Position numbers and translations under genes: made by a program
Source of the DNA: a virus
Length of the DNA: 64,000 bases
Reading direction: 5' to 3' (one strand)
UHGV virus genome: UHGV-0072281
Part shown: positions 1 through 64,000 of the stretch, piece by piece
How the letters are laid out: every line of letters begins with the position of its first letter
Position numbering within the stretch: position 1 is the first letter of the stretch
The notes under the pieces: generated by a model
What the model was told of the DNA's origin: nothing
Databases searched by the model: none
What the model saw: the letters and a program-made list of their open reading frames with translations, nothing else

Positions 1-1
1 A

Positions 2-217
2 CGGGTAGAAGAACAAGGTAAGAATTGGGACGATGAGGTTCTTACCGTTAAGTATTTAAAAGACAACCAAAGCTGGGAAGCGTTACGTGATCACTACCGT
101 TTCGCCCACCACATTCTCACTGAAGGCGGTTGTCTGCACCATTTATTACTCGTGAAGCAAGACGACGATTACCGTTTAAAAGCGGCTGAAATCGTTGCTT
201 GTATTTTAGAGAATTAA
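2..217 (+). CDS. 3' end of an upstream CDS (5'-truncated by window edge), hypothetical protein
   Basis: Frame 2 is open from the window start to TAA at 215-217 and is followed by a hairpin terminator; no start codon in window. Confidence 0.4.
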   Translation, partial: RVEEQGKNWDDEVLTVKYLKDNQSWEALRDHYRFAHHILTEGGCLHHLLLVKQDDDYRLKAAEIVACILEN

Positions 218-224
218 TCACATA

Positions 225-259
225 CCCCTACCTTCGGGTAGGGGGTTATTTAATTTTTT
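225..259 (+). terminator. Rho-independent terminator
   Basis: Hairpin ccccTACC-ttcg-GGTAgggg followed by T-rich run. Confidence 0.6.
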
Positions 260-260
260 C

Positions 261-300
261 TCAGATATATATTACCTTAGTGAGATTACACAGTAATCTC
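261..300 (+). promoter_or_regulatory. Promoter-like motif TCAGATATATATTACC plus downstream inverted repeat (gagattac/gtaatctc)
   Basis: Same 15-16 nt motif recurs at 20149, 24537, 62581 (variants at 5299, 58236), each followed by a different short hairpin and then an RBS and gene. Confidence 0.5.
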
Positions 301-334
301 TTACGACTTGTTCTACAGATTAGGATTAATTATC

Positions 335-694
335 ATGGCTTACAATCACAACTCTATTGTTTTAGCAAAACGTAAATTCGGTCTTCATCTTTCTTACGTG
401 ATTCGTCATTTGACAGCGAAAGACATTACACAGCGTGAACTTGCCCAGCTTGCGAAAGTTTCACAACCGGTTATTTCATCTATTAAGAACGAACGCAGCG
501 AATGCCTGAGTCTCCCAATAATGATGAAGGTTGCTGATGCGATTCGTCTGAAATATCAGATTACGTTTAATTCTGTTAAAGGGAGTTGCTCAGTAACGGT
601 TCACGTAGAGTCTGCGTTGGACTACGTTGCAAATACGTCCCTTAAACGTACAGCGAAGAATATTCGTTTTGTTACTAACGGCGCAACACACTAA
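335..694 (+). CDS. Helix-turn-helix (XRE-like) DNA-binding protein
   Basis: HTH-like segment ITQRELAQLAKVSQPVISSIKN; AGGA RBS 10 nt upstream of ATG 335 (track ORF begins at in-frame TTG 308). Confidence 0.5.
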   Translation: MAYNHNSIVLAKRKFGLHLSYVIRHLTAKDITQRELAQLAKVSQPVISSIKNERSECLSLPIMMKVADAIRLKYQITFNSVKGSCSVTVHVESALDYVANTSLKRTAKNIRFVTNGATH

Positions 695-715
695 CCAACC
701 TAAAGGAGTATTATC

Positions 716-1402
716 ATGGCACCGAAAACTAAGAAAACTGAAGTTAAAGAAACTGAAGAAAAACCGGTTAACTTCTATAATGACGAACAGGTTAAGCAGA
801 CTGAGCCTAGCAAGAAGCTTGCGCTTATGCCGCCTACCACAGAAATACACGGGGATAAAATCTTAAGTTACACTCCGCGCATGAGTTTAGCGATCGATAT
901 TTACCATTACCCGGTATTCGACCTGTACACGCTTGTCTGTCGACTCGACGATGAGATACTGGCAGTCGTTCCAGGTATCCACAAAGAAAAACTGCTTACG
1001 GGTTCAGTCATTAGCGAGATTTTCCTGCGCCTGATGTTTAAATCAGACGATAAGAGAATCAGCCAGATTGCTGGTAAAATGACTGACTTCTTTGTTGAGG
1101 CTTCAACGTGGTTAGGCTTTCACCCAACGGCTTATTTCATTTTCGACACCAAAATGTTGTATGCTGAAATGGGCGACAGCGTTAAGTATCCTATCTTACT
1201 TAATGAAGAAGTCGTTCCGTTTTCCCTTTCCAGTCCTAACAAACATCTTCGCTTTCATCCGGCGTTAGAAAGCCTGATCGAACACCAACGGTTGGAAAAA
1301 TATTACGCTTATCATCGCATGTTCTTTGAGCTTCTGCGTGATAAATTAAGAGGCAAAGTTCCAGATTCTAGTGTATCGTTCACTAGTTCTAAGCTTTGGT
1401 AG
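716..1402 (+). CDS. Hypothetical protein
   Basis: 228-aa ORF with strong RBS AAAGGAG upstream of ATG. Confidence 0.65.
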   Translation: MAPKTKKTEVKETEEKPVNFYNDEQVKQTEPSKKLALMPPTTEIHGDKILSYTPRMSLAIDIYHYPVFDLYTLVCRLDDEILAVVPGIHKEKLLTGSVISEIFLRLMFKSDDKRISQIAGKMTDFFVEASTWLGFHPTAYFIFDTKMLYAEMGDSVKYPILLNEEVVPFSLSSPNKHLRFHPALESLIEHQRLEKYYAYHRMFFELLRDKLRGKVPDSSVSFTSSKLW

Positions 1403-1414
1403 TTTGTAACAAAC

Positions 1415-1443
1415 AGGGAGCTTCGGCTCCCTTTTTCTTTTTA
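1415..1443 (+). terminator. Rho-independent terminator
   Basis: Hairpin gggagc-ttcg-gctccc followed by TTTTTCTTTTT. Confidence 0.7.
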
Positions 1444-1488
1444 CAACTTTTTCTTTTGTTGTGAGGAAAGCCGATAAGGAGTATTAAA

Positions 1489-2475
1489 ATGGTATATCGT
1501 AAAACGATAGAAAGAACCTCTTCTGATTTAACAGTAGGACGCTTAGCCCGTAGAGATATTCGCAATCCTCAACTTCAGGCATGTTTAATGGGTCCTAACG
1601 GTGCGGTGATTCGTGAAGCACTGTGTAATACCGAGCTGAATACGTTCTCTTTACAAAAAGGAAAAACAATCCAAGGGTTTATCATCACAAAACACATTTA
1701 CGGTGATCCAACGTTACACTGCTTGTATATGCACGAAATTGTACCAGGCTGTTTGAACAAACTGAGTCTTCTATTGGTACTTGACTATACGGGTTTTACG
1801 TACCTTAACCGAATTGCCAGAGGCGTGGAAGAAATTGCTGAGCTTAACGATTTAGGGTTTAGACATACCCACACAGCATATCGTTTAGGTACACGTACGC
1901 TATCGGATGTCACTTTACCGACGAACGTGAAGAACGTCTCCGGCGACTTCTATAAAGACTTAACCGGAGCACAACGTGAGCAGCTCATGACATTGTTTGG
2001 CACTAGTGTCGTTGAAAATATCAATGCTGACCCTGTAACGCGTTCTCGACAAATAATGCCGCAAGTTGAAACATTGGTGGAGTTAGTGCGGCACGTCAAT
2101 CACTACACTTACGTTTGGATGGGCGGTAATGACGTTGTGGGTGTGGTGCAAGTTAAATCACGTAATCTTAGTGAGTGCGAACTAAAAGCCATTGCGGTAA
2201 GTGAATCACACCGGGGCCGTGGGATTGGGCGTGCGTTGCTGTATCGTGCTTTACAGATTGCATCGACAACAGCGGCACCATTAGAAATAGGGTGTTACAA
2301 TAACAATTCAGCATTTAGACACCTGGCTGTAGATTTGTTTAAATTCCGTCCCTACGAGTACGAATTTGTTTTAGTGCGCGACGACGATGTCGTCAGTTGG
2401 GAGCGTCGGAAAAACCGCGTCGCGTTAGTGTTAGGCGACGAAATGTCAACGTTACAAGGCGGAATTAATGCATAA
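1489..2475 (+). CDS. Protein with C-terminal GNAT-like acetyltransferase motif
   Basis: 328-aa ORF; segment IAVSESHRGRGIGRALLYRAL resembles the GNAT acetyl-CoA binding motif; RBS AAGGAG. Confidence 0.45.
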   Translation: MVYRKTIERTSSDLTVGRLARRDIRNPQLQACLMGPNGAVIREALCNTELNTFSLQKGKTIQGFIITKHIYGDPTLHCLYMHEIVPGCLNKLSLLLVLDYTGFTYLNRIARGVEEIAELNDLGFRHTHTAYRLGTRTLSDVTLPTNVKNVSGDFYKDLTGAQREQLMTLFGTSVVENINADPVTRSRQIMPQVETLVELVRHVNHYTYVWMGGNDVVGVVQVKSRNLSECELKAIAVSESHRGRGIGRALLYRALQIASTTAAPLEIGCYNNNSAFRHLAVDLFKFRPYEYEFVLVRDDDVVSWERRKNRVALVLGDEMSTLQGGINA

Positions 2476-3283
2476 ACCAATTATAAAGTGGATGGGTGGC
2501 AAATCGCGGATCATCGACACCTTACTACAAGTCTTACCTGAACGTACAACATTCGTTGAACCGTTTGTTGGTGCAGGGTCGGTGTTTTTGAACACACGTT
2601 ATAAACGTTACATTCTTGCTGACTCTAACCCTGACTTAATACAGTTGCTGAACGTGGCGAAAGACCAACCTGAAGAACTTATCTTAAAGTCGAAACCGCT
2701 ATTCGAAGACGGTAACGATTGTATTAAGTATATGGAGAGACGAGAACTGTTTAATCGCGAAACGGATATGGCCCCGTTAGACCGTGCTGCAATGTTTCTG
2801 TACTTAATGCGTCATGGTTTTAACGGGATGTGTCGTTACAACGGCGGCGGAGGTTTTAACGTTCCGTTTGGTCGCTATCCTAACGGTGTGTATTACCCGT
2901 TAGAAGAGATTCGTGGTTGGGCTAAACGTTGTCAAGAACCGGAATACTTAGAAATTGTTTGTGAAGATTTCCGAACAGTTTTAGAGCGTACACCGGAAGA
3001 CAGCGTGATTTACGCAGACCCACCTTATATACCGCTCTCAGAGACCGCTAAACACGCCCAATACCATCGGAAGGAGTTTTCCCAGGCTGACCATCGGGAA
3101 CTCGCCAGAGCGCTGTTTAAGCAGGTTGAGAAGGGGAATAGCGTTGTGTTGTCCAATGCAGATACGTTACTAACGCGTGAGATTTATTACGGGTTCGAAT
3201 GGCGTTCTGTGGAAGTAGGGCGGTATATGGGTGCATCGGGCGCTGCTCGTAAAACGGTAACGGAATTGTTAGGAGTGCTCTAA
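2468..3283 (+). CDS. dam: DNA adenine (N6) methyltransferase, Dam family
   Basis: Close match to E. coli Dam signature blocks: KWMGGK, VEPFVGAGSVFLNT, YILAD, and catalytic DPPY; overlaps upstream gene by 8 nt. Confidence 0.9.
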   Translation: MHKPIIKWMGGKSRIIDTLLQVLPERTTFVEPFVGAGSVFLNTRYKRYILADSNPDLIQLLNVAKDQPEELILKSKPLFEDGNDCIKYMERRELFNRETDMAPLDRAAMFLYLMRHGFNGMCRYNGGGGFNVPFGRYPNGVYYPLEEIRGWAKRCQEPEYLEIVCEDFRTVLERTPEDSVIYADPPYIPLSETAKHAQYHRKEFSQADHRELARALFKQVEKGNSVVLSNADTLLTREIYYGFEWRSVEVGRYMGASGAARKTVTELLGVL

Positions 3284-4056
3284 TGCGTATAGTGGATATC
3301 CACGATTATCGTAATGACCATTTAGCGATTGGTGTAGAAGGTAAAATGGTTTCGTTAACCCGTGTACGTAAAGGGTTAATGGAAAAGGAAATCATTCGGG
3401 AATCTGAAGACCCTACTTTTATCATCCTTTCGAATACTAACCAGTTACAGGGCATCTTTTCAGGGCGTGCAGACGGTAAGATTTTCTATATGTCCGCGAT
3501 CGTTGTGTTTGCGAAGAAGAACATCAACTTCGCCCAACTCAAACGTTTGTTAAACGTGAAGATGTTCGATGTCACGTACCCTGCTAACGACCTAAAACGT
3601 CGTAATCAATTAATGACGTTTTTAGGTATGCAACCAACGTCTATCGATTATGACCTTACGATTACTGAAAAGCCGGAAGTGCGCACTGACTTACCTGACG
3701 TAGACGATGTTGAATCCTTAACGTTAGAAGAGACGTTTACGATTCCTAAGGTTGTTAATGTCAACCTGGACACGCACTGTTTAGGGTTGTTAGCCGTAGG
3801 TGCAGCAGAAGGGTTGTGTTGTCGTAAAGACGGTAAGGTTGAAGGTATCTTAGTCTATTCGAAAATCAACGAAAAGACATTTGCCACCGAAGGCTTTTTC
3901 TATAACGATTGCACTTACGGAAACGCTCTACTAACCACGTATTTCCGTATTGCTTATCTGAAAGGCGCAACTGTACGCCTCACGTTTCCATACACAGCTC
4001 CACCGTCTATGGGTGGAGTTGAGGTAGAAGCATTAACCGGTCACTTTATCTTTTAA
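3283..4056 (+). CDS. Hypothetical protein
   Basis: 257-aa ORF, start overlaps previous stop (ATG/TAA overlap). Confidence 0.6.
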   Translation: MRIVDIHDYRNDHLAIGVEGKMVSLTRVRKGLMEKEIIRESEDPTFIILSNTNQLQGIFSGRADGKIFYMSAIVVFAKKNINFAQLKRLLNVKMFDVTYPANDLKRRNQLMTFLGMQPTSIDYDLTITEKPEVRTDLPDVDDVESLTLEETFTIPKVVNVNLDTHCLGLLAVGAAEGLCCRKDGKVEGILVYSKINEKTFATEGFFYNDCTYGNALLTTYFRIAYLKGATVRLTFPYTAPPSMGGVEVEALTGHFIF

Positions 4057-4065
4057 GGACGATGA

Positions 4066-4293
4066 ATGGAAATCAAACGTATTGTAACCAAAAACAAACA
4101 GATTGTTTACGTCGCAGGTGATAACGAATTCTCGGCGGTAATTAACAGCGAAAATGCGCTCATTATCGGTTATCCGGGTAAAGTTATTACGCGCAGTCAC
4201 CAACGTGCGATTGACAAACTTATCGCGAAAGCGAAAGCGCGCGACGGTGTTGGTTCAGTACAAACCCACACAGGGTTAACGCTGACCCTCTAG
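4066..4293 (+). CDS. Hypothetical protein
   Basis: 75-aa ORF with GGA-rich RBS. Confidence 0.5.
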   Translation: MEIKRIVTKNKQIVYVAGDNEFSAVINSENALIIGYPGKVITRSHQRAIDKLIAKAKARDGVGSVQTHTGLTLTL

Positions 4294-4332
4294 TCAGCAG
4301 GTAATATGACCTCTTAACTGGAGACTTTAATA

Positions 4333-4839
4333 ATGAGTGAGACTCTGGATTTTAATCAGCTCGAACAACACGATTTTGATCTCGGTGTTCGTGATATCGA
4401 TGCTGATCATGAAACACGTTGTAAAGAGCTGTTTAACCGTTACGGTCAGCTCATCACCGGTGCCTCTGATGACACCGAATTCAGTTTAGATGAGTTTGAA
4501 AAAGTTTTGTCGTGTTTTATCACCGATTGCCTGGCGAAGAAAGCGTTACTTGTAGAACTGAACTTAGACTCCGTCGAACCTACCGATGCCCACGCGGTGT
4601 TGAAAGAATCCATTATCCCAACTGATGAGATTATGGACACGGTAGCAGGTATTCGTGGTACGTTTGAAACCGCTGTAGATGAATACACGGAACAGCTTCG
4701 TGAGTCAGGACTGACGTTGTGTGCGCCAGCAGGCGAGCAATTACCGTCCGACGCAGAAACTGAAGAAGCGCGTAGCCGCTTAGCACGTTATGTTATCACG
4801 TCTATCTTGGTAGATGATCGCGAAGAGAATCTGCTGTAA
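4333..4839 (+). CDS. Hypothetical acidic protein
   Basis: 168-aa ORF, very acidic; followed by terminator. Confidence 0.6.
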   Translation: MSETLDFNQLEQHDFDLGVRDIDADHETRCKELFNRYGQLITGASDDTEFSLDEFEKVLSCFITDCLAKKALLVELNLDSVEPTDAHAVLKESIIPTDEIMDTVAGIRGTFETAVDEYTEQLRESGLTLCAPAGEQLPSDAETEEARSRLARYVITSILVDDREENLL

Positions 4840-4845
4840 GCTGCA

Positions 4846-4880
4846 CCCTCTCTCCAGACGGAGAGAGGGTGTATTTTTTT
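4846..4880 (+). terminator. Rho-independent terminator
   Basis: Hairpin ccctctctcc-agac-ggagagaggg followed by T7 run. Confidence 0.75.
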
Positions 4881-4935
4881 ACGCGTATAGCCGTAGTTAT
4901 GCACAAGTAAACAAAATTAATTGAGGAACAATCTG

Positions 4936-5253
4936 ATGTGGTTAAGTGCTATTCATCGCGATTTACCGAAAACGGCAGTGAGTTTTGCTAAGAAAACTCC
5001 TGTTCCTAACGTTGGTGTTGCTAAATTTGAACGAGTGGAAGAGGGGCAATTCGTTGTAACGGATCATAAAGAAAACGAATTTATGTTGTATCATCCAGAA
5101 GTGGATACCTCTGAAATTTGTGAGGGTGTTTTTTTATTGTCCTGGCAAGACCCTGAAACTAAAGAGTGGAAGTGGTGCACCGCTAAACCATTAAAAGAAA
5201 TCGAAAACGGTTATGGGATTGGAGAAATTTATGTCGAACCAGAACCACACTAA
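4936..5253 (+). CDS. Hypothetical protein
   Basis: ORF with GAGGA RBS before ATG 4936 (track begins at in-frame TTG 4921). Confidence 0.5.
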   Translation: MWLSAIHRDLPKTAVSFAKKTPVPNVGVAKFERVEEGQFVVTDHKENEFMLYHPEVDTSEICEGVFLLSWQDPETKEWKWCTAKPLKEIENGYGIGEIYVEPEPH

Positions 5254-5298
5254 TTTCGATATAACATCAGCATTGCGTTGTTAACGGTCTAAAAAATT

Positions 5299-5331
5299 TA
5301 AGATATATTTCATCTATGTGAGAATTCTCAC
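5299..5331 (+). promoter_or_regulatory. Promoter-like motif variant (AGATATATTTCATC) plus palindrome gtgagaattctcac
   Basis: Resembles the TCAGATATATATTAC family; sits 25 nt upstream of RBS of gene at 5355. Confidence 0.35.
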
Positions 5332-5354
5332 TTAACTAAATGGAGTAATCTAAA

Positions 5355-5624
5355 ATGGCTAAGATTTACATTGTTGAAAAACGTTCAGGTAATGTTCTTT
5401 CTTATCACGAAGAAGGCAAACCCGAAAGAGTTAAAACGCTCAAGCTTGAAGGTTTTGATGTGAAAAGCCTGCGTAAAGGCGTGAAGATTACTTTCAAAGG
5501 TTTGATTCGTGCAAGTAACTTACACATCATTAAAACGGACGGAACGATGGTTGCATTAGCACCGGCTACCGCTGCGAAAACGACAGCCGGTCGGGGTTGC
5601 TACGGCAGCAGTCGTAAGATTTAA
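5355..5624 (+). CDS. Hypothetical protein
   Basis: 89-aa ORF with RBS TGGAG. Confidence 0.6.
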   Translation: MAKIYIVEKRSGNVLSYHEEGKPERVKTLKLEGFDVKSLRKGVKITFKGLIRASNLHIIKTDGTMVALAPATAAKTTAGRGCYGSSRKI

Positions 5625-5630
5625 GCAGTG

Positions 5631-5669
5631 CCCCTCTCTCCTAGCGGAGAGAGGGTACTTTTATTTTTC
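5631..5669 (+). terminator. Rho-independent terminator
   Basis: Hairpin cccctctctcc-tagc-ggagagaggg followed by T-run; near-copy of the 4846 terminator stem. Confidence 0.75.
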
Positions 5670-5682
5670 TTCGAGGTGTGTG

Positions 5683-6171
5683 ATGACAACGGTATTAGTA
5701 ACAAAGGATTACATTTTAGCTGATCGTTTAGTGGAATATAGTGGAACAGTTAAAGAATTGCCCAAACTACACAAACACAAAAACAAGTTTGTTTTCTACA
5801 CGGGGGAACGTGTACTGGACACCGAGTTTTGGAAAATGTCGATGACCGTTACTATAGAAAAATATTTAGACGAGGATAAACGCAAGAAAGTTGAGCCGTT
5901 GCTTGTGGAACTTTTCGAAAAAGAGCAATTGTTTGATCAAATCGTCATTTTTACGGTCAGAGAAACCTATTGGCTAGGATTAGTATCAGATAAGTTTAAA
6001 ACGTTTGTAATAAATAAAAATGCGGTCTGGACGACGGGATCTGGTGGCGGCTTTGCGCGGGCAGCTTGGGCAACAGGAATATCAGAAAAGAAAATTATGC
6101 CATTGGTAGGATCAATTGATACAGCATCATCACAAACGTACGACTTGTTTTACAGGAAGCATTTACGATGA
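5683..6171 (+). CDS. Hypothetical protein
   Basis: ORF with GAGG RBS 6 nt before ATG 5683 (GTG at 5680 also possible). Confidence 0.6.
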   Translation: MTTVLVTKDYILADRLVEYSGTVKELPKLHKHKNKFVFYTGERVLDTEFWKMSMTVTIEKYLDEDKRKKVEPLLVELFEKEQLFDQIVIFTVRETYWLGLVSDKFKTFVINKNAVWTTGSGGGFARAAWATGISEKKIMPLVGSIDTASSQTYDLFYRKHLR

Positions 6172-6689
6172 AAATAAATGCGGTTTTAATTGGCGATGAA
6201 ATATTCGTTAATACAAAAACACAATATATGTGTTACGAAGGTATTACTGTAATAGACGATTATTACGGTAAATACGGTTGGTGGGTTCCGTCTCCTAATT
6301 CTTTACGATTAGAAGAGGCATTAACTGCCGAAGAGAACAAACTGGATGACGAATGGACTTATATCAGCTCCGTAATTGACGTCAGTGGACGAATTAAAGA
6401 CGTCTTCTGGGCTAAAGATATAGGGTGGCGTGTTACACTACACCAACCAACCCCGGTAAGATTGCTCTACGACCACGCCGATACTTCAGAGTTAGCGTTT
6501 ACCATTGAGACGCTCTCGGTACGTAAAGATTTAGATAACGTAGGTAAAGGGAAGTGGTCTATTGAACGCGTAGAGGAAATTCTTAGTCACTTTAAAGCCA
6601 ACAACAAATTTAAACGTTGGTGCACGTTACCTGAATTAGTAGAGGAGTTGAAAAAGCGGGATTGCAAGCCGCTACCTTTTAATCCGTAA
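6168..6689 (+). CDS. Hypothetical protein
   Basis: 173-aa ORF, ATGA overlap with upstream gene. Confidence 0.6.
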   Translation: MKINAVLIGDEIFVNTKTQYMCYEGITVIDDYYGKYGWWVPSPNSLRLEEALTAEENKLDDEWTYISSVIDVSGRIKDVFWAKDIGWRVTLHQPTPVRLLYDHADTSELAFTIETLSVRKDLDNVGKGKWSIERVEEILSHFKANNKFKRWCTLPELVEELKKRDCKPLPFNP

Positions 6690-6733
6690 CTTTTTACGAA
6701 TGTAGCTATTTTAATGATTAGGAGAATATAGAG

Positions 6734-7129
6734 ATGACAGCAATACTAGGTGTAATGACAAGAAAAGCCGATGCCATTGAAACGTTTATTGAACAATACA
6801 ACAACTCACCGTATACGCGTTTTAGATTGCATAAACCGAAGAATAGTACAGAATGGGTTCGTTGGTTTAGGATTTGGGATAAAACAATAAGTAAAATTGA
6901 TCCGTTATTTAGAATAACGGTTGAACCTGCTTATTGGATAGTAATGGAAATTTCGCTATTGCGTATTATCGAAAAACGTCCTATTGACACAAAGACGATG
7001 TTTGGGAATGATACGTATAAAATGTTGACTAACGGTTTTGTAGGTAATGGAGAACACACTTTGTATCAGGCGATGCTGGAAATGTGTTTGTTCGATTTAG
7101 TTACATACGAATTGGAGATTTCAAAATGA
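6734..7129 (+). CDS. Hypothetical protein
   Basis: 131-aa ORF with AGGAG RBS. Confidence 0.6.
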   Translation: MTAILGVMTRKADAIETFIEQYNNSPYTRFRLHKPKNSTEWVRWFRIWDKTISKIDPLFRITVEPAYWIVMEISLLRIIEKRPIDTKTMFGNDTYKMLTNGFVGNGEHTLYQAMLEMCLFDLVTYELEISK

Positions 7130-7590
7130 ATTGCTTCGAATCTAAAGAAATTGTTGAGTTGTTTAAACAGCGTGAGAAAACCTCTTTCCGTGACTTGTAC
7201 GATTCTGATTATCGTCCACTATTTGCGGTATTGTTGAAACTGGATAAAGAACCCGAAATCGCGTTAGCAGAAGTCCAACACCATCATGTCAGTTTCGTGT
7301 TAACTGAAAACAAGGAACGTTGGGTAGATGACATACTGAACCGTATCGCGCTTTTGGAAACGCCACATCGCTGGGAAGTGGTTATTCAGAAATCGTTGTT
7401 CCCGCGTGAAGACATTTTCAACAACTATCGTCCGAAACAATATTACAACCACGATGGGTCGCCAAAACGTGCTTTCCTGGCACCCCAGCATTTCGTAACC
7501 TACGTAACGTTGCGTTACAAAGACACCGTGGTGCCGTTTGACACCTATTTGGAAATGCGTGAGATAATTTTAGGGAAGAATCCGATATGA
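7126..7590 (+). CDS. Hypothetical protein
   Basis: ATGA start/stop overlap with upstream gene at 7126-7129; track ORF extends to 7084. Confidence 0.55.
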   Translation: MNCFESKEIVELFKQREKTSFRDLYDSDYRPLFAVLLKLDKEPEIALAEVQHHHVSFVLTENKERWVDDILNRIALLETPHRWEVVIQKSLFPREDIFNNYRPKQYYNHDGSPKRAFLAPQHFVTYVTLRYKDTVVPFDTYLEMREIILGKNPI

Positions 7591-8069
7591 TTCAATTTTG
7601 TGTTGACGCAGAAAGATTGGCGTCATTTAAAGAGCGTGCTCAGTTTGCAGTTAAAAACGGTTACATTGAGAAAGGTGTTCGTGATACTTGTAAACTAATC
7701 AACGACCATCCGCACCTGGCGACAATGTGGAGCTGTGAAGGCCACGGTATGTATTCTAAGTCGCCTGGAATTCTGCACATTGTTTTTGCAACAGATGCTA
7801 TTGGAAGCCAGCTTCCAATGCAGATTACGTCTGAACTTGCAAAATGCGATCTGCCCAATTTCTGGAATCTTAGTTTGCGTCGCCTTTTTTTACCTGACGA
7901 ATTTTCGGATTTGGTATATCTTGAACCCGATTACGGGTTAAACACAGACGACACTTCCTACTGGGCTTGGAGAGTCGGATACATGCGCTTGATTAATCGT
8001 CCTGCGTTAGTTGAAGCACGACAAGCTCTTTATAAAGCATTTCACACAGTATTAGTTGAGAATAAATAA
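7587..8069 (+). CDS. Hypothetical protein
   Basis: 160-aa ORF, ATGA overlap. Confidence 0.6.
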   Translation: MIQFCVDAERLASFKERAQFAVKNGYIEKGVRDTCKLINDHPHLATMWSCEGHGMYSKSPGILHIVFATDAIGSQLPMQITSELAKCDLPNFWNLSLRRLFLPDEFSDLVYLEPDYGLNTDDTSYWAWRVGYMRLINRPALVEARQALYKAFHTVLVENK

Positions 8070-8761
8070 TGGCTACCAAGCAAAAGAAACCTCGTAACAA
8101 AAAGTATAACCCGAAAGCAGCTGCTAACCGTACAGCACACGCCATTGCTGAAAATGCGCTAAACCGCATTACTTTCGTCGGTAGCTCTATTCGCCCCATC
8201 GGCCCGTATGCAGGACGCGGTTTCCAGTTTACAACGTCGCCGCGTATGCGCATGGCAGCCACCGATATGTTAATCGGTGGTTTGTTTGATGAACCGCGTA
8301 ATTGGAAGCTATGGGTTGCGCATTTGTACGAGATGGATAATGGCGTACAAGCAGAAACCATCGTTGCAACACTTGACGATTATACGTTGGGTGATTTCTG
8401 TCAACATGGTGATAAAATCATTAAGTCGCTACGTGAGACAGAAGAAAATTACTTCGGTTATGCTTTTGTTGCTGCACCTAACGAACGTTATGATTTCGAC
8501 CAGGGAGAAGAGCGCTTACTGGAAAACTTCATGCATTCTGGACTGTTAGACAAATCCTTACACTTACCTGAAGAAGAACTGGTGGTTACGCGTAAGGATA
8601 TGGTAACGTTGCTACTAGCCGATCGTGGTCGTTTTGATATTACTGAACCCCATGTACGTAAAGTACAGAAACTCGTGGATAAAGTAGACGAAACTGACCT
8701 GGACACTAACGAAGTCGCAACACGACTTCAGTCTGTGGTAAACCAGATTGAGGATTACTAA
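8069..8761 (+). CDS. Hypothetical protein
   Basis: 230-aa ORF, TAATG overlap with upstream gene. Confidence 0.6.
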   Translation: MATKQKKPRNKKYNPKAAANRTAHAIAENALNRITFVGSSIRPIGPYAGRGFQFTTSPRMRMAATDMLIGGLFDEPRNWKLWVAHLYEMDNGVQAETIVATLDDYTLGDFCQHGDKIIKSLRETEENYFGYAFVAAPNERYDFDQGEERLLENFMHSGLLDKSLHLPEEELVVTRKDMVTLLLADRGRFDITEPHVRKVQKLVDKVDETDLDTNEVATRLQSVVNQIEDY

Positions 8762-8763
8762 AC

Positions 8764-9294
8764 GTGATAGCGAGACTTATGAGTTGGTTTAAGCAATGTC
8801 GGGCAAAGGCGGTCGAATGGCCGCCTATTACGCACGATGAAAAGGTGGTTGCTTTTCTGAATTATAACAAAGACTTGAAGAGATTAGGCGAGTTAATGCG
8901 CTTAACGGAATGTCAGGTTTTTGCTAAGATTTCAAGTAGTGCTTTACGTAAACAGGTAATTCCCTACCTATCCTTTTCAGGGCAGGTTTATGCAATAACA
9001 GCAGAAGAATTTTTATCGATGGTGGGCAATGAAACCCCACGTATACGGTACTCGGTTGCGGGTTCATCTGATGCGGTCGGTACAGTTGATTTCGGACGGT
9101 TGTATCAGAGCATTAAAAGTGTGGGGCATATACATGTTAAGCGATTATCAGAAACTTCTGTAGTGATTTATCATCGCACTGAGCACGATTTGTTAGGGTG
9201 TGTTATAAGGCTAACAAATTTACATAGTTTTTACGTTGATTTACTTACAGAGTTTTATCCAGAATCATGGTGCTATATAGATGAAAATAAATGA
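8764..9294 (+). CDS. Hypothetical protein
   Basis: 176-aa ORF; GTG 8764 or ATG 8779 start, unresolved. Confidence 0.5.
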   Translation: MIARLMSWFKQCRAKAVEWPPITHDEKVVAFLNYNKDLKRLGELMRLTECQVFAKISSSALRKQVIPYLSFSGQVYAITAEEFLSMVGNETPRIRYSVAGSSDAVGTVDFGRLYQSIKSVGHIHVKRLSETSVVIYHRTEHDLLGCVIRLTNLHSFYVDLLTEFYPESWCYIDENK

Positions 9295-9493
9295 CGGATA
9301 TATCATCTCAGCAATTGTTTCAACTGCGTTGATTGTAGCGATGTTGATGTTCTACGTTAAGACGTTCGACGAATCACGTAGAGAGTCCCTTTATCGTGAA
9401 TGTATGTCAGGTACTACTGTAGATAACCCACGTTACGCTGAATTAGTAATGGCGTGTACGGAATACGCTAAACGAATGGGAGGCGGACGATGA
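9281..9493 (+). CDS. Small membrane protein (one predicted TM helix)
   Basis: 70-aa ORF with hydrophobic stretch IISAIVSTALIVAMLMFYV. Confidence 0.5.
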   Translation: MKINDGYIISAIVSTALIVAMLMFYVKTFDESRRESLYRECMSGTTVDNPRYAELVMACTEYAKRMGGGR

Positions 9494-9687
9494 AAATTTG
9501 GTTGCCGATTGTAGTTTTTATCCTTATCGCAGGGGCACTAGCGAACGCCGAGTACGAGAGTCGTGTTTTAGAAACGAAACGCATGTTGTATCTGAATTGT
9601 ATAAAGGATTATACACCAGGCACAGAGCTTCATGCACAGGCTGTAAAAAGCTGTGCATTGATGGCTGAATCACAGACTCGCTCCTAA
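9490..9687 (+). CDS. Small membrane or secreted protein
   Basis: 65-aa ORF; N-terminal hydrophobic segment WLPIVVFILIAGALANA; ATGA overlap. Confidence 0.5.
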   Translation: MKIWLPIVVFILIAGALANAEYESRVLETKRMLYLNCIKDYTPGTELHAQAVKSCALMAESQTRS

Positions 9688-10061
9688 TGCGTATCTGGAC
9701 GCTACAACTTGCTAAGTGGCGGTTAGCTAAGCAGAAAGGATTTCACGCAGTGGATATTACTGTGAAGTCAGGGCGAAAGGAACTCGCCCCCGACTGGGAT
9801 TTCCTAATGGCGTATAAAGTTTCTGCCCAGGACGCTACCGCTGAACGTGAGTACACGATAAAGTATTTGTACAAACTCGAACAACTGTTAGATACTGATG
9901 CCGAAGTTTTAGTGTCGTTACTCAGGCACGATGACTTGGTTTTGATGTGTTATTGTCCCGCAGGTAAGTTTTGTCATCGTTACTTACTGGCGAACAAACT
10001 TCAAGAAGTAGGAATGATATTCGGTATCGACGTTGAGTTATGTGGAGAATTAACCGAATGA
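9687..10061 (+). CDS. Hypothetical protein, possibly DUF488-like
   Basis: 124-aa ORF; motif LMCYCPAGKFCHRYLLA resembles the C-x-C...CHR block I associate with DUF488 (from memory, unverified). Confidence 0.45.
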   Translation: MRIWTLQLAKWRLAKQKGFHAVDITVKSGRKELAPDWDFLMAYKVSAQDATAEREYTIKYLYKLEQLLDTDAEVLVSLLRHDDLVLMCYCPAGKFCHRYLLANKLQEVGMIFGIDVELCGELTE

Positions 10062-10495
10062 AAGTAAAAGCAGCAGTAGAAGTTATTCCCAAAAAAGAAA
10101 TCGTAGTGTGTTCCGGTTTAGTATTCGAGCTGCCGCGCACTGAATGTTATAATAGCACCAATCCTGAAACGATAATTAGACGCCTTTCAAGACATTGCCT
10201 AAACTACTGTCAAGTTGTTACACCGACAAAGGATGGCGATATAGTCCAAGAACATTTGATTATTAATGAACTCGTGGGCGGTGTCCTTAACGGAATGGAG
10301 CTTGAAGAAGTGAATGGTTCGTTAAAGCTTTATGCCAACTTTCGTCCATGTGGACCACTGGGCAATAAAGTAAATGAATTTATTCAGTCACACGGGTATG
10401 TAAAGCTTAAACCACGTTTACACTATATCGATTCTAAAGTAGCTATGATTTCAGCTATCGATATTGACCTATCAAAACCTTCTGAAAATCACTAA
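10058..10495 (+). CDS. Hypothetical protein
   Basis: ATGA overlap with upstream stop at 10058-10061; track ORF begins at 10040. Confidence 0.5.
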   Translation: MKVKAAVEVIPKKEIVVCSGLVFELPRTECYNSTNPETIIRRLSRHCLNYCQVVTPTKDGDIVQEHLIINELVGGVLNGMELEEVNGSLKLYANFRPCGPLGNKVNEFIQSHGYVKLKPRLHYIDSKVAMISAIDIDLSKPSENH

Positions 10496-10526
10496 CCGTC
10501 CTTGATTTTCAGCTACAGATTAGTTT

Positions 10527-10572
10527 CCTACCGCCCGATTCTATGGGCGGTAGGTGTTTTATTTTTTTTTTT
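10527..10572 (+). terminator. Rho-independent terminator
   Basis: Hairpin cctaccgccc-gattctat-gggcggtagg followed by a long T-run. Confidence 0.8.
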
Positions 10573-10588
10573 GATCTTGGAGGGTTAA

Positions 10589-11152
10589 GTGGCCACATCT
10601 TACGTACCTGATTTGAGTCTGACCTCAGCAGAGCTAGTGGTCGCTTTAATCAATCATGATAACGGGTTACAGCTTACGCTAAACGAAATCCGTATTAGCG
10701 GAACCGTAACAAACCCATCACCAACAACTTCGCGTCGTAACACCATCACCGAAATCAGTAAAATCAGAAAACCGGATGGTGCGTCTGTTGTGGTCTACTA
10801 CGACAGACTTGACGCCGATGAGGTATTAACGTCTGAACCTATTTTGATTTCGTTAGACGGTACCGAAGCGAATATCCGTGACGTTCTGAGTGTTGTAAAT
10901 GAACACTGCGGTACGAACTTACAGCCTGAAGACTTACGCGTTTCTGATATTACTTCAGGTAACGATCCTATTGCCGTTAACGTTGCCGACGATTCACCTG
11001 CGTGGATGAATGCGTTTATGGTGACGTTATTTGATAAAACTGAGCGTGCGTTAGCGAACGAAGAAGATGAAATCTTCTGCATCGGTGACGATAGCGTTCT
11101 TACCTTTGAGGTTCCAGATGACGACTCAGCTGAAGAAAACCCGACTACATGA
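10589..11152 (+). CDS. Hypothetical protein, member of fibre-adjacent paralogue family
   Basis: GTG start with GGAGGG RBS; paralogous to 16883-17395 (shared PDLSLTS...NHD...YYDRLxA...GDDSV(V)LTF). Confidence 0.6.
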   Translation: MATSYVPDLSLTSAELVVALINHDNGLQLTLNEIRISGTVTNPSPTTSRRNTITEISKIRKPDGASVVVYYDRLDADEVLTSEPILISLDGTEANIRDVLSVVNEHCGTNLQPEDLRVSDITSGNDPIAVNVADDSPAWMNAFMVTLFDKTERALANEEDEIFCIGDDSVLTFEVPDDDSAEENPTT

Positions 11153-11357
11153 ACTTGATGATTTTTACCGGTAATGGAGGACAAAGCAAACTTTTATCAA
11201 GACTTAGCAAACCAAAATCATGAAAACGCGAAATTGAACATCGCTTTCACGTTAGAAGATGATGTATTAAAACCAGGGCAATAGTAACCCGCTTATAAAA
11301 AATTGGGGGGTAAACTACTCTCCTGATCTTTTAGCTCCCGATAGAGAATTAAATATC

Positions 11358-14300
11358 ATGGCTAAAGCGGTAAAGAAAATTCGTTTACACGATTTACGTC
11401 CATACACCGGTGATATCGGTGAAGGCGTTTTACTTTTCTCCAAGGATGAGAAAGATTATAAGTTACCAGTCCGTGAGGTTATTGCAGATATTGACACCGT
11501 ACGTAATGCGGTGGCTGATGCACAAACAGCAGCAGCACAATCACAAGAAGCTGCAACTCAGGCTACGCAAGCAAAAGTTTTAGCAGAAGCAGCAAAACAA
11601 CAAACTGACACAGTTGCGGCAACGGTTGCACAACAAGCGCAAACCGTAACCGAAAAAGCAACAGAAGTCAGTACAAAACATACCGAAGTGTTAGCCGCGA
11701 AAACGGCGGTAGACGCTCAGGCTGTGTCCATTAATGAGAAAGCACAAGCGGTAGCGACAAGTGAGGCAAACGTCACACAAGCAGAAACTACCGTTACGAA
11801 GAAAGCAGAAACTGTTGCCACACAAGCCGGGCGGGTCGAACAGTCACTTACGGCAGTTAACGAAGCTGTTGCGTCGGTAGAGTCGTCGAAAGCTGCCGTA
11901 GAAGCTAAAGCAACACAAGTTACTTCAGACAAAGAAACCGCAGAGAATGCGGCAACTCGTTCTGAGGCAGCCGCTAAGCGTGCGGAAGAAATCGTTGCTC
12001 AAGGTACTGTTGATGCAACAACGACCAGTAAAGGTGTCGTTAAACTTAATAATACCTTAACCAGTGACTCTGTTACTGAAGCGGCTACACCGTCAACGGT
12101 TAAGCAGTTAAATGATGAATTGCAGTTAAAAGCAAACCGTCACAACCCAACTTTTACCGGTGTGGTAAAAGCACCGACTCCTGCTTCGGATTCTAACGAC
12201 ACGAGCGTCTCAACGACTGCATGGGTACGGCAAGCGATTGCTGAATTAGTGGACTCTTCACCCGAGACGTTAGATACGTTATCAGAAATTGCAGCCGCGT
12301 TAGGAAACGATCCTAACTTTGCGACAACGATAACGAACCAACTAGCGGGTAAACAGCCGTTAAGTCCGTTACTGACAGCGATTGCCGCAGTCACCACCGC
12401 TGCAAACAAACTCCCTTACTTTACCGGTAGTAATCAGGTAGGGTTAGCGGATTTCACCTCGACTGCTCGCGAATTATTAGCGAAAGGGTCGACGGCCGAT
12501 ATCATCAGCTTCCTGGGGTTGAAAACCACCGTTGATAAAGCTGCGGGCGCTATGCAACGTAGTTCTAACGGTGCCGATATTCCCGATAAAGCCACCTTCG
12601 CGAAGAACATCGGGTTGTCAGCAGAGACGTACCTGAAGTTTAATGGGGAGATGCCAGTAGATGCAGACATCAACACCTTCGGCCCGGTTGAAGCGTTTAT
12701 GGGCGTTTGGTCTAAAGCCACGTCTACGAACGCAACAGTTGCAAAGAATTTTCCAGAAGAAAACGCAGTTGGTTGTTTAGAAGTTTTCAAAGCGGGTAAC
12801 TACAGCGGAAGTCAACGTTTTACTGTACGTAACGGTAACATCTATACACGTCATCTTACTGCTGCATGGAATGGGACAAACGGTCCTTGGTCAGAATGGC
12901 GTAATGTTGCTGGTTCCGCCAGAACGTTGAACGAACAAAATAATCTGAATGACTTGGGTGGTGAGGCCGCACTAGGTGTTTGGAGAAACAGTTCGAGTAC
13001 ATTAGCAACAACCGCGCTGAATTATCCTGAAGAAGGCTCTTTTGCCCAGGGCGTATTAGAAGTTCTCAAAGGTGGCAACTATAGTTACACACAACGCTAC
13101 ACTACCCGCAGAGGCAATGTATACGTTCGTTGTCTACAAGCCACGTGGGACGCTTCAAACCCGCAATGGGAAGAATGGCGCTGTGTTGGTCATCAATCTG
13201 TCAGCACATATTTCGAAGGCGATCTCGACACGTTAACTTCGCCTAACCGTTATAGCATTACTGATAAAGCGACAAACGTTCCTTTAATCGACGGTACTAA
13301 AATTATCGGTATCTTGGACGTCAGTCGTCGTTTTGATAACATTAGTGTCGAACAAAAATTCACCTCGTTTGGTTCTGGGAGCAAAACTACAGGGCGTATT
13401 TTCACACGTGTATTCTCCGGTCAATCAAACGGTAAATGGAGTGAGTGGCGAGAGGTTTTCACCTCGTATTCACTTCCGTTAGTTTTAGGTATCGGTGGGG
13501 TTGCAGCTAAGGTTGACCCGTTAGACTGGCAAACCTACGACTTCGTTCCTGGACAGATGTTAACGACGCCGTTGAACACCATGAAAAACATTCCTGCAGG
13601 AATGGATTGGGGTACTATTGACGGTAACTTAGTTAACATCCTTGTAGGGCCGTCTGACGACACCGGTACTGGTCGGAGTATGCTGGTTTGGCGTAGCACA
13701 GTGTCTGTTGCTAACTATCGCTTCTTTGCGGTACGTATCGCTGGTGAGAAGGGTAGTCGTACGATTACGCCGCGTCAGATGCCTGTGTTGAACGCAGCGC
13801 ACACCTGGTCAGAGAAACAAACGTTCTCTAAAGGTTTAGCGGGTGAATTAACCGGTAATGCTTCTTCAGCAACGAAACTTCAAACAGCCCGTTTAATCGG
13901 CGGCGTAAGTTTCGACGGCACCAAGGACATTGCACTCCCTGGCGTTAACGCACAAGGTACGCAGAACACCACTGGGAATGCGGCTACCGCAACCAAATTA
14001 CAAACGGCTAGAAATATCAACGGTGTGAAATTCGATGGCTCTGGAGACATCAATATCAACACCTTAGTAGGTCGTGGACGTGTCACTGCTCTGGCTGGAT
14101 CAAACAAAGGTACACCTGGTATCCAGATGTACGAGGTTTACAATAACGGTTATCCGACCGCGTATGGTAATTTACTGCATTTAGGTGGTGCTACTGCCGT
14201 AGGTGAAGGTGAACTACTGATCGGTTGGTCTGGTACCAGTGGCGCACACGCACCTGTTTATATCCGTAGTCGTCGAGACACTACAGATGCGCCGTGGTCA

Positions 14301-15674
14301 GAATGGGCGCAAGTTTATACTGCACGAGACAGCATTCCGGGTGTCAACACCACAGGTAATCAGGATACGACCGGAAACGCAGCTACCGCTACAAAACTTA
14401 AAACCACACGTAAAATAGGCGGGGTTAATTTTGACGGAACGGGTGATATTAACCTACCAGGTGTAAACCAGCAGGGCAACCAGAACACAACAGGTAACGC
14501 TGCGACAGCGACTAAACTCCAGACTGCCCGAAATATTGGTGGTGTGGCTTTCGATGGTACTAAAGACATCAGTTTACCTGGGGTAAACCAAACAGGGAAT
14601 CAGTCAACTACGGGGAACGCTGCTACTGCAACGAAGTTGCAGACAGCAAGAAGTATCAACAACGTACCATTCGATGGTTCGAAAGATATTACTCTAACGC
14701 CAAGTAATATCGGTGCGGCTGCCTCCTCAATGACTTGGTTAAATACCGGGGATAATGGTGCAGCGCTTAGTACAGATTCTTTTATTACTTTGTTGCAAAA
14801 TAACGGGGCTTTTAATTCCAGAACTTGGATAGCCCGATGCTCTTGGGCGTATGCTCAAAATGGCGTGATTCCAGATAGTGAAACAAAGTGCGGTACTATT
14901 CCACTTGCAGGCTCAGTTATTGAAGTTGTAAGTTTTGGGATGACCAACTACACCATTCGTATCACAACCCCTACGACGACATCGGTTAGCGGAGCAAAAA
15001 CCAACTCTGAGTTTATTTATTGCTATAATGGTAAAGATTATTCTCCAGGTTGGCGACGGCAGTATAACACTGTTAATAAACCGTCTGCTAGTGACGTTGG
15101 CGCTCTACCAACTGGTGGCGGTACTGTCAGTGGCGATTTGACGGTTAATGGTAAACTGGTTACGAAAAATGCCGATTTTCGAATTGCTTACGGTAGTTAC
15201 GGTTTCATTTTACGTAACGATGGCAATAGCACCTATTTCTTAGTAACAGCATCTGGTCAAGCTGCAACGGGTTCCTGGAATAACTTACGACCGATGTATT
15301 TTAGCAACTCTACCGGTCAAGTAACCTTCGGGCACAACGTTACTGGTAACGGGAACGGTTCGTTTAACGACGTACAGATTCGTTCTGACCGTCGTAACAA
15401 ACGTAATCTGGTGAAACTGGATAATGCATTAGACCGTTTAGAACTCCTTACCGGGTATCTGTACGAAGTTCAACATCCTGACGATGGATGGAATACTTCG
15501 GTAGGCTTAATTGCCCAGGATGCATTAGTTGCGTTACCTGAATTGGTTACTGAAGACGATGACGCTATTTCTGGTGAAAAACGTTTACGTTTGAACTATA
15601 ATGGTGTTATTGCGTTGTTGGTAGAGGGCATTAAAGACCTTCGTCGTGAGCTTAAGGAACTCAAGGGGAAATAA
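11358..15674 (+). CDS. Long tail fibre protein with C-terminal intramolecular chaperone (peptidase S74-like) domain
   Basis: 1438 aa; Ala/Thr/Gln-rich coiled-coil-like N-terminal region, about six copies of a ~30-aa repeat (TTGNAATATKLQTAR...FDG..DI.LPGVN), C-terminal block resembling the self-cleaving chaperone of endosialidase-type fibres. Confidence 0.8.
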   Translation: MAKAVKKIRLHDLRPYTGDIGEGVLLFSKDEKDYKLPVREVIADIDTVRNAVADAQTAAAQSQEAATQATQAKVLAEAAKQQTDTVAATVAQQAQTVTEKATEVSTKHTEVLAAKTAVDAQAVSINEKAQAVATSEANVTQAETTVTKKAETVATQAGRVEQSLTAVNEAVASVESSKAAVEAKATQVTSDKETAENAATRSEAAAKRAEEIVAQGTVDATTTSKGVVKLNNTLTSDSVTEAATPSTVKQLNDELQLKANRHNPTFTGVVKAPTPASDSNDTSVSTTAWVRQAIAELVDSSPETLDTLSEIAAALGNDPNFATTITNQLAGKQPLSPLLTAIAAVTTAANKLPYFTGSNQVGLADFTSTARELLAKGSTADIISFLGLKTTVDKAAGAMQRSSNGADIPDKATFAKNIGLSAETYLKFNGEMPVDADINTFGPVEAFMGVWSKATSTNATVAKNFPEENAVGCLEVFKAGNYSGSQRFTVRNGNIYTRHLTAAWNGTNGPWSEWRNVAGSARTLNEQNNLNDLGGEAALGVWRNSSSTLATTALNYPEEGSFAQGVLEVLKGGNYSYTQRYTTRRGNVYVRCLQATWDASNPQWEEWRCVGHQSVSTYFEGDLDTLTSPNRYSITDKATNVPLIDGTKIIGILDVSRRFDNISVEQKFTSFGSGSKTTGRIFTRVFSGQSNGKWSEWREVFTSYSLPLVLGIGGVAAKVDPLDWQTYDFVPGQMLTTPLNTMKNIPAGMDWGTIDGNLVNILVGPSDDTGTGRSMLVWRSTVSVANYRFFAVRIAGEKGSRTITPRQMPVLNAAHTWSEKQTFSKGLAGELTGNASSATKLQTARLIGGVSFDGTKDIALPGVNAQGTQNTTGNAATATKLQTARNINGVKFDGSGDININTLVGRGRVTALAGSNKGTPGIQMYEVYNNGYPTAYGNLLHLGGATAVGEGELLIGWSGTSGAHAPVYIRSRRDTTDAPWSEWAQVYTARDSIPGVNTTGNQDTTGNAATATKLKTTRKIGGVNFDGTGDINLPGVNQQGNQNTTGNAATATKLQTARNIGGVAFDGTKDISLPGVNQTGNQSTTGNAATATKLQTARSINNVPFDGSKDITLTPSNIGAAASSMTWLNTGDNGAALSTDSFITLLQNNGAFNSRTWIARCSWAYAQNGVIPDSETKCGTIPLAGSVIEVVSFGMTNYTIRITTPTTTSVSGAKTNSEFIYCYNGKDYSPGWRRQYNTVNKPSASDVGALPTGGGTVSGDLTVNGKLVTKNADFRIAYGSYGFILRNDGNSTYFLVTASGQAATGSWNNLRPMYFSNSTGQVTFGHNVTGNGNGSFNDVQIRSDRRNKRNLVKLDNALDRLELLTGYLYEVQHPDDGWNTSVGLIAQDALVALPELVTEDDDAISGEKRLRLNYNGVIALLVEGIKDLRRELKELKGK
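13850..14700 (+). repeat. In-frame tandem repeats inside the tail-fibre gene (coordinates approximate)
   Basis: Recurring nucleotide/peptide unit encoding NTTGNAATATKLQTAR-IGGV-FDG; repetition gives spurious antisense ORFs at 13880-14107 and 14360-14569. Confidence 0.7.
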
Positions 15675-15677
15675 AGG

Positions 15678-16220
15678 ATGGCAGTTGTTGAAGTTCCAGG
15701 TTATATCGGTTCTTCTGCAAAGGAAGTTACTGGCGAAGAGATGATGTCTGAAGCGATGACCGAACTCGGCGTTGTCGTACCAGGGATGATGTCTGAAATG
15801 GCAGGTCTGTCAATGGGTTGCTATGTAACGTTTGAGGAGTGGACTACCGTTGAAGATGGCCTTGATGTTCGATGGATCGGTGCGTCTACTTCCGAGTGGA
15901 CAGACGGCTACGGCAAACCGGTCGTTAAAGGAAAAATATCCGGGGCGAAGATGTTTGGTTTGAATGTCGAAGCGGAGCTGATCGGAATGCACTATAAAAA
16001 GCATCCGCGATTCCCTTGGTCAGTCGAACTAAAATGTCGCTGCGAAAAAGGTAGCAATTTCAGTTATACGTTAGACGGTGTAAGCGGTTCTGTATCGAGT
16101 GATGGTACCGGTACAACCGGAATGCAAATTCGTACATTCAAATTTAACAATTTCAGTGCAGCATTTAAGGAAAAGATAGAGCAAGTTGGTGTCAAGATGC
16201 CAACATCACGTAAATATTAA
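15678..16220 (+). CDS. Small Gly-rich protein immediately after the tail fibre gene (possible adhesin or assembly factor)
   Basis: 180 aa; paralogous to 16277-16780 (shared N-terminus MAV...G.SAK..TGE..MS.A...LG...P.MMS.M.G.SMGC). Confidence 0.6.
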   Translation: MAVVEVPGYIGSSAKEVTGEEMMSEAMTELGVVVPGMMSEMAGLSMGCYVTFEEWTTVEDGLDVRWIGASTSEWTDGYGKPVVKGKISGAKMFGLNVEAELIGMHYKKHPRFPWSVELKCRCEKGSNFSYTLDGVSGSVSSDGTGTTGMQIRTFKFNNFSAAFKEKIEQVGVKMPTSRKY

Positions 16221-16227
16221 AAGAGTA

Positions 16228-16253
16228 GCGTAGGGGTGACCTCCCCCCTACGC
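16228..16253 (+). other. Stem-loop (gcgtagggg...cccctacgc) in intergenic region
   Basis: Inverted repeat with 8-nt loop; no clear T-run. Confidence 0.3.
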
Positions 16254-16264
16254 GAATCTTAACA

Positions 16265-16274
16265 GGGGGGGGGG
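16265..16274 (+). repeat. Homopolymeric G10 tract 2 nt upstream of ATG 16277
   Basis: Direct count of 10 consecutive G; occupies the RBS position. Confidence 0.9.
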
Positions 16275-16276
16275 TA

Positions 16277-16780
16277 ATGGCGGTTAACTCGGGTTGGGTC
16301 GGTTCTTCGGCTAAGAGCGAAACGGGCGAACAGTGGATGAGCGCTGCGGGTGCCAAATTGGGATTGGGTAAACCTTTTATGATGAGTCAAATGGTGGGAC
16401 GATCTATGGGCTGTAAAATTTCAACTGCTGCATATAGTGATTCTTTAGGTAAGAAATGGGGTGCTGTGGGATCAAGTTGGCCATTAACTCAGAAAAATCA
16501 GGGAACCATTCAAAACGCGGGTAACTGCGGGGTGGGAACTTTAGTAGGTATAGAGTTACAATTAACGACGGTAGTTGCCAACGCAACGCCTACTCTAGCG
16601 GTCTATTTACAAGGCGGCAGGGCCTCTAACATCACTGCAAATCTAGGCGGTAACACTTGTGCGCTGACCTATCAGCAGGTTATTAATGGCCAACATTATT
16701 ACTGGACCAATAACATTAGTGCCGCGTTCCAAAACGTGATGAAATCGACCGGTACACTAAGAGATTTCAAAATTAGTTAA
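16277..16780 (+). CDS. Small Gly-rich protein, paralogue of 15678-16220
   Basis: 167-aa ORF; N-terminal similarity to upstream gene; poly-G immediately upstream. Confidence 0.6.
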   Translation: MAVNSGWVGSSAKSETGEQWMSAAGAKLGLGKPFMMSQMVGRSMGCKISTAAYSDSLGKKWGAVGSSWPLTQKNQGTIQNAGNCGVGTLVGIELQLTTVVANATPTLAVYLQGGRASNITANLGGNTCALTYQQVINGQHYYWTNNISAAFQNVMKSTGTLRDFKIS

Positions 16781-16817
16781 TTATTTTTCAAACGAATGTG
16801 TTTGAAAACGTAATCGA

Positions 16818-16827
16818 GGGGGGGGGG
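16818..16827 (+). repeat. Homopolymeric G10 tract in intergenic region
   Basis: Direct count of 10 consecutive G between genes 16277-16780 and 16883-17395. Confidence 0.9.
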
Positions 16828-16882
16828 TGAAGTGTTTTTAGCCAACATTTTATGTCTCCCCAACCGTAGGAGGTAAATATAC

Positions 16883-17395
16883 GTGGAACAATTCACGCCA
16901 GATTTGTCGTTAACTTCACTTAACATGGTTATTTCACTGGTTAACCATGACCTCCAACTTGACTTGCAAGAGAATGAGGTCGAAGTCAGTGACGTAAAGA
17001 CCAGTGACGAAATGGAACGTGACACCACTGCTGTTGTAAAGATAAAACGTTCTGGTAACAGAACGTTACAAATCTACTACAACCGTTTAACTGCAGAGCG
17101 GTGGTTAAACCGACAACCTGTACTTGTAAAAGTAACAGGCGAAGGGTTTAATGCGCACGATCTAATCGAATCCATCAACACCGTTTGTGGTGCTAACTTA
17201 CAAACCGACGATTTAACCGACCAGTCGTTCACGGTGGGTAAAGACGCGGTAATATTTAGCATCGCTCCGAGTTCCCTCGGCTACAAAGGTCAGTTCTCCG
17301 TGGTGGTTTTCGGTCCAGATGAAACACCGTGTGGTATCGGTGACGATTCTGTCGTGCTAACGTTTGACAATAAAATCTTAACCTTTGGAGAGTAA
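16883..17395 (+). CDS. Hypothetical protein, paralogue of 10589-11152
   Basis: GTG start with AGGAGG RBS; shared motifs with 10589 gene; precedes second fibre gene. Confidence 0.6.
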   Translation: MEQFTPDLSLTSLNMVISLVNHDLQLDLQENEVEVSDVKTSDEMERDTTAVVKIKRSGNRTLQIYYNRLTAERWLNRQPVLVKVTGEGFNAHDLIESINTVCGANLQTDDLTDQSFTVGKDAVIFSIAPSSLGYKGQFSVVVFGPDETPCGIGDDSVVLTFDNKILTFGE

Positions 17396-17398
17396 TAG

Positions 17399-19531
17399 AT
17401 GAGTCAGCCAATTGGAAAGAAGCGTATTCATGAGCTGGAAACATTTGAAGGTGAATTAGCAGGAGTCGTTCTGCTGATGTCCAAAGACGACAAAGAATAT
17501 AAACTTGACGCATCTCGTTTACAAAACGATAAGCTGTATCTAGCTTGCGGTACACCTTTTCCTAAACTAGTATTCCAAAACGATAAAACACTTTACAATA
17601 TTAATCCGTACAGTGACTACGACACTTATGAAGTTTCTGCAAATAAAGGTCGGGTATCTAAAGTTACTCGTGCCACATTTAGCGTGATGGCTGGGTCTTT
17701 ATCGGTTGGCGAGAAAATACAACTTACAGTTACGCGCAATGGCGTACCATTTCAATTTGAAGTTACCGTATCGGGACCGCGTATCACTACTCCCACTTGG
17801 ACACTTCCAGTTAATGGCGGTAAATTGAGCGTAACGCCAACCTTTGAAGTAACTGACTATCAAGCCTATCCATATACCAACACCGGTAATCAACAGACCG
17901 CTGCCAGTTGGGAAATTTCCACTAGTGAAGATTTCTCAACTACAGTTTTCCAATCACTGAACGACACCGTCAACAAAACAACCATCAGTATCCCAGAAGG
18001 TAAGTTAGAACCAGGTCAAACTTACTACGCACGTGTTCGCTTCCATAACGCAGTAACCGAAAGTGATTGGTCCGTTGTTCAATTCTCAGTCGGCGAAGCA
18101 TTTATTCAGCGTCCTGCACTGATCGAACCCACCGTAGACATGGTGTTAAGCGCATCGAATATTACACTTAAAACTGATGTTTTTAAATGGGTCGGTGACG
18201 AACCTGCGGAGACCCACGTATCGACTGACTGGCAGGTTACTTACGGTAGCAACGATTTTGACGAAATGAATAATCTCGTTAACCAATTAGAAGATGCGAT
18301 TAACCTGACGTCGCTTAAATTACCGTCTGATCGGGTTTACGTTAATAACAGTTATCGTGCACGCGTGCGTTTTCGTGGTGAGAGAAGCGTCAGTGATTGG
18401 TCTGAACCTTTAACGTTCCGTGTAAGTCGCGGGAACGTACCAACAAGTGAATTCCAGTCAATTTCTGCTTCTGGATTTACAGGTAATTCAATCGGTGCTG
18501 AGTTGGCATGTACTGACGACGGTTTGCTGTTTGCTGCTACTGGCGTTGCACAGAAAGCGAAATTCTTACATATCTTTAAGAAAGACTTCCCGTCTTACAA
18601 CAAAGTTGCCTCTTTAACAGCTGCTACTGAGGTTGACGCAGACAGAGATGGTCGCTGTCCGGTCAGTATGTCAGCCGACGGTAAGATTATTGTTGTCGGT
18701 GTTAGCGCATCTAAAGCTAACGAAGACCACGGCGAAGTTATCGTTTACCGTAACCCAGATAACGCTGAGTGGAGTACAATCAACGGAATAACTTTAGCGG
18801 GATTACCCACAGAAGGGTTCCATGGCCTTGCAGTAAAACTGTCAAAAGACGGCAATCGTTTGATTGTGGGTAACGGTACGAAAGTGCTGTCTATGTATTC
18901 CAATACCGATCAATTTGCTACACGTACGGCTGTGTCGCCGACACTAAGTGCCGAAGACGCCACTTGTGGTGGTATTGGTAGCATTGCAATGTCTGAAGAC
19001 GGTAACGGTTTAGTGCTTGGCGAAACTAACGGAACGAAATTCCACGTACTGGCTTGGGAATCGGATAGTTGGGTGACTAAGGCATCTATTACACCAAAAG
19101 ACTTGACTGAGAAAGCAACGATTAAAGTCGCTGCTTCTTCTGACTTGTCTACGATTCTTGTTTCTGTAGTTGAGACACACAAATACTACGTTTACAAGAA
19201 AACCGGTGATAGTTGGTCTCTGTTCCAAACCTTGGATTATACCGAACTGGATTACTCCATTACTTCTACCCGTTACCCGACGGGAGACATTAATGTTGCG
19301 CCTTCCGGAAGCTGGTTAATTTTCGGTATGGTGGGTTCGTTGGGTTCTATTTTCGAATTTCGTAATAGTACCTACCAACGACAAAATAGCATTTACGGCA
19401 GTAGTCTTAGCGATCCTGAGAATTACCACTTCTATACGTCACAAGCCATCAGTGCACAAAACGATTTGTTCGTCGGTGCTGATGTTAAAGAAAGTGCTTC
19501 GTACTTCCCACAAATCAAAGTTTACATGTAA
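17399..19531 (+). CDS. Tail fibre / tail spike-like protein with probable fibronectin type III-like repeats
   Basis: 710 aa; N-terminus (KKRIHELETFEGELAGVVLLMSKDDKEYKL) parallels N-terminus of 11358 fibre (KKIRLHDLRPYTGDIGEGVLLFSKDEKDYKL); repeated ~90-aa beta-rich units ending ..YYARVRFHN.., ..YRARVRFRG.. Confidence 0.65.
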   Translation: MSQPIGKKRIHELETFEGELAGVVLLMSKDDKEYKLDASRLQNDKLYLACGTPFPKLVFQNDKTLYNINPYSDYDTYEVSANKGRVSKVTRATFSVMAGSLSVGEKIQLTVTRNGVPFQFEVTVSGPRITTPTWTLPVNGGKLSVTPTFEVTDYQAYPYTNTGNQQTAASWEISTSEDFSTTVFQSLNDTVNKTTISIPEGKLEPGQTYYARVRFHNAVTESDWSVVQFSVGEAFIQRPALIEPTVDMVLSASNITLKTDVFKWVGDEPAETHVSTDWQVTYGSNDFDEMNNLVNQLEDAINLTSLKLPSDRVYVNNSYRARVRFRGERSVSDWSEPLTFRVSRGNVPTSEFQSISASGFTGNSIGAELACTDDGLLFAATGVAQKAKFLHIFKKDFPSYNKVASLTAATEVDADRDGRCPVSMSADGKIIVVGVSASKANEDHGEVIVYRNPDNAEWSTINGITLAGLPTEGFHGLAVKLSKDGNRLIVGNGTKVLSMYSNTDQFATRTAVSPTLSAEDATCGGIGSIAMSEDGNGLVLGETNGTKFHVLAWESDSWVTKASITPKDLTEKATIKVAASSDLSTILVSVVETHKYYVYKKTGDSWSLFQTLDYTELDYSITSTRYPTGDINVAPSGSWLIFGMVGSLGSIFEFRNSTYQRQNSIYGSSLSDPENYHFYTSQAISAQNDLFVGADVKESASYFPQIKVYM

Positions 19532-19540
19532 GGAAACGCG

Positions 19541-20101
19541 ATGAAATATGCTTATTTAAAAGACGGTAATGTGATCGACTGGAATGTTACCGAAGACATG
19601 ATTGCTTTGCGTGGCCACACTGTAGATATTTATACGCCTGTAGTAGAATCTGCTAAACCGGTTGTTAACCCTGATTGTTATATCGTGTTCGAAACAACAC
19701 CAAAACTGGTAAAAGGCAAGCTGGTTCAACAGTGGGTGACTGAAGTGCTGCCTAAAGAAACGGTAGTACGTAACCAGAAGGCACGTTTAGCGGAAATTCG
19801 TTATGCGAAAGAAACTGCCGGGATTACGTTTAAAGACCAAACTATTCCTACGACACGTGATGTACGTTATCAGTTAATTCAGTCTAAACACGTTGATTCT
19901 ACGCAACCTATTAACTGGAAGCTAGGCGATACGTGGCTAAGTCTTACTCAGGAAGACATTGATGCGCTGCTGGTTGCAATCGCAACTTATGTTGAGAAAT
20001 GCTACGCGGCAGAACGCACAGTCTCCGAGAAAATCACTAAGGTGAAAGCACCTGAAAAACTGGATGTAGAAACCTTATTTAACGACGCTTTCGCAGCGTA
20101 A
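19541..20101 (+). CDS. Hypothetical protein (possible fibre assembly factor by position)
   Basis: 186-aa ORF immediately downstream of fibre gene; function inferred only from position. Confidence 0.5.
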   Translation: MKYAYLKDGNVIDWNVTEDMIALRGHTVDIYTPVVESAKPVVNPDCYIVFETTPKLVKGKLVQQWVTEVLPKETVVRNQKARLAEIRYAKETAGITFKDQTIPTTRDVRYQLIQSKHVDSTQPINWKLGDTWLSLTQEDIDALLVAIATYVEKCYAAERTVSEKITKVKAPEKLDVETLFNDAFAA

Positions 20102-20104
20102 CAC

Positions 20105-20148
20105 GGTAGCAGGGGCTAAGCCCCTGCTACCTTTTTCTTTATTTTTTC
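20105..20148 (+). terminator. Rho-independent terminator
   Basis: Hairpin ggtagcagggg-ctaag-cccctgctacc followed by T-rich run. Confidence 0.8.
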
Positions 20149-20194
20149 TCAGATATATATTACCTAGAGGAGAGTGAAATTTACATTCACTCCA
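20149..20194 (+). promoter_or_regulatory. Promoter-like motif TCAGATATATATTACC plus downstream inverted repeat (gagtgaa/ttcactc)
   Basis: Exact motif copy; precedes gene 20222. Confidence 0.5.
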
Positions 20195-20221
20195 TTAGTT
20201 ATAGCCGAAAAGGAGGATTAG

Positions 20222-21073
20222 ATGTATCACCCGTATTATCTCCCGCACATTCTAGCAAATAGAGACCCTGGTTATTACTACGAACAAACAAAAGGATCTT
20301 TTAATCGGCTCTACATTCGCGAATTTAATACTGATGAAATGACCGATGACCAGTATCTGGAGTATCTAAAAGACCTCTACGGTTTTTCAAAATCGAATAA
20401 AGGTGGCTTTGGACGTTCCGCAGTTATTAGAGTTGGTGAATATCGTCATTTGGCTAAGCCCGTTACGTATCCTATTGTTACACGCGCTTATACATCGGAT
20501 AGGCAATATATTGCTGAACTAAAATTTCCTTTACGGATAGACGGGCCACAAATTAGCGCTATAGAAGTAGAAATTCAACCAATTGCTGAAGACTATATTG
20601 AAGTCTACTTCAAGAAAGCTAAAGAGGTACTCGAGGAGGGTTTAAGCTACTATGAAGAAGGAACGATTTGTCTTCTTTCGTTACTCACGAAGGCTTATGT
20701 CACAGCAAATTTCCGTATCTCCGACTCCAGTGACTATAACACATTTACCCCCTCTAAGGCAAAACCTGTTTATTGGGACGATCAGTTAGTCGACAGACAA
20801 CGCTGGCTTACTATCTTAGATAAAGTAAAATTCGAACCCCCTAAACACACTGAAGACAACTTTATTCTATCCCACAACTTCGAACCGATCTATATTCCGA
20901 CGCATTTTGAGCAAGCCTTACGTCATCGATTGAAGTATGTGTTGGAATTACGGTACGGGAAGATAAATGGGCTAACTTGTTCTGGTGAATTGAGTGAAGA
21001 AGAACGCGAGAAGATAAAAATCGTGTTTGATAAGTTGGTTGAAGATTACATTAAGAAGGAAGGACAGTTATGA
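20222..21073 (+). CDS. Hypothetical protein
   Basis: 283-aa ORF with AAGGAGG RBS. Confidence 0.65.
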   Translation: MYHPYYLPHILANRDPGYYYEQTKGSFNRLYIREFNTDEMTDDQYLEYLKDLYGFSKSNKGGFGRSAVIRVGEYRHLAKPVTYPIVTRAYTSDRQYIAELKFPLRIDGPQISAIEVEIQPIAEDYIEVYFKKAKEVLEEGLSYYEEGTICLLSLLTKAYVTANFRISDSSDYNTFTPSKAKPVYWDDQLVDRQRWLTILDKVKFEPPKHTEDNFILSHNFEPIYIPTHFEQALRHRLKYVLELRYGKINGLTCSGELSEEEREKIKIVFDKLVEDYIKKEGQL

Positions 21074-21513
21074 AACCAAATACTACTAACGGCATTATGT
21101 TACTTTGTGATTCTGAAACGTTAGCAAACCGTATTCGTGGTTTGATGCAAGTACGTTGGCAGCAAAAGGTTCGCGTGGATTATGCTGCTCCGTTTGTTCA
21201 CGTTAGTTGGTTGCCAGAAGCTAACGATTTCAAAGAAAATATCACCACGAAAAGAATTAAAAATTGGTTAATGGCAATCATTAACAAACAGATTACCGTT
21301 ATCAATTTCCAGTTGTTCGGTAGTAAAGAGGAACATGATACCTTAAAACGCTGTTTAAGGGGATTGGATCTTGCCTTTTCTGTTCGTGGAAATTGTTACA
21401 CAGCGTTCTTCATCGGTTCTCTCGAGTTATTTCAGGGAACATTAAACATTCAACTAAAAGAAGATTACGGGATTGTAAATAAGATTGATTTCGAATTCCC
21501 AGCAATGATTTAA
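21070..21513 (+). CDS. Hypothetical protein
   Basis: 147-aa ORF, ATGA overlap. Confidence 0.6.
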   Translation: MKPNTTNGIMLLCDSETLANRIRGLMQVRWQQKVRVDYAAPFVHVSWLPEANDFKENITTKRIKNWLMAIINKQITVINFQLFGSKEEHDTLKRCLRGLDLAFSVRGNCYTAFFIGSLELFQGTLNIQLKEDYGIVNKIDFEFPAMI

Positions 21514-21524
21514 GGAGTAGTAGC

Positions 21525-22352
21525 ATGTTACAGTTCGAACTCACCGAAGAAAGAAAAGTCGTTAACGAGTTTAAAATTTCCCCTATCCCTACCGAAAAAC
21601 AAATTAAAGAAATCGCTGAGTTACAAAATAAGTACAGCTTTTACTATAAAGTTAAATCGGAAACATTTAATATTTTCTGGACCGAAGACGAGGTCAATTT
21701 CCCTAACAAACTCATTAATGCGGCTCTAGATATTTTAGTACGGCCTGTTGAGACGTCTAAAGATCCAGAACAAACCACTTGTAGGTTGAAAGTCGAGCGC
21801 CCAGCGAAGGATGTTGCTTACTTCACAGACGAGATTCTACTTACCTCCAAACAGGCAGGTAAAATTGGATCAATATTATACCTTTTTTACAGCGACAAAT
21901 TCACTTATCTGGTTGAAAACAACGTACTTAAAGTGAACTATGAATATGCTAGTTATCGTGTTCTTTTAAATCAACTATTGGAAGACATAGAGGGAGAAAA
22001 TGTTCTGGTATTTACAGTTGAATATATTAGCAAAGCCGATGCTGGCGAGTTTATCCGCCGCGTGAAAGATGAACTCGAAGACCGTGAATTTATGATTTAT
22101 CAAAGCAAATATCTTGAAGGTAACTTGAATCTCTTGATCAGAAACGAATCATGGATTCTTAAAGTTTTGGAATCCCATGCGCAGAAAATTAAGAGAGGCA
22201 GTGATTGTTTTAAACAAATTTTCGAGAAATACGAAACGGAAATTAGACAACGGCTTGCATCCCACTGGGCCGTAGATCAGGATGTGGAATACGCCCAGCT
22301 ATTTGATAAGTTTTATAACGAGATGAGGAGGGTTTGGGATCTTAAACAATAG
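21525..22352 (+). CDS. Hypothetical protein
   Basis: 275-aa ORF with AAGGAG RBS. Confidence 0.6.
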   Translation: MLQFELTEERKVVNEFKISPIPTEKQIKEIAELQNKYSFYYKVKSETFNIFWTEDEVNFPNKLINAALDILVRPVETSKDPEQTTCRLKVERPAKDVAYFTDEILLTSKQAGKIGSILYLFYSDKFTYLVENNVLKVNYEYASYRVLLNQLLEDIEGENVLVFTVEYISKADAGEFIRRVKDELEDREFMIYQSKYLEGNLNLLIRNESWILKVLESHAQKIKRGSDCFKQIFEKYETEIRQRLASHWAVDQDVEYAQLFDKFYNEMRRVWDLKQ

Positions 22353-22432
22353 GCCGAAGATCATTTCCGTAAGTATTAAACAGGGGGATTTACGTCCCCT
22401 CAACACAGAGCAAACCCCTAAAGGAGCATTAA

Positions 22433-22948
22433 ATGTCAGTAAATATTAACATGAATCTTTATACTAAACGTGAACGTCAGATTCTGGCGAATCAACCCGG
22501 TGTTACGACTATTGACGGTAAACCCATTGACCGTTTAAAAGTTATCGTTGCGCGAAATTGCCATGAACGCGATTGGGACATTACCTACTTCCGTTGTTGT
22601 TCGGTCGCAAACGCGCTTACCCAACTCTCCAACTACCACCCAGGGCCGTTATTAAAAGACTGGGTTTGGTTAGTACCCAAAACACCTTCGGCGATTGAAT
22701 ACCCCTCAGGGTTGGTTTATATCCGTCCTGTTGCTTATCCAGAACGTCTGAAAGAGTATCTTGAAGTTATCTGGAACCGTCCTCGTAAAGAGCTGGTGAC
22801 GATCATTAATTTACTGCAACAGATCGATATCCCCGGAGTTTTGAATTTGAAACTCACGTCTCGCGATATTAACCAGGCTTACTGGGAACTAGAGTGGACA
22901 GAACCGAAATTCGAAAACACTAACCGTATTTTCTTGCACCGGGGGTAA
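22433..22948 (+). CDS. Hypothetical protein
   Basis: 171-aa ORF with AAAGGAG RBS. Confidence 0.6.
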   Translation: MSVNINMNLYTKRERQILANQPGVTTIDGKPIDRLKVIVARNCHERDWDITYFRCCSVANALTQLSNYHPGPLLKDWVWLVPKTPSAIEYPSGLVYIRPVAYPERLKEYLEVIWNRPRKELVTIINLLQQIDIPGVLNLKLTSRDINQAYWELEWTEPKFENTNRIFLHRG

Positions 22949-22950
22949 AA

Positions 22951-23232
22951 ATGTTAAATTGGTTGTTGGGTTTAATTAACTCACGTCAACAGGAGCTTTA
23001 TAAAGAAAACACACGATTACGGCAGGAACTTAATAACAATCGTCAGACCAAACGACAATTAATTCGGATGGTAAAACAACAGGCGCGTTGTATACGGGAT
23101 ATCGATTATCAGTATCACCGTCTGAATACCTTAGACCCAACAACAAAAGCTTTAGGTAGTACGATTGGACACGCACGTAAAGTCAGTCACGATGCGTTAG
23201 TTCGAATCGATACAATAGAAGAGAAACTGTGA
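22951..23232 (+). CDS. Hypothetical coiled-coil protein
   Basis: 93-aa ORF, basic/Gln-rich heptad-like sequence. Confidence 0.5.
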   Translation: MLNWLLGLINSRQQELYKENTRLRQELNNNRQTKRQLIRMVKQQARCIRDIDYQYHRLNTLDPTTKALGSTIGHARKVSHDALVRIDTIEEKL

Positions 23233-23275
23233 TTAGCACTCCCTCGGTTTTCCCGAGGGAGATAAGGTGTTTTGC

Positions 23276-23665
23276 ATGAAGCGTTTATCTTACTTAAAAA
23301 GACGTTTGTTACTAAAGGTCCAATTATTCATCAATGGGAAAGTTAAAAACTGGCTATGTGGTGAAAGGGTACAACGTATCGTCAGTGAGGGCGACTGGTA
23401 TACGGAAATCGTGGTTTCCCCAAATGGCGAGCTTATAAACGTTACCATTCGTGACGTTTTGGTTAAGATTGGCAGGGAAGGTGGTTTGCTGTTTGAATCG
23501 GAAACTACAAAAGTCGTTGCTAAACAATTGAAAGAAGGTCGGATTATATTCAACGTTGCTGCCCAAAAATACTACGACAATTTATTCGAATGTCAACGAG
23601 CAATAGGCAGAATGACTCGTGAGATGCGAAGAATGCACATCACGGAGATCACTATAGGAGTTTAA
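23276..23665 (+). CDS. Hypothetical protein
   Basis: ATG 23276 with TAAGG RBS (track begins at GTG 23267). Confidence 0.5.
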   Translation: MKRLSYLKRRLLLKVQLFINGKVKNWLCGERVQRIVSEGDWYTEIVVSPNGELINVTIRDVLVKIGREGGLLFESETTKVVAKQLKEGRIIFNVAAQKYYDNLFECQRAIGRMTREMRRMHITEITIGV

Positions 23666-23667
23666 CG

Positions 23668-23976
23668 ATGGAAAATAAAATCGCAAACACAACGGCACCT
23701 GAGAACATCGTCAACTATATTCTCAGTGGCGGGTTATTAGAAGACAACAAAGAAACGTGCGATAAACTCGTTTCACAACTACTGCCTATTCGTTCAGAAT
23801 ACTGCGAAATCGTTATCTTAGGTTCTGAGTATTGCGTACGTTCTTACTGTCGTCGTTTCGAAGCCTTACGCGTTCCACGTACGTTAGGTGGCGTGATACT
23901 CTTAGTCTCTAACTTTCACAGTGCACACGTTCGTGTTGCAACCTGGATTGCAAACGGTGGCGATAATGGTTTTTAA
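23668..23976 (+). CDS. Hypothetical protein
   Basis: 102-aa ORF, TAACGATG overlap region. Confidence 0.5.
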   Translation: MENKIANTTAPENIVNYILSGGLLEDNKETCDKLVSQLLPIRSEYCEIVILGSEYCVRSYCRRFEALRVPRTLGGVILLVSNFHSAHVRVATWIANGGDNGF

Positions 23977-24065
23977 TTTATTTAAACGTAAGGAATGTCC
24001 TGTCTGCGAAACCTGCGAAAAAAATTATCTCTACGCAAGATGAGCTAATCAAACAGCAAGATAAG

Positions 24066-24254
24066 TTGCTCACTGAAATGGGCGAACTCTATTTTAAACT
24101 TTGTGCTATTACCGAACTGGTTAGTGAAGGTGTGTTAACGAAAGACGGTGGATTAGAGTTGGTCAAGAAGGCAACGATTCACTGTCGTCCTGAAGTAGAA
24201 AAATATAAACTTGAAGTGAAACGTGAAATGTGGGAGATTATTAATGAAGCGTGA
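24066..24254 (+). CDS. Hypothetical small protein (start uncertain)
   Basis: 62-aa ORF from TTG; weak RBS. Confidence 0.3.
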   Translation: MLTEMGELYFKLCAITELVSEGVLTKDGGLELVKKATIHCRPEVEKYKLEVKREMWEIINEA

Positions 24255-24525
24255 AACAGTTGTATTTCGTAGTAATGGTGATGTGGTTTTGTATCGTGGT
24301 AAGAAACGTATTCGTACGTTAGAATACCGTGAAGCAAAACGTTTTGTTGAAGAGTGTGCATGGTTAATGCATTACGAAGGGAACTATCGTGCTATCTTAG
24401 AAGCTCCGCGTTTAGAACGTGCGGTTGCACAGATGGCAATAGGTAATCCTAAGAACTGTTACCTGGCCCGTAAGCCAAAATACTTACAGCGTCTTTCGTT
24501 AGGCAGCTTTATTGCTGGATTTTAA
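24244..24525 (+). CDS. Hypothetical protein
   Basis: ATG 24244 with GGAG RBS, overlapping upstream stop; track ORF begins 24223. Confidence 0.45.
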   Translation: MKRETVVFRSNGDVVLYRGKKRIRTLEYREAKRFVEECAWLMHYEGNYRAILEAPRLERAVAQMAIGNPKNCYLARKPKYLQRLSLGSFIAGF

Positions 24526-24536
24526 TAAAAATAATT

Positions 24537-24577
24537 TCAGATATATATTACCTAGGTGAGAGTTCAGTTACTCTCAC
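24537..24577 (+). promoter_or_regulatory. Promoter-like motif TCAGATATATATTACC plus downstream inverted repeat (gtgagagt/actctcac)
   Basis: Exact motif copy; precedes gene 24608. Confidence 0.5.
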
Positions 24578-24607
24578 TTAACCAAAACCATTTTAGGAGC
24601 ATATACC

Positions 24608-25102
24608 ATGAACTTCACTAGACTTGACTACACTAACGAATTAGTCGACAAAGAAAAATACAAATTCACCGTTGGCTTGGGTTACGGATTACTGGACGTA
24701 GAAAAAGACGTCCTGCACAAAGAATTCCGTGAACAGTTCGGTGCTCTGTTCTGCGCAGGTTTCCGCAGAAACACTATCGATATCGGTTATAGCGCAACAG
24801 CGTATACCGACGAAGAAATGTTTAAGCTGGTAACACAGATTATCGGTACGCGTGGAGCCAAACGACTCAACTATTCCAACGAACTTGTTTCGAAAGAACA
24901 TTACAAGTTCACCGTTAGACTACCTGTTCCCCTCACAGAAGAGGATAAGAACATCCTCTATAAAGCCCTTCAAACCGAATTCGGTAAAACGCTCAAAGTA
25001 GGGTTCCGTAATCGTAGTATCGATATCGGAATTAGTGTAGACGTATGCAGTGACGATGACCTTTACGAACTAGTTTCGGAAGTTATCGGAAAACATCTTT
25101 AA
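24608..25102 (+). CDS. Hypothetical protein built from two tandem ~80-aa repeats
   Basis: Two internal copies: L(D/N)Y(T/S)NELV(D/S)KE(K/H)YKFTV.L....E.....L...F...FG...(C/K).GFR(R/N)(N/R)(T/S)IDIG(Y/I)S..........(M/L)(F/Y)(K/E)LV(T/S)..IG. Confidence 0.65.
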   Translation: MNFTRLDYTNELVDKEKYKFTVGLGYGLLDVEKDVLHKEFREQFGALFCAGFRRNTIDIGYSATAYTDEEMFKLVTQIIGTRGAKRLNYSNELVSKEHYKFTVRLPVPLTEEDKNILYKALQTEFGKTLKVGFRNRSIDIGISVDVCSDDDLYELVSEVIGKHL

Positions 25103-25145
25103 CGTAAATTAACACTTCGACTTGTAAATCTAAAAGGAAAATAAA

Positions 25146-25937
25146 ATGGCTACTTTAACTATTGCTAATACTCTTACTCCTCGTAAAATGAAACGTCTTA
25201 CGACTTTTATCTCTCGCTGCACACCTAGCGTCAAATTGGAAACGACCTCTGACAAAATCACGTTTTGGACTTATAGTGACGTAGAACTTGAAACTGTGAA
25301 AGGGTTTGTTAATGGGCTAGTTGAAAATACCGCATCATCACTCGTTATTAGCTTCACTAGCGAAAATAGCGAGATGAACGAAGCAACAATTTCGGATGCA
25401 ATCTATTACGCGACTGGCAATAATTTTGATACCGCCGACAGACTTAATCTTTCTAATAACCTTTGTAAAATCGACGACAAGACTTACATCCTGTATTTTA
25501 ATAGTCCGTTCCCACAAATCGGAGGTTTTAAACATTATCTTTCAATGAAACCTATCTTGGGTATAGAAGTTTTCTCTACGGATCTTGAAGACAATGTACA
25601 GCTAAACCGTATTCGTTATCGTGGTAAACGTCCAACCGAAACAGATTCTGAATACGGTGCTTGTGCTGAATGTATTCTGGTTCATAAAGATCGCTTCGCT
25701 TACTACAACCAAGACGATATTGAACGTCTTGTAGAAGCCGTCAATTTATACACTCGCGATTTTGCATTCCGATTGGTTTATAACACTTATCCGAATGGTG
25801 TAACGGCTTTCTATATCCCTCCCTACCTTTTCGACAAGGTTTATTGTATTCTGTCTAAAGAACTGGAAAAAATTAAACCGGTTTTCGTGGGCGAAGACGC
25901 TATGGCTTATATCAGGAGTGGTGCTAATGTCCTCTAA
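25146..25937 (+). CDS. Hypothetical protein
   Basis: 263-aa ORF with AGGAAAA RBS-like region. Confidence 0.6.
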   Translation: MATLTIANTLTPRKMKRLTTFISRCTPSVKLETTSDKITFWTYSDVELETVKGFVNGLVENTASSLVISFTSENSEMNEATISDAIYYATGNNFDTADRLNLSNNLCKIDDKTYILYFNSPFPQIGGFKHYLSMKPILGIEVFSTDLEDNVQLNRIRYRGKRPTETDSEYGACAECILVHKDRFAYYNQDDIERLVEAVNLYTRDFAFRLVYNTYPNGVTAFYIPPYLFDKVYCILSKELEKIKPVFVGEDAMAYIRSGANVL

Positions 25938-26358
25938 ACTTAAAGATGAATTGCGTGATTACATTCGTAAATACCCAGCCAGTATTCCGGTACTGGCTTC
26001 ACTCTCTCTGTCGGGTATGGACCTTAATACCTTAACGGTAGAAAAATTCCACGAAGTGGTAAAATCATCGTACCAAATTGTTACCGATATGTCAGTGCGG
26101 AAACGTGCTGACTACCCAGACGGTGATTTCGGTACGGAGATGTTCACAGACTACGCAGTTGCGTATCTGATGGGACGTCACTTTATCGATAAACTCAATA
26201 CGGCTGTAGAAGGAGAAACAGTTTCGGAAATTGTCAATGCTTGGCAACAACGTACTGTGAGTGATGCTTACTGTCGTCAAGCCTTAAAGAAAATGTCGGC
26301 AGTAGCGCTAACCAATGACCAACGTGCTTTAGAGTTCCTTAAGCACAATTACGAATAA
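25927..26358 (+). CDS. Hypothetical protein, paralogue of 27642-28073
   Basis: ATG 25927 with GGAG RBS; N-terminus LKDELRDYIRKYPASIPVLA parallels LKDDIRNYIRNNPIALGVLA. Confidence 0.55.
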   Translation: MSSKLKDELRDYIRKYPASIPVLASLSLSGMDLNTLTVEKFHEVVKSSYQIVTDMSVRKRADYPDGDFGTEMFTDYAVAYLMGRHFIDKLNTAVEGETVSEIVNAWQQRTVSDAYCRQALKKMSAVALTNDQRALEFLKHNYE

Positions 26359-26379
26359 TTTACCAAAAGGAAAAGTACC

Positions 26380-27564
26380 ATGTTTAATATTGAAATTACC
26401 CCGCTCGTTAAAACTAAAATCCGTCCGGTTCCCGAAGCACAATTACTCGTACAGCTTTATCATGTATTCCTAGATAAAGGTGTGGATTTCCGTGTAGAAC
26501 AGGTCAACGATGAAAGCATCGTATTCTACTGGACTCACAGCAATGATTACCTTTACACTATCGTGAAAGAAATCGGTGAGTTACTCAACCCAGTAGCCAC
26601 GAACGCCTGGGTAGAATCGACCGAGACTGAACAACCGAAAGTCGAAGAACAGCAACAGTCTATAAACAAGAGTCACGACCCGTACGTTTGCCGATATGAT
26701 GTCGAAACGATCGAGAAAATTAAAGAAGTGTTAGAGATCTTCTATCCTGATGACTTATACATCAGTCGGCAATACGACATGTTAGCTGTCAGTATGAAGG
26801 AATTCGATCCTAAGATCATGAAAGATATTCGTAGCATCATTGCTTCGATTGTTTACGACACCGTTCGACTTATTTCGTTTCAAGGTATCGGAAAAGGTGA
26901 AGCGGACGAATTCATGCGTATGGCTGTTCACGAACACAAGGAGAAAATTCGCCAGTCTAATTACGCTAACGATACTTTAACTGTGCTTGTTGATAATGAC
27001 CCTGTTGTTATTAACCAGCTGAACATCCGTATGCGTCAGTTAACAAAGAAAATTTTTCTTAAAGAGGAGCAATCGCTTGAAGAGTCCAAAGTGTCGAAAG
27101 TCTTTACTTACACTGGCCCAGATGCCAAAGCGATTGACGATACTTTGACAGCTTTCTATTCTAGCAAAGTGGAGACTAAACTCGAGGGCGAAGAACTCAC
27201 TATTAAATGGAAATGGTGGGACATTGCTCTTGAAGAAGAAATTCATAGTCTCATTAAAGAGATTGTTGACGACCGTCTACGTCTTCTAACAATCACTACT
27301 ATTGGGAAAGAAGATGCCGATACGTTTATGCGTGGTATCACTCGTTGGTTCCCTGAGAAAGTCCGTCAGTGGACTTACACAAACGATACACTTACCATTC
27401 TGCTCAATTATGAACCCGGTATTATTGGAAAGTTAAAAACTCATCTGCGTGACTTGTGGTCAGTTCGTTTTCTTAATAATAACGAGCACTTACTCGACGC
27501 GTACTTTAGAGAAATATCTTCTGGCGTAGGTTGCAACTGCCCTAACTGTCAAAAACGTCGTTAA
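26380..27564 (+). CDS. Hypothetical protein with internal repeats and C-terminal Cys motif
   Basis: 394 aa; repeated (I/T)GK(G/E)(E/D)AD.FMR.......EK(I/V)RQ..Y.NDTLT(V/I)L(V/L) units; ends GCNCPNCQKRR. Confidence 0.6.
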   Translation: MFNIEITPLVKTKIRPVPEAQLLVQLYHVFLDKGVDFRVEQVNDESIVFYWTHSNDYLYTIVKEIGELLNPVATNAWVESTETEQPKVEEQQQSINKSHDPYVCRYDVETIEKIKEVLEIFYPDDLYISRQYDMLAVSMKEFDPKIMKDIRSIIASIVYDTVRLISFQGIGKGEADEFMRMAVHEHKEKIRQSNYANDTLTVLVDNDPVVINQLNIRMRQLTKKIFLKEEQSLEESKVSKVFTYTGPDAKAIDDTLTAFYSSKVETKLEGEELTIKWKWWDIALEEEIHSLIKEIVDDRLRLLTITTIGKEDADTFMRGITRWFPEKVRQWTYTNDTLTILLNYEPGIIGKLKTHLRDLWSVRFLNNNEHLLDAYFREISSGVGCNCPNCQKRR

Positions 27565-27587
27565 TTAACGACTTTCTAAATTCATCT

Positions 27588-27625
27588 AGAGGGGTGGTTT
27601 ACCACCCCTCTATTATTGTATTTAC
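27588..27625 (+). terminator. Rho-independent terminator (probable)
   Basis: Hairpin agaggggtgg-ttt-accacccctct followed by T-rich sequence. Confidence 0.6.
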
Positions 27626-27641
27626 CTAAAGGAGTATTAAA

Positions 27642-28073
27642 ATGTTTTTCGTATTAAAAGATGATATCCGTAACTACATTCGTAACAACCCTATTGCTCT
27701 GGGCGTTTTAGCAGGTTTCTGTCGTCCAAATACTGATTTCGATTTAGTTAAGTTAGAAGAATATCAGGAAATTGTGAATACTAACTACATGCACATCTGT
27801 AGCTGGGGTAAACGTCCTCGCGAAGAGTACCCTGTAGGTGAGTTAGGTGACACTATGCATCGTGACCAGAATCTGATGCACGAATTCGTTGAATACACAC
27901 TGGAAAATCTTAACTATCCGCTTCTGGTCGACACTGTACCAGAAATGGTTGACGAATGGTTAAGTCGTGTTTACAATGACCCTACTGCCAGCACTCTACT
28001 GAGTCAGATGTCGCAAACTTCTCGTGATATCGACACCCGGACCCTGATGTACCTAGCACACAACGTTCGCTAA
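27642..28073 (+). CDS. Hypothetical protein, paralogue of 25927-26358
   Basis: 143-aa ORF with AAAGGAG RBS. Confidence 0.6.
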   Translation: MFFVLKDDIRNYIRNNPIALGVLAGFCRPNTDFDLVKLEEYQEIVNTNYMHICSWGKRPREEYPVGELGDTMHRDQNLMHEFVEYTLENLNYPLLVDTVPEMVDEWLSRVYNDPTASTLLSQMSQTSRDIDTRTLMYLAHNVR

Positions 28074-28080
28074 CCTTACT

Positions 28081-28140
28081 CCGCTATAGGCTTCGGTCTA
28101 TAGCGGAATTAATTTTCTTTCCCTTTTCTTTTTTGTTATT
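28081..28140 (+). terminator. Rho-independent terminator
   Basis: Hairpin ccgctatagg-cttcgg-tctatagcgg followed by long T-rich tract. Confidence 0.7.
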
Positions 28141-28239
28141 TTGACACCACTTTACTTACACCCTACCCGACTATTCCTATGCTGGCTGAGGGATGTAAAA
28201 CGACCTCTTAAACCTTTTTACTTACTGTGAGTTAACGCG

Positions 28240-29088
28240 ATGTCTCTTACGTCAAAACAGAAACTGCTAAAACTCATCAACACTGAAAACAATATTAGTC
28301 CACCGTTGACTTTCAGTGATGTTGATATCGGAGAACCTACTGGTACTGGGGTTGATACCCAGGTGGTTCTGACCTCTAAACTCAAAGGCGATGAGTCTAC
28401 TACTTTAACAGTGACTTACCACCGTCGTAATTTACCTGACTACTTAACCGGTGAGTTGGTTTTCGGTAACGACAGTGTGGTAACCGCATCAGATTTGCTT
28501 AATGCGATCAACGCAAAATACAACCTAAATATTTTACCCTCGGATATCGTTGACGCAAAAGTTGAAGGTGAAACCCATCAGCTTACCGCTAACGAGAAAT
28601 CTTACGAGTGGTGCGGTGTAGTAACACTTACGCTGCGTGATCCTATTGACCTGACTGAACTGTTACCAGTTACTCAATTAGAGAATCTGGTAGAGTATCC
28701 GTCCACTAAGAAAGGTAACGCTGCGGTTTATTCTCACCCGATCGATTTCACCGCAGAAAAAGATTACCTTGACCCGATTACTATCAACGACACCGTAGAC
28801 TTGGTCGAGTTAGCCGCTAAACTGGATGGCGTCGTTGACGAGAAATGGGTAAGTGTGCCTAAGAACGCGACTAACAACCTGTACGGTGCGAAGGTTATTT
28901 ACGATGGCCCAACCGCAGGTTACGAAGGCGCAAATACGAAGTTCACTCGTGTGTTGGTGCTGACGCTCAGCCCGCTGTGTTCTAACCTGACAGGTAATCT
29001 GTTAATCCACTTTAACGGTACCGATCGTCCGAAGTCGAAGATTGAATTAGCACAGACTAATCCGGTCTTACCGGGATTCTTAGATTAA
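28240..29088 (+). CDS. Hypothetical protein, fibre-adjacent-type paralogue family
   Basis: 282-aa ORF; N-terminal region similar in pattern to 29102 and 32238/32820/33394 family. Confidence 0.55.
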   Translation: MSLTSKQKLLKLINTENNISPPLTFSDVDIGEPTGTGVDTQVVLTSKLKGDESTTLTVTYHRRNLPDYLTGELVFGNDSVVTASDLLNAINAKYNLNILPSDIVDAKVEGETHQLTANEKSYEWCGVVTLTLRDPIDLTELLPVTQLENLVEYPSTKKGNAAVYSHPIDFTAEKDYLDPITINDTVDLVELAAKLDGVVDEKWVSVPKNATNNLYGAKVIYDGPTAGYEGANTKFTRVLVLTLSPLCSNLTGNLLIHFNGTDRPKSKIELAQTNPVLPGFLD

Positions 29089-29101
29089 GAGGATTACAGT
29101 A

Positions 29102-29581
29102 ATGACCAATCAAGAAACTATCTTCGACCTTATTAAAAAGGCTAACCCAGACGCTGAGTTCGACACCACCAAAGTCACACTGGGTGACCCGGTCGTAACC
29201 ACCGGTACGTACAATACCGAAATCACAGTTGCGTCAATTAAGAATCTCGGTTATACTAACGAACAAACGTTCCAGTATAACCGGATCGACGCAGGTTTGT
29301 ATTTCCTGAACGTATTACCGAAACTGTTGGTGGAATCGGCAACAACGACCGCTGACTTACTGCCTGTCATTAACGAGCAGTACAGCCTAACCCTTACAGA
29401 AGACGATGTATGGGTAGAGCAGGTTGGTGAGTTACCGTTAGACGGAAGCGCAATCGAACACGGTATTTTCTTCCGTCCTGAGTGTCTGACCTGGGTTGGC
29501 GGTTTTACAGTGCGAGTTGCGCGTAAACCGGCTGGCGCTACGCCACCCGAGACGGGGGCTCGCGCTAAGAAGAAAAAATAA
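29102..29581 (+). CDS. Hypothetical protein, same family
   Basis: 159-aa ORF, GAGGA RBS; basic C-terminal tail ARAKKKK. Confidence 0.55.
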   Translation: MTNQETIFDLIKKANPDAEFDTTKVTLGDPVVTTGTYNTEITVASIKNLGYTNEQTFQYNRIDAGLYFLNVLPKLLVESATTTADLLPVINEQYSLTLTEDDVWVEQVGELPLDGSAIEHGIFFRPECLTWVGGFTVRVARKPAGATPPETGARAKKKK

Positions 29582-29585
29582 TTAC

Positions 29586-29620
29586 AGGGTGGGGTAATCC
29601 CCACCCTCTTTTCTTTTTTG
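29586..29620 (+). terminator. Rho-independent terminator
   Basis: Hairpin agggtgggg-taat-ccccaccct followed by T-run. Confidence 0.8.
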
Positions 29621-29643
29621 TGTAAAATAGGAGTTAAACGAAA

Positions 29644-30234
29644 ATGGCTGAACGTTGGACTAAAGAAGGTATTATTGAATCCAAAACCGATTTGGAAGGT
29701 GGGTACGTAAACGACCCTGACGACAAAGGTGGAGAAACCTGTCACGGGGTAACCTTAAAAACTGCACGCGAGTACGGATACACAGGGAAAATGAAAGACC
29801 TAACGCGCGCACAAGCGTTTGATATTTACGATCGGGGTTGGTGGAAGAAACTCAAACTCGATGAAATTTTCGCTATCTCACCGTTACTCGCAGACCGGAT
29901 GTTTGATTTTGGTATTAACGCAGGGCGTGCTAACTGTGTGAAATCGTTACAACGTATTCTCAACGTTTTAAACAACGAAGGGAAACTTTACGCAGATATT
30001 GACACCGACGGCGGTATGGGTCCTAAGACACTGGGTGCGTTGAACGCGTACCTGAAATATCGTAAAGATGAAGGATTGAGCATTTTAATCTTTGCGTTAA
30101 TCTCTCACCAAGTAACTTACTACACGGAAATCTCCGAAAAACGTAAGAGAAACGAGAAATACACCTACGGCTGGTACGCACGTGTGTTTAGAGAAATGGC
30201 AGATTATACGGTAAAAGCGGGATTAGTAAAATGA
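29644..30234 (+). CDS. Endolysin, glycoside hydrolase family 108-like with C-terminal peptidoglycan-binding region
   Basis: N-terminal motif EGGYVNDPDDKGGETCHGVT matches GH108 signature (EGGY..DP.D.GG.T..GIT); C-terminal W/G-containing region. Confidence 0.75.
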   Translation: MAERWTKEGIIESKTDLEGGYVNDPDDKGGETCHGVTLKTAREYGYTGKMKDLTRAQAFDIYDRGWWKKLKLDEIFAISPLLADRMFDFGINAGRANCVKSLQRILNVLNNEGKLYADIDTDGGMGPKTLGALNAYLKYRKDEGLSILIFALISHQVTYYTEISEKRKRNEKYTYGWYARVFREMADYTVKAGLVK

Positions 30235-30335
30235 ACTGGTTTGCTAAACTCTTAGCGTTATTGTGGAAAGCGTTAACGTCTGGTCGAAAACGTAAAGACG
30301 AAAAACGTGGGCAAGAGTTCTTCTGGTTTTTGTAA
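30231..30335 (+). CDS. 34-aa amphipathic/basic peptide (MNWFAKLLALLWKALTSGRKRKDEKRGQEFFWFL), candidate lysis accessory
   Basis: ATG overlaps endolysin stop (ATGA); too short for ORF track; hydrophobic N-half and highly basic C-half. Confidence 0.35.
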   Translation: MNWFAKLLALLWKALTSGRKRKDEKRGQEFFWFL

Positions 30336-30350
30336 GGAAAGGTGTGGGTA

Positions 30351-31016
30351 ATGGAGAAGCTTCAATATAAACGTTTAGACAATAAGTGGTTTGTATTAAC
30401 GGAGGATTACCATTATCCGTTTACGTTACGTGAGATTTATCACGACCACGTACACTTAGACCGTGCGGTTTATTTAACGGGTGTATTGCCTGACACGCAA
30501 CTGTGGTTAACAGCACCTAAAGGGTTCGTTACTGATTTAGCGTCAATTCCTGAACACCTCCAGGGAATTTTCCATCCTGACGGACCGTGGGCACCTGCGG
30601 CCTGCATTCACGACTTACTGTATCAAAAATGTAACACGGAGCGTAGCTATCCCATGACACCGGGTGGTAACGTTTCGCGTATTATCGATAAAGAGTTCTC
30701 TGACTTAACATTCCTGCGTATTATGCAGTCGTTGGAAATCTCACCGTATATCTGCCAAACGTTTTATAAAGCCGTGGCGGGGTTCGGTTGGGATGCTTAC
30801 GTAGACCCTAACGCGAAACCGTCTTATACCACTAACGATTACCGTACGTTAGATTACAATCGAAACTATTTGTTCGTTCGTGAGTTTAAGGAGCCTGCTA
30901 TTCCTGACCACGAACGTGTTGATATCACCACAGGTTGTCCCGTTAATGTCAAATACCTGAACATCAAACGGGCTTTTCTGTCTGGGAGGGAAGATGTTTC
31001 ATCCAAATCCGAGTAA
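30351..31016 (+). CDS. DUF1353-like protein
   Basis: Motif FVTDLASIP resembles the TDxASIP block of DUF1353 (from memory); ATG 30351 with AAGGAAAGG RBS (track begins at GTG 30342). Confidence 0.45.
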   Translation: MEKLQYKRLDNKWFVLTEDYHYPFTLREIYHDHVHLDRAVYLTGVLPDTQLWLTAPKGFVTDLASIPEHLQGIFHPDGPWAPAACIHDLLYQKCNTERSYPMTPGGNVSRIIDKEFSDLTFLRIMQSLEISPYICQTFYKAVAGFGWDAYVDPNAKPSYTTNDYRTLDYNRNYLFVREFKEPAIPDHERVDITTGCPVNVKYLNIKRAFLSGREDVSSKSE

Positions 31017-31509
31017 CTTTAAACTCAAAGAGTTAGTACCACAATCGTACATCGCCAAATACGGTGATTCTGCAATTCGGTTTATGAACCCGTTGTTAAT
31101 GATCTCCCTACAACAGATTCGTAACCGTTTCGGCAGAATGGTGATTAACTCGTCTGCTGCGCAACAGCGTGGCCTAAGAACCTTAGACTTTTTCATCAAC
31201 CAAGAAAAGCCTAAGGGTGGTAACTATAAACAACGTGCGTTACAACTCTACTCTGATTCAGGGAGTCAACACAAGTTCGGTAATGCATTTGACGCGACAC
31301 TGTTAGACTCAACGGTAAAACAAGTCCACGACTATATCGCCGCTAATCCTGACGAATTTCCGTTCATTCATTTTATCGAATGCGACATCAGTTGGTTGCA
31401 TATCGACGTTCGTAACCAACCGAATATCACGTTCTGGTCACCGAATCGCGGTACTGTGAAAGTCGTGAAACAAAGCCCTATCGATTGGAGCGCCTTAGTT
31501 AAAATCTAA
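30994..31509 (+). CDS. Peptidase M15-like cell-wall hydrolase (L-Ala-D-Glu endopeptidase / carboxypeptidase fold)
   Basis: Motif SQHKFGNAFD fits the Zn-binding S.H..G.A.D block of M15 peptidases; GGGAGGG RBS. Confidence 0.5.
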   Translation: MFHPNPSNFKLKELVPQSYIAKYGDSAIRFMNPLLMISLQQIRNRFGRMVINSSAAQQRGLRTLDFFINQEKPKGGNYKQRALQLYSDSGSQHKFGNAFDATLLDSTVKQVHDYIAANPDEFPFIHFIECDISWLHIDVRNQPNITFWSPNRGTVKVVKQSPIDWSALVKI

Positions 31510-31579
31510 GCGCATAATCCTTAACTTAGGGTGATTGTACCTTATTTTGTATAAACCGTCTTAGAACGCGTTCTACGGA

Positions 31580-31625
31580 CAAAATAAGCCTACCCTCCTG
31601 CTAAGCAGGAGGGTATTTATTATTC
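31580..31625. terminator. Bidirectional rho-independent terminator between convergent genes
   Basis: Hairpin accctcctgc-taa-gcaggagggt flanked by A-run upstream and T-run downstream. Confidence 0.75.
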
Positions 31626-32099
31626 TACCGGGTGCAGCATAGTGCCGGTATCCGGAATGCTGCCTTCGTGACATCTGAAGAACGTTACACCTTTACCTTC
31701 ACCCGTTTTGTAGCTGATGCTAGAATAGGCAAACGTTGGGGTTTTTGACAGTAACCCGTTTACACGGTAATAGCGCTCACCGGTAACGACGTTTAAGTTA
31801 CTGTCCACCTTACCTAACAAATCTTTATAAAGTTGCGGAGATTCGATTTTACCTTCGTTCCATGTAGCGACCCAATTCGCCCCTGTATCCATGACTAACA
31901 CCGAAAGGGGCATCAGTTTTAGACTAGACGGTACCGGTTTAAAATCCACGAATTCTTGAGAAGCACCTGTACAGGTGTAAATGACCATATCGTGTTGGTC
32001 AACAGGTACGGTGGAGAACTGACCTTCTGCGTTCGGCTGAATAGCACAACTTGCCAATGTCATTACAAAAGCAACGACCACGAGAATGCGTTTTAGCAT
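31620..32099 (-). CDS. Putative lipoprotein
   Basis: N-terminus MLKRILVVVAFVMTLASC has signal peptide plus lipobox-like LASC; lone minus-strand gene among plus-strand genes. Confidence 0.6.
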   Translation of the reverse strand: MLKRILVVVAFVMTLASCAIQPNAEGQFSTVPVDQHDMVIYTCTGASQEFVDFKPVPSSLKLMPLSVLVMDTGANWVATWNEGKIESPQLYKDLLGKVDSNLNVVTGERYYRVNGLLSKTPTFAYSSISYKTGEGKGVTFFRCHEGSIPDTGTMLHPVE

Positions 32100-32237
32100 A
32101 ATCTCACCCTTATTAAAATTAAGAAAAAATATTTTTTCAGGTTAGCGCCTACTGCCAACCGTCATATCTATATTTTACGAAATGTCTAAAATAACATTCT
32201 TATGCAATCCACCCCTACCACTTACGAGGTAAAAACG

Positions 32238-32768
32238 ATGGCTAAAGCCTTCAATCAGCAGCTTATCGAAGCTGTAAAAGCCAAAAACCCTGAAACTTCT
32301 TCTAATCTAACCGTAGAAGACGTTGACTTTGGTGCCGTGGAAGCACATAGCGGAAATGGTGGCCGTAACACCAAAGTTACGCTGACTGCAAAAGAAGAAA
32401 GTGCTAACTTTACTGGCAGCAAAGAATTCCACTACACTCGTCTGGCTTCCCAAGACTTGATCGGTGCCAAAGCTTACGAACAAGCTGGTAATCTCGATCT
32501 GGAAAACTCAGCCATCGTAACCAAACTCAACGAAGAAATGGTTACTAAAGGTTATACCGACGACGCGTTTGTCGAAAATGAACTGACAATTGAGAAAACT
32601 GACGGCGATAGCGGTGCTAAAGTTTACACTATCAAAGTAAAAGATGCCCACATCAAATTCTTGACCGGCACCATTGCCACTTTCACTTATACCAACCCAG
32701 CGCCTGAAAAAGTAGCCCTTAGCGGTCTGGAAGGTGAACTTGATGGCTTCACAGCCCCAAAAGACTAA
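32238..32768 (+). CDS. Hypothetical protein, first of three tandem paralogues
   Basis: ATG 32238 with GAGG RBS (track begins 32202); shared core ..NTKVT(L/M)TA...S.NF.G...(L/F).Y.RL....GELDGF(T/K). Confidence 0.6.
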   Translation: MAKAFNQQLIEAVKAKNPETSSNLTVEDVDFGAVEAHSGNGGRNTKVTLTAKEESANFTGSKEFHYTRLASQDLIGAKAYEQAGNLDLENSAIVTKLNEEMVTKGYTDDAFVENELTIEKTDGDSGAKVYTIKVKDAHIKFLTGTIATFTYTNPAPEKVALSGLEGELDGFTAPKD

Positions 32769-32819
32769 TGCTTTAACAACCAAACTAAGGCGGTAAATCC
32801 GCCTTATTAGGAGAAAAAA

Positions 32820-33359
32820 ATGGATAGTCAAGCTACTAACCAAATGCAGCTAGTCGAGTTATATAACGCTGCCAACACTGGTTTGCCGCACAAATTGGTG
32901 TCGTCTGAAGTAAAATTTGGTCTGCCCTCTGCAAACGACGACGGTGAAAAAAATACCAAAGTTACAATGACCGCTTTACCCGGCTCAGAAAATTTCCGTG
33001 GTCAGATTGAACTTAAGTACGACCGATTAAACCCCTCCATAATTTCTGATTCTCTGGGAGTGGTCAAACTCGAGGGGGAGATAGAAAAATGGCGGGAAGA
33101 TAACTATGTTCGCGCCTATCTGCAACATTATATTAACCAAGTAAAACCCAGAGACACAATAGCCACAGGCGATATTGTTTATAGTTACGAAGAAGTAAAA
33201 GAACAGGATAAACTTGTCGCACTACGAGTTACCTGCACTGTCGCTGAAAGAAACCATAAATATCTGCAAGGCGTAATGCTTGTCTTTGAAGTTAGTCCAG
33301 AAAAGATCGATCTTTCCACCACTAACGGAGAGTTGGACGGCTTTAAACCGACCGAGTAA
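32820..33359 (+). CDS. Hypothetical protein, tandem paralogue
   Basis: 179 aa; strong similarity to 33394 gene (QM.LV.LYNAANTGLPH...KNTKVTMTAL.GSENF.G.IELKYDRL). Confidence 0.65.
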   Translation: MDSQATNQMQLVELYNAANTGLPHKLVSSEVKFGLPSANDDGEKNTKVTMTALPGSENFRGQIELKYDRLNPSIISDSLGVVKLEGEIEKWREDNYVRAYLQHYINQVKPRDTIATGDIVYSYEEVKEQDKLVALRVTCTVAERNHKYLQGVMLVFEVSPEKIDLSTTNGELDGFKPTE

Positions 33360-33393
33360 CCACTAACAACCAACTTTTATAGAGATTAAATTA

Positions 33394-33924
33394 ATGGCAG
33401 CTACTAACCAGATGATGTTGGTCGCGTTGTATAATGCTGCTAATACTGGGCTACCGCATCAGATTACTGATAAAGAAGTGTCCTTTGGTCAACCTGTTGC
33501 GCTGGAAGGCGAAGGTAAAAACACCAAAGTTACCATGACAGCATTGGCGGGTTCCGAAAACTTTAAAGGCTCAATCGAACTGAAATACGATCGACTGGAA
33601 CCGGGTGTTGTAGGGCGTATTGAACTAACTGACGATCTGTCTCGTTGGGTAGAAGAGAACGAACTGCGAGCCTGGTTACAGTATTATATCAACAAAGTAA
33701 AACCTAACGACACGATCGCGCCGGGAGATGTTGTTTATTCTACAGAAGACCAAAAAGACGAGCATGAAAACGTTACTCTGCGAACAGTAACGTGTACCGT
33801 TACCGAAAGAAACCTCCGTTATAAACCAGGTGTAATGGCAACTTTCGTAATTACACCGAAGGTTGTCGATAATCGTATTGACCTGGCCACCACCAACGGT
33901 GAATTGGACGGTTTTACTGCTTAA
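33394..33924 (+). CDS. Hypothetical protein, tandem paralogue
   Basis: 176 aa; see previous. Confidence 0.65.
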   Translation: MAATNQMMLVALYNAANTGLPHQITDKEVSFGQPVALEGEGKNTKVTMTALAGSENFKGSIELKYDRLEPGVVGRIELTDDLSRWVEENELRAWLQYYINKVKPNDTIAPGDVVYSTEDQKDEHENVTLRTVTCTVTERNLRYKPGVMATFVITPKVVDNRIDLATTNGELDGFTA

Positions 33925-33944
33925 TCGCTAAGTCAACTACTATA

Positions 33945-34000
33945 ACAAAAAAAAACAATAAGTTTACCTACCTCCTTTACGGAGGTAGGTATTTTTTATT
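33945..34000. terminator. Bidirectional rho-independent terminator between convergent operons
   Basis: A9 run, hairpin cctacctcc-tttac-ggaggtagg, T-run. Confidence 0.75.
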
Positions 34001-34670
34001 CTAATCCCATTTCCAGTGCAAGTGCACGGATAGTGTCGTAGTCACGCTGTTCAGCTAAGAGGCGAAGCTCTTTTTTCTGTGCGGTCATTTGTCCATGCAA
34101 CTTCTGATCACGTTTTACGATCTCGGACAATAATTCCTTACACTCTTCTAATGTAAAGGGTTCTAAACGTGTATTGGCGGTATCCAACCAATATTCTGGC
34201 GCAGTTTCAGATTGGATGTATTGCCCTAACATTTGTCGGGAGATTGCATCAGCCTGAAAATGACGTTCATTTAGCTGAATTGGTTCGTAACGTTGTGCTT
34301 CGTAACGCTTCTCCAACGCCATCATGATCTTTTGAACATCTAAATAAATATATCGTGCTGTTGAACGAACGTTACTTCGAATCTCATCCAGATCTATCTC
34401 CAATTTATCTGAAATGAACTCTTTTGCTTTTTTCAAGGTGAAATTTGCTTCAATATCTGACATATTGTAACTACGCATTTGATCTAACGCGTCTTCATCG
34501 GACATGCCGTCGAGTAGTTTGTAATGAAGCAGTGTACAAAAACCCGTTCTGCCGCGATCTTCAGTACCTATATGGCCCAAAAAGTTTCCGTGGCGATCAA
34601 TTGGGGAAAGTCGGCTAAAAAATCTGGCGCGAATATCTTCGTTTATTAAGCTTTTGTCAAGAGCAGGCAT
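33996..34670 (-). CDS. Hypothetical protein, last gene of the radical SAM/peptide locus
   Basis: 224-aa ORF, overlaps upstream gene by 25 nt (translational coupling). Confidence 0.55.
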   Translation of the reverse strand: MPALDKSLINEDIRARFFSRLSPIDRHGNFLGHIGTEDRGRTGFCTLLHYKLLDGMSDEDALDQMRSYNMSDIEANFTLKKAKEFISDKLEIDLDEIRSNVRSTARYIYLDVQKIMMALEKRYEAQRYEPIQLNERHFQADAISRQMLGQYIQSETAPEYWLDTANTRLEPFTLEECKELLSEIVKRDQKLHGQMTAQKKELRLLAEQRDYDTIRALALEMGLE

Positions 34671-35218
34671 TCGTCTTCTCCTTTAATTAAACCCAGCTCG
34701 ATCAGAAGATCAAAATCGATTTTACGAAACTTACTATCAAAATTTGAGTCCCAGTCAATATGTAGTCCTTGACGTTCGTCTTCTGTAAACTCGGGATAAA
34801 CTAAACTATGAAAAGTTTCCCTTTCATCGTAAAAACCATCGATGGTGGACTCTGGGTTTCGTGTGACATAAATTGTTACACCGGGAAACGATAAGCCTAG
34901 GGCGGCTACAGATTCAACACTCGGCTCTTGCAAAGCGCGTCGCAAAAGAACGATTTTATGTTTAGGGAATTCCAGCACGCGCTGTTCAAAACCTGGGTTT
35001 CGTTTCTCGATTTCAGCCACAGAAAGATCGGTAAGTTCTGTACAATACATCGGAATAACAACGGTAACTCCGTGACGAATTAATAATCGCTTAACATCGT
35101 CATTGAAATCTTCGCCGTTAATCTGTACATAACAGCCAAACAGTTTCGTAGTTTCTAAAAACTTTTCCAGAAAACGGAATTTACGCTTCGTAATATTGTG
35201 GATCAGAATTGGCTTCAT
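34646..35218 (-). CDS. Hypothetical protein in radical SAM/peptide locus
   Basis: 190-aa ORF overlapping the SPASM rSAM gene end. Confidence 0.5.
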   Translation of the reverse strand: MKPILIHNITKRKFRFLEKFLETTKLFGCYVQINGEDFNDDVKRLLIRHGVTVVIPMYCTELTDLSVAEIEKRNPGFEQRVLEFPKHKIVLLRRALQEPSVESVAALGLSFPGVTIYVTRNPESTIDGFYDERETFHSLVYPEFTEDERQGLHIDWDSNFDSKFRKIDFDLLIELGLIKGEDECLLLTKA

Positions 35219-36503
35219 CTTTGGCTTCTCTCAATTGTTTTTCTTTCTGGGCGCGTTCACGTACACAGCGAGGACAGTAACACATGCTATTATCGTGAAA
35301 ATCCTTCACGGATGTTGTGCCCATTTTCTGCTTCCAATATTCCGCAACCATCAATTTTGCAGTTGTCCAACCACACTGACGACGTTCAGCGTGATATGCT
35401 TTACGGTCTTCTAACGTCCCTTCCCCATTCTCGTAGGAAGCTGCTGCACAGCTACCACAAGCGTGTTTCATTGGACAACCTAAGCACGTCTCAGGATAGT
35501 TGGTGTATTGCGTCTGAATCTCTTCCAGCAGTTTCCCACCGTCTAAACTAACGAATTCGCGACCGACTAACTCAAATACCGCAGAGCGTGACGTTACAGT
35601 CGACATGAAACGGTTACAACCGAAAATCTTCCTGTCAAACCCTAAACAAGTCATGTGCGTTAATGTCCCGCAGAACGGGCGCAAGCGTTCCGGGTTTAAA
35701 CGTACAGTATCGTTGTAAAGTAGCTGATCACGCCAGTTCGGTTCCCAGATAGTGTCGAAATCTAACCCTTCCGGGATGATATGCGAAAGGGTATTACGTG
35801 GGTTGGTGTGTAAACCCTTTTCAACCCAATAATCGACTACATCCATCATTTGTAGCGCTATCGACGTAGCCATACTCCGTGGCATAATGTCTTCGAAGGT
35901 TACGTTACCAGAAATGGTTCCACCTCCCGCCAAATCGATTAGGGATTTCATACCCGCCGCATAATGTGGGAGTGTCTCCAAAGTAAATGTCGCTTTAACC
36001 CCAAGCTCCGCGATACCTACTTCTTTTAGATAATTGTAACCACGTACAGCGGCCTCGTAGGAACCTTCGCGACTCGTTGTAAAAATACGGTACTTATCGT
36101 GCGACTCAGGTAACCCATCAATAGATACCCCGATAGAAAGTCTGTCCTTCCAACGTTCAATAATTTCCCTGTTCAACGGCCTATCTAATAATGTCCCATT
36201 AGTAGAGATACTAAACATAAACGGACGTTTATGTTCTTCACACAACTGCTCGGCTGTTTCGAAAGCAGTCATTAGAAGCTTAGGCTGCATAAACGGTTCA
36301 CCGCCGATAATGTCAATGATGACTTCTACGTTTGGTAAATCTTTATCGCGTTCAAAGCAGGCATGAAGAAAGTCTACAATATCCGCTGCTTTGTTATTGC
36401 GGGGATATTTACGCTCGTAACAATACTCACAGTCCAAATTACACGACAAGTTTGTAACAATCTGGTAAGTCAACTGTTTCGGGTAATTATTTTCTTGGTT
36501 CAT
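35181..36503 (-). CDS. Radical SAM enzyme with C-terminal SPASM-like Cys-rich domain (putative peptide-modifying maturase)
   Basis: N-terminal CNLDCEYC (C-x3-C-x2-C), IIGGEPF glycine-rich SAM motif, C-terminal Cys clusters incl. CLGCPMKHACGSC. Confidence 0.8.
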   Translation of the reverse strand: MNQENNYPKQLTYQIVTNLSCNLDCEYCYERKYPRNNKAADIVDFLHACFERDKDLPNVEVIIDIIGGEPFMQPKLLMTAFETAEQLCEEHKRPFMFSISTNGTLLDRPLNREIIERWKDRLSIGVSIDGLPESHDKYRIFTTSREGSYEAAVRGYNYLKEVGIAELGVKATFTLETLPHYAAGMKSLIDLAGGGTISGNVTFEDIMPRSMATSIALQMMDVVDYWVEKGLHTNPRNTLSHIIPEGLDFDTIWEPNWRDQLLYNDTVRLNPERLRPFCGTLTHMTCLGFDRKIFGCNRFMSTVTSRSAVFELVGREFVSLDGGKLLEEIQTQYTNYPETCLGCPMKHACGSCAAASYENGEGTLEDRKAYHAERRQCGWTTAKLMVAEYWKQKMGTTSVKDFHDNSMCYCPRCVRERAQKEKQLREAKDEANSDPQYYEA

Positions 36504-37410
36504 TTAATACTCCACTATTACGGTTGGCCATAACCACTCGTCGAATATACTCGTAGGCTTCTAACCCGATGGAACAAGCTAATTGGTTACATCCCGATTC
36601 TAATAATCTCGGGGCATTTTGCAACTGATATTCGGTTCCATCTGCTCTTAACCATAAACTATTGCTGCATACGTTACACCCACCATCAAAAACTTTGCTT
36701 ACGACATAGTCACACCTTTTCGAGTTGGAAACATTCAGTCTTTCTATATTTTCCTGAATTCTAAAATACCCGTAAATAAAGTTCATAACGTGATCGGGAG
36801 ATAACGGTTTTGGCATATTTGCGTCTAACAGCAACGTCATGGTACGATAACCGTAGTGATAGATCGCATTATGAAGCTCAATAATGTCTTCATGCCACCG
36901 TTTGTTACCCAACTGTTCTCGAGTTAAAACGGCCCATGTATGAACATTTTCAAGCTCATGCATTACTTCTAAAGCTTCGTAGCAATCATCGCTAATAAAA
37001 CGCTTAAAAGGGCGTTCAGACAACTCAAACCCGTCGATGCTAACATATACGTTATCAAATTGTTTTAACAACGGTAGATGCGTTTTACGCATCTTTAAGC
37101 CATTGGTGTATAACTGATGTTTGAGTTCTGGGCGAACTGCTTTTAACTCGTCAACAAACGCCTCAATTTTACGAGTGGCTAACAAAGGCTCACCACCCGT
37201 CCATTGAATCTCGGTAATTGTTGGGTTAGCTTCTAACGCCTCCATAATTCGGTCACGTTGAAACTCTCGAGAAGAATCTTCACGATTCATGTAATAGGCT
37301 CCGCCGCAGAAACTACAGTCCAGATTACATTTGGATGTAGTAATAACGGCTAATATAGTTGGATTATCAAATAGCTGATCTGATAATTTTGGTTCCGCAT
37401 TGGTCGCCAT
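36487..37410 (-). CDS. Radical SAM enzyme (paralogue B)
   Basis: VITTSKCNLDCSFCGG (C-x3-C-x2-C), WTGGEPLL; C-terminal Cys residues; paralogue of 39018-39929 with blocks of perfect nucleotide identity. Confidence 0.8.
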   Translation of the reverse strand: MATNAEPKLSDQLFDNPTILAVITTSKCNLDCSFCGGAYYMNREDSSREFQRDRIMEALEANPTITEIQWTGGEPLLATRKIEAFVDELKAVRPELKHQLYTNGLKMRKTHLPLLKQFDNVYVSIDGFELSERPFKRFISDDCYEALEVMHELENVHTWAVLTREQLGNKRWHEDIIELHNAIYHYGYRTMTLLLDANMPKPLSPDHVMNFIYGYFRIQENIERLNVSNSKRCDYVVSKVFDGGCNVCSNSLWLRADGTEYQLQNAPRLLESGCNQLACSIGLEAYEYIRRVVMANRNSGVLNEPRK

Positions 37411-37432
37411 TGCAGGTGACTCCGTTAATTAT

Positions 37433-38320
37433 TTAATTATAGTCGATAGCGAACAATGGATCTTCGTCGAAATTGACTCCAGGTTTTAAAACCTTAGTCG
37501 AATTATACGCCTCTAGCAACCGATTAAGATCGTTATAACGACTATTCATTCTTTTGAGGTCTTCTAAGGTCACAATACGATCAAGCATCGGCTTAACGGC
37601 CTCGGCTTCTTCATCAGTCAATTCAACCTTAGACAACAAAAAACTAACAAGTTTAGAAATATCAGCCTCGGTTACTGGACTTTGGCCAAATCGTATTTGA
37701 ACAAGATGTTGCATCCATGGTTTACGAATACGCTTCGTAATAACATGCTCATCAGTAATGGCTTTCCAAACAGAACGTTCACGAATCCATTCGAACTTAT
37801 AGCTATAGGCCATTAAATCAGCTAAATGTGCAATCCCGAGGTCCTGATAACCTTCAATGTTGGTGTATGGTTCACTGTCGGAATACTCTTCAACATCCTT
37901 ACCAACAAGAGTATAGTAATACGGAAAAGCCCCCATGTAATCTGGACTCCACCATCTCCGAACCATAGGCTTAGCGTCAAGCTCAGCAAACGGTGTAAAA
38001 AAAAGTTCTAAATCGCTACCAGCATTTAGAACTCCGTCACTGAAGAAGTATTTACCATCAACAATCATTCCATAAAGTTCATCATCTCCTGTAAAAACTA
38101 TCACACGTTCGACCGGCAGATCACGAATTGTAAAAGTATTTTCTACAGAGATATTATCACGGTTGACGATATCACGACCCCGTAATTTCGGCCATTCGCC
38201 AGGTAGCATGGTAATTAAACGAACGTCGTCACTTAAATGATAACGTACAGAATCTGGAGAAGAGATTTGCAAAGGATGGTTAAATGTAGTGTTATATGCT
38301 AAATGTAAATCGTTTTTCAT
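37433..38320 (-). CDS. Hypothetical protein between precursors and radical SAM gene
   Basis: 295-aa ORF; no recognisable motif. Confidence 0.55.
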   Translation of the reverse strand: MKNDLHLAYNTTFNHPLQISSPDSVRYHLSDDVRLITMLPGEWPKLRGRDIVNRDNISVENTFTIRDLPVERVIVFTGDDELYGMIVDGKYFFSDGVLNAGSDLELFFTPFAELDAKPMVRRWWSPDYMGAFPYYYTLVGKDVEEYSDSEPYTNIEGYQDLGIAHLADLMAYSYKFEWIRERSVWKAITDEHVITKRIRKPWMQHLVQIRFGQSPVTEADISKLVSFLLSKVELTDEEAEAVKPMLDRIVTLEDLKRMNSRYNDLNRLLEAYNSTKVLKPGVNFDEDPLFAIDYN

Positions 38321-38343
38321 TGAATACCTCTGACACGTTTCTA

Positions 38344-38553
38344 CTACTTATTACCGCCAGCACCACGGCTACAACTACCGCTACAGGACCAGCTACACCC
38401 ACCGTTACAGTTATAGTGACTCAACGGTAAACCAGAAAGGTTATTAGTGGACGACACCGTACCCTGGTTTGCAATATAGTTGTTTGCTCCTGCTGTGGTA
38501 ATGTATCCTTCCGCCGTTACTAATCTGTCGCGTATGTTTTTAAGACTTATCAT
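38344..38553 (-). CDS. Cys-rich precursor-like peptide A (leader + short CxxxC core)
   Basis: 69 aa: leader MISLKNIRDRL...HYN then core CNGGCSWSCSGSCS; conserved leader and junction shared with B and C. Confidence 0.65.
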   Translation of the reverse strand: MISLKNIRDRLVTAEGYITTAGANNYIANQGTVSSTNNLSGLPLSHYNCNGGCSWSCSGSCSRGAGGNK

Positions 38554-38556
38554 TTC

Positions 38557-38955
38557 TCATCTTCCCGTACACGATTGCGAACAGCCACCATGACAGGTAC
38601 GACTACATGTACCTGTACATGTAGTCGTACATTGACCTATACATGTCCCCGTGCACCCACCAGAACATGAACTAGTACAACCTGAACATCCAGAACTACA
38701 ACCAGAAACACAGTTTGCTGAACATGAGGAACCACAACCTCCAGAAGCATTACCGGTACAACCACCAGAACAACTGGAGCACGTCCAGCTACAGCTACCA
38801 CCACAGTCGTAATGATTTTTAGGTTGCCCGCCAAATAGGTCGACATTATTCGTAGCCTTTCCACGAATATAGTTCTGTACTGCTCCAGTGTTTTTTAGCG
38901 CGGAAGAATCTATATTATCCAAGCGCGCTTTTAAAGAAGATAAACCAATCGCCAT
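38557..38955 (-). CDS. Cys-rich precursor-like peptide B (leader + long CxxxC-periodic core)
   Basis: 132 aa: ~50-aa leader then ~80-aa core with about 20 Cys at regular 4-residue spacing in G/S/T background, beginning DCGGSCSWTCS. Confidence 0.7.
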   Translation of the reverse strand: MAIGLSSLKARLDNIDSSALKNTGAVQNYIRGKATNNVDLFGGQPKNHYDCGGSCSWTCSSCSGGCTGNASGGCGSSCSANCVSGCSSGCSGCTSSCSGGCTGTCIGQCTTTCTGTCSRTCHGGCSQSCTGR

Positions 38956-39017
38956 TTTAACACCTACTGGTTCAGTGCCAGCTAAGGCACATTATAATTC
39001 ATTCTCTGTAAAAAATA

Positions 39018-39929
39018 TCACAATTTTGCCGGAATCCTATTCTTAGCCCCTACTACTCGTCGTATATAATCGTAAGCATCTAAGCCAACCTTTCTGGCTA
39101 AGTCACTACAGCCATGTTGCGTTACGATTTCAACGTTTTTTACTTGATTCTGGACACCGTCAGACTCGATACGTAAACAACGACTACATGTATTACAGGG
39201 TTCATCAAATAACGCGTTTAGCGTAAACGCGCACTCGCTTCGATTGGACGAATTCAGTCTTTCTATATTTTCCTGAATTCTAAAATACCCGTAAATAAAG
39301 TTCATAACGTGATCGGGAGATAACGGTTTTGGCATGTTTTTGTCCAAAACTAGCGACATCTCGCAAAAACCGTAATGGTAGATGTGATTATGTAGCGCAA
39401 TTATATCCTCATACCAGCGTTTATCACCGATACGTTCTCGTGTCAAGACTGCCCAGGTACGAATATTTTTCAATTCGTAAATTGTCTCCAACACCTCGTA
39501 TTGTTTTTCTTCGATAATCCGCATAAATGGACGCTCTGATTCTTTGAATCCGTCCATGCTAAAAAAGATGCTATCGAAACCCTTTAACAACGGTAGATGC
39601 GTTTTACGCATCTTTAAGCCATTGGTGTACAGGTAATGATCACAGCGAGGATACTTCTCCCTTATCTCTTCTATAAGGGCATCAATTTTACGCGAAGCGA
39701 GTAATGGTTCACCTCCCGACCACTGAATATTTGTGATGGTCGGGTTATTTTCCAGCGCCTCGATAATACTTTTCTTTTGTACTTCTGCGGTTGTATCCTC
39801 TCTATGCATGTAATAGGCTCCGCCGCAGAAACTACAGTCCAGATTACATTTGGATGTAGTAATAACATTTAACGTTCTTGGTTCAGAATACAATTGATCG
39901 GATACTGTCGGTGTGGTTAACTCTATCAT
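39018..39929 (-). CDS. Radical SAM enzyme (paralogue C)
   Basis: VITTSKCNLDCSFCGG, WSGGEPLL; immediately downstream of precursor C. Confidence 0.8.
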   Translation of the reverse strand: MIELTTPTVSDQLYSEPRTLNVITTSKCNLDCSFCGGAYYMHREDTTAEVQKKSIIEALENNPTITNIQWSGGEPLLASRKIDALIEEIREKYPRCDHYLYTNGLKMRKTHLPLLKGFDSIFFSMDGFKESERPFMRIIEEKQYEVLETIYELKNIRTWAVLTRERIGDKRWYEDIIALHNHIYHYGFCEMSLVLDKNMPKPLSPDHVMNFIYGYFRIQENIERLNSSNRSECAFTLNALFDEPCNTCSRCLRIESDGVQNQVKNVEIVTQHGCSDLARKVGLDAYDYIRRVVGAKNRIPAKL

Positions 39930-39953
39930 CAGTAATAGTACCTATCTGTTAAA

Positions 39954-40346
39954 TTAAGTCGGTCCTGAACAAGACGCACATGCGCCACTACATCCCGAGC
40001 TACAACGCCCGGAGCATCTACCACTGCATGTAGCGCTGCAACCAGTGCACCCACCAGAACACGTAGCGCTGCAACCAGTGCATTGATTACCGCAGGCGGA
40101 TGAACAGCTTCCAACACACACTGAGGTGCACGTACCAGAACAACTTGTACAACCATGCGTACAACCGTTCGAGCACGTCCAGCTACAGCTACCACCACAG
40201 TCTAATCGACCCGGTGTCCAGCCTGAAAAAGAATCTGCGGCATTGTGAGCTTTTGATGCAACCTGTGGATCGACGCGGGGTCCTGTCGCCATTTGATTCT
40301 CTACGTTGGTGATTCGATCGCGAACGTTTTTAACACTAATCGCCAT
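39954..40346 (-). CDS. Cys-rich precursor-like peptide C (leader + long CxxxC-periodic core)
   Basis: 130 aa: leader MAISVKNVRDRI...GRLD then core CGGSCSWTCS... with about 21 Cys; AAGGA RBS. Confidence 0.7.
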   Translation of the reverse strand: MAISVKNVRDRITNVENQMATGPRVDPQVASKAHNAADSFSGWTPGRLDCGGSCSWTCSNGCTHGCTSCSGTCTSVCVGSCSSACGNQCTGCSATCSGGCTGCSATCSGRCSGRCSSGCSGACASCSGPT

Positions 40347-40358
40347 TCCGTATCCTTA

Positions 40359-40400
40359 AAATAAAAAAAGAGGAGGACTACGCCCATAAGCATAGTTCCT
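40359..40400 (-). terminator. Rho-independent terminator (minus strand) after gene 40413-41618
   Basis: On minus strand: hairpin aggaggaact...agtcctcct followed by TTTTTTTATTTT. Confidence 0.6.
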
Positions 40401-40412
40401 CCTGTAATAAAG

Positions 40413-41618
40413 TTATTTCGTACCCGCTTCCGCCTGTACGTCATCACGAGACGTCAAGTTAGCGTTAACGTGTACTGGGGCCTGAACCACACCACCGTAT
40501 TTCTTGTGGAGATAACCGGTATGTGGGTTATCTGCCGCAATGTGGTTTTGTAGGTTCTGGTTCGCCTGACTGATTGCGTTCGTGTTGTTAGCAACTTGCT
40601 TTTTGAGCGCATCCAGGTTCTGTTGTAACTGATCGATTTTCTGATCGGTTTCTTGACCCTGTTGCTCTAACGCGTCAACACGCTGAATAACCTGATTCAG
40701 TTTCGTGTTCAAATCGTTAATGCTCTTTTGCAGCTGTAACACTAACGAGTTCAGGTTCGCTAACGCTAAAGCCATTTTCTGGTAGTTTTGAGCAACCACG
40801 TTAAGTTGGTCGTTCCACGCTTCCAGAGAGTTGACAACAGCGTCAATACGCTTACCTAAAGCTTCATCTGCTTTCTTCAGTGCATTGATTTCCGTAATCG
40901 TTGCGTCGATAGCAGACTGGACGTCACGAATAAGCGCACGGATTTCAGTTTCTGTTAACCCGTTAACCTGATGAATATCAAGATGGTGAACGTTACCGGT
41001 TGCGTTAATGTGTGCATTTAAAGCGTCTAAGAAGTCATTTTTCAGGCTTTCTAAAATCGCTTTAATGTTCTCTAACTGTACCGCGTCACCAGAACTGATC
41101 GCATCTTTAATACCCGCCAATACGGTAATGATATATTCAAAACCGTAAATATCACCTACGTCTTTATACGTCGGTGCAGAAGGGAATGTATCTGGTACGT
41201 TACGCAGGTCTTTAAACGCAACCGTACGGTTATCGAGGTTTAATTCAGCAATCGCCTGTTCGATAGCCACGATGTTCGCAGACTGTGGGCCACCAACGAC
41301 CTGCGCAGATACCGTAATATCTGTTGGAATCGCTGTGTTAGTGACCACCACCGCCATAACAATCTCGCGGTTTTTAGTCAGCTTTTCATAAGTCGGGTGT
41401 GCAAAAATCAACTCATAATCGGTACCACGTTCGTAGGTTGCATCCGGTCGGTTAGCAACGCGTAAACGGAACGTGTCCGCAAAGAACGGGCCGTCAGGAA
41501 AAGCAAAAGCACGGTTTACTTTACCTGTACCTAACGTAATCTGACGCTCCACAGCGTTAGACGTTAGCGAGCCCGTTAAATCTAAAGGATATTGATAAAC
41601 AATGGAGGCCATGGCCAC
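40413..41618 (-). CDS. Fibre-like structural protein with N-terminal shared anchor module and coiled coil
   Basis: 401 aa; N-terminal block (FPDGPFFADTFRLRV...GTDYEL) shared with the three giant proteins upstream; long heptad-like segment; C-terminal NPH motif. Confidence 0.6.
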   Translation of the reverse strand: MAMASIVYQYPLDLTGSLTSNAVERQITLGTGKVNRAFAFPDGPFFADTFRLRVANRPDATYERGTDYELIFAHPTYEKLTKNREIVMAVVVTNTAIPTDITVSAQVVGGPQSANIVAIEQAIAELNLDNRTVAFKDLRNVPDTFPSAPTYKDVGDIYGFEYIITVLAGIKDAISSGDAVQLENIKAILESLKNDFLDALNAHINATGNVHHLDIHQVNGLTETEIRALIRDVQSAIDATITEINALKKADEALGKRIDAVVNSLEAWNDQLNVVAQNYQKMALALANLNSLVLQLQKSINDLNTKLNQVIQRVDALEQQGQETDQKIDQLQQNLDALKKQVANNTNAISQANQNLQNHIAADNPHTGYLHKKYGGVVQAPVHVNANLTSRDDVQAEAGTK

Positions 41619-41652
41619 TCTCCTTTATTCGAGACGTCCTTGTCCCGAGTCA

Positions 41653-44600
41653 TTAAGATGTAAACATAAGATTGAACTGGAGTTTGTCGATATCGCGAGT
41701 TTCTGCTGGATTCACGCCGTCGTACGCGGTCGCTACGTAAACCGTTAGCGTACCGTCAGCGTACGAGGATATTACCGGTGGGTTAGTTCCGGTCTGACCA
41801 TCTCGCACAATGAGTGCAGGCTCGCTGGGAAGATTATCAAACTGCCCTTTAACCGCTTTGTATACCAAACCGGACTGTGCAGATAACTCCGTGTCTGTGT
41901 ACACACAGAACGGTGTATCGATGTCAGCTTGTTTGATAGTGGTACCGGATTCGACATCAACCAACTGTACTGCTCCAAACTTCGTGCGATAACTTTCATA
42001 TTCGTTCTTCGGAATAACAAAAGTAACGTGAACACGAACTTCTTCAGCGGGCTTAAAGCCAGTATGTTCTTTTTCCAAATACTGGTTGGCTGATAGTGTC
42101 ACTTTTTGTTCGGCCATCGAACCACCTGCCTGATTTATTCCGTACCGGGCTTCAACAATACCGGTTGGTGCAGCAAGTCGCAATTTCAGAGTCCGATTCG
42201 CCGTTCCTGGATTACCTGGCACTTGAACGCGCAAACTCAATGCTAAGTAAGCATACGTTCCGGTAGTCGGTTTCGTATACGCACCTATCCATTTCATGTT
42301 CGCAGACGCTGCCTGCGTGTTCTCAGAAGCAATGGCTGTCGTAATGTTAGCAGCTACCGCTTTCTGCCAGAATTGGTCGGCGCAGTTCTCATACGCTACT
42401 CTGGCCACGCTCTTATAACCCGAATACGTTTCCTGAATTGGTAACTTAGGACGCGTCGTGATGCCAGACAATGAACCCCATTTTTGACCGTCAACATACC
42501 CTTCGCCCTTCGACGCAGCCGCCGTAGGTGCTTTAACGGGCTTGTTAACCAGGGTTAATAGAGGACCCGTCTTTCTGTCAAACGCTGCTGCTACATCGTG
42601 TTGGTCGATAATTGCTGCGTGGTCTTCCAGCTCTTTCACACGACCCAAGCGTTTTACTTTGTCGATACTGATATCAGTAATACGGCTGGAATCGGTGGTT
42701 ACTGTCCCGACGAACAGTCTCGTTGAAGTATCGGCTAACTGCTCCAAACCGATGCGGTATTGTGCGGTAGAATCCGACACCTCAGCGTGCACGTAGAACG
42801 TCTGGTTAGCGTGATTGGACGGGAACTCGCTGCTTAAATCCACAGACCACGTTGGGAGTGTGTAGCTGCTGCTACCGAAGTCTAATTTGACTTCTTCTGT
42901 CAAATACAGAATCCAACCTTCCGCTGTCTCCACACCAGCAATAATAACCGCCTGACCACCGGTTGAGAACGTCGTGTCGTTAACGAACTCTGCGGCTGTA
43001 TACGCGTTACCTGAACAGAAAACACGGTCAGCTTTAGAGAAAATCAACGCCATCTTGTCCCAATTACCGGCACCCATATAGCATCCAGATTCTGGGTTAT
43101 GCGCAGGAGCCATCTGACGTAACTGCGACTTACCAGGAACGCGAGACCAACCTGAACCTGGGTCGTAGGTATACTTCGCGGCGTAACCTAGTGCGTTTAA
43201 GTCCCCGATATTTCGGATAGTTAACGTATAAGGTAGCCAGATACCGAAGTTAGTTCCATCCGCAGAAGCGAAAATAGGCTGTCCGACGCGACGGGTCTTA
43301 TTACCAGCCTCCTCTCTTAACGACTGATAACTTAAACCGTAGTCTTTATCCAGGAACCAATCCACCAACTTAAAGTTAGCGGAGTTGAACCGTAAGTAAC
43401 CATTCTCTTTAGATGGACTCACCATGAAGTAATAGATGTCAAGAATTCGACGACCGTTACTTAAGGTTTTCATGCACGAAACTTGCAACAAGTCAAATTC
43501 GCACACGGTGTTGATACCCAACATCCAAAGAGCAAACAATGCATTACCGGTTTGATGGGCAGCACTAATACGTTCGTTCGCGTATCCGTTCGCTTGGCCA
43601 GAAGGTGCACCGTCAACGATCATCCGAATCATTTTCTGTCGATCGGCTTCTTCTAGCGTTAAGCGTTCGGAAGACAACGCGAAGTTACCGTAGATGTTAC
43701 GATACGGGAACGTTTCTGCTTTGGTCAAATACCAACCGTTTAACTGTCCGTGACGCTCCTCAGGAGTCATGCACGCAGCCATACAGCTAAGCTGCTCATA
43801 TAGCGTTGGATCGACTTCACGACGGTTGTTGTTCGGACCGTATCCGCTATAACCCGGAACATCGTAAGGTTTGTTCGGATCAACTTCTACTTCGATGGTG
43901 TAACGGTTACGTGGGTTAGACATCCACACTTTGTTCGAACCACCAATCCCAACAGGATGGGAAAGACCAATGGTATAAATAGAACCACGACCTTTATCCC
44001 AGGTAAACGTTCCTTCGCCTGAGGTATTGTTTGGGTTATCGTAACGCAGATAATCGAAAAATTCTTTGCCTTGTGTTCCTTTAATAGAAACGTTAGGCAT
44101 TTGGTCCGCGTCGTTAATCTGCCAGCAGGAAAGCATCATTCCTGTTCCATTAGGCTTAGCGTACGTTGCAAAACAACGATTGTTTGCTTGACCACCGCCC
44201 CACTTACGGCTGGTTTCTACAGTTGAACCATCCGCGAAAGAGAGTGTAGTAGCATCAGCCTTGATGGGAAAGCGTTCGCGGCCTTCTAACGTAACCTTGC
44301 CCGTCGACGTATCGATTGTAAAACTTGTTGCCCACTGACGAAAGTTAATTTGTGAGCTGTCAGCCGCTGCAAACCACACAGTAGGCATATGGTTCACACG
44401 AATCACGCCGTCGCGCACTGCACAAGCATGGTTACATTCTGGACCGTGAACAAAGTTGCAACCAATTGTCCATTTAGCCCGTGCTTCCGGCGTCAAATAC
44501 GTAAAGAACTGACCCGTTTGTGACTCTTCGGTTTTCTGGCCAATGCGTAGGCAGAGGTTATCTCCGAATTGTCCCATCTCCCCGTTTAGTGTTACGCGTT

Positions 44601-46836
44601 CAAACTCCAGCGTGGTGCTAGTAGACAAATCGTCCTTACGTAGACGCCAAGCTGCTACTGCGTAAGCAGAGTTATTTACCGTAGAGCGGAGAAGATAAAC
44701 GTAATCCTCAACCAACACAACATCATCGGCTTCTGGCCACGGATTCCAGGTTTGTTCCACAGTACCGCTGGGGTTGCCGTTACGGTACACGGGCATCGTA
44801 ACGCGACATACCACCGTGTGTTTAGTGTGATCCATCGAACCATTAAACAACACCAAATAACGGTTATTATCAGAACCCAGACAAATAATCGCTTCCTGAC
44901 CACCGATCAATATAGCTTTCAGGGTCACTCCAGGATATTTACTCATCCCGGCAGGGTGATATTTCACTGAGGTCTGCTGCGGATTTACAAACGCGTTTGA
45001 CGTGTTAATGTCAGCATAGCCGTAATAAATGGCTTCTGTACCCGGTACGCCGTTAGAACCGTTACGGAGCGAATAAACCTTACCCTGCTGATACCCAACA
45101 ACCCCTTTTTGATAAGACTGGTTTTTGGTATAACCCGAATAGTTACCTAGCGCTGGGATAGGTAAGAAGTTCTTGTTACCGAACTTCGCACCACCTACCG
45201 TCCACGCCGGTAAGATGGTATTCAGTTTATCAGAGACTTTCTTAATCTCTTTTGCGAACAGCCACCCTTGACGCGACGTGACAGCTTTATCGTTAGTAGT
45301 GTCAATCGCATCCCAGAGCTGCAAGATACCGTCAACCGATGCACTACCAATTGGAATGTTATCCAAGTCAGCAGTGGTGTGTGTATGCGTCTTCAAACTC
45401 TTGTTTTTCAACACGTTCGTTAACGCTTTCGTCACCGGCTTAGCACTTGGCGTGGTGTTATCCATCTTATCGGTACCGAAATCGGTTTTCGTTAAGGTTA
45501 ACACCATACTGTCGCCTACCTTAACAAACCCTTTACCGTTAACGGTATAGTCATCGTCAACGTACAGGTCCAAGCGGTCTTTTAATTCGGTTACGGCTTT
45601 CTGGGAGATAGCAGTACCTAACGCCGCAGACGTGGAGATATTCGTAATCGAGAACAACCCATAAACTGATTCGGTCGCTGTGGGAATATTCGCGTTTAAC
45701 GTAACCGGGTTAGTCTGTTTTGCGGTACCGTACGGTTTTACAGTGTCTGACGCTTTGAAATACGCGTTTGCTTCGAGCAACGTTACTGACGTCAGGTACA
45801 TGTTCACCATTTCTGGCGTAACCAGATACACGGAGTTATAAACCGGCGCTAATACATCCTGTTCTGACCCCGAGTGAACCCAAAGCGTATTCAGACCCGC
45901 ACTGAATTCAACCGCTAAACCTGATTCGTTGTTGTCCTGGTCTGCTTTAATCACCAACGGTTGTGGCGAGGTAATTAACCACTTATCACCGCGAATACTG
46001 ATGATGTGGCCACCTGACGTTTTAAACGTTAATTCAATACCGTTAGTAGTGCCCCATCGACCGTAAACAGTACCGAGGGCTTCACCCATTAACTGGTCAA
46101 CGTCTGATTGCTCAATACCCGCTGAACCCATCAGCGTAGCCAACTCGTCAATCGTCAACCCAAACGCTTTTGTAGCGTCAACAGCGCGGCCTAATACCGG
46201 GAGAGCAGCAATGTCGTCAGTGGTATAATGATGAGCGTTAGGATTCCGGTGGTGTTGGTATAACTCTTCGTCGAAAACCTTTTTACCGTTCTCGTAAATC
46301 AGGTTAGTAACTTCACTAAACGCAGCATCTAACTCTGTAGAACGCTTAATGATTTTCTTACGAATGTCTTCTAACGCCTTAACAACCTCATCTCTCAGAA
46401 TAGCTTCTTCTAAGTTAGCAGGCGGGTCGATTGGTTGAATAACCGGCGCATACGCCATTAGTTCAGACCAGTCCACGTTACGTGGGTCTTTCAGGTCAGT
46501 ACGAACTAAGAACTTCCCGATTTCAGATTGCGGTACACGATATTGACGTGCTACCCCTAAAATCTCATATTCGATTTCTGTTGCAGTAAGCAACATAAAC
46601 CCGCCGTAAATCTGATCTTGTTCAGCTTCTGCGAGTTCTTTAAAGTAATAGCCTAAATAGTAGTCCAACCCCTCAATCAGAGTACGACGTCCGTTAGGCG
46701 CGGTATCGTCGGCTACTGTGAGTTTTAATCCGATACGATAAAAAGGTCCTTCAGGTGGAATGACCACGTTAAATCGGTTAGGGTACGTTGCTGTGCTTAG
46801 CGTACCGTTAAACTGCGCCGCGTCTTCTCTCGGCAT
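41653..46836 (-). CDS. Giant tail fibre / tail spike-like structural protein
   Basis: 1727 aa; N-terminal block PPEGPFYRIGLKL...GLDYYL homologous to neighbours; AGGAG RBS. Confidence 0.65.
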   Translation of the reverse strand: MPREDAAQFNGTLSTATYPNRFNVVIPPEGPFYRIGLKLTVADDTAPNGRRTLIEGLDYYLGYYFKELAEAEQDQIYGGFMLLTATEIEYEILGVARQYRVPQSEIGKFLVRTDLKDPRNVDWSELMAYAPVIQPIDPPANLEEAILRDEVVKALEDIRKKIIKRSTELDAAFSEVTNLIYENGKKVFDEELYQHHRNPNAHHYTTDDIAALPVLGRAVDATKAFGLTIDELATLMGSAGIEQSDVDQLMGEALGTVYGRWGTTNGIELTFKTSGGHIISIRGDKWLITSPQPLVIKADQDNNESGLAVEFSAGLNTLWVHSGSEQDVLAPVYNSVYLVTPEMVNMYLTSVTLLEANAYFKASDTVKPYGTAKQTNPVTLNANIPTATESVYGLFSITNISTSAALGTAISQKAVTELKDRLDLYVDDDYTVNGKGFVKVGDSMVLTLTKTDFGTDKMDNTTPSAKPVTKALTNVLKNKSLKTHTHTTADLDNIPIGSASVDGILQLWDAIDTTNDKAVTSRQGWLFAKEIKKVSDKLNTILPAWTVGGAKFGNKNFLPIPALGNYSGYTKNQSYQKGVVGYQQGKVYSLRNGSNGVPGTEAIYYGYADINTSNAFVNPQQTSVKYHPAGMSKYPGVTLKAILIGGQEAIICLGSDNNRYLVLFNGSMDHTKHTVVCRVTMPVYRNGNPSGTVEQTWNPWPEADDVVLVEDYVYLLRSTVNNSAYAVAAWRLRKDDLSTSTTLEFERVTLNGEMGQFGDNLCLRIGQKTEESQTGQFFTYLTPEARAKWTIGCNFVHGPECNHACAVRDGVIRVNHMPTVWFAAADSSQINFRQWATSFTIDTSTGKVTLEGRERFPIKADATTLSFADGSTVETSRKWGGGQANNRCFATYAKPNGTGMMLSCWQINDADQMPNVSIKGTQGKEFFDYLRYDNPNNTSGEGTFTWDKGRGSIYTIGLSHPVGIGGSNKVWMSNPRNRYTIEVEVDPNKPYDVPGYSGYGPNNNRREVDPTLYEQLSCMAACMTPEERHGQLNGWYLTKAETFPYRNIYGNFALSSERLTLEEADRQKMIRMIVDGAPSGQANGYANERISAAHQTGNALFALWMLGINTVCEFDLLQVSCMKTLSNGRRILDIYYFMVSPSKENGYLRFNSANFKLVDWFLDKDYGLSYQSLREEAGNKTRRVGQPIFASADGTNFGIWLPYTLTIRNIGDLNALGYAAKYTYDPGSGWSRVPGKSQLRQMAPAHNPESGCYMGAGNWDKMALIFSKADRVFCSGNAYTAAEFVNDTTFSTGGQAVIIAGVETAEGWILYLTEEVKLDFGSSSYTLPTWSVDLSSEFPSNHANQTFYVHAEVSDSTAQYRIGLEQLADTSTRLFVGTVTTDSSRITDISIDKVKRLGRVKELEDHAAIIDQHDVAAAFDRKTGPLLTLVNKPVKAPTAAASKGEGYVDGQKWGSLSGITTRPKLPIQETYSGYKSVARVAYENCADQFWQKAVAANITTAIASENTQAASANMKWIGAYTKPTTGTYAYLALSLRVQVPGNPGTANRTLKLRLAAPTGIVEARYGINQAGGSMAEQKVTLSANQYLEKEHTGFKPAEEVRVHVTFVIPKNEYESYRTKFGAVQLVDVESGTTIKQADIDTPFCVYTDTELSAQSGLVYKAVKGQFDNLPSEPALIVRDGQTGTNPPVISSYADGTLTVYVATAYDGVNPAETRDIDKLQFNLMFTS

Positions 46837-46931
46837 CGTAAAGACTCCTACTTTTTAAATAAAATGGATACCCCTCCCCATTACAGGGAGGGGTTACCTA
46901 CGGACACACAACTGCCCGCAGGCAGCCTGTC

Positions 46932-49900
46932 CTAAGTACGATCCCCTAACTGCTTCCCGTTAAGTTCTCGTTTCAGTACAGAAAGTATCCATTTCCACGC
47001 TTTACTCGTGATATGGTACGGATTGCGTTTCTCCATTAAGAACTGCTTTTCACCGCTACGCAGTTCAAAGCTCTGCGCATTAAGGTAGTCCTGACGATAG
47101 ATTTTCTCATCAAAAACTTCCAATGAACAGGTAAAGTTAAGTTCGTACCCTTCAGGATTATTACCCGGCGGGTCTAAGACAATATAGATGTCCTGGCCTA
47201 CACGTAAATCCGTTGGAGTGATGGTAATCGCTTTACCCACATCGGCGTTAGTCGACAGAGCAAACTCCGCACTGTCCGTAGACGCTAAGAATGGGTCTTT
47301 CCCTGCGTCGCCAATAATCACTTTACCTGGCCAGTTACTTTTTATCGTTCCCGTCACTTTTGCAATTCGATATTGCTGTTTATCAACACCTTGTGCAAAA
47401 CGGAGAATGAGTTTGTGACGATAACGACTTGCAGCAACCTTAGTCGTACTCCACACATTGTTCCAGGAAGTGTGCAGTTCATTGTTCTTCGCCATCAACG
47501 CACCACGAGACAGTTTACGGTCAAAGAACTGCGCAGGTAACTGCCCATCGTGAGAAACCGCAACACTTCCCTGACCAGTTGGCAAGGCAATGCTCTCCGT
47601 GGCACGGTATTTTTGACTAATCTCATAAGTCGCAGGGTCAATCACAGACTGACTATAATCAGCGTCTTTGTTATCAGCCAAATACCCAACGGATGAATCC
47701 AGATACGACTCAAACAACGAACGTAAGTAATGATACTTATCAATGTCGATATTGTTCGTAACCGGATCAATCAGTGCGTGGCTAATCGTTACTCGGCATT
47801 TCGCGCTCAGTTCTTTAAACGATAATCCTATTCCGTCACCGGTGAAATAATCCACTAAGTCGAACGGGAATTGAATTTCCAACTGACGTTGTTTAACTGT
47901 CGTCGTCCCAAACTGCGAGAACGACAACGCTAAACGTAACACACGCGTACTTACGTTATAACGGTAACGAATCATCCCACGAGGTGCATGGTTTGCAGAG
48001 ATTTTATCTCGGGCGGCGCCCCAGCCAATCAAATCGAGAATCGCAGCATTCGTTTCTTCACCGTTGAACAACACATCCTTAAACGTTGCATTCACCGCTG
48101 TTTCCCCAGACTCTTCCATTACCAACGGAATGTCAGTAACGGCAGAATCTGAACGGGAACCAATCCCCAGCTTACACGCTTTGGCAGTTAGGTCAATGCG
48201 CAGATAGCGACGTTTAACGCTACTCCCTTGCGTTGACGAGCATAGAACCAAATCCGGCGCAGCAGCAAGGGCTTGCGTCCCACCAACATCGTCAACATCG
48301 AATGCAAACGAGCCTTCGAAAGTCGGTGCGTTGTTTTCTTTCGGGTTAAACGGTGTAAACCAACAATACGGCGTAGCACCTTCAGGTATCACAACGTATT
48401 GAAGACTGGATTTCACGTTTTGGTTGTGTGCGTAAGTATAAAGACCGCGACTGACAAGATGGAAAACATCACCTGTACCGGCTGTTAACGCTTTCCTAAA
48501 GATACACGCTCTCGGTTCGGCAATAGCACGGTTTAATAACGGCAAACGTGGGTTATCCGTTAGCGTCCAGTCCACAGAACTGAGTCCGTGCGCTTTACGA
48601 GTGTCGATGTGTTCACTAACCTCGGCACTTTTCCCGAAATCGAACGTGGTTTCGAACCCAACTGTTTTATTCGCGTAATTCTCACCAGCAACAATATCAA
48701 CGTAACCGATATAACCACGTTCAGGATCAACTGCGATGCTCTGAATAGGTTCAGCACGCGAATATAGAGAGCCTGTGAGCATGTTAACGTACAGATAGTG
48801 ACGAATCCCTACGTGGGTTGTAACAAACTCCTGGAGAAGCTCTACGCGCGTTTCAGGGCCACTGAAGTAAACAGGGTAATCACCGTCGTAAACTTCAAAT
48901 TGCACAGCTGCTGATTTTGCAGTGTCACTGCATTCTGCTTTAACAGCGATTGTGTAATTTTCAACATCTAACGACGTTGTGTAGTTCATTAACAACGGAG
49001 ATTCACCGGTAGCGGCCACAACACCATTTACATAAATGGTTATCCTTCCACCGCCAGCGGCGTAAACAAACAGCCTATTCTGATAAGCTTTGACCCGTAT
49101 TTTAGCCAACACTGATACAACGGACTGTTCACCCATCTGTGTAGCGCTTTTACCTACCGGAACTGACTGAAACCCCATTGTTGGAGGATCAACAATTCCA
49201 TCCCAACTAATCCCAGTACCTCTACTAACTTTCCCCGTAGGCCAAGTCAGCTCAAGCTGGTTGTTCGGTGAGAACCAGTTAAACATCGGGGTGGTTTGTA
49301 AGTCAATCGCACCAGTAACGACACCGTCGGCCTTTCCTCCATTCAGCAAATAGAAGTATTTCAAATCCTGAACGGAGATTGTCGTACCCTGGCTATTAAA
49401 ACGCCAGTCTGCGCCTTTTACAGCAGCGAAATCAGTTACTGTTCCTTCTTTCGCGTTTGCTATCGCAGCGGCCACCACATCTAAACGTGCTGAAAGCTCT
49501 TTTAAGATGTTCGGTACCACTGCTCGGTTTTCAACTAAACCGTTCTGGTTAGTTGCGTAACGGCCAATACCGTAAATAGACTGCGAGGCTTTATAAATGC
49601 CTAACTCTGACCAGCCGTGATGGTGGCCGACATCTGCTAAACCGCTAACCGATGTATTCAATGCGGTAGACAACGGTTTGTCAAGGTCTGCGGTGTTGTC
49701 CGCTTGCCCTAATCCCAGATCGGCTTTCGTGATTGTCCTGGAACCGTCGTCCATCGCTTTACCGTTAATCATGGTCGTTTTAGTCACGTACCCTGATAAG
49801 TCGGTTGAATACGGCGTTAATGACGCAGGGGTTGCAGCAACCCCAACCGTTTCTGTGCCTTTACCGGTTTTAAGTTTAACGACACCTTTTTCAGTGGTTG

Positions 49901-51116
49901 ACGCTTTCGTCGGGTCGATAGCCCCCACGATAGGATCGGCTCGAGAACCTTTACCAGTGAAACTGATCCCATTACGGCCTTCGATATACACTTTGGAGTC
50001 ATCAGGGTCGCTACCGCCACCAGAACCCGCATCAGGGTCTTGTTGGTATTCCATAAGTGCGGTGGTGGTCAGTAACGGGTTACCGTTCAGGGTGAGTTTG
50101 TTCATCCCTAAAACATCGCCCGTTGACTCGATGCGTAACATGTTTTTACCCGCACGCCAGTTAATGTAACGTCCCGCGCTAGTGCCTTCCAAATGACCTA
50201 CCGCCAATACCACAGAACCGTTGGATTTTAACGTAAAGCCGTCATTCGCAAAAATGATTTCTGACTCACCGTTTTTCGAACGGAATTGTGCGCGGTTTCC
50301 TGACACCGTACAGTTAAACACACCCCGTACTTCCGAAGAAATCCAGTGGGAGATATACGTGTCAATAACCGACTGTGGTAAACGAAACGCTTTCAGCTCA
50401 TCCGTCAACGCTTTCAACTTTAACCCGTACGCCATAAAGGTGTCAGGGGTTTTCAGGTTAACGGGATGTGCATTAATTTGTGCACTTGTGGTTTCGTGTG
50501 GGTTCGTCGCGGCAATATGTGCTGGGTAGTTAAACGCTTCGATTTCTTTACCCAACGCGGTCACTAACGCTTTAACTTCAGCTAATTTATCTTTAATTAG
50601 CTGGTTAGCGTCATCGGTTTTCAGCTCGATATCGTGAATCGCCGACGCTAAGTATTTTTTGTTCAGCAAATCCGCCCAGGACGTTGCCGCAGGCGTAGCT
50701 GGGTATAGCGACGGTCTACCGTCTAACAACAACCAGTCTGCACTGACTGGGTTATTCAAATATTTCACCAACTCGTCGAGCATCTCAACGAACGGGTCGT
50801 AGAACGTACCGCCGAGCATTTGTCCTTCAAAGGTTACGATGCCTTTGATGGATGGGTTGATAAGGTGTACCCCACAATACACGTTGGCTGCTACCGAGTC
50901 ATCCAGTTCCGTCAGCTGATATTGTAGTTCGTAGTCCACCCCACGACTCAGTGGGGTGGTTGAACCCGGTTGTCTGACGACTAAGTCTTCAAAGAACGGG
51001 CGATGGTCTAAAATCACCACCCGGTCGTTGTTGTTTTCTGACCCGATGATACGCTCCTCTAAGAAGTGATTCTCGGTTTTCGTCCCCCGAGGATCGTAAG
51101 GATACGCTTTCATCAA
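46932..51116 (-). CDS. Giant tail fibre / tail spike-like structural protein
   Basis: 1394 aa; N-terminal block DHRPFFEDLVVRQ...GVDYEL homologous to neighbours. Confidence 0.65.
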   Translation of the reverse strand: MMKAYPYDPRGTKTENHFLEERIIGSENNNDRVVILDHRPFFEDLVVRQPGSTTPLSRGVDYELQYQLTELDDSVAANVYCGVHLINPSIKGIVTFEGQMLGGTFYDPFVEMLDELVKYLNNPVSADWLLLDGRPSLYPATPAATSWADLLNKKYLASAIHDIELKTDDANQLIKDKLAEVKALVTALGKEIEAFNYPAHIAATNPHETTSAQINAHPVNLKTPDTFMAYGLKLKALTDELKAFRLPQSVIDTYISHWISSEVRGVFNCTVSGNRAQFRSKNGESEIIFANDGFTLKSNGSVVLAVGHLEGTSAGRYINWRAGKNMLRIESTGDVLGMNKLTLNGNPLLTTTALMEYQQDPDAGSGGGSDPDDSKVYIEGRNGISFTGKGSRADPIVGAIDPTKASTTEKGVVKLKTGKGTETVGVAATPASLTPYSTDLSGYVTKTTMINGKAMDDGSRTITKADLGLGQADNTADLDKPLSTALNTSVSGLADVGHHHGWSELGIYKASQSIYGIGRYATNQNGLVENRAVVPNILKELSARLDVVAAAIANAKEGTVTDFAAVKGADWRFNSQGTTISVQDLKYFYLLNGGKADGVVTGAIDLQTTPMFNWFSPNNQLELTWPTGKVSRGTGISWDGIVDPPTMGFQSVPVGKSATQMGEQSVVSVLAKIRVKAYQNRLFVYAAGGGRITIYVNGVVAATGESPLLMNYTTSLDVENYTIAVKAECSDTAKSAAVQFEVYDGDYPVYFSGPETRVELLQEFVTTHVGIRHYLYVNMLTGSLYSRAEPIQSIAVDPERGYIGYVDIVAGENYANKTVGFETTFDFGKSAEVSEHIDTRKAHGLSSVDWTLTDNPRLPLLNRAIAEPRACIFRKALTAGTGDVFHLVSRGLYTYAHNQNVKSSLQYVVIPEGATPYCWFTPFNPKENNAPTFEGSFAFDVDDVGGTQALAAAPDLVLCSSTQGSSVKRRYLRIDLTAKACKLGIGSRSDSAVTDIPLVMEESGETAVNATFKDVLFNGEETNAAILDLIGWGAARDKISANHAPRGMIRYRYNVSTRVLRLALSFSQFGTTTVKQRQLEIQFPFDLVDYFTGDGIGLSFKELSAKCRVTISHALIDPVTNNIDIDKYHYLRSLFESYLDSSVGYLADNKDADYSQSVIDPATYEISQKYRATESIALPTGQGSVAVSHDGQLPAQFFDRKLSRGALMAKNNELHTSWNNVWSTTKVAASRYRHKLILRFAQGVDKQQYRIAKVTGTIKSNWPGKVIIGDAGKDPFLASTDSAEFALSTNADVGKAITITPTDLRVGQDIYIVLDPPGNNPEGYELNFTCSLEVFDEKIYRQDYLNAQSFELRSGEKQFLMEKRNPYHITSKAWKWILSVLKRELNGKQLGDRT

Positions 51117-51126
51117 AAAATTCTCC

Positions 51127-54100
51127 TTAATCGCGAATGATTACCGCCTGCACTAAATTGTTGGTGTCGATAAACGACATTACGCGCTCCTTGTTAAGAT
51201 AAGGAGGTATCGGTAACGCAGCGTAATCCGCCAGGTTGTTATTAAACTCGGTTGCCACTAGCGCATTAAGCGTTTCAGGGTCTGAGCTTGTCCCGGCCAA
51301 TTCCATAACACGTACACGATTTAACGAGGAATAGTTGCTGATATAATCCAACAGCGTACCGTAGAGTTTATTCCCGGTTATGCTGTCCGCCGTAGAGCGG
51401 ATATTGGCACGCACTTCGTCCTCATAAAGTCCCCCTAATCCGTAGTAAATAGGGGTATACGGATCGTTAACGATAGGCGCGAGGTTGAACCCGGTTAAAC
51501 GGTCGGTCAGCGAGATTTTCTGCGTAGTACCACCTACCGCCGTACAGCTTACGTATTTATCTGCGGCAGATAAATACACCACAATAGTGTAAACAGTACC
51601 TGCTAAGGTCAGCGTTGCGTTAAACGTTAATTCGTTATTCGCATCACGCGTATGGCTAAATGACACATCGGGTTGTAACGTACTCCACGGTGCAGGTGTA
51701 ACACGTTTCGTTGGCGTGAAACCTAACACCACAGATTTCCCGTTACCGAAGTTTAAACCAAACCCGGCGTAACAATATTCACCATTACTGTCAGTTAAAC
51801 GATAGCCGCGAGTGATAAGTAACGACAACCGCATAAACTCGCCATCGGTGTTTTTCCAACAACCTAAAATGGTTTCTAACACCGTGCCGGTTTTTGCGTT
51901 GCTTTCGGTTTCCCAACTGACTCGCATCCCCGCATTGCTAAATAGGGGGAACAGGTTGTGGATAAATCCATGAACGTTATCACTTACCCCTTTCGCGTCA
52001 AACATCCACTTCGCCGTAAGCTGATCGTATTTCACACCGTCGAGCGCTTTATAACCGTCTCCAACCACATAACGCCAGTCTGCTTCACCACGCACAACCG
52101 CTTGGAGTCCAGAAGCCCAGCAGGGCGCACCTACTGTTAAATTGCTTAACCCCAACACCGCGCGCGAGGCATAACGTTGAATGTGTGCGTTATCGTTAGC
52201 GACGTGGTCTTTCAGCTCACGGAAATCGCCTAACCGCGTCACGTTACGCAACTCCACTACGTCCACTTCGGAAAGATCATTAACAACGAGCCTTCCCACA
52301 CGCGTCATGGTATCCGTCTCAGCTTGATTATAGCTGTCGTGAATAATGTACTTCGCTTTGTTATCGACAATGTCAACAAAAATCCCTGCGTAAACTTCCT
52401 TATTCAGATTCGGGAAACGTTCGGTGACGTTAACCGACATCAACGGTACGTCGTACGTTTCACCACCAATGAAATACGTGGAAGCAGGAAGTGTCACCAG
52501 GATATTGTCTTTAACCGTAACGTCAATTAAGTCGTTACCAGACTTACCAAAACGAATAATGTCAATGCGAGCGCCTGAGTCAACACCACCGACAGTGTTC
52601 TCCAAATCTTCAATCTGGGAAGTCTGCGCCATCACCACACTACTATCGAGTGCTAAAGTGTCATCATCCACATCCAGACCGAATTTAATCAGACCCCGTT
52701 TCGTGGTGTCTGCGTTAGCAACACCGAATACGGAAGACGGGTGTTGGTGAACCTTCGGTGAGTATTTGTCCAGCTCGGTCTGCTGTGCAACAGAAATCGG
52801 TAAGTCAACGTCCGGGGTATTCGCAACGTTACCTAAACCAAAGGTAATTTTGTCGATAGTAACCGAACTGGTAAGCTGCATGTCGTTGATGTACGACTTG
52901 GCGGCAACTAACTTACCGGTAAACTCTGCGTCCAGTTTTTCAATTAACGCGGGTGTCGCTGCAAGGTTTTCAGCCGTACCGAATTCGTCCGTTAACTGCC
53001 AGCAGGCTAAGGTAGTAACGTCATTGGCAACCGGAAGGATAAACGTTACGACAAAGGGCGATGCTTTAATCCCGCTGCCAGTAAGTTCTACGGTAGACGT
53101 AGACGCACCGTAGAACAGACCTGTACCGCCTGCGGTATTACCCGGCAAATACGGCCCGACTGTAGTGGGGTCTAAGAGCTTCTTACCACGCCACAGTAAT
53201 CCACGGTCATCAGGATATAGCACAAGCTGGTTATCGCCCGCCTGTAACGTTACCGGGTTGTTACCCACGTTAACGTCAGTAGAACCTTGACCGATGAACT
53301 TAATGGATTTCGGATCAACGACAAACTGGGCACCTAAACGTGTCTCGTCAACAACATCAGGTGCTTTCTTAATGGTAACCGTGTTACCTTTGTTTTGCGA
53401 ACTAATGGTGACAGCATCAGCAACGTTGTTAATCCACGTTTTAAAATGATATTGATTTTCCAACGCTTCTAGCGCAGAATCCATGTTATCAAAATTAATT
53501 CTGGCACTGTAAGTTTTACCGTTTACCGTAACGACAGCATCGAACACGTTCCCCGTGCGCTTCAACTGGAAACGTAATGAGAAATCGCTGTTAGGTATTG
53601 CCGGATCAGGAGCTTGAGAAATATACCTTACCTGCGGAACTGTACCAACAGTATTAAGGCTTAGCGAAACTTCAATAGAGATAGTATCGCCCCAGATTCC
53701 GGCTTTTATCTCGACAAACTTGCCAGCGATTGTGCCCGGGTTCTCGTAAAACCGCATAATCGCGGAACCGACCGCCTCATTACCCGACGCAGTTTTTATA
53801 CCAGTGACAATAAAGTCAATATCTTGCAGGTTAGCGGGTACCGCATTAAAAGAAGCACTAAATCCATTCTTCGTTCCTGTGTAACGAAGCGCGCCGTGAT
53901 ACCTGTGACCACTACTAACATAGTTTTCGCTAAAATAAGGGTTCACGTATTTAGACATCGAAACCGGATCAACTTCTGTCGTGAACGAAGTAAAACCGGG
54001 CAGCGTTCCAATGGTTCCGTCGGCCGTTTTCGTAGTTGACGTGCGCAGTAGTTTCTTTTGCGCAATCAATGTTTCTTGCGTTGGATACTTAGCATTAACA

Positions 54101-55452
54101 TAATCTGTTAACTGCGGCTTCGTTTTTCCGTAAGCTAACGCTGTATCCGTCGCAATACCATTCAACTCTAACGCACGGATCGCCCCCCACGTGTCGCTGT
54201 GCGGGTTGTCCTTACGTGTAACGTGTTCGTGTGCGGGTGCGTTACGATACAACTGCTCAACTAACTGATGGTACTTAACGATTAACTGATAAACGTCATT
54301 ACTTACGTCAGCTTCTGGCGAACCAGGTAACGCAAGGAATTGAGCGTAATCGTTTTCAGCCGCCCACCAGTTTAAGTTAACGTTGGTTTTGTATTTCAGC
54401 CACTTCGCAACGTCTGTTTTGCTGTAACCTGCTGAGAATTCGTCTGGCGGTGTGTCAACGTTAAACGTATAGTCCATGGACTGTTTGTTAGTCGTCACCT
54501 CGATAACGTATACACCGTTACCCGGTTGACGGACAACGCTAAACGTTAACTCGCCTTTTAATTCATCGTCGGTCAAACCGTTGATTAACGTATAATCGTA
54601 ATCGGTTGAACCACTGCCTAACGCAACCGTCAGTCGTAGGCCAATTTTACGTTGTTTTAATTGGAGACGAAGGATACTTGCGCCACCGTTCGCGTAGCAC
54701 AACATCCAATCGATTTGTTCATTCGGGTTAATACTCCCCATATTCGGAAAAATAGCCGGAATACGGTATTTCATCGACAGGGAATATTCATTTAACGTGG
54801 TGGTTTTGTACGTAACGGAGAAACGACGTTTGGCGGTGTTGTAGGTATACCCACCTTTGTTATCGTACGTTGCGTACTGTTCAGACGTGATAACCGTACC
54901 ATTAGCACGATGTTCGATATCTAACGTGTTGCGCGCAATCGGGTCTAACCGATTCACCACGTTGCCTAACGAATCACCTAAGCCTGCAATGGCCTGCATT
55001 AATTCCAGTTCACCTTTCCAGTTTTCCCAGTCGAACTGAATGTCAACCGGTGGAAAGTAAACATCACCAATAACGGTATCCCATTGACACGCAGACGGGT
55101 ATTTATCTTTATTGAGTTCGCGTTCTGCGGTAATCTGTTCTTGGGTCGCTTCACCACAACCTACGGCGTGGTAATCTACCGTGAAATTCGATTTGTATTT
55201 GTCGTTAACAATCCAAATCATCCCGTGCACGAGATAGGCTGTGCGCAACATACCGGTCTCGTACGGGTGTGTAATAACGTAATCGTCGCCTAAGGTCAGT
55301 ATTTTGCCGCCGCTCTTGACCACCAGGGATGTGGTGAAAAAAGGGGCGTGGGCAGGTACCAACATTCGGTACTTCGTACCAATGACGGCGACCGCTTCAC
55401 CGGTTATTTTATTCCCCGGTTCTTTGAAGTGTGGGTCTAGGACGACAGCCAT
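51127..55452 (-). CDS. Giant tail fibre / tail spike-like structural protein
   Basis: 1441 aa; N-terminal block AHAPFFTTSLVVK...GDDYVI homologous to neighbours; first gene of minus-strand operon. Confidence 0.65.
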   Translation of the reverse strand: MAVVLDPHFKEPGNKITGEAVAVIGTKYRMLVPAHAPFFTTSLVVKSGGKILTLGDDYVITHPYETGMLRTAYLVHGMIWIVNDKYKSNFTVDYHAVGCGEATQEQITAERELNKDKYPSACQWDTVIGDVYFPPVDIQFDWENWKGELELMQAIAGLGDSLGNVVNRLDPIARNTLDIEHRANGTVITSEQYATYDNKGGYTYNTAKRRFSVTYKTTTLNEYSLSMKYRIPAIFPNMGSINPNEQIDWMLCYANGGASILRLQLKQRKIGLRLTVALGSGSTDYDYTLINGLTDDELKGELTFSVVRQPGNGVYVIEVTTNKQSMDYTFNVDTPPDEFSAGYSKTDVAKWLKYKTNVNLNWWAAENDYAQFLALPGSPEADVSNDVYQLIVKYHQLVEQLYRNAPAHEHVTRKDNPHSDTWGAIRALELNGIATDTALAYGKTKPQLTDYVNAKYPTQETLIAQKKLLRTSTTKTADGTIGTLPGFTSFTTEVDPVSMSKYVNPYFSENYVSSGHRYHGALRYTGTKNGFSASFNAVPANLQDIDFIVTGIKTASGNEAVGSAIMRFYENPGTIAGKFVEIKAGIWGDTISIEVSLSLNTVGTVPQVRYISQAPDPAIPNSDFSLRFQLKRTGNVFDAVVTVNGKTYSARINFDNMDSALEALENQYHFKTWINNVADAVTISSQNKGNTVTIKKAPDVVDETRLGAQFVVDPKSIKFIGQGSTDVNVGNNPVTLQAGDNQLVLYPDDRGLLWRGKKLLDPTTVGPYLPGNTAGGTGLFYGASTSTVELTGSGIKASPFVVTFILPVANDVTTLACWQLTDEFGTAENLAATPALIEKLDAEFTGKLVAAKSYINDMQLTSSVTIDKITFGLGNVANTPDVDLPISVAQQTELDKYSPKVHQHPSSVFGVANADTTKRGLIKFGLDVDDDTLALDSSVVMAQTSQIEDLENTVGGVDSGARIDIIRFGKSGNDLIDVTVKDNILVTLPASTYFIGGETYDVPLMSVNVTERFPNLNKEVYAGIFVDIVDNKAKYIIHDSYNQAETDTMTRVGRLVVNDLSEVDVVELRNVTRLGDFRELKDHVANDNAHIQRYASRAVLGLSNLTVGAPCWASGLQAVVRGEADWRYVVGDGYKALDGVKYDQLTAKWMFDAKGVSDNVHGFIHNLFPLFSNAGMRVSWETESNAKTGTVLETILGCWKNTDGEFMRLSLLITRGYRLTDSNGEYCYAGFGLNFGNGKSVVLGFTPTKRVTPAPWSTLQPDVSFSHTRDANNELTFNATLTLAGTVYTIVVYLSAADKYVSCTAVGGTTQKISLTDRLTGFNLAPIVNDPYTPIYYGLGGLYEDEVRANIRSTADSITGNKLYGTLLDYISNYSSLNRVRVMELAGTSSDPETLNALVATEFNNNLADYAALPIPPYLNKERVMSFIDTNNLVQAVIIRD

Positions 55453-55519
55453 TATCTACTCCTATAGTCCGTGGGCGTCGAGTTCATACTATGACTTGAA
55501 TCTATTGAGGAAAAGAGCT

Positions 55520-56782
55520 GTGACTACTGCTTATCAAGTACGGCCTGACAGCGCTTTTGGCTTCTCTCGAGAGACCCGTACCTGGGGAGCCATCGACGTC
55601 ACGCAACCCTTAGAAACCTTGTGTTCTGATTACCATATTTTCGAAGTCGGTCTGAGTGCGCTTGGTAAAGACTATACGTTAATTAGCCAATATCACCTCG
55701 CTGACTTACAAAACCGTACCGATACTTTACAAGACTGGCTGAATGAAAAAGCCGGTATCGTTATCTCTGAGTTGAATGACGGTTTACCGACGTTAGAGTT
55801 TGATTGGGCACACTACCAATCGATTAATGCCGATGTTCCGGTAGAAACCTACCTGTGTCCTCCCGGTTATCACTACAGTCAAGATTTCAGTATAGACGAT
55901 GCTGACGACGTTGTGATAGTGTGTGAAGATAAATGGAAAGACAAATACCGTAACGGGGTGTTGTACAACATCAACGGACAGTGGGTACCGCATCAATCCG
56001 ATACTGTTGGTGTACGTTTACCAGGTGCGGGTAAGATAGTACGTCGTGCAGGGACACCGGATATCGGGTGCATGGTCTTTAGTAAATTGGGGAATGTTAA
56101 AACGTACCCCATTGCTAACTTGACCTTAAACAAGCTCGACACCACCCGTGACTATTATTCCACGTTAATGATTTCTTTACCGGAATCTATTACGGGTAAA
56201 ACCGTGGGGTTTGTTATCGGGGGACTGATACACTGGTTGCCTGTTACTGGGTACTTCTCCGACAAAGCCATTATGGTGTCGCTACCGAACTTTGACGTTG
56301 CGCGTACTGTGTTAGAAACGCGTCGTTATTACGACTGGGATAGCATAGGCGTTGGCGATTTGTCATCACCGACCAGTGTGCAGCGTATCCGTAACCCAGA
56401 AACGTTAAAGGCGCTTTTAACCCACGAGTCGTCGTTTATCTTTACGGTGGATAATCCGTACCTGGAAGAAGAAGTTGTGGGGGTTTCTCACAACGCTATC
56501 TGGGGACGTTTATACCTTAAAGATCCTAATGACCCTGACGGTGAGAAACAACTGGGGTATCTGTTAAACCGCTTCGGTAAAACTGTTGCTTATTGGCCGA
56601 CGTGGGAAGAAGGGGAATGGGTATTTAACACCACGGAATTCGACAGTCAAAACTACGTGTTCCGTGAGGCCCGTTGGTATAACCAGAATAAAATTAACGA
56701 TGCACAGGCAATCGTAGGGCCTTTCGGTCCCTGGGAAAAAGTCTATTTGGAAATGCATCGTTTCCGTGCAAGAAAAAAATAA
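55520..56782 (+). CDS. Hypothetical protein
   Basis: GTG 55520 with GAGGA RBS; track ORF begins at 55304 but that would overlap the divergent minus-strand gene by ~150 nt. Confidence 0.5.
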   Translation: MTTAYQVRPDSAFGFSRETRTWGAIDVTQPLETLCSDYHIFEVGLSALGKDYTLISQYHLADLQNRTDTLQDWLNEKAGIVISELNDGLPTLEFDWAHYQSINADVPVETYLCPPGYHYSQDFSIDDADDVVIVCEDKWKDKYRNGVLYNINGQWVPHQSDTVGVRLPGAGKIVRRAGTPDIGCMVFSKLGNVKTYPIANLTLNKLDTTRDYYSTLMISLPESITGKTVGFVIGGLIHWLPVTGYFSDKAIMVSLPNFDVARTVLETRRYYDWDSIGVGDLSSPTSVQRIRNPETLKALLTHESSFIFTVDNPYLEEEVVGVSHNAIWGRLYLKDPNDPDGEKQLGYLLNRFGKTVAYWPTWEEGEWVFNTTEFDSQNYVFREARWYNQNKINDAQAIVGPFGPWEKVYLEMHRFRARKK

Positions 56783-56830
56783 GTAACCTCCTACCCTCTA
56801 AGAGGGTAGGAGTAGCACGTTTTTTTTTTC
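56770..56830. terminator. Bidirectional rho-independent terminator
   Basis: A-run, hairpin cctaccctc-taag-agggtagg, then T10 run. Confidence 0.75.
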
Positions 56831-56832
56831 AC

Positions 56833-57042
56833 TTAGTCTTTTTTGTAGACAATCGCGTTACCGTGCAGTTTGTTGTTACCGGAAATACCGATAACTTTAA
56901 ACGCTTCACCGCCGATCTTTTCAGCTTCGACAGCCAGCTTAGCAGTAACGTCGTCTACGGTATCACCGAAAGCGCTTACGTTACCAATTTTCTTGAACTC
57001 TTCAGGAATGTGTTCAGCAGAAGAGAATTCTTTAATAGCCAT
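56833..57042 (-). CDS. Small protein resembling the DUF1471 (YdgH/BhsA/McbA) domain, without signal peptide
   Basis: 69 aa; C-terminal ISGNNKLHGNAIVYKK resembles the conserved G.NnkL.GTA..YK end of that family (from memory); GGAGAG RBS. Confidence 0.45.
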   Translation of the reverse strand: MAIKEFSSAEHIPEEFKKIGNVSAFGDTVDDVTAKLAVEAEKIGGEAFKVIGISGNNKLHGNAIVYKKD

Positions 57043-57103
57043 AGCTACTCTCCAGTTAAAGAAAGGAAGGACTGTATCGTGTTACAACCAAAGCATATGA
57101 TAG

Positions 57104-57124
57104 CTCCTCCCCGAAGGGAGGAGA
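57104..57124. other. Stem-loop ctcctcccc-gaa-gggaggag
   Basis: Perfect 8-9 bp inverted repeat between two minus-strand genes; T-run geometry not canonical for either strand. Confidence 0.3.
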
Positions 57125-57241
57125 GAGTGCGCGAAAAAAGTGGCCTGCTTAACTAAACGATGAGGTTTAAGAAAAGTGTTGATAAGAAGCTTACCAACGT
57201 CAGGTCACAATATATAATACCAACGTAAGAAAAAGGGGAAA

Positions 57242-58207
57242 TCAGCGTGGGCCTGAAGTTGGGCCATGGACGCCGTCATGGATGTGTACGCTGAAGGTAA
57301 TACCGGAAATAACCGCATCCTTAACCGTAAAGATACCCACGCCTTCGCCCGTACCACCGTATTTGAAGTTCTTAGCAACTTCCAAATTACCGGTGAACAT
57401 CGCTTCTTTACCTTCTTGCTTAAAGTTCGGCGTTTTATACGTTGTTGAACCAGAAGCTTCAGTTAGCCAGGTTTCTGTTTTAAAGGTGACCGATTTCGAC
57501 GCTTCGGTATTCCGAACTTCGCATTTCTCATTAATCGTTTTCGTTTCCAGGTTAATCGAACGTTTTGCGTAAATGAATGCATCTTCTTTATTGATGTTCA
57601 CTTTTGAAAGCATCGCGTTCTCAAAACCTAAATCGTCTTCCACCGAGTTAATGTAATACTTATTCCCTTTATGGTCAACGCACTGCCACGACCCGTTAGC
57701 GTTATCGAATTGGAATAACCACGCCGCTTTCTCCCCATTCACCATACTTGTTCTTAGGGTAACGTGTTTGTCAATCGTTGAGACGTTTAACACATACGCG
57801 TTCGACAAGTCATCCGCCATCTGGTTTTCAGGGTCAGCCGACCACGCGTAAACCGCATCTTCTAATCGCTTAACGTTAGCGAAATTCAGATCAATCCAAA
57901 AATAAATATCCGTTTTCCCCAAACGTAACAAGATAACGTAATCTTCTCGTTTAACGTCAGGGGAATTAATTCGGTTGGAGTTAAACTTCCACCACTTTGC
58001 CGTTATCGTGTTACCCGTCTTAATGGTTAGGTTATCTGTTGCACCAGATGTTTCATGCGTCTTTTCAGTTGCTGAAGAAACAGATTGTACCACGGTAGGG
58101 TTAGCAAAGTTAGTTTCAATTGGTATCACTTTTACCCGATCTGTACCACGGGGTTTGTCTTCCGCGACGATACCAATTGAGAAAAAATCAACGCTGGATT
58201 TCTCCAT
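57242..58207 (-). CDS. Hypothetical protein
   Basis: 321-aa ORF on minus strand. Confidence 0.55.
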   Translation of the reverse strand: MEKSSVDFFSIGIVAEDKPRGTDRVKVIPIETNFANPTVVQSVSSATEKTHETSGATDNLTIKTGNTITAKWWKFNSNRINSPDVKREDYVILLRLGKTDIYFWIDLNFANVKRLEDAVYAWSADPENQMADDLSNAYVLNVSTIDKHVTLRTSMVNGEKAAWLFQFDNANGSWQCVDHKGNKYYINSVEDDLGFENAMLSKVNINKEDAFIYAKRSINLETKTINEKCEVRNTEASKSVTFKTETWLTEASGSTTYKTPNFKQEGKEAMFTGNLEVAKNFKYGGTGEGVGIFTVKDAVISGITFSVHIHDGVHGPTSGPR

Positions 58208-58235
58208 TAGGTCGTTCCTTAGATCGGAAATAGAT

Positions 58236-58290
58236 TCAGATATATTTTACTTAAGTGAATAGGAGCTGAAGTGCGAATTCAGCTCCTATA
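58236..58290 (+). promoter_or_regulatory. Promoter-like motif variant (TCAGATATATTTTAC) plus 11-bp-stem hairpin (taggagctgaa/ttcagctccta)
   Basis: Motif family member; sits in divergent intergenic region. Confidence 0.4.
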
Positions 58291-58595
58291 GGCACGTTTC
58301 TTTCGAAACGGAGTTACCACGTGATTAAGAGACAGACCAATGTCTACTGAGAAGAAAAGCGGATTGGACGAAGTCATCGAACTGTTCAAACGCTACAACC
58401 CAGCTATTCCTCGGTAATCATAGTATTACTTAAAATTTACAGATTGTCCCTTTATTCTGCTACTCGGGATACCGGTAGGGGGTAGGGGGCAATATGTATA
58501 CGGATATAAATAGCGGAGGTATACGTAGTATACCGACATACTCTTCCCAGAGGAACGTAGTGACTTCCTTATTCCAGTTTAGGAGAATAAACCCC

Positions 58596-59330
58596 ATGAG
58601 AGAATTATTAGACGATATCTTTACCAACACCAGTTTAGAACTTTCTTCTACGCTGGTTAACGAGCTAATAAAACAATACCAACCTGCTAAGTTAATCTCT
58701 GTCTGGATAGTTAAACCCGAAGAATATCCAGACAGTGACATTATCGACTGTATGATTGACGAATACGCTATAGGCAGTTACGCCAACCAGATCTACTTTA
58801 TTCTTAATACCGAAACCAGCATCATGTTAATCTATAAGTTGATCAGTGACGCCGAACTTGAAGTTGTGGCTGACCACATTCGTCTTCTTGCGAATGCGCC
58901 TACTGGTTACAAAGTTGCGCTTATTGGTGACGGTTGGCCTTTGCCACCGCTATTCACTTACTTCCCTCTGTTTAAACATGGGATAGGGTTACTCCGTCAT
59001 GCAGAAAATCTTCCCGATAACGTAGAGTTATCACTGCTTGGGCCCGGCATCGATCTTTATCCATTAAAAGACGAGGGCACGCTATATGGTTTGCGCATCT
59101 ATGTTTCTGTGTTAAAGGGATACCGCGTTATTGAATTGATTGCATCAGACTTAGCAAAACAGATCCCCGAAGCAGAAACGATTTCTAAAGCCACCCACCT
59201 GGTTGAAATTAACCCGGACGATCCGTTATTACGGTATCACAAAGAAATTGACCTTCGTAAAATCGCCACGATAAGAGGATGGGATTGTGCTGAGATTACG
59301 AATAATAACCTGTTACTAGTACGTAAGTAA
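58596..59330 (+). CDS. Hypothetical protein (possible member of tandem paralogue family)
   Basis: ATG 58596 with AGGAG RBS (track begins 58494); C-terminus GW...NNNLLLV loosely matches family motif. Confidence 0.5.
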   Translation: MRELLDDIFTNTSLELSSTLVNELIKQYQPAKLISVWIVKPEEYPDSDIIDCMIDEYAIGSYANQIYFILNTETSIMLIYKLISDAELEVVADHIRLLANAPTGYKVALIGDGWPLPPLFTYFPLFKHGIGLLRHAENLPDNVELSLLGPGIDLYPLKDEGTLYGLRIYVSVLKGYRVIELIASDLAKQIPEAETISKATHLVEINPDDPLLRYHKEIDLRKIATIRGWDCAEITNNNLLLVRK

Positions 59331-59350
59331 AAAACCTAAAGGAGAATAAA

Positions 59351-59908
59351 ATGTCTACTATTGAACTGAAACAACAAGTTATTGGGTTTATTAAGCTGGG
59401 TACAGGTAAACACCGACTTGATTATCCTTGCGTTATACAGTCTAACATTATCCCGGTCGATACAATGATTACCGGTCTTCAGGTTGAAGAATTTGATGGA
59501 GATGCTGTGGTTTGGGAACGCCATTTCACACGACTTAATTATCGTAAAGTCGGAGATAGTTTTACCGAAATATTCCGTCATCTGTTTTCCGGTACCGGAT
59601 GGAAAGTAACGAGTGCGTTCTACGGTGGCAATGTTGTTACGCTTCTAGACAGAGGAGATGCACGTTATCTCGTGAACTTTACTTTCGCAAGACACTATGC
59701 GTATTTCCCTAACCCTCTTACGTGTACGTTAAGTAACCCAGGAATACTACTAACAGATAAAGAAGCAGACGTTCTACTCGCCGAACTGCGAAAAGACGGT
59801 TGCGACGTTGACGATTGGGAAACATTAATCGCGGTTGCCAAAGCACACGGTTGGTACAGCGTACGTAAAATCGGTCAGCAGTTATTATTCTTAGCTTACC
59901 CTGTTTAA
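59351..59908 (+). CDS. Hypothetical protein, tandem paralogue family
   Basis: 185 aa; C-terminal HGWYSVRKIGQQLLFLA; conserved upstream CCTAAAGGAGAATAAAATG. Confidence 0.6.
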   Translation: MSTIELKQQVIGFIKLGTGKHRLDYPCVIQSNIIPVDTMITGLQVEEFDGDAVVWERHFTRLNYRKVGDSFTEIFRHLFSGTGWKVTSAFYGGNVVTLLDRGDARYLVNFTFARHYAYFPNPLTCTLSNPGILLTDKEADVLLAELRKDGCDVDDWETLIAVAKAHGWYSVRKIGQQLLFLAYPV

Positions 59909-59938
59909 GTAACAAAAAAACCTAAAGGAGAGTAAAAA

Positions 59939-61090
59939 ATGCGAAATATTATTTCTAAACCAGGACATGTCAAGATCCTAAAAGAACTGATGGACAGATG
60001 CTATAATCGGACTTGGCCTCTGCCAAGCTTAACCATCGAGTCTTCATTACAACGCGAGTTGTTTGGTTATAACTTGGGCTGCTGCGTACTGAGTGAATAC
60101 GATGAGATTATCGCGCCTGTCGATGTCTGTACTTACGATGAAGAAATTGAAGGTTACCAGTTCGAGGTTTACACAAATTCTGGACTAAATTACCGTAAAC
60201 TCGTTGTTAGAGAAAAGAGTAGCGGCCGGAAGATTATGTTTAAGGTCTTCCCAAGCGGTAAAGTCAGTAGTTTATGTTTTCAGCTTGAGCAAGTGTCCTT
60301 TCACGGCGCAGCTATTTTAACTAAAGCAGAACGTGCGTTATTAAGCGGGTTAATCGGCTTTGAAGCAAAAACCATCAAAGTAGAACAGGAACTCACACGA
60401 AACGATTTCGGCTCGACCTGGTACGAAAGTTTCTTCCGCTACGAAATTTTAAGTGATAAAGCTATCAAACTCACTTACCGTTCTACCGACGATCTCGTTT
60501 ACCACATTTTAATTAGCGGCGAACCCCATCTGATTATTGAAGACAAAGGAGAAAATCAAATGTCTGGCTTAAGAGACGAATTAGCCCAATTCATTCGTGA
60601 CGTCGAAGAGAAAAGCAAGAGCGATCACATTTTCTCACAACGCTATCCTGAACTTATTGACGAAACCACCGATAGTGTCGTCGATGTTATACGCATTTTC
60701 CCAAGTGGTTTTGCAATCTACCGACTGCCTAGCGTTAATCAGCTTAAAGTCATGGAAATGCTAAAAGACGTTTTAGCAGAAGCGGGTTGGGAATATCGTT
60801 TCGATTGCAATTTCGAAGGGATGGCGTTATTCGTTACAAAGAAAAATTATACGTTGTCAATCGATCTGCCCAAAAGTCAATATTACAGTTTCTTCCCAAA
60901 AGCGTATGACCGCACTGAAAAAGAACCTGCGTTGTTACTCGATGCGGCAGAATCCAATACGCTAATGATGCGTCTGCGGATGGTTGACAAAAAGTTAAAT
61001 ACCGGCCATCTAACGACGATCGGTAAAGATTACGGTTGGAAATCTGTCGAACCGTACGGCAGTCAGCTGCTGTTTGTTGCTGACCTTTAA
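59939..61090 (+). CDS. Hypothetical protein, tandem paralogue family
   Basis: 383 aa; C-terminal YGWKSVEPYGSQLLFVA. Confidence 0.6.
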   Translation: MRNIISKPGHVKILKELMDRCYNRTWPLPSLTIESSLQRELFGYNLGCCVLSEYDEIIAPVDVCTYDEEIEGYQFEVYTNSGLNYRKLVVREKSSGRKIMFKVFPSGKVSSLCFQLEQVSFHGAAILTKAERALLSGLIGFEAKTIKVEQELTRNDFGSTWYESFFRYEILSDKAIKLTYRSTDDLVYHILISGEPHLIIEDKGENQMSGLRDELAQFIRDVEEKSKSDHIFSQRYPELIDETTDSVVDVIRIFPSGFAIYRLPSVNQLKVMEMLKDVLAEAGWEYRFDCNFEGMALFVTKKNYTLSIDLPKSQYYSFFPKAYDRTEKEPALLLDAAESNTLMMRLRMVDKKLNTGHLTTIGKDYGWKSVEPYGSQLLFVADL

Positions 61091-61117
61091 TAAGTAAAAA
61101 TACACTTTCTCTAACTG

Positions 61118-61143
61118 CCGCGCTTTAGTCGCGGCTTTTGTTA
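61118..61143 (+). terminator. Rho-independent terminator (probable)
   Basis: Hairpin gccgcg-ctttagt-cgcggc followed by TTTTGTT. Confidence 0.55.
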
Positions 61144-61157
61144 AGAAGGAAAAAGAA

Positions 61158-61931
61158 ATGAAAATCCATTTAGATCACCTCTTTAAATCTGAACCGTATA
61201 TGGTTAAAGGTTCGCTGGCTTCATTGTTGCTAGACGATAGATTTCATCGAACGCTGCAATTACAATCGGTCGAATCCGCGCCAACAGAAGACGTGGGTCT
61301 TTATCAACGTATCACTTATACACGTGGAGAATATCGGCGATATAAACCTGATACGCTAACCGTTAAGCTCTGGCAAGTGGCCACAGGCAAAGTATTAACT
61401 TATCGCGCTGTTGGTCTGTACTACGTTGAACGTGCCTACGCATGGTTAGAAGAAGTTAAAGAAATGGATTACGACCGTTTAAGCAAAAGACTACGCGATA
61501 ATAACGCCAGTTTACCGCTACGTAATTATTTCTCCACAATTGAAAATAGTCGTTGTTTCGTTTCACGCGAATCCATGATATTGCCTGGGGCTGATGTTCA
61601 GACGACACTAAAAGATGTGGTTGTGAGGAAAATCTTTCATGAATCTGAACACGTTGGATTTCGTATCTATTTAACGCACAAGAGGCCATTTACCGTGATT
61701 CATCTTGTTACCGTACCCGAAGGCTCGGCAGTCGTACGTGAACTTCCTGACGCACGTGACCGTAGCCCTAATGAGCCACTTTACTTAATGTCAGGAACAA
61801 AATCAGAATCTTTGATGTCCCGTTACAGCATGGTTGATGTTGTTGATACTGCTATGAAATTAGGTTGGAAAGAAGTACAGCAACACGGCAAACAATTGCT
61901 GTTTATCGCAGATGTAAATCTCAATAACTAA
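61158..61931 (+). CDS. Hypothetical protein, tandem paralogue family
   Basis: 257 aa; C-terminal LGWKEVQQHGKQLLFIA. Confidence 0.6.
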   Translation: MKIHLDHLFKSEPYMVKGSLASLLLDDRFHRTLQLQSVESAPTEDVGLYQRITYTRGEYRRYKPDTLTVKLWQVATGKVLTYRAVGLYYVERAYAWLEEVKEMDYDRLSKRLRDNNASLPLRNYFSTIENSRCFVSRESMILPGADVQTTLKDVVVRKIFHESEHVGFRIYLTHKRPFTVIHLVTVPEGSAVVRELPDARDRSPNEPLYLMSGTKSESLMSRYSMVDVVDTAMKLGWKEVQQHGKQLLFIADVNLNN

Positions 61932-61943
61932 AGAGGTGGTACC

Positions 61944-62522
61944 GTGTACCGATTAATAGAAATGAGAAAAGACGTTTGGTTGGAAAACCTCGTCGATGGG
62001 GAGCTTGAGGGAATAGAGCTTTCCTTACCAGAGAGAGCGGACACGGTATTGGCCTTTCTGGTAAAACAGGCAGACCGTGAACCGGTAGGAATCTTCACTG
62101 TGGACTATAAAGACCCGCGAGGGATTCATTTACGGAACATTTGCAGTGGTTTGGAAAACTTACCGGCTAATCCGTTCTTAAACTACGCAAAACGTAAACT
62201 CCGACCGGGACAACACCTCTGGGTAACGTTAGCGCCTGACATTAGAATCATGCGTGACGATTACTCGGCGTTTGTACAGGCAACGAAAGTCAGTCTGTAT
62301 AACCCGAACGCAGAGCGTACCGATATGCCGTTTATAATTACCTTAGAAGACGATGGAACGCAAGAAGGTATTGAGGCAATTACGGAATTAGTAAACTCTT
62401 ATCCGGTTGCCACTATCGAGTTAGAAAACCCAGGTCGTTTACAACTGGGTGACCTGCTCGAATGGATTGAACTGAATACAGAATTCTTAATCAATTCTCG
62501 TCAGTATCGATTCGACGTTTAA
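61944..62522 (+). CDS. Hypothetical protein
   Basis: GTG start with AAGAGGTGG RBS. Confidence 0.55.
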   Translation: MYRLIEMRKDVWLENLVDGELEGIELSLPERADTVLAFLVKQADREPVGIFTVDYKDPRGIHLRNICSGLENLPANPFLNYAKRKLRPGQHLWVTLAPDIRIMRDDYSAFVQATKVSLYNPNAERTDMPFIITLEDDGTQEGIEAITELVNSYPVATIELENPGRLQLGDLLEWIELNTEFLINSRQYRFDV

Positions 62523-62526
62523 CAAC

Positions 62527-62560
62527 GGTGGGGTGTAAACCCCACCTTTTATTTTTTGTT
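62527..62560 (+). terminator. Rho-independent terminator
   Basis: Hairpin ggtggggt-gtaa-accccacc followed by T-run. Confidence 0.8.
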
Positions 62561-62580
62561 CTCTAACATTAAAAATAATC

Positions 62581-62620
62581 TCAGATATATATTACTTAGG
62601 TGAGAGTTAAGATTAACTCT
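62581..62620 (+). promoter_or_regulatory. Promoter-like motif TCAGATATATATTAC plus downstream inverted repeat (gagagttaa/ttaactct)
   Basis: Exact motif copy directly after terminator; precedes gene 62652. Confidence 0.5.
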
Positions 62621-62651
62621 TTTACTTGTTAACCCCACGAGGAGAAAAACA

Positions 62652-63113
62652 ATGAAAATTTTCACTTCCTTTTTAATCGTTCTTTTCGCAATCGGATTCA
62701 ATACTGCACACGCTGCAATCAATAGTTGGGAACAACTACAGAACCCAGGTCAGGCTGTTTACGAAATTGAAGACACCGCCGGAAACGGACTGTCTATCAA
62801 CTGTGACACTGAAACTGCGAATCGCAAATTTTACGGTCGCATGGTTTGGTATTACGGGGAACCTGTAGGTGCAACTAACGCTGAAGACAACACGCTGGAT
62901 ATCGTCGTAAATGGCAAAACTTACAACATCCCTACCGTGGATGGTAGTGACAAAGCAGAACACGCTTGGGTGGCTTTCGTTAATGCTATCGGCAATGCCA
63001 AAACTTTCAGTGTGAATATCAACGGAAACGAAGCCGCTAACTTTACCGTAGAAGGTGAACGTCTGTCTGAAACTTTCTTCCAGAACTGTGGACACACCCG
63101 TCCTAACAAATAA
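62652..63113 (+). CDS. Secreted protein (signal peptide)
   Basis: N-terminus MKIFTSFLIVLFAIGFNTAHA-A typical Sec signal with AxA site; GAGGAG RBS. Confidence 0.6.
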   Translation: MKIFTSFLIVLFAIGFNTAHAAINSWEQLQNPGQAVYEIEDTAGNGLSINCDTETANRKFYGRMVWYYGEPVGATNAEDNTLDIVVNGKTYNIPTVDGSDKAEHAWVAFVNAIGNAKTFSVNINGNEAANFTVEGERLSETFFQNCGHTRPNK

Positions 63114-63141
63114 GTATTAATCTTTTTTAGAGTGCGTGAAA

Positions 63142-63528
63142 ATGAATATCAGAACTATACTTTATACCATCATTATTTTCTGTGCAGTCGGTATTACTGC
63201 CACTTATGCTTTCGGTGAATCGGATGTCCGCTATTACGAACCGGCTCCTGACTCACCGATTATCAACCCGGATGAGACGCCTACGTTAATGCGCAGTTTC
63301 GGTAAACTGCAAGTTTATCGTTTAGTGCGTGGTGAAACGTGTACGGGATTGCTCATTGCTGACACTCGTGCACAAGTCTACCAACGTCTGACGGATATCG
63401 CCTGCGAACAACCAAAAGTCATGTCGGTCAGTATTCATCCGTTAGAGGTCGGTAACTATACTGCTGTGGACTTCTTCCATAATGCAGAACTGATTGGTCG
63501 TATTACTTTAAATCGTAGCGCTGAATAA
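63142..63528 (+). CDS. Secreted or membrane-anchored small protein
   Basis: N-terminal hydrophobic segment ILYTIIIFCAVGITATYA; ATG 63142 (track begins GTG 63136). Confidence 0.55.
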   Translation: MNIRTILYTIIIFCAVGITATYAFGESDVRYYEPAPDSPIINPDETPTLMRSFGKLQVYRLVRGETCTGLLIADTRAQVYQRLTDIACEQPKVMSVSIHPLEVGNYTAVDFFHNAELIGRITLNRSAE

Positions 63529-63546
63529 TTTAATGGAGAATTTACA

Positions 63547-64000
63547 ATGAAACGTTTACATACCCTGATGCTCTTCGTGGCTATTCTGTTCACGGGCTTT
63601 AACTTTAACGCAGAAGCGGCTAGTGTAAAACAAGCACTTAGCTGTAACCCGGAAGCCTGGGCTGAACAACCTGGTGCGTGTCCTGATATCAATACGCTCT
63701 ATACCGACGACGCTACTTATAAAGCCGCAATCGATAAAGCGTTGAAACCTGTCGGACTAGACGGGTTATTCGGTAAAGATGGCGTGATGGATGGTCCTGG
63801 CGGCGATGTTTTCCCTGTACAAATCAACGGCAAAGTCTGGCTTGAGTCTACCTCTTGCAAAAGCAATGCTTGTGGTTGGGAATACATCACGACGCTTTAT
63901 AACCCGCAGACCCATGTCGTGGTAGGTTACTATTACAACGTCGACCCAGGTTACCTGGTTTGGTTTGGCGATATCGGCGTTAATGAATTCGCCTATCTGG
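63547..64000 (+). CDS. Secreted protein, 3'-truncated by window edge
   Basis: ATG 63547 with GGAGAA RBS; signal peptide MKRLHTLMLFVAILFTGFNFNAEA; frame open to window end. Confidence 0.55.
   Translation, partial: MKRLHTLMLFVAILFTGFNFNAEAASVKQALSCNPEAWAEQPGACPDINTLYTDDATYKAAIDKALKPVGLDGLFGKDGVMDGPGGDVFPVQINGKVWLESTSCKSNACGWEYITTLYNPQTHVVVGYYYNVDPGYLVWFGDIGVNEFAYL

Follow-up and report, generated by a model that had tools for sequence, protein, structure and literature searches.

In the T2/S16-type phages, members of the Straboviridae, the long tail fibre is a gp34-37 assembly followed by a single adhesin gene. The gp37:gp38 complex at the fibre tip has a 3:1 architecture, in which gp38 docks with three tryptophan residues (PMC6851490). 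Cleavage of S16 gp37 exposes the docking surface for gp38, and cleavage sites (^) have been mapped at DLNVS^SDRRIKK in S16 gp37 and at DVYIR^SDGRLKI (PMC7917993). In the endosialidases (K1F/EndoNF) and in T5 pb1, the end left by cleavage itself serves as the functional tip; these proteins belong to the Pfam family S74, with a Ser/Lys motif at the start of a domain in the extreme C-terminal position. In EndoNF, these residues are Ser911 and Lys916, a Ser...Lys spacing of i, i+5. The fibre proteins P2 gpH, P1 gpS and Mu S carry a receptor-binding tip at their end, which is served by a Tfa-type assembly chaperone.

The window analysed here comprises 64,000 nucleotides of viral genome UHGV-0072281 (64 kb out of roughly 226 kb), and the phage genome is consistent with membership of the proposed genus 'Bapsvirus' (Chimalliviridae). 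It contains an open reading frame of 1438 aa at 11358..15674, on the + strand like all features within it, which matches 62 tail-fibre PHROG families (top match phrog_6722, E 8e-250) and the Pfam domains Phage_fiber_2, Gp34_trimer and Peptidase_S74. With a probability of roughly 80%, its product serves a Chimalliviridae-type jumbo phage of enterobacteria as the long receptor-binding tail fibre, built from exchangeable modules and ending in a predicted self-cleaving intramolecular chaperone (IMC), with the products of downstream adhesin genes capping its tip. The precursor has a mass of 152.7 kDa and the predicted mature form of 141.8 kDa. From the N- to the C-terminus, the chain would start with a short anchor and a shaft resembling a coiled coil; knob-like modules and the shaft of 40-aa repeats would come next, and then a swappable sub-terminal domain, a gp34-like tip and the S74 IMC. 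The fibre module is headed by a DUF7941 virion structural protein of 187 aa (10589..11152, + strand), and a paralogue (16883-17395) heads a second fibre (17399-19531). The two DUF7941 proteins match PF25613 at 71.5 and 51.4 bits as well as phrog_2935 and phrog_1037 ('virion structural protein'), and may act as fibre adaptors.

The N-terminal ~40 residues (11358..11477) carry the motif KKIRLHDL..G...VLL.SKD.K.YKL. Residues 1-36 are 44% identical to the 710-aa second fibre-like protein of the window (BLASTP, E 3e-7), and residues 1-50 share 50% identity with a 153-aa protein of relatives, which suggests a module for attachment to the virion or baseplate. The following stretch, aa 45-215 (11490..12002), is rich in Ala, Thr, Val, Glu and Gln, lacks Pro and contains a single Gly; a weak, sub-threshold match to SMC coiled coils extends over aa 45-256. 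This composition is consistent with an α-helical coiled-coil shaft. Tail-fibre PHROGs cover aa 52-434. A Phage_fiber_2 repeat lies at aa 221-260 (12018..12137; PF03406, 40.9 bits, cut-off 22). Three tandem modules of ~90 aa, located by their motif positions at 12630..13457, are each closed by the motif W[SE]EW (aa 511, 604 and 694). They have no match in Pfam or among PDB sequences, and the term 'knob-like' is a descriptive label only.

The repeat shaft contains five units, arranged in two blocks: units 1-2 at aa 829-908 (13842..14081) and units 3-5 at aa 1002-1121 (14361..14720). The blocks are separated by a 93-aa insert (aa 909-1001; 14082..14360) that represents a fourth knob-like module, with its WSEW end at aa 980. 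The motif TGNA[AS][ST]ATKL begins at residues 832, 872, 1005, 1045 and 1085; the repeat period is 40 aa exactly, of which about 31-34 aa form a conserved core. The repeat had already been recognised in a first-pass annotation of this DNA, where its number and period, given as about six copies of ~30 aa, have to be replaced by the values reported here. The repeat exceeds chance expectation: at least two ATKL tetrapeptides occur in only 5 of 2000 shuffled proteins, while the real fibre has five in a 40-aa register. A total of 293 phage records contain the same repeat, among them those of T6/RB9 gp37, P1 Sc and P2 H. The earlier suggestion that repeat number is a site of length variation is borne out by the comparison of 123 close homologues, which contain 4, 5 or 6 units and differ in steps of exactly 40 aa; whole units are gained or lost in the block of units 3-5, and the missing unit differs from lineage to lineage. 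The unit count would set the length of the shaft, and would be changed by rare gain, loss or recombination of whole units.

Beyond the repeats, aa 1122-1250 (14721..15107) form a variable sub-terminal domain. The region aa 1117-1263 aligns with PDB entry 8JU3_A, a chain named 'Tail fiber protein S, S'', and relatives carry alternative versions of the domain, domain swaps and a 50-aa insert. This domain is a candidate second receptor-binding site. It is followed by a conserved distal tip (aa 1251-1342; 15108..15383) with a T4 gp34-type trimerisation domain (PF21446, aa 1213-1314, 80.5 bits), which matches structures of T4 gp34 and Mu S and ends in NGNGSFNDVQIR. The spacing to the cleavage site is uniformly 84 aa across the 115 homologues in which the anchoring motif was found. 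In the 123 homologues, tip and IMC show no variation in length and a high degree of conservation, whereas the upstream domains and the adhesins vary. The distal tip may be a docking platform for adhesins.

The extreme C-terminus (aa 1343-1438, 10.9 kDa; 15384..15671) is occupied by the Peptidase_S74 IMC domain, whose first residues are SDRRNK. The C-terminal block quoted in the first-pass annotation is found verbatim from aa 1343, SDRRNKRNLVKLDNALDRLELLTGYLYEV ... NYNGVIALLVEGIKDLRRELKEL, and its assignment to S74 is upheld by PF13884, which matches aa 1343-1397 at 37.4 bits (cut-off 22). The conserved serine to be expected at the cleavage site is Ser1343, accompanied by Lys1348: QIR^SDRRNK of the fibre aligns across the mapped cleavage site with NVS^SDRRIKK of S16 gp37 (PDB entry 6F45_A), placing the predicted autocleavage between Arg1342 and Ser1343 (15381..15386). 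The pattern SDxRxK occurs only once in all six frames of the window, at this predicted site, and the IMC is 96-97 aa long in 123 of 123 homologues. An IMC profile search against the PDB retrieved 6F45_A (1e-15), 8JOV (5e-6), the MYRF domain 7DC3 (4e-4) and, weakly, the GA-1 IMC 3GUD. The AF2 monomer model of the fibre C-terminus, with a pLDDT of 46, is too poor to confirm the IMC fold.

Directly downstream of the fibre gene lie two adhesin-like genes with Gp38_N domains, both on the + strand and both absent from the first-pass annotation. The first (A1, 180 aa; 15678..16220) matches PF21721 at 43 bits and phrog_1121 'tail fiber adhesin' with E 5e-20, and consists of the Gp38_N attachment domain and a β-rich C-terminal part. 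The second (A2, 167 aa; 16277..16780) matches PF21721 at 73.6 bits and the N-terminus of S16 gp38 (PDB entry 6F45_D); its C-terminal domain is predicted by AF2 with confidence to be all-β (pLDDT ~90 for aa 45-167), and the model has no neighbour among solved structures. A1 and A2 are paralogues, with 30% identity over their full length (E 3e-14). Compared with S16 gp38 they are short, and the GP38 polyglycine sandwich domain was not found in either. At the positions of the three docking tryptophans of S16 gp38, A2 has W/W/M and A1, in an N-terminal alignment, Y/M/M. Within the window there are only two Gp38_N N-termini and only one S74 junction; a further S74-type fibre could be encoded outside these 64 kb. 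In relatives, the first adhesin slot is filled by a 260-aa Gp38_N+GP38 (PF05268) protein whose identity with T-even adhesins reaches 80%. A1 and A2 probably supply the final receptor specificity.

Since Gp38_N genes follow the fibre gene directly, the locus resembles the T2/S16 arrangement and not the endosialidase or T5 type. Endosialidase and the T5-type fibre, with which this protein was compared in the first-pass annotation, share with it the Pfam family, the Ser/Lys motif at the domain start and the extreme C-terminal position, but the closest analogue is T2/S16-type gp37. No direct sequence match to endosialidase or T5 pb1 was obtained, the nearest solved relatives being S16 gp37, 8JOV and MYRF, and an extra adhesin cap is expected on the window fibre. 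The likeness to S16 gp37 extends over the C-terminal ~160 aa. Unlike the S16/T2 type, the window fibre is a single chain with its own N-terminal anchor, followed by two adhesin genes rather than one. The two-adhesin layout recurs in Edwardsiella phage PEi20 (Straboviridae, Kanagawavirus), where an IMC-bearing gp37 precedes two short Gp38_N proteins (171 and 165 aa); PEi20, however, is T4-like with a full gp34-37 fibre, its adhesins retain all three tryptophans, and its IMC is only 42% identical to that of the window. P2 gpH, P1 gpS, Mu S and Goslar gp090 are ~50-59% identical to about half of the fibre (aa ~250-1345), including the repeats and the sub-terminal domain. Goslar has a separate Caudo_TAP assembly chaperone gene after its fibre gene, in place of which the window fibre has the IMC; no Tfa gene was found after the window fibre among Pfam and PHROG matches.

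The short-tailed, temperate Stx-converting podophages P13374, phi191, 75/02 Stx and Ss-VASD share the gene order of a fibre (ORF65) and an adjacent 'receptor recognizing protein Gp38' (ORF66), although they have one adhesin and not two. The last ~112 aa of their fibre, comprising tip and IMC, are 82% identical to the window fibre, and their 170-aa adhesin shares 61% identity with A2. The remainder of their fibre is a collagen-like (Gly-X-Y) protein of 680 aa, unrelated to the window fibre. The P13374 fibre has the last ~20 residues of the distal tip in common with the window fibre. The SSU5-like phage CMS-2020a likewise combines tip, IMC and the 167-aa-type adhesin. Besides the Stx-converting podophages and this SSU5-like phage, T-even relatives also have the cassette of tip, IMC and adhesin.

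Other readings of the locus have to be weighed against these data. An identical sequence in NCBI nr, DAY64651.1, carries the name 'MAG TPA: Baseplate wedge protein', but a place of the product in the baseplate wedge is hardly credible: tail-fibre families account for all strong profile matches, the protein is homologous to P1 S, P2 H, Mu S, T4 gp34, S16 gp37 and the Goslar fibre, and a C-terminal IMC with adhesin genes next to it speaks against a wedge protein. It is also very improbable that the repeat array is a contingency locus, at which frequent slipped-strand or unequal recombination would rapidly switch fibre length within a population. Copy-number differences of exact units between homologues that are 79-100% identical would agree with such a locus. 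However, Tandem Repeats Finder detects no array in the DNA of the fibre repeats. The units of the window fibre share 50-63% DNA identity, with exact matches of at most 9 nt, and those within any single gene 44-68%, where the longest exact match is 5-17 nt; this strong divergence argues against a slippage-type hot spot and for rare whole-unit indels or mosaic exchange. Individual units have clear orthologues in other genomes (78-99% identity), which together with their divergence within a gene indicates that they are old and individually conserved. Copy number and tip type moreover assort independently, a pattern that mosaic recombination would produce.

A more serious, though still unlikely, alternative is that the fibre itself binds the receptor through its Mu/P1 S-like domain (aa 1122-1250), with A1 and A2 as assembly or accessory proteins and nothing docking on the tip after the IMC has left. 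The match of this domain to 8JU3_A, its exchange between relatives and the retention of none of the three docking tryptophans in A1 and two in A2 would fit such a role. Against it, both proteins score above the Pfam threshold for Gp38_N, the domain by which a structurally proven adhesin attaches to the fibre tip, and both belong to phrog_1121. Furthermore, the same slot is occupied in relatives by the T-even-type GP38 adhesin, and tip, IMC and adhesin move jointly between unrelated phages.

In the favoured reading, a fibre capped by adhesins, the IMC would bring three fibre chains into register. After folding of the trimer, Ser1343, aided by Lys1348, would cut the bond between Arg1342 and Ser1343 and so release the IMC (10.9 kDa). 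The exposed tip could then be capped by one gp38-type adhesin monomer through its N-terminal helical attachment domain. Self-cleavage of the fibre end followed by adhesin docking has a precedent in T2/S16-type phages, and its predicted occurrence in this Chimalliviridae-type phage is a well-supported but ordinary finding.

The tail fibre gene occupies 11358-15674 on the + strand and encodes a protein of 1438 residues, exactly as in the first-pass annotation. Pfam domains scoring above their cut-offs are Phage_fiber_2 (residues 221-260), Gp34_trimer (residues 1213-1314) and Peptidase_S74 (residues 1343-1397), and 62 PHROG tail-fibre families match the protein; an NCBIfam search yields no useful names. 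The N-terminal motif of ~40 residues is common to a second fibre-like protein of the window (17399-19531). Residues 45-215, which are rich in Ala, Thr, Val, Glu and Gln and contain no Pro, probably form a coiled coil. Four modules of ~90 residues each carry the motif W[SE]EW at their end, and the sub-terminal domain resembles the PDB chain 'Tail fiber protein S, S'' (8JU3) and precedes a domain of the T4 gp34/Mu S type. About half of the protein shows 50-59% identity to the fibres of Goslar, P1 and P2. A megablast search with the gene returns no match from the phage collection, so that none of its sequenced isolates reaches 85% identity.

The last 96 residues of the fibre constitute an S74 domain, the putative intramolecular chaperone (IMC), and the other matches of the protein are all to tail-fibre families. 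The C-terminal block quoted in the first-pass annotation is present verbatim and begins with Ser1343 (nucleotide 15384). Its proposed assignment to peptidase S74 is borne out by the PF13884 profile, which scores 37.4 bits (cut-off 22) and aligns over positions 1-57 of 58 with residues 1343-1397, while the conserved serine lies at the domain start as Ser1343, together with Lys1348, in the motif SDRRNK. An alignment of the IMC and its relatives shows no variation in columns S20, D21 and K25; the Ser/Lys pair of the S74 motif has a catalytic role. A profile built from the IMC and its relatives matches gp37 of Salmonella phage S16 (PDB entry 6F45_A, E-value 1e-15), the phage fibre 8JOV (8JOV_1, 5e-6) and the auto-processing domain of MYRF (7DC3_A, 4e-4), with a weak match to the GA-1 appendage IMC (3GUD_A, 1.4).

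The similarity to S16 gp37 extends across the cleavage site, since 6F45_A aligns with residues 1278-1436 of the fibre, i.e., the C-terminal ~160 residues, with an E-value of 5e-13, placing QIR^SDRRNKRN of the fibre over NVS^SDRRIKKD of gp37. S16 gp37 ends in an IMC of 113 residues, which cuts itself off once the trimer has formed. The cut separates the two serines of DLNVS^SDRRIKK and uncovers the docking surface for the adhesin gp38; in the fPS phages the equivalent cleavage site is DVYIR^SDGRLKI (PMC7917993). By analogy of sequence, the fibre studied here is predicted to be cut between Arg1342 and Ser1343, for which the computed masses are 152.7 kDa for the precursor, 141.8 kDa for the mature fibre and 10.9 kDa for the released 96 residues. 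A monomeric AF2 model of the last 199 residues (1240-1438) has a mean pLDDT of 46.3 and is too poor for a fold search, as is to be expected if this region forms an intertwined trimer.

A genuine repeat is present in the fibre, as had been proposed, albeit in five rather than about six copies and with a period of 40 rather than ~30 residues. The motif TGNA[AS][ST]ATKL occurs at residues 832, 872, 1005, 1045 and 1085, with a strict 40-residue period, in two blocks of two and three units separated by an insert of 93 residues. The repeat is not a product of chance: when the protein is shuffled 2000 times, two or more ATKL tetrapeptides turn up in just 5 of the shuffles. Phage records containing the same 40-residue repeat number 293, among them T6/RB9 gp37, P1 Sc and P2 H; at E-values up to 10, neither Pfam nor the PDB yields a sequence match to the repeat region or to the knob-like modules.

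The suggestion that the repeat number might be a site of length variation agrees with the situation in 123 close homologues of the fibre (79-100% identity), located mostly on contigs of 220-227 kb in assemblies of Salmonella, Shigella, E. coli and Enterobacter. They contain four (n=5), five (n=54) or six (n=64) units, always in steps of 40 residues, and in all 123 the motif SDxRxK lies 96-97 residues from the end. Variation by slippage of a tandem array would be one explanation, but it is opposed by the DNA. Tandem Repeats Finder detects no DNA array in the fibre gene, and at the DNA level the repeat is not a tandem array: the units, up to 80% identical as protein, share 50-63% of their nucleotides, with exact matches of at most 9 nt. 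The same picture emerges when each fibre gene is taken singly, its units being no more than 44-68% identical in DNA, which argues against slippage and for rare insertions and deletions or mosaic exchange. Orthology of the units at the DNA level defines a set of six, from which unit 4 is absent in the window, unit 5 in L003 and L005 (of the related fibre loci L002-L006), and both in L002; at least two independent whole-unit events are thus required.

Other parts of the fibre vary as well. The domain at residues ~1122-1250 has been exchanged among the relatives, some of which carry inserts of 50 or 176 residues, whereas the last ~190 residues are conserved; repeat-unit content and tip type assort independently. 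The resemblance of the sub-terminal domain to S/S' suggested an invertible-segment system of the P1/Mu S/S' type. This candidate was set aside, as both adhesin genes downstream lie on the strand that encodes the fibre, and among the neighbouring genes scanned there is no match to a recombinase family. A dependence on a Tfa chaperone, as in P2 H, Mu S and P1 S, finds a parallel in the jumbo phage Goslar, which has a Tfa (Caudo_TAP) gene behind its related fibre; directly downstream of the present fibre there is no Caudo_TAP gene, and Gp38_N genes take that place.

These two adhesin-like genes, which the first-pass annotation had missed, are the next two genes after the fibre, and both encode a Gp38_N attachment domain. 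The first, A1 (15678-16220, 180 residues), scores 43 bits and the second, A2 (16277-16780, 167 residues), 73.6 bits (cut-off 25), and both match phrog_1121 ('tail fiber adhesin'). A1 and A2 are full-length paralogues (30% identity, E-value 3e-14), and A2 aligns with the N-terminus of S16 gp38 (6F45_D, residues 1-62). In S16 a single gp38 monomer caps the gp37 trimer, inserting three tryptophans into three equivalent pockets (PMC6851490). At the positions of Trp7, Trp20 and Trp35 of S16 gp38 the N-terminal alignment shows W/W/M in A2 and Y/M/M in A1, hydrophobic throughout, so that, unlike in S16, the set of docking tryptophans is incomplete in A2 and absent in A1. The full set (W/W/W) is found in the 260-residue adhesins of the relatives and in both adhesins of Edwardsiella phage PEi20. 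The GP38 domain (PF05268, a polyglycine sandwich with GRM/HVS) gives no match in A1 or A2, and neither contains glycine runs; the AF2 model of A2 shows a beta domain that does not match 6F45_D.

Downstream of the fibre, the relatives carry either a 260-residue adhesin with Gp38_N and GP38 domains plus a Gp38_N protein of 147-170 residues, or a lone Gp38_N protein of 170 residues. PF05268 is present in the first adhesin gene of L003-L006, and the 260-residue protein matches adhesins of the T-even phages PaulHMueller, RB49 and JSE and of the SSU5-like phage CMS-2020a at up to 80% identity. In L006 the second adhesin gene (11301-11744) is called at 147 residues, with a start equivalent to the methionine at residue 21 of A2, so that the beginning of the attachment domain is missing; this could reflect a truncation or a gene-calling artefact.

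The gene arrangement thus resembles that of S16: the C-terminus of the fibre is homologous to gp37, and Gp38_N genes adjoin downstream. The interpretation of the first-pass annotation holds overall, except that the closest analogue is the gp37-gp38 system of T2 and S16 and not the endosialidase or T5 fibre. A layout with two adhesins also has a precedent in PEi20, a T4 relative in which gp37 is followed by two short gp38 genes. In the Stx-converting podophages P13374, phi191 and Ss-VASD the end of ORF65 is 82% identical to the last ~112 residues of the fibre, and the gene that follows, annotated 'receptor recognizing protein Gp38', shares 61% identity with A2. ORF65 is otherwise collagen-like and shares with the fibre only the junction ...NGNGSFNDVQIR^SDKRNKRN... 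and the IMC, which reduces the minimal mobile unit to ~20 mature residues, the IMC and the adhesin. The DUF7941 gene upstream of the fibre was considered as a further part of the Stx-phage cassette and rejected, since ORF63 of P13374, though equal in length, is unrelated. Gp38 has been described as a protein of Straboviridae (PMC12032242); the cassette of IMC tip plus gp38 adhesin extends beyond T-even phages to podophages, an SSU5-like phage and nucleus-forming jumbo phages.

The large virion proteins of the window have counterparts in SPN3US and in the phiEaH2/Asesino group at 44-50% identity, with 45-50% for virion proteins compared with SPN3US. The identical fibre protein occurs on a 226-kb contig annotated as Caudoviricetes MAG and on contigs of 222-227 kb that come from Salmonella, E. 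coli and Shigella. In its size of ~222-227 kb, its hosts and its distant kinship to Seoulvirus, the genome fits the description of 'Bapsvirus', a proposed genus of Chimalliviridae (~220-249 kb, from Salmonella, E. coli and Shigella assemblies, distant to Seoulvirus; PMC12768965). Many assembled isolates of Salmonella, Shigella, E. coli and Enterobacter contain the genome as one contig, and it is also recorded as a 'plasmid' in NZ_CP173450.1 (E. coli 98232, 221,873 bp) and NZ_CP134650.1 (Enterobacter ludwigii, 222,441 bp). Such genomes are already known as assembly-associated or persistent lytic jumbo phages (PMC12768965; bioRxiv 10.1101/2024.12.31.630880); the term 'tail fib' is absent from both papers.

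Two strong, terminator-like hairpins (+ strand, 10527-10554 and 20105-20131), with stems of 11-12 bp including 8-9 GC pairs and followed by a T run, flank the whole fibre block of ~9.5 kb. Their position at its borders suggests that the block is transcribed as a unit and possibly also recombines as one. A sigma-70 promoter scan is uninformative, with 11 sites, fewer than the mean of 14.7 in shuffled controls; such phages rely on RNA polymerases of their own, which would account for the scarcity of these sites. Within the block, L002-L006 contain two additional genes between DUF7941 and the fibre (~2450-5925), encoding a 153-residue protein with the N-terminal anchor motif of the fibres and a 1001-residue enzyme-like protein with no family match on record. 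Relative to these loci the window has a deletion of ~3.4 kb at 11153-11357, with the last 32 codons of the 1001-residue gene remaining at 11186-11281. A second fibre module (16883-20101) is headed by a 170-residue DUF7941 paralogue and encodes a 710-residue protein, with the shared N-terminal anchor and Ig-like and beta-propeller-like matches, and a 186-residue protein (phrog_10508; the L002 counterpart is recorded as PF14301, DUF4376); the 710-residue gene is absent from some relatives. Elsewhere, on the - strand, the window encodes four consecutive large paralogous 'virion structural proteins' (40413-55452; 400, 1726, 1393 and 1440 residues), an expanded family cross-matching phrog_2163, 7449, 8078 and 7557 and also matching jumbo phages of the SPN3US/phiEaH2 type, and a 439-residue radical SAM domain protein (35181-36503; phrog_1802, E-value 1e-114).

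Taken together, we consider it probable (roughly 0.8) that the protein is a modular receptor-binding fibre with a self-cleaving S74 IMC, an adhesin-capped tip and a shaft whose length is set by 40-residue units. The IMC would drive folding of the trimer and cut itself off between Arg1342 and Ser1343, exposing a conserved tip that would be capped by one of two gp38-type adhesins, while the 40-residue units would determine shaft length. Trimerisation, cleavage and docking are inferred from homology and gene order, and the main weakness of this reading is the imperfect conservation of the docking tryptophans.

The SDxRxK junction occurs once in the whole window and Gp38_N-type N-termini twice, so that, within the window, A1 and A2 have only this fibre for docking. 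A tentative and, taken as a whole, rather doubtful extension is that A1 and A2 compete for the single trimeric tip after the IMC has left. Each virion would then carry mixed fibre tips and two receptor specificities, and adhesin cassettes would also be exchanged with T-even phages, Stx phages and the SSU5-like phage. The tip mixture and the cassette exchange would underlie the multi-genus range (Salmonella, E. coli, Shigella, Enterobacter), and the beta domain of the short adhesin would represent a receptor-binding fold without a solved relative.

The fibre locus reveals no new mechanism, its T2/S16-like kind being already known. The jumbo-phage lineage to which it belongs persists in hundreds of clinical isolates of Salmonella, E. 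coli and Shigella (PMC12768965). The locus is likely the main host-range determinant of this lineage, and through its adhesin, sub-terminal domain and shaft length it offers a modular handle to predict or re-engineer host range.

Follow-up and report, generated by a model that had tools for sequence, protein, structure and literature searches.

Length-variable poly-G tracts in two intercistronic spacers of the tail fibre adhesin region of an uncultured SPN3US-related jumbo phage

Why does a phage genome with hardly any long G run carry two of them, one on either side of a small gene close to its tail fibre genes? Such runs could tune the expression of a receptor-binding protein by slippage, mark the edges of a duplicated module, or be gene-start signals that happen to have become slippery. 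In the window (the whole stretch of 64,000 bases that we analyzed), tract 1 is a G10 on the + strand at positions 16265 to 16274, followed by TA and then by the ATG of the ORF at 16277 to 16780. Tract 2 is a second G10 on the + strand, at 16818 to 16827, within the 102-nt spacer between the stop codon of that ORF (16778 to 16780) and the GTG of the next gene (16883). A first-pass annotation of the DNA had reported both tracts and had noticed no comparable G run elsewhere, and a count of all homopolymers in the 64 kb confirmed this: apart from tracts 1 and 2, no run of G or C exceeds six, the longest others being one G6 and two C6. Given the base composition of the window, the expected count of a G10 is 0.013. 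For A and T, longer runs are present (A9 at 33947, T10 at 56820, and T11 at 10562), the T11 being the tail of a canonical terminator. In a contingency locus one expects an uninterrupted homopolymer of about 7 or more, and here a G10 occurs twice.

The two-fibre block and its adhesin genes

The flanked gene encodes adhesin B, one of two gp38-type adhesins in the region (Table 1). Residues 1 to 61 of adhesin B match gp38 of phage S16 (PDB 6F45, chain 6F45_D; E = 3e-4), and both adhesins belong to phrog_1121, a Stx-phage-type adhesin family annotated as "tail fiber adhesin." A gp38-type adhesin is recognized by a Gp38_N domain and by the position of its gene directly after the distal tail-fibre gene, and both features were found here. 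The Pfam family GP38 (PF05268), which represents the C-terminal glycine-rich receptor-binding domain, had no match in adhesin A or B of the window and is present in the 261-aa first adhesin of a relative, L060. The genes that contingency loci affect lie at the host interface, where receptors are recognized, and a tail-fibre adhesin with Gp38_N and phrog_1121 matches is a gene of this kind.

The flanked gene had been described as lying just 3′ of the fibre gene; it is downstream of it, but not directly so, as the gene for adhesin A intervenes, starting 3 nt past the fibre 1 stop codon. The further description of the two small genes as paralogues holds: adhesins A and B share 30% identity along their full length (E = 3e-14), and Gp38_N (Pfam) is found in both. 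At this level of identity they are old paralogues and not the product of a recent duplication, and a recent tandem duplication of the adhesin gene was rejected as an explanation of the locus.

Table 1. Features of the two-fibre block and its spacers in the window
Feature	Coordinates	Strand	Remarks
Canonical intrinsic terminator	10527..10572	+	11-bp GC stem and T-rich tail ending in T11; closes the upstream unit (terminator scan)
Long tail fibre 1, 1438 aa	11358..15674	+	Phage_fiber_2, Gp34_trimer, C-terminal Peptidase_S74 intramolecular chaperone domain
Adhesin A, 180 aa, gp38-type tail-fibre adhesin	15678..16220	+	Gp38_N (PF21721), E = 4e-11; phrog_1121
GC-rich hairpin, spacer 1	16228..16253	+	Arms GCGTAGGGG (16228-16236) and CCCCTACGC (16245-16253); loop TGACCTCC; no U-tail
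Adhesin B, 167 aa, gp38-type adhesin	16277..16780	+	Gp38_N (PF21721), E = 1e-20; phrog_1121, E = 1e-45
AT-rich hairpin, spacer 2	16785..16808	+	TTTTCAAAC-GAATGT-GTTTGAAAA; no U-tail
Predicted leader stem-loop	16819..16861	+	G7 of tract 2 pairs with UCUCCCC (16855-16861); GUGAAGUGUU pairs with AACAUUUUAU; z = -3.5
Mini-ORF	16832..16876	+	GTG, 13 codons, and TAA; starts 4 nt past tract 2
DUF7941 virion protein b, 170 aa	16883..17395	+	Paralogue of 10589-11152 (DUF7941a); opens the second fibre module
Tail fibre 2, 710 aa	17399..19531	+	N terminus resembles that of fibre 1
Canonical intrinsic terminator	20105..20141	+	12-bp stem and T-run; closes the two-fibre block

The genes of this late block follow each other in the order DUF7941a, fibre 1, adhesin A, adhesin B, DUF7941b, and fibre 2, after which comes the gene for a DUF4376 protein. 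Because canonical terminators were found only at 10527 and at 20105, the two-fibre block looks like one operon in which both G10 spacers are intercistronic. The terminator at 10527 to 10572 forms the left edge of the block.

Several kinds of control element were considered for the spacers and rejected. Neither of the spacer hairpins (16228 to 16253 and 16785 to 16808) is followed by a T-run on the + strand, which argues against intrinsic terminators at these places. A promoter with a variable spacer was rejected because a sigma-70 scan finds nothing at either tract; the promoter-like pieces are TTAACA-G10-TAATGG, with a spacer of 10 nt, and TTGAAA-N20-TGAAGT, with a poor -10. SPN3US-type phages use RNA polymerases of their own. 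No recombinase or endonuclease gene was found among the ORFs near the tracts, and a recombinase-driven invertible segment or a diversity-generating retroelement was rejected on finding no invertase or reverse transcriptase among the ORFs at 10.5 to 21 kb.

Length variation among related genomes

The window belongs to an uncultured SPN3US-related jumbo phage of enterobacteria, about 225 kb in size, which is found in gut metagenomes and in bacterial assemblies. Large virion proteins elsewhere in the window are 45 to 50% identical to proteins of SPN3US and of Erwinia jumbo phages; no close isolate was found in the phage collection, and the GTDB genome collection gave no match. Related loci were retrieved from IMG/VR with adhesin B as the query, three more metagenome contigs (222 to 225 kb) were retrieved by a motif to the right of tract 2, picked so as to avoid selection on tract length, and further contigs from ENA, JGI, NCBI, and Logan came from protein look-ups. 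The element occurs, as contigs of about 222 to 226 kb, in many Salmonella, Shigella, and E. coli assemblies, with finished circular "plasmid" records from E. coli 98232 (NZ_CP173450.1, G10) and from Enterobacter ludwigii (L062).

Relatives generally have the order fibre, first adhesin, adhesin B, DUF7941, and fibre 2. The position of the first adhesin varies, being taken by the 180-aa A, by a 212- to 263-aa A′, or by nothing (B only, in L003 and L040), and adhesin B is the conserved second adhesin, with 82 to 95% identity in relatives. IMG/VR held no relatives of adhesin A. Three strains of the phage co-occur in a single metagenome (3300045988). As for more remote loci, the context of P0008 proved to be an unrelated prophage, and Stx-type prophages have a run of G7 to G10 560 nt 3′ of their adhesin gene, in a stretch without a clear ORF.

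Comparison of these genomes showed that both tracts are hypervariable. Over 8.5 kb, one relative (L047) has the same sequence as the window apart from one G fewer in tract 2, and among assemblies with identical flanks tract 2 is G8, G9, or G10. Over 20 independent assemblies, we found tract 2 to be a G9 in six and a G10 in seven, with two cases of G11 and single cases of G6, G7, G8, and G12; the one that remains has an interrupted GGAGGGGG. The modal length of tract 2 is thus 9 to 10. Tract 1 is G6, G9, or G10 in relatives, and the hairpin before it has runs of its own, which vary from G4 to G10 and from C6 to C10. Another relative (L046) differs from the window by 14 SNPs, by a tract 1 that is one G shorter, by a 5′ hairpin arm with six additional G's, and by an inverted hairpin core, which is the exact reverse complement of the window's (TGACCT to AGGTCA). 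Change of length amid constant flanks, a further mark of a contingency locus, was thus seen in L047, in the set with G8, G9, and G10, and in the overall range of G6 to G12. The first-pass annotation had suspected that the tracts are hypermutable; the lengths of both tracts in related genomes speak in favor of this, and invariance, the outcome that would speak against it, was not seen.

A third run is found in the sister genomes that carry A′. It includes the G of the adhesin B ATG and is G5 in most of them and G8 or G9 in others. At G8 the gene remains in frame, with one extra glycine and a product of 168 aa, and at G9 it is out of frame, which matches the gene calls of 147 aa and 187 aa in the protein cluster. 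The tracts of the window are non-coding, so that a frameshift is impossible there. A frameshift or fusion via tract 1 was rejected: a TAG at 16226 to 16228 closes the frame of adhesin B, with no start between it and the ATG, and adhesin A stops at 16218 to 16220, ahead of the run.

Could the runs, or the differences in their length, be short-read poly-G errors made in sequencing or assembly? Length calls in homopolymers are error-prone, and one Logan assembly (run ERR526064) breaks inside the G-run of the hairpin, where L059 ends and L054 starts. The same break is the one hint of reversible length switching inside a clonal population. One-base homopolymer differences in a short-read consensus may indeed be errors, but larger differences and the inversion of the core cannot be; G6 versus G10 versus G12, C6 versus C10, and an exact core inversion are impossible as stutter. 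Moreover, more than 20 independent assemblies (from ENA, JGI, NCBI, and Logan) have a G-run at the same positions, including the finished circular record NZ_CP173450.1. Because independent assemblies have a G-run at both positions, the tracts are not assembly artefacts of the window. An artefact is therefore a very remote explanation overall, and as regards the existence of the runs it is largely refuted.

Origin of the tracts and predicted RNA structures

The tracts are placed as Shine-Dalgarno sequences would be, that is, purine-rich and near a start: 2 nt separate tract 1 from the ATG of adhesin B, and 4 nt separate tract 2 from the GTG/ATG start of a mini-ORF. An alignment of spacer 1 from the window, L046, L042/L043, L045, the Enterobacter element, and two Stx-type phages showed that the hairpins are homologous and that a Shine-Dalgarno sequence comes after them. 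In place of tract 1, relatives have GGAGGGGG, GGAGGGG, GGGGAGAT, or GGATAT, with GGAGGGG or GGGGAGAT in L045 and L002. The Enterobacter ludwigii element (L062) has AAAAGGAGGGGGTAAAATG and ATCGGAGGGGGTGAAATG at the two tract positions, ATCGGAGGGGGTGAAATG being the one at tract 2. The best-supported reading of these alignments is that both tracts are GGAGGGGG-type ribosome-binding sites turned into pure G-runs, either because the A was lost or because the 3′ G5 expanded. From the same comparison, we infer that adhesin B has tract 1 as its ribosome-binding site. Since the tracts align with the Shine-Dalgarno sequences of relatives, they would be gene-start signals and not the scars of a duplication.

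The tracts also coincide with apparent recombination junctions. In two relatives (L006 and L061), the left flank of tract 2 has no relation to that of the window and the right flank is about 95 to 100% identical, and L004 has the opposite pattern, with a conserved left flank and a diverged right flank. To the left of site 1 (CTTAACA-Gn) and of site 2 in L050 (CCTTAACC-G11), the sequences are alike. G-runs and hairpins might then act as microhomology or fragile sites for the exchange, insertion, or deletion of adhesin cassettes between co-infecting relatives, with the two G10s as direct repeats left by the insertion of adhesin B. This would fit the exact break of homology at tract 2 in L006 and L061 (left) and in L004 (right), the similar left flanks of the two sites, the occurrence of relatives with B only (L003 and L040), with A and B, or with A′ and B, and the presence of three phage strains in metagenome 3300045988. 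We nevertheless hold it to be improbable: mosaic junctions are to be expected in the intergenic spacers of any phage, whether or not a special sequence is present; relatives without homopolymers have Shine-Dalgarno sequences aligned with the tracts; A and B are only 30% identical; and no recombinase or endonuclease gene lies nearby. Exchange at the tracts can be compatible with the main explanation given below. The first-pass alternative of a duplicated module boundary is likewise upheld only in part: the tracts do coincide with mosaic breakpoints, but A and B are old paralogues and the tracts align with Shine-Dalgarno sequences.

Within the hairpin of spacer 1, a C/U-rich stretch, ACCTCCCCCCT (16239 to 16249), is complementary to tract 1; in the hairpin orientation of the window, positions 16239 to 16249 read ACCUCCCCCCU, which resembles the 3′ end of 16S rRNA. 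The length of tract 1 leaves the spacing between ribosome-binding site and start codon unchanged, as its last G stays 2 nt ahead of the ATG. The one effect of length that we could derive is a predicted structural switch, seen on folding the RNA over a series of tract lengths. With tract 1 at G8 or shorter, the hairpin GCGUAGGGG/CCCCUACGC is predicted to form, and the ribosome-binding region is about 60 to 70% unpaired; with tract 1 at G9 or longer, the G-run is predicted to pair with the C/U stretch (the CCUCCCCCC arm), and the ribosome-binding region is about 10 to 17% unpaired. The predicted switch from G8 to G9 was the same under six choices of flank, and it is purely thermodynamic, the two folds differing by only about 1.5 to 2 kcal/mol.

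Folding was compared in three hairpin backgrounds. In that of the window (core flipped, C-rich arm CCUCCCCCC, natural tract 1 of G10), the site is predicted to close between G8 and G9; in that of L042 (C10 in the hairpin, natural tract 1 of G6), it is predicted to close between G6 and G7/8; and in that of L046 (G10 in the 5′ arm of the hairpin, natural tract 1 of G9), it is predicted never to close. The natural tract 1 lies within two slippage steps of the predicted threshold in two of the three. The inverted piece of spacer 1 is the 6-nt hairpin core only, and its inversion fits replication template switching between short inverted repeats. A second hairpin of like design stands before the fibre 1 gene, and its loop is inverted in L038 versus L039/L041. 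Other structures were sought as well. G4-aware folding gave only a weak two-tetrad G-quadruplex in spacer 1 and none in spacer 2, and a G-quadruplex element of the Neisseria pilE type, which would need four tracts of at least 3 G's, was rejected on this marginal prediction. Rfam 15 covariance models gave no match in 15600 to 17500 and a single chance-level match outside that range (E = 0.4; 25 bits versus a gathering score of 100).

In spacer 2, the AT-rich hairpin is kept in relatives; its loop varies, and its uppermost stem pair shows an exchange between A-T and G-C. The stem-loop predicted after it, closed by a G-run and a C-run, also forms on folding the sequence-diverged versions of L004, L050, and L042. 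In the predicted folds without tract 2, CUCC pairs with the AGGAGG of the DUF7941b gene, and with a tract 2 of at least 6 G's the AGGAGG is about 67% free in most flank choices, with no further dependence on length. Natural variants keep the pairs of the stem-loop via changes from G·U to G-C and from G·U to A-U. RNAalifold found no double compensatory changes in this stem-loop, as the relatives are too similar, and the covariation term was slightly unfavourable. Since any tract 2 length of at least 6 would keep CUCCCC paired, variation of tract 2 is probably tolerated rather than regulatory.

The stop codon of the mini-ORF in spacer 2 comes just past the AGGAGG (16868 to 16873) of the DUF7941b gene. 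Relatives have mini-ORFs of 2, 3, 10, or 14 codons; the length differs because the T-run after the start varies (T4, T5, or T7), so that the peptide is not conserved. A conserved leader peptide was rejected for this reason, the reading frame being likewise not conserved.

Regulatory and neutral accounts, and comparison with known systems

Taken together, these observations can be accommodated by a joint account in which slippage-prone G-runs derived from Shine-Dalgarno sequences lie in one late operon and in which the length of tract 1, with the state of the hairpin upstream of it, decides whether the ribosome-binding site of adhesin B is free; we see the chances of its being right and of its being wrong as evenly balanced. 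With tract 1 at G9 or longer, the G-run would pair with ACCUCCCCCCU and the site would be buried, and at G8 or shorter the hairpin would close on itself and leave the site free. Expansion of the G arm of the hairpin, expansion of its C-run, or inversion of its core would shift or abolish the threshold. As adhesins A and B share the Gp38_N fibre-docking domain, how strongly B is translated in comparison with A would govern which tips the fibres of the virions carry and in what proportion, and this mix on the progeny would be a graded bet-hedge on host range. Tract 2 would serve as the 5′ strand of a conserved leader stem-loop of the second fibre module, sequestering CUCCCC from the AGGAGG of DUF7941b.

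The proposal of the first-pass annotation that the expression of the small protein or proteins associated with the fibre may be stochastically tuned is plausible as a model in the light of the predicted folds. A bolder version makes spacer 1 a heritable, mutation-driven riboregulator with several states, composed of a variable G-run that doubles as the ribosome-binding site, a variable C/U-run, a variable competing G arm, and an invertible core; it would set the translation of one of the two alternative adhesins and, through it, the fibre tips and the host range of individual progeny. This we regard as rather unlikely. Against a switch, any C-run pairs with any G-run in silico, and co-transcriptional folding favors the upstream hairpin. 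The G10 of the window, which is predicted to be closed, would mean low translation of the adhesin that is conserved, which would be surprising except as one phase of a switch. Against the mix of adhesins, competition of A and B for the same fibre tip is assumed.

The regulatory account has a clearly serious rival in neutral slippage, which we consider quite possible, if short of probable. A GGAGGGGG-type Shine-Dalgarno sequence would have lost its A or expanded its G5, would slip freely once beyond about 7, and would drift in length without consequence; at least 5 G's ending 2 to 4 nt before a start would still function, and the nearby C-runs would be arms of ordinary GC-rich intercistronic hairpins. 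Such a by-product agrees with the alignment of the tracts with ordinary Shine-Dalgarno sequences, with the fixed 3′ edge of tract 1 relative to the ATG and the length-independent spacing that follows from it, and with the lack of predicted length dependence of tract 2 above G6. It also agrees with the finding of GGGGGAGGT-loop-ACCTCCCCC hairpins at other places in this phage lineage, where they are ordinary terminator-like elements. It agrees less well with the persistence of unbroken runs of 9 to 12 at the same site though the flanking proteins have diverged by 5 to 25%, long neutral runs being expected to shrink or to become interrupted. Nor would it lead one to expect 64 kb without any other G or C run longer than 6, an out-of-frame state of the third G-run at the adhesin B start in sister genomes, or a natural tract length near the predicted threshold in two of the three hairpin backgrounds.

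Hypermutable polyG tracts in receptor-binding genes are described for Campylobacter phages (Sorensen et al., Cell Rep 2021, as cited in PMC10579305), and the coliphages T2 and T4 have contingency loci made of A-runs within genes (bioRxiv 10.1101/2025.10.21.683753). The likeness to the window lies in phage homopolymers that change in length by polymerase slippage and diversify the progeny, and in the Campylobacter phages, as far as the citing article describes them, the affected genes are host-recognition genes, as they are here. The start-codon run of adhesin B in the sister genomes (G5, G8, or G9) is of the same ON/OFF frameshift type as the known phage loci. The tracts of the window, unlike the loci of the Campylobacter phages and T2/T4, are intercistronic, stand at probable ribosome-binding positions, and belong to an enterobacterial SPN3US-related jumbo phage. 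To our knowledge, the slippage-prone repeats that have to date been shown to diversify phage progeny are all coding tracts, those of Campylobacter phages and, as a very recent addition, those of T-even phages. Relative to known phage tracts, those of this enterobacterial jumbo phage are new in combining a non-coding position at putative ribosome-binding sites with a C/U-run in cis and an invertible hairpin core.

[quoted passage not shown] Both cases bring together a C/U-rich RNA and a variable G-repeat in a 5′ leader, as predicted here for ACCUCCCCCCU and tract 1. The partner is trans-acting in the case of RepG, where the regulation has been shown experimentally, and in spacer 1 it would act in cis, from a hairpin 15 nt upstream. 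Unlike in tlpB, the G-repeat of spacer 1 would itself be the ribosome-binding site, and there is no sequence homology between the two systems.

As to the proteins, gp38 adhesins are known from T2/T6/S16-type phages, and Stx phages have a "tail fibre adhesin / receptor recognizing protein Gp38" (PMC3157838; PDB 6F45). The window resembles these systems in the Gp38_N docking domain and in the placement of the genes downstream of a long tail-fibre gene, and it differs from them in having two tandem adhesin genes, no PF05268 match in A or B, and a fibre that ends in an S74 chaperone domain. Adhesin B is 58 to 64% identical to the adhesins of Stx phages and prophages, and the spacer upstream of it, with its hairpin and Shine-Dalgarno sequence, is homologous to theirs; unlike the window, however, the Stx phages have an ordinary Shine-Dalgarno sequence without a homopolymer.

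The spacers of inverted repeats are known to invert by replication template switching (PMC8604942 and PMC8794818), and the inversions of the spacer 1 core between the window and L046 and of the loop between L038 and L039/L041 are alike in kind. In spacer 1, inversion puts a Shine-Dalgarno-like GGAGG into the mRNA in place of an anti-Shine-Dalgarno-like CCUCC, beside a variable G-run, and may therefore have a regulatory consequence. Unlike Mu G or P1 C, spacer 1 has no recombinase-driven invertible segment.

If the regulatory account is true, contingency-locus logic would operate via RNA structure in cis and not via frameshift or promoter spacing, and the idea would extend to an enterobacterial jumbo phage that is largely unrecognized in Salmonella, Shigella, and E. 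coli assemblies. Its output would be graded, set by RNA structure, and would balance two alternative receptor-binding proteins. Tract length and hairpin orientation would be genotype markers of the host-range state, useful in the study of strain variation in metagenomes, and single-plaque stocks would not be homogeneous, which would matter for the therapeutic use of such phages. If the account is not true, the locus would still be a clean natural case of Shine-Dalgarno sequences decaying into hypermutable homopolymers.

Length-variable runs at the adhesin B gene

In the relatives whose first adhesin is the 212- to 263-aa A' protein, which replaces the 180-aa adhesin A, the G-run that takes in the third base of the ATG of adhesin B was found as G5, G8 or G9. 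In the G9 state, this ATG is out of frame and an upstream frame is opened, which overlaps the 3' end of A'. Downstream of adhesin B, the T-run just past the start of the mini-ORF that follows tract 2 (window 16835-16839 position) was T4 in loci L042 and L043, T5 in most loci and T7 in L048; this variation shortens the mini-ORF, otherwise of 14 codons, to only 2 or 3 codons. In contig L050 (510-1061; ENA ERZ19110867; coverage, about 2.8), the adhesin B frame continues across the spacer and a G11 run to a TGA just beyond, giving a call of 183 aa, and this extended frame may reflect a frameshifted or low-quality contig.

The other long homopolymers of the window are an A9 and a T10 run, which by their position between or after genes look like terminator tails. 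The fibre 1 protein (gene at 11358-15674) has a C-terminal, self-cleaving S74 chaperone domain, and the gp38-type adhesin genes (15678-16780) come next. Further features are listed in the table.

Coordinates of the start-codon G-run in related locus L041 and of features of the window
Feature	Location	Strand	Family or protein records
G-run at adhesin B ATG	L041 (related locus) 8287-8295		P0015 (187 aa), P0020 (147 aa), P0019 (168 aa)
A9 homopolymer	window 33947-33955
Radical SAM protein	35181-36503	-	phrog_1802
Very large virion proteins, three paralogues (1727, 1394, 1441 aa)	41653-55452	-	phrog_7449, phrog_8078, phrog_7557
T10 homopolymer	window 56820-56829

Inverted hairpins and an assembly break

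At window 16237-16244, the core of the hairpin that precedes tract 1 (spacer 1 hairpin) reads TGACCT in the window and AGGTCA, its exact reverse complement, in L046, L052 and L056, and a hairpin ahead of fibre 1 (window 11305-11323) has loops GCTT and AAAGC, exactly reverse-complemented, in L038 versus L039 and L041. Such reverse-complemented cores and loops between close relatives are the signature of template-switch inversion. In the transcript, hairpin inversion exchanges CCUCC for GGAGG. The Logan assembly of run ERR526064 breaks exactly within the spacer 1 hairpin's G-run (end of L059, start of L054), which the ENA assembly made from that run crosses unbroken; the Logan break could reflect within-sample heterogeneity of run length or of hairpin orientation.

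A G-run in Stx-type prophages

Stx-type prophage loci from IMG/VR (L023-L035) carry a G-run of 7, 8, 9 or 10 at about position 4074, 560 nt downstream of the adhesin gene. Its left flank is identical among them (…TTTTCTCC), and its right flank takes one of two alternatives, CCGGCAAGAGCG… or (T)GCCCCTATTAAG…; no clear ORF spanning the run was found in these loci. It is a further length-variable G-run at a homology breakpoint, here in E. coli prophages.

Occurrence in isolate assemblies and co-occurrence of strains

The jumbo phage has been deposited as a circular non-mobilizable "plasmid" from E. coli 98232 (NZ_CP173450.1, 221,873 bp) and from Enterobacter ludwigii (NZ_CP134650.1, 222,441 bp), and many assemblies of Salmonella, Shigella and E. 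coli isolates contain it as contigs of about 222-226 kb. Together, these deposits and contigs suggest that the SPN3US-related jumbo phage has a carrier state, pseudolysogeny or a phage-plasmid lifestyle. Three distinct strains of the phage (L005, L006 and L047), with differing adhesin cassettes, occur together in JGI metagenome 3300045988, and such co-occurrence gives opportunity for cassette exchange of the kind seen at the tracts.

Follow-up and report, generated by a model that had tools for sequence, protein, structure and literature searches.

Phages are understood to lyse Gram-negative hosts through the joint work of holin, endolysin and spanin; for the outer membrane, the disruptin is, to our knowledge, the only alternative described so far. 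In mycobacteriophages, a lipid-cleaving enzyme encoded beside the endolysin, LysB, removes the outer lipid barrier last in lysis; it is a serine esterase of the cutinase type and acts on the mycolyl-arabinogalactan linkage in mycobacteria. The disruptin gp28 of phage phiKT is a 56-aa cationic protein with a net charge of +7, three basic clusters and a predicted amphipathic helix, encoded among lysis genes with no recognisable spanin, and it has been shown to complement lambda Rz/Rz1 (Holt et al., bioRxiv 10.1101/515445). The clustered lysis genes gp141-gp144 of phiKZ, which belongs to a related jumbo myophage group, provide a class III single-TMD holin, an i-spanin/o-spanin pair, a cytoplasmic regulator and a transglycosylase endolysin that is soluble and needs help across the inner membrane (Manohar et al. 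2026, PMC12894885). A bacterial counterpart is the typhoid-toxin islet, in which TtsA and TtaP are encoded within the same five genes of S. Typhi (PMC6996933, PMC11525133). TtaP is the founding member of the DUF1353 family and a proven phospholipase A2 (PLA2); it is highly active in lysates, its overexpression in E. coli causes only minor growth differences, and deletion of ttaP in S. Typhi gives no envelope phenotype (PMC6996933, PMC11525133). TtsA needs an added outer-membrane-perturbing agent to release toxin in vitro (PMC6996933, PMC11525133).

The DNA analysed here, which we call the window, is a 64-kb stretch covering ~28% of the roughly 225-kb genome of a SPN3US/phiEaH2-like jumbo phage. 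Four ORFs that a first-pass annotation had grouped as a lysis module lie in it, overlapping or tightly spaced, between two strong intrinsic terminators:

29586..29618, plus strand: intrinsic terminator with a 9-bp GC-rich stem and T-run; closes the upstream structural genes and forms the 5' boundary of the candidate lysis unit
29644..30234, plus strand: GH108 muramidase with PG_binding_3 domain, predicted endolysin, homolog of TtsA/Sen1395 (Pfam, phrog_315 and PDB matches)
30231..30335, plus strand: 34-aa cationic amphipathic peptide, MNWFAKLLALLWKALTSGRKRKDEKRGQEFFWFL, candidate membrane-active lysis factor (selection, synteny, helix prediction)
30351..31016, plus strand: DUF1353/TtaP-family predicted phospholipase A2 (Pfam, catalytic residues, fold match)
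30994..31509, plus strand: M15/LAS-fold zinc peptidase, predicted second peptidoglycan hydrolase (zinc ligands, fold, Pfam matches of relatives)
31591..31615, either strand: bidirectional intrinsic terminator with an 11-bp stem, found on both strands
31620..32099, minus strand: predicted outer-membrane lipoprotein, convergent with the operon (lipobox LASC, Cys18)

The stem of the upstream terminator spans 29586-29607, with 7 GC pairs and the tail CTTTTCTTTT, and the downstream terminator ends both the four-gene unit and the convergent lipoprotein gene. We give even chances to the reading in which the four genes are transcribed together, late, as the phage's lysis cassette, taken jointly with the full lysis model set out below. 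The module is embedded among genes for virion-protein paralogs (DUF7941), and a GC scan shows no anomaly that would mark a recent foreign insertion. Megablast of the region against phage records returned no match; the sensitive blastn mode finds phage relatives at 65-70% identity.

The first gene encodes a GH108 muramidase that is a near homolog of TtsA and has no export signal, its activity being predicted. Its product matches Pfam Glyco_hydro_108 (PF05838) at 1.9e-23 and 83.2 bits (curated cutoff 21.2) and PG_binding_3 (PF09374) at 9.8e-17 and 61.4 bits (curated cutoff 24.6), and the initial call of a GH108-like endolysin at 29644-30234 is thus borne out by HMM. It also matches phrog_315 (endolysin) at 2.9e-43 and the PDB entries 6v3z (7.6e-45) and 6v40 (3.2e-44), which have been identified as Sen1395 and TtsA (PMC6996933). 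An EGGY motif with the N-terminal catalytic Glu is present, followed downstream by a conserved acidic/Thr segment, and LEGGYVNDPDDKGGET aligns to the catalytic segment of TtsA/Sen1395. The catalytic triad of TtsA has been described (PMC6996933); the position equivalent to its D19 is Asn in the window endolysin, as it is in the aligned Sen1395. No signal peptide, SAR domain or TM segment was found in the endolysin.

Judged by its sequence, the second gene encodes a conserved peptide of 34 aa that is under selection and whose translation is coupled to the endolysin stop. The overlap seen at the outset is there, at 30231-30335: the peptide's ATG overlaps the endolysin's TGA (ATGA), and the ORF occupies almost the entire gap before the next gene. 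Since dozens of ORFs of 34 aa occur in the region, this length by itself is no better than chance, and we judge the gene real because of purifying selection, to which syntenic relatives add support. Comparison with a diverged relative (L006) gives 10 synonymous and 2 nonsynonymous differences (dS 0.82, dN 0.025, dN/dS ~0.03), selection as strong as on the neighbouring endolysin (0.05) and DUF1353 (0.07) genes, and the other two reading frames show no comparable pattern against the same relative. The peptide has also been called as a gene elsewhere (P0075). A -1 frameshift by A_AAA_TGA slippage, which would fuse it to the endolysin C-terminus, was rejected as a general mechanism, because the slippery context found in the window clade and phiEaH2 is missing in SPN3US, pEa_SNUABM_29 and SPAsTU.

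The peptide comprises an amphipathic helix (residues 2-15, hydrophobic moment 0.51), a basic linker and an aromatic FFWFL tail, a refinement of the roughly right description of a hydrophobic N-half and a basic C-half, and its net charge is +5. Helix and TM prediction, which the first-pass annotation had proposed, returned the amphipathic helix and no transmembrane segment: the best 15-residue Kyte-Doolittle mean is 1.11 (threshold used 1.6), from which we conclude that there is no TMD, and Lys6 and Lys13 lie on the hydrophobic face. A holin has at least one transmembrane domain, and the peptide is therefore not classed as one. It does show the descriptive features by which disruptin candidates are picked (<80 aa, net charge >=+4, predicted amphipathic helix, encoded with lysis genes), being a 34-aa, +5 amphipathic helix located between the endolysin and the next gene of the lysis unit. 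Of the suggestion that it is a membrane-active lysis factor, this much stands: the gene is real and conserved, and its product has the physicochemical properties of such a factor, its function being predicted.

Syntenic relatives of the peptide occur in Seoulvirus and Erskinevirus, so that the same slot is filled in three phage lineages; all three genera have kept the NWF..L..AL motif, a cluster of basic residues and an amphipathic periodicity. An exhaustive single-sequence search of 1.84 billion proteins found only the peptide's own cluster, and for this reason the kinship rests on synteny, the ATGA/GTGA start-stop overlap and the short motif. In all lineages that have the GH108-DUF1353 arrangement, the slot between the two genes holds at least one gene for a small membrane-type peptide, and the types are not homologous to one another. 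Amphipathic cationic peptides (types A and B) fill it in the window clade, Seoulvirus and Erskinevirus; single-TM peptides, 29-38 aa long, are found there in Seoulvirus, Machinavirus and Wellingtonvirus.

The third gene, probably the most informative in the module, probably encodes a TtaP-type phospholipase A2 with an intact PLA2 catalytic His/Asp set. The first-pass annotation had the family right and treated the protein as a bystander, missing its likely identity as a PLA2. The match to Pfam DUF1353 (PF07087) is 8.1e-15 and 54.7 bits, above the curated cutoff of 22.5. The ORF as listed, 30342-31016, begins with a GTG at 30342; translation more likely starts from the ATG at 30351, which is preceded by the Shine-Dalgarno sequence AAGGAAAGG and agrees with the N-termini of homologs. 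The catalytic residues H90, D91 and D121, equivalent to H70, D71 and D85 of TtaP, do not vary among 27 sequences; the 15-residue His-to-Asp spacing of TtaP recurs in short members of the family, and the window protein inserts 16 residues there. Its best fold match is to the group XIII/XIV secreted PLA2s (1LWB, 4AUP), its C-terminal extension is jumbo-phage-specific, a search of PDB sequences with the DUF1353 profile gave no match, and neither a TM segment nor a signal peptide was found.

The company kept by DUF1353 genes varies. In 4/4 unrelated annotated phages an endolysin or holin gene is at most a few genes away, and in 31 non-redundant IMG/VR clusters its commonest recognised neighbours are endolysin and holin families, with tail-fibre families rare by comparison. 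The gene does sometimes adjoin tail-fibre genes, as in Francisella phage KIRK, which accounts for its "tail assembly" label. For the window gene we rejected the "tail assembly chaperone" label of PHROG 1158, given its endolysin and peptidase neighbours, PLA2-like fold and invariant catalytic residues; the label appears to be an inherited annotation. A universal lysis role was rejected as well: 80 bacterial chromosomal loci show caspase/CHAT/TPR neighbours instead of lysis genes, so the domain is not lysis-specific. Derbicusviruses carry DUF1353 and M15 genes with no adjacent endolysin and no small peptide.

The first 23 nt of the fourth gene lie within the 3' end of the DUF1353 gene, and a GGGAGGG Shine-Dalgarno sequence stands upstream of it; by motifs and fold, its product is an M15/LAS zinc peptidase with intact metal ligands. 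These enzymes are recognised by H-x(3-6)-D plus a distal His in a conserved motif, and here SQHKFGNAFD (H93...D100) and WLHID (H136, D138) are invariant in 17-19 sequences and the predicted fold is that of the LAS group. The HMM check of the original M15-like call upholds it at the family level: 12 of 17 close relatives match PF08291 (best 6.8e-8) and 8 match PF13539, whereas the window protein by itself scores 14.8 bits against the M15 Pfam model, under the 23.2-bit curated cutoff. Together with the GH108 matches, these ligands and this fold support the view of a lysis module with two different peptidoglycan hydrolases, their enzyme activities being predicted. No TM segment or signal peptide was found in the M15 protein. 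Its gene is missing from Erskinevirus, Machinavirus and Wellingtonvirus, and we regard it as accessory because these sister genera do without it.

The observation that no multi-TM holin or spanin pair lies nearby holds across the 64-kb window by hydropathy and PHROG scans; the remaining ORFs of the window that have a TM segment gave no match to any PHROG of known holins or spanins. The convergent lipoprotein matches phrog_9559 at 4.7e-68 (function annotation: unknown), and its lipobox is conserved in homologs from SPN3US (gp159), pEa29, phiEaH2, Asesino and Wellington. A spanin outer-membrane lipoprotein gene is expected within or directly downstream of an i-spanin gene, or else its product carries a C-terminal TMD. 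The gene at 31620-32099 is a lone minus-strand gene with no same-strand upstream partner and no C-terminal hydrophobic segment, and was rejected as an o-spanin or u-spanin; whether it is linked to lysis is uncertain.

In the phage module, as in the ttsA/ttaP islet, a DUF1353 protein accompanies a muramidase of the GH108/PG_binding_3 type; matches of the window endolysin to the structures of TtsA and Sen1395 are at about 1e-44, and secretion signals are absent from both proteins in both systems. The islet differs in releasing toxin without killing the cell and in having neither a small peptide gene nor an M15 gene, and the phage DUF1353 protein is ~100 aa longer than TtaP, with the insertion described above and a further domain at the C-terminus. 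The peptide resembles phiKT gp28 in being small, cationic, predicted to be amphipathic-helical and placed among lysis genes with no recognisable spanin, and both (+5 and +7) pass the length and charge screen. The phiKT protein is longer, at 56 residues with three basic clusters, and no sequence relationship is expected; gp28 has been assayed by complementation, and the role of the window peptide is predicted. It might act on the inner membrane instead, because it directly follows an endolysin without an export signal. The window endolysin, like that of phiKZ, is soluble and would need help across the inner membrane; unlike in phiKZ, no holin, spanin pair, cytoplasmic regulator or transglycosylase is recognisable in or next to the module, which has a peptide, a phospholipase and an M15 peptidase in their place. 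LysB and the DUF1353 protein share a concept; their folds, chemistry and host envelopes are unrelated.

On homology and gene context we infer that the operon serves lysis, its peptide and its phospholipase attacking the membranes and no recognisable holin or spanin taking part, a model that we regard as having an evenly balanced chance of being right. The peptide would accumulate on and permeabilise the cytoplasmic membrane and possibly destabilise the outer membrane too, as the phiKT disruptin does. This breach would let the three soluble enzymes reach the envelope, where glycan strands would be cut by the muramidase and peptide stems by the M15 enzyme, so that the sacculus would break down quickly and completely. 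The phospholipase would be tolerated while the cell is intact, as TtaP is in E. coli, and after the breach would hydrolyse membrane phospholipids, which would explain how the outer membrane could fail without spanins. Several observations count against this model: the peptide has no TMD, which is the only feature required of every holin; loss of ttaP leaves the envelope without a phenotype, and DUF1353 occurs in bacterial loci unrelated to lysis; the Derbicusvirus pair stands apart from any endolysin or peptide; and the module sits among virion-protein paralogs.

Because the window is only part of the genome, a holin and spanins could be encoded elsewhere, and it is possible, if on the doubtful side, that a canonical holin and spanin pair outside the window does the membrane work while the peptide, phospholipase and M15 enzyme tune the speed, timing or completeness of lysis, the peptide being for example antiholin-like or endolysin-regulating. 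The complete cassette of phiKZ (holin, endolysin, i- and o-spanin, plus a regulator; PMC12894885), the share of the genome examined (64 kb of about 225 kb), the dispensability of the M15 gene in sister genera and the peptide's lack of a TMD are all in keeping with this. Lysis genes usually cluster, however, and nothing holin- or spanin-like lies in or beside the terminator-bounded unit; the slot's constant occupation by small membrane-type peptides of non-homologous types is the pattern expected of a holin-like function; and a literature search found no description of a holin or spanin for SPN3US-like phages, with one SPN3US-like genome paper reporting none. That the 34-aa ORF is instead a translational coupling device or a leftover of longer A/B peptide genes, its product having no function of its own, we consider very improbable. 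The ORF is indeed shorter than the A-plus-B arrangement of relatives, aligning as a fusion and truncation of the two, and the protein search recovered nothing beyond its own cluster, but a dN/dS of ~0.03 denotes selection on the amino-acid sequence itself, and motif, basic cluster and periodicity are retained in three genera.

The first-pass annotation had also suggested that the two hydrolases divide lysis and virion-associated entry between them. In that case the M15 peptidase, possibly with the phospholipase, would be virion-borne and act in entry, leaving the GH108 enzyme as the only true endolysin, which we find quite improbable. The M15 homolog of SPN3US, gp158, was reported from some virion preparations, at low level or in traces, while tailless particles lacked it, the surrounding genes encode virion-protein paralogs, and DUF1353 can adjoin tail-fibre genes, as in KIRK. 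Yet a later assessment considered gp158 probably non-specific, with no detection in wild-type virions, and in the SPN3US virion mass-spectrometry table S4 the flanking gp152-155 and gp160 are present, gp155 and gp160 abundantly, while gp156-159 are absent. The predicted terminators also imply co-transcription with the endolysin, the M15 gene is absent from three related genera, and among DUF1353 neighbours in viral contigs tail-fibre families are rarer than endolysins and holins. The proposed division of labour is therefore not upheld, and we retain the lysis operon as the working model.

A broader version of that model, which we hold to be rather unlikely, is that SPN3US/phiEaH2-like jumbo phages as a group lyse Gram-negative cells with neither holin nor spanin, the coupled peptide breaching the inner membrane and a latent cytoplasmic TtaP-type PLA2 dismantling the membranes. 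The ttsA/ttaP pair would then be the domesticated remnant of such a cassette and TtaP the outer-membrane-permeabilising partner of TtsA. The phage operon offers a concrete hypothesis for the role of TtaP, because it unites a muramidase and a phospholipase with a peptide of the membrane-perturbing kind on which TtsA-dependent toxin release relies in vitro.

DUF1353 genes, carried in phage annotation as the tail assembly chaperones of PHROG 1158, would be reassigned as probable lysis-associated lipases, and the muramidase, the M15 peptidase, the small bacterial-type PLA2 and the 34-aa cationic peptide are candidate parts for antibacterial or enzybiotic use. If the broader version is true, phages of Gram-negative bacteria would have in the DUF1353 protein their first described lipolytic lysis enzyme; under the lysis model itself, the combination of an endolysin, a phospholipase and a CAMP-like peptide in one cassette would be a third solution for breaching the membranes of the host.

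The lysis unit is a coupled set of four genes between two terminators, and all four open reading frames (ORFs) proposed in the first-pass annotation were recovered in the places it gave them.

29586–29607: strong intrinsic terminator bounding the unit
29644–30234 (+): GH108 endolysin
30231–30335 (+): 34-aa peptide
30351–31016 (+): DUF1353 protein, at its likely start (ORF as called, 30342–31016)
30994–31509 (+): M15 peptidase
31591–31615: strong bidirectional intrinsic terminator bounding the unit, common to the convergent lipoprotein gene
31620–32099 (−): predicted outer-membrane lipoprotein, convergent with the operon (lipobox LASC; phrog_9559)

Pfam places GH108 and PG_binding_3 in the first ORF, far over threshold, and upholds the DUF1353 identity of the third. 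The start codon of the peptide (ATG) overlaps the endolysin stop (TGA), the likely DUF1353 start comes after 15 nt of spacer that include a Shine-Dalgarno sequence, and the M15 gene overlaps the 3′ end of the DUF1353 gene by 23 nt; the GC content of the region is unremarkable. No near-identical match was found among deposited phages; the region has 65–70% nucleotide identity to the jumbo myophages SPN3US (Seoulvirus) and phiEaH2 (Erskinevirus), whose group infects Salmonella, Erwinia, Cronobacter and relatives, and several IMG/VR contigs of 107–225 kb carry near-identical sequence. The unit is embedded among five paralogous DUF7941 genes (28240–29581 and 32202–33924). The SPN3US counterparts of its flanking genes (gp152–155, gp160) are virion proteins, gp154 being the last of a 17-member head paralog family.

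ORFs of 34 aa are frequent by chance in this region, so the presence of one is no proof in itself; comparative data nevertheless establish this one as a real gene. Against L006, the most diverged member of the window’s own clade, it has 10 synonymous and 2 nonsynonymous differences (dS 0.82, dN 0.025), a constraint that matches that on the endolysin and DUF1353 genes, and neither of the other two frames shows a synonymous excess in that comparison. Its counterpart is identical in the IMG/VR relative L011 and one synonymous base apart in L005. ORFs in the same slot, with an ATGA or GTGA overlap of the endolysin stop, occur in the Seoulviruses SPN3US, SPLA3, pEa_SNUABM_29 and SPAsTU and the Erskineviruses phiEaH2 and Asesino, and share the motif M-x(0-2)-N-W-F-x-x-L-x(6)-A-L followed by an R/K cluster; some are annotated (phiEaH2 gp076, Asesino gp172), and the SPN3US copy is absent from the RefSeq annotation. 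When 1.84 billion representatives were searched exhaustively, the sole match was one 34-aa cluster at 94% identity, so the family is either narrow or too short for sequence tracing.

The peptide has a net charge of +5. Of the two kinds of membrane helix raised for it earlier, prediction returned the amphipathic one (residues 2–15, hydrophobic moment 0.51) and no stretch of transmembrane (TM)-grade hydrophobicity; a basic linker, GRKRKDEKRG, and an aromatic tail, FFWFL, follow. Its relatives carry charges of +5 to +8, with arginines in a classic i/i+4/i+7 stripe (LMRALWRALVFAMR, hydrophobic moment ~0.7), and are accompanied by a second amphipathic peptide (‘..DSGFFKLLRAIFxRRV..’) in another frame that overlaps the end of the first. 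Seoulviruses add a third, of 29–30 aa with a single TM segment, so that their trio comprises one single-TM peptide and two amphipathic, cationic ones whose frames overlap. None of the three is annotated in SPN3US RefSeq; some are in SPLA3, pEa_SNUABM_29 and SPAsTU. The comparison loci (L-numbers) hold the following in the endolysin–DUF1353 gap.

L001 (SPN3US), 4339–4629: three conserved small ORFs
L003, 4582–4839: three conserved small ORFs
L012, 2730–2996: three conserved small ORFs
L014 (Machina), 2888–3004: single-TM peptide, 37–38 aa, overlapping the DUF1353 start
L015 (Wellington), 2870–2983: single-TM peptide, 37–38 aa, overlapping the DUF1353 start

The Machinavirus and Wellingtonvirus peptides are unrelated ones that stand there instead, as if one small membrane protein had been replaced by a non-orthologous one. 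In a DNA alignment the C-terminal EFFWFL of the window peptide falls on the second peptide’s GFFKLL core, so that the window version may have arisen by fusion and compaction of the first two, a suggestion at most. What is constant is that a small membrane-type peptide is kept between the genes in every phage with the endolysin–DUF1353 arrangement.

DUF1353 now has a known function, a point overlooked in the first-pass annotation. The typhoid-toxin islet of Salmonella Typhi encodes a DUF1353 protein, TtaP, that is a phospholipase A2 (PLA2) with catalytic H70, D71 and D85 and a distant relationship to the group XIV secreted PLA2s (Gartly et al. 2024). Across 27 aligned relatives of the window protein, H90, D91 and D121 never vary, and the 15-residue His-to-Asp spacing of TtaP is kept in short family members. 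Because of the PLA2 fold and catalytic residues, the names ‘tail assembly chaperone’ and ‘tail assembly-like protein’ (PHROG 1158), widely given to DUF1353 genes, look like inherited mis-annotation. With a GH108 homolog of TtsA and a DUF1353 homolog of TtaP, the phage operon represents both accessory genes of the islet (ttsA, ttaP); unlike the islet, it has a cationic amphipathic peptide gene between the two enzymes. TtsA-dependent toxin release in vitro requires an added outer-membrane-perturbing agent, for example an antimicrobial peptide.

Gene neighborhoods also connect DUF1353 to lysis in phages. In all four unrelated annotated phages examined (Fusobacterium phiRTG5 and FNU_1P, Pseudomonas Cygsa01, Caulobacter DMCA) it lies at most a few genes from a peptidoglycan hydrolase or holin, adjoining also a GDSL lipase in Cygsa01 and an M15 peptidase in DMCA. 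Among 59 non-jumbo IMG/VR loci, grouped into 31 clusters and scanned two ORFs to each side, the commonest recognized neighbor families were endolysins and holins: by Pfam, Peptidase_M15_4 (4 ORFs), Phage_holin_4_1 (3) and GH108, SLT, M15_3, Amidase_3, Muramidase and GTA_holin_3TM (1 each); by PHROG, one holin family and several of endolysins. Each tail-fibre family turned up once or twice. At least 9 hydrolase-positive neighbors in 31 loci compare with ~2–3 expected at random, by our rough, informal estimate supposing genomes of ~50 genes.

All three enzymes lack signal peptides and TM segments, so some factor must release them. As first reported, no classical multi-TM holin was recognized nearby: the 64-kb window encodes no small multi-TM protein, and its few non-overlapped TM ORFs gave no holin or spanin PHROG match. 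The convergent lipoprotein, alone on its strand and lacking a C-terminal TM domain, fits neither spanin architecture and could serve superinfection exclusion or an envelope role; its lipobox is conserved in the four related lineages with an aligned homolog, and its place beside the unit is kept in the window clade as well as in Seoulvirus, Erskinevirus and Wellingtonvirus. Two adjacent small proteins of 70 and 65 aa (9281–9493 and 9490–9687, +; ATGA overlap), each with a single hydrophobic segment at the N terminus and two Cys in the tail, have no PHROG match; they are possibly membrane proteins, and the only paired TM candidates within the window.

The gene identities, catalytic residues, operon structure and selection on the peptide are firm, and on them a lysis mechanism can be proposed. 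The peptide would permeabilize the inner membrane, and perhaps the outer as well, the muramidase and M15 peptidase would cut two different sacculus bonds, and the phospholipase would complete the membrane attack, standing in for spanins. TtaP overexpression is tolerated by intact E. coli and its activity is high in lysates, which fits an enzyme working only after envelope breach. We judge this picture, taken whole, to have an even chance of being right. The main uncertainty is that a holin and spanins may lie elsewhere in the genome, as the related phage phiKZ, with its fully canonical cassette and class III holin, makes possible; that they do the essential work and these four genes are accessories seems to us less likely.

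For one of the two hydrolases, a virion-entry role had been offered and is not favored. Table S4 of Thomas et al. (2016) gives spectral counts for SPN3US gp152–155 and gp160 and none for gp156 (endolysin), gp157 (DUF1353), gp158 (the M15 counterpart) or gp159 (lipoprotein); the main text reports gp158 in some preparations and its absence from tailless particles, and a later paper found traces in one mutant only, considered non-specific. Erskinevirus, Machinavirus and Wellingtonvirus lack the M15 gene, while Derbicusvirus has M15 and DUF1353 and no adjacent endolysin. In the Derbicusviruses Phobos and CR5 (L016, L017) an overlapping DUF1353–M15 pair directly follows a DUF4376-type gene, with neither an adjacent GH108 endolysin nor a small peptide ORF seen at that locus. 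Proteomics and this patchy distribution together are more readily explained by an accessory lysis enzyme than by a conserved virion component; less probably, the M15 protein may be a low-copy tail enzyme.

These genes are already in GenBank for SPN3US-like phages, mostly as ‘hypothetical’ or ‘tail assembly chaperone’, and the literature we examined on DUF1353, in a limited search, held no link to phage lysis. What is new is the reading of the module as a lysis cassette variant that unites a TtsA-like endolysin, a TtaP-like phospholipase and a peptide resembling disruptin (phiKT gp28 class). In 80 bacterial chromosomal loci from species-representative genomes (L024–L103) the leading DUF1353 neighbors were caspase (Peptidase_C14, 10), CHAT (6) and TPR proteins, with no lysis genes prominent; these DUF1353 genes come from many diderm phyla, and with such neighbors look like a protease-plus-phospholipase module of defence or programmed-death type. 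Given these differing contexts, DUF1353 is more aptly seen as an effector domain that attacks lipids and serves in several settings, phage lysis cassettes among them.
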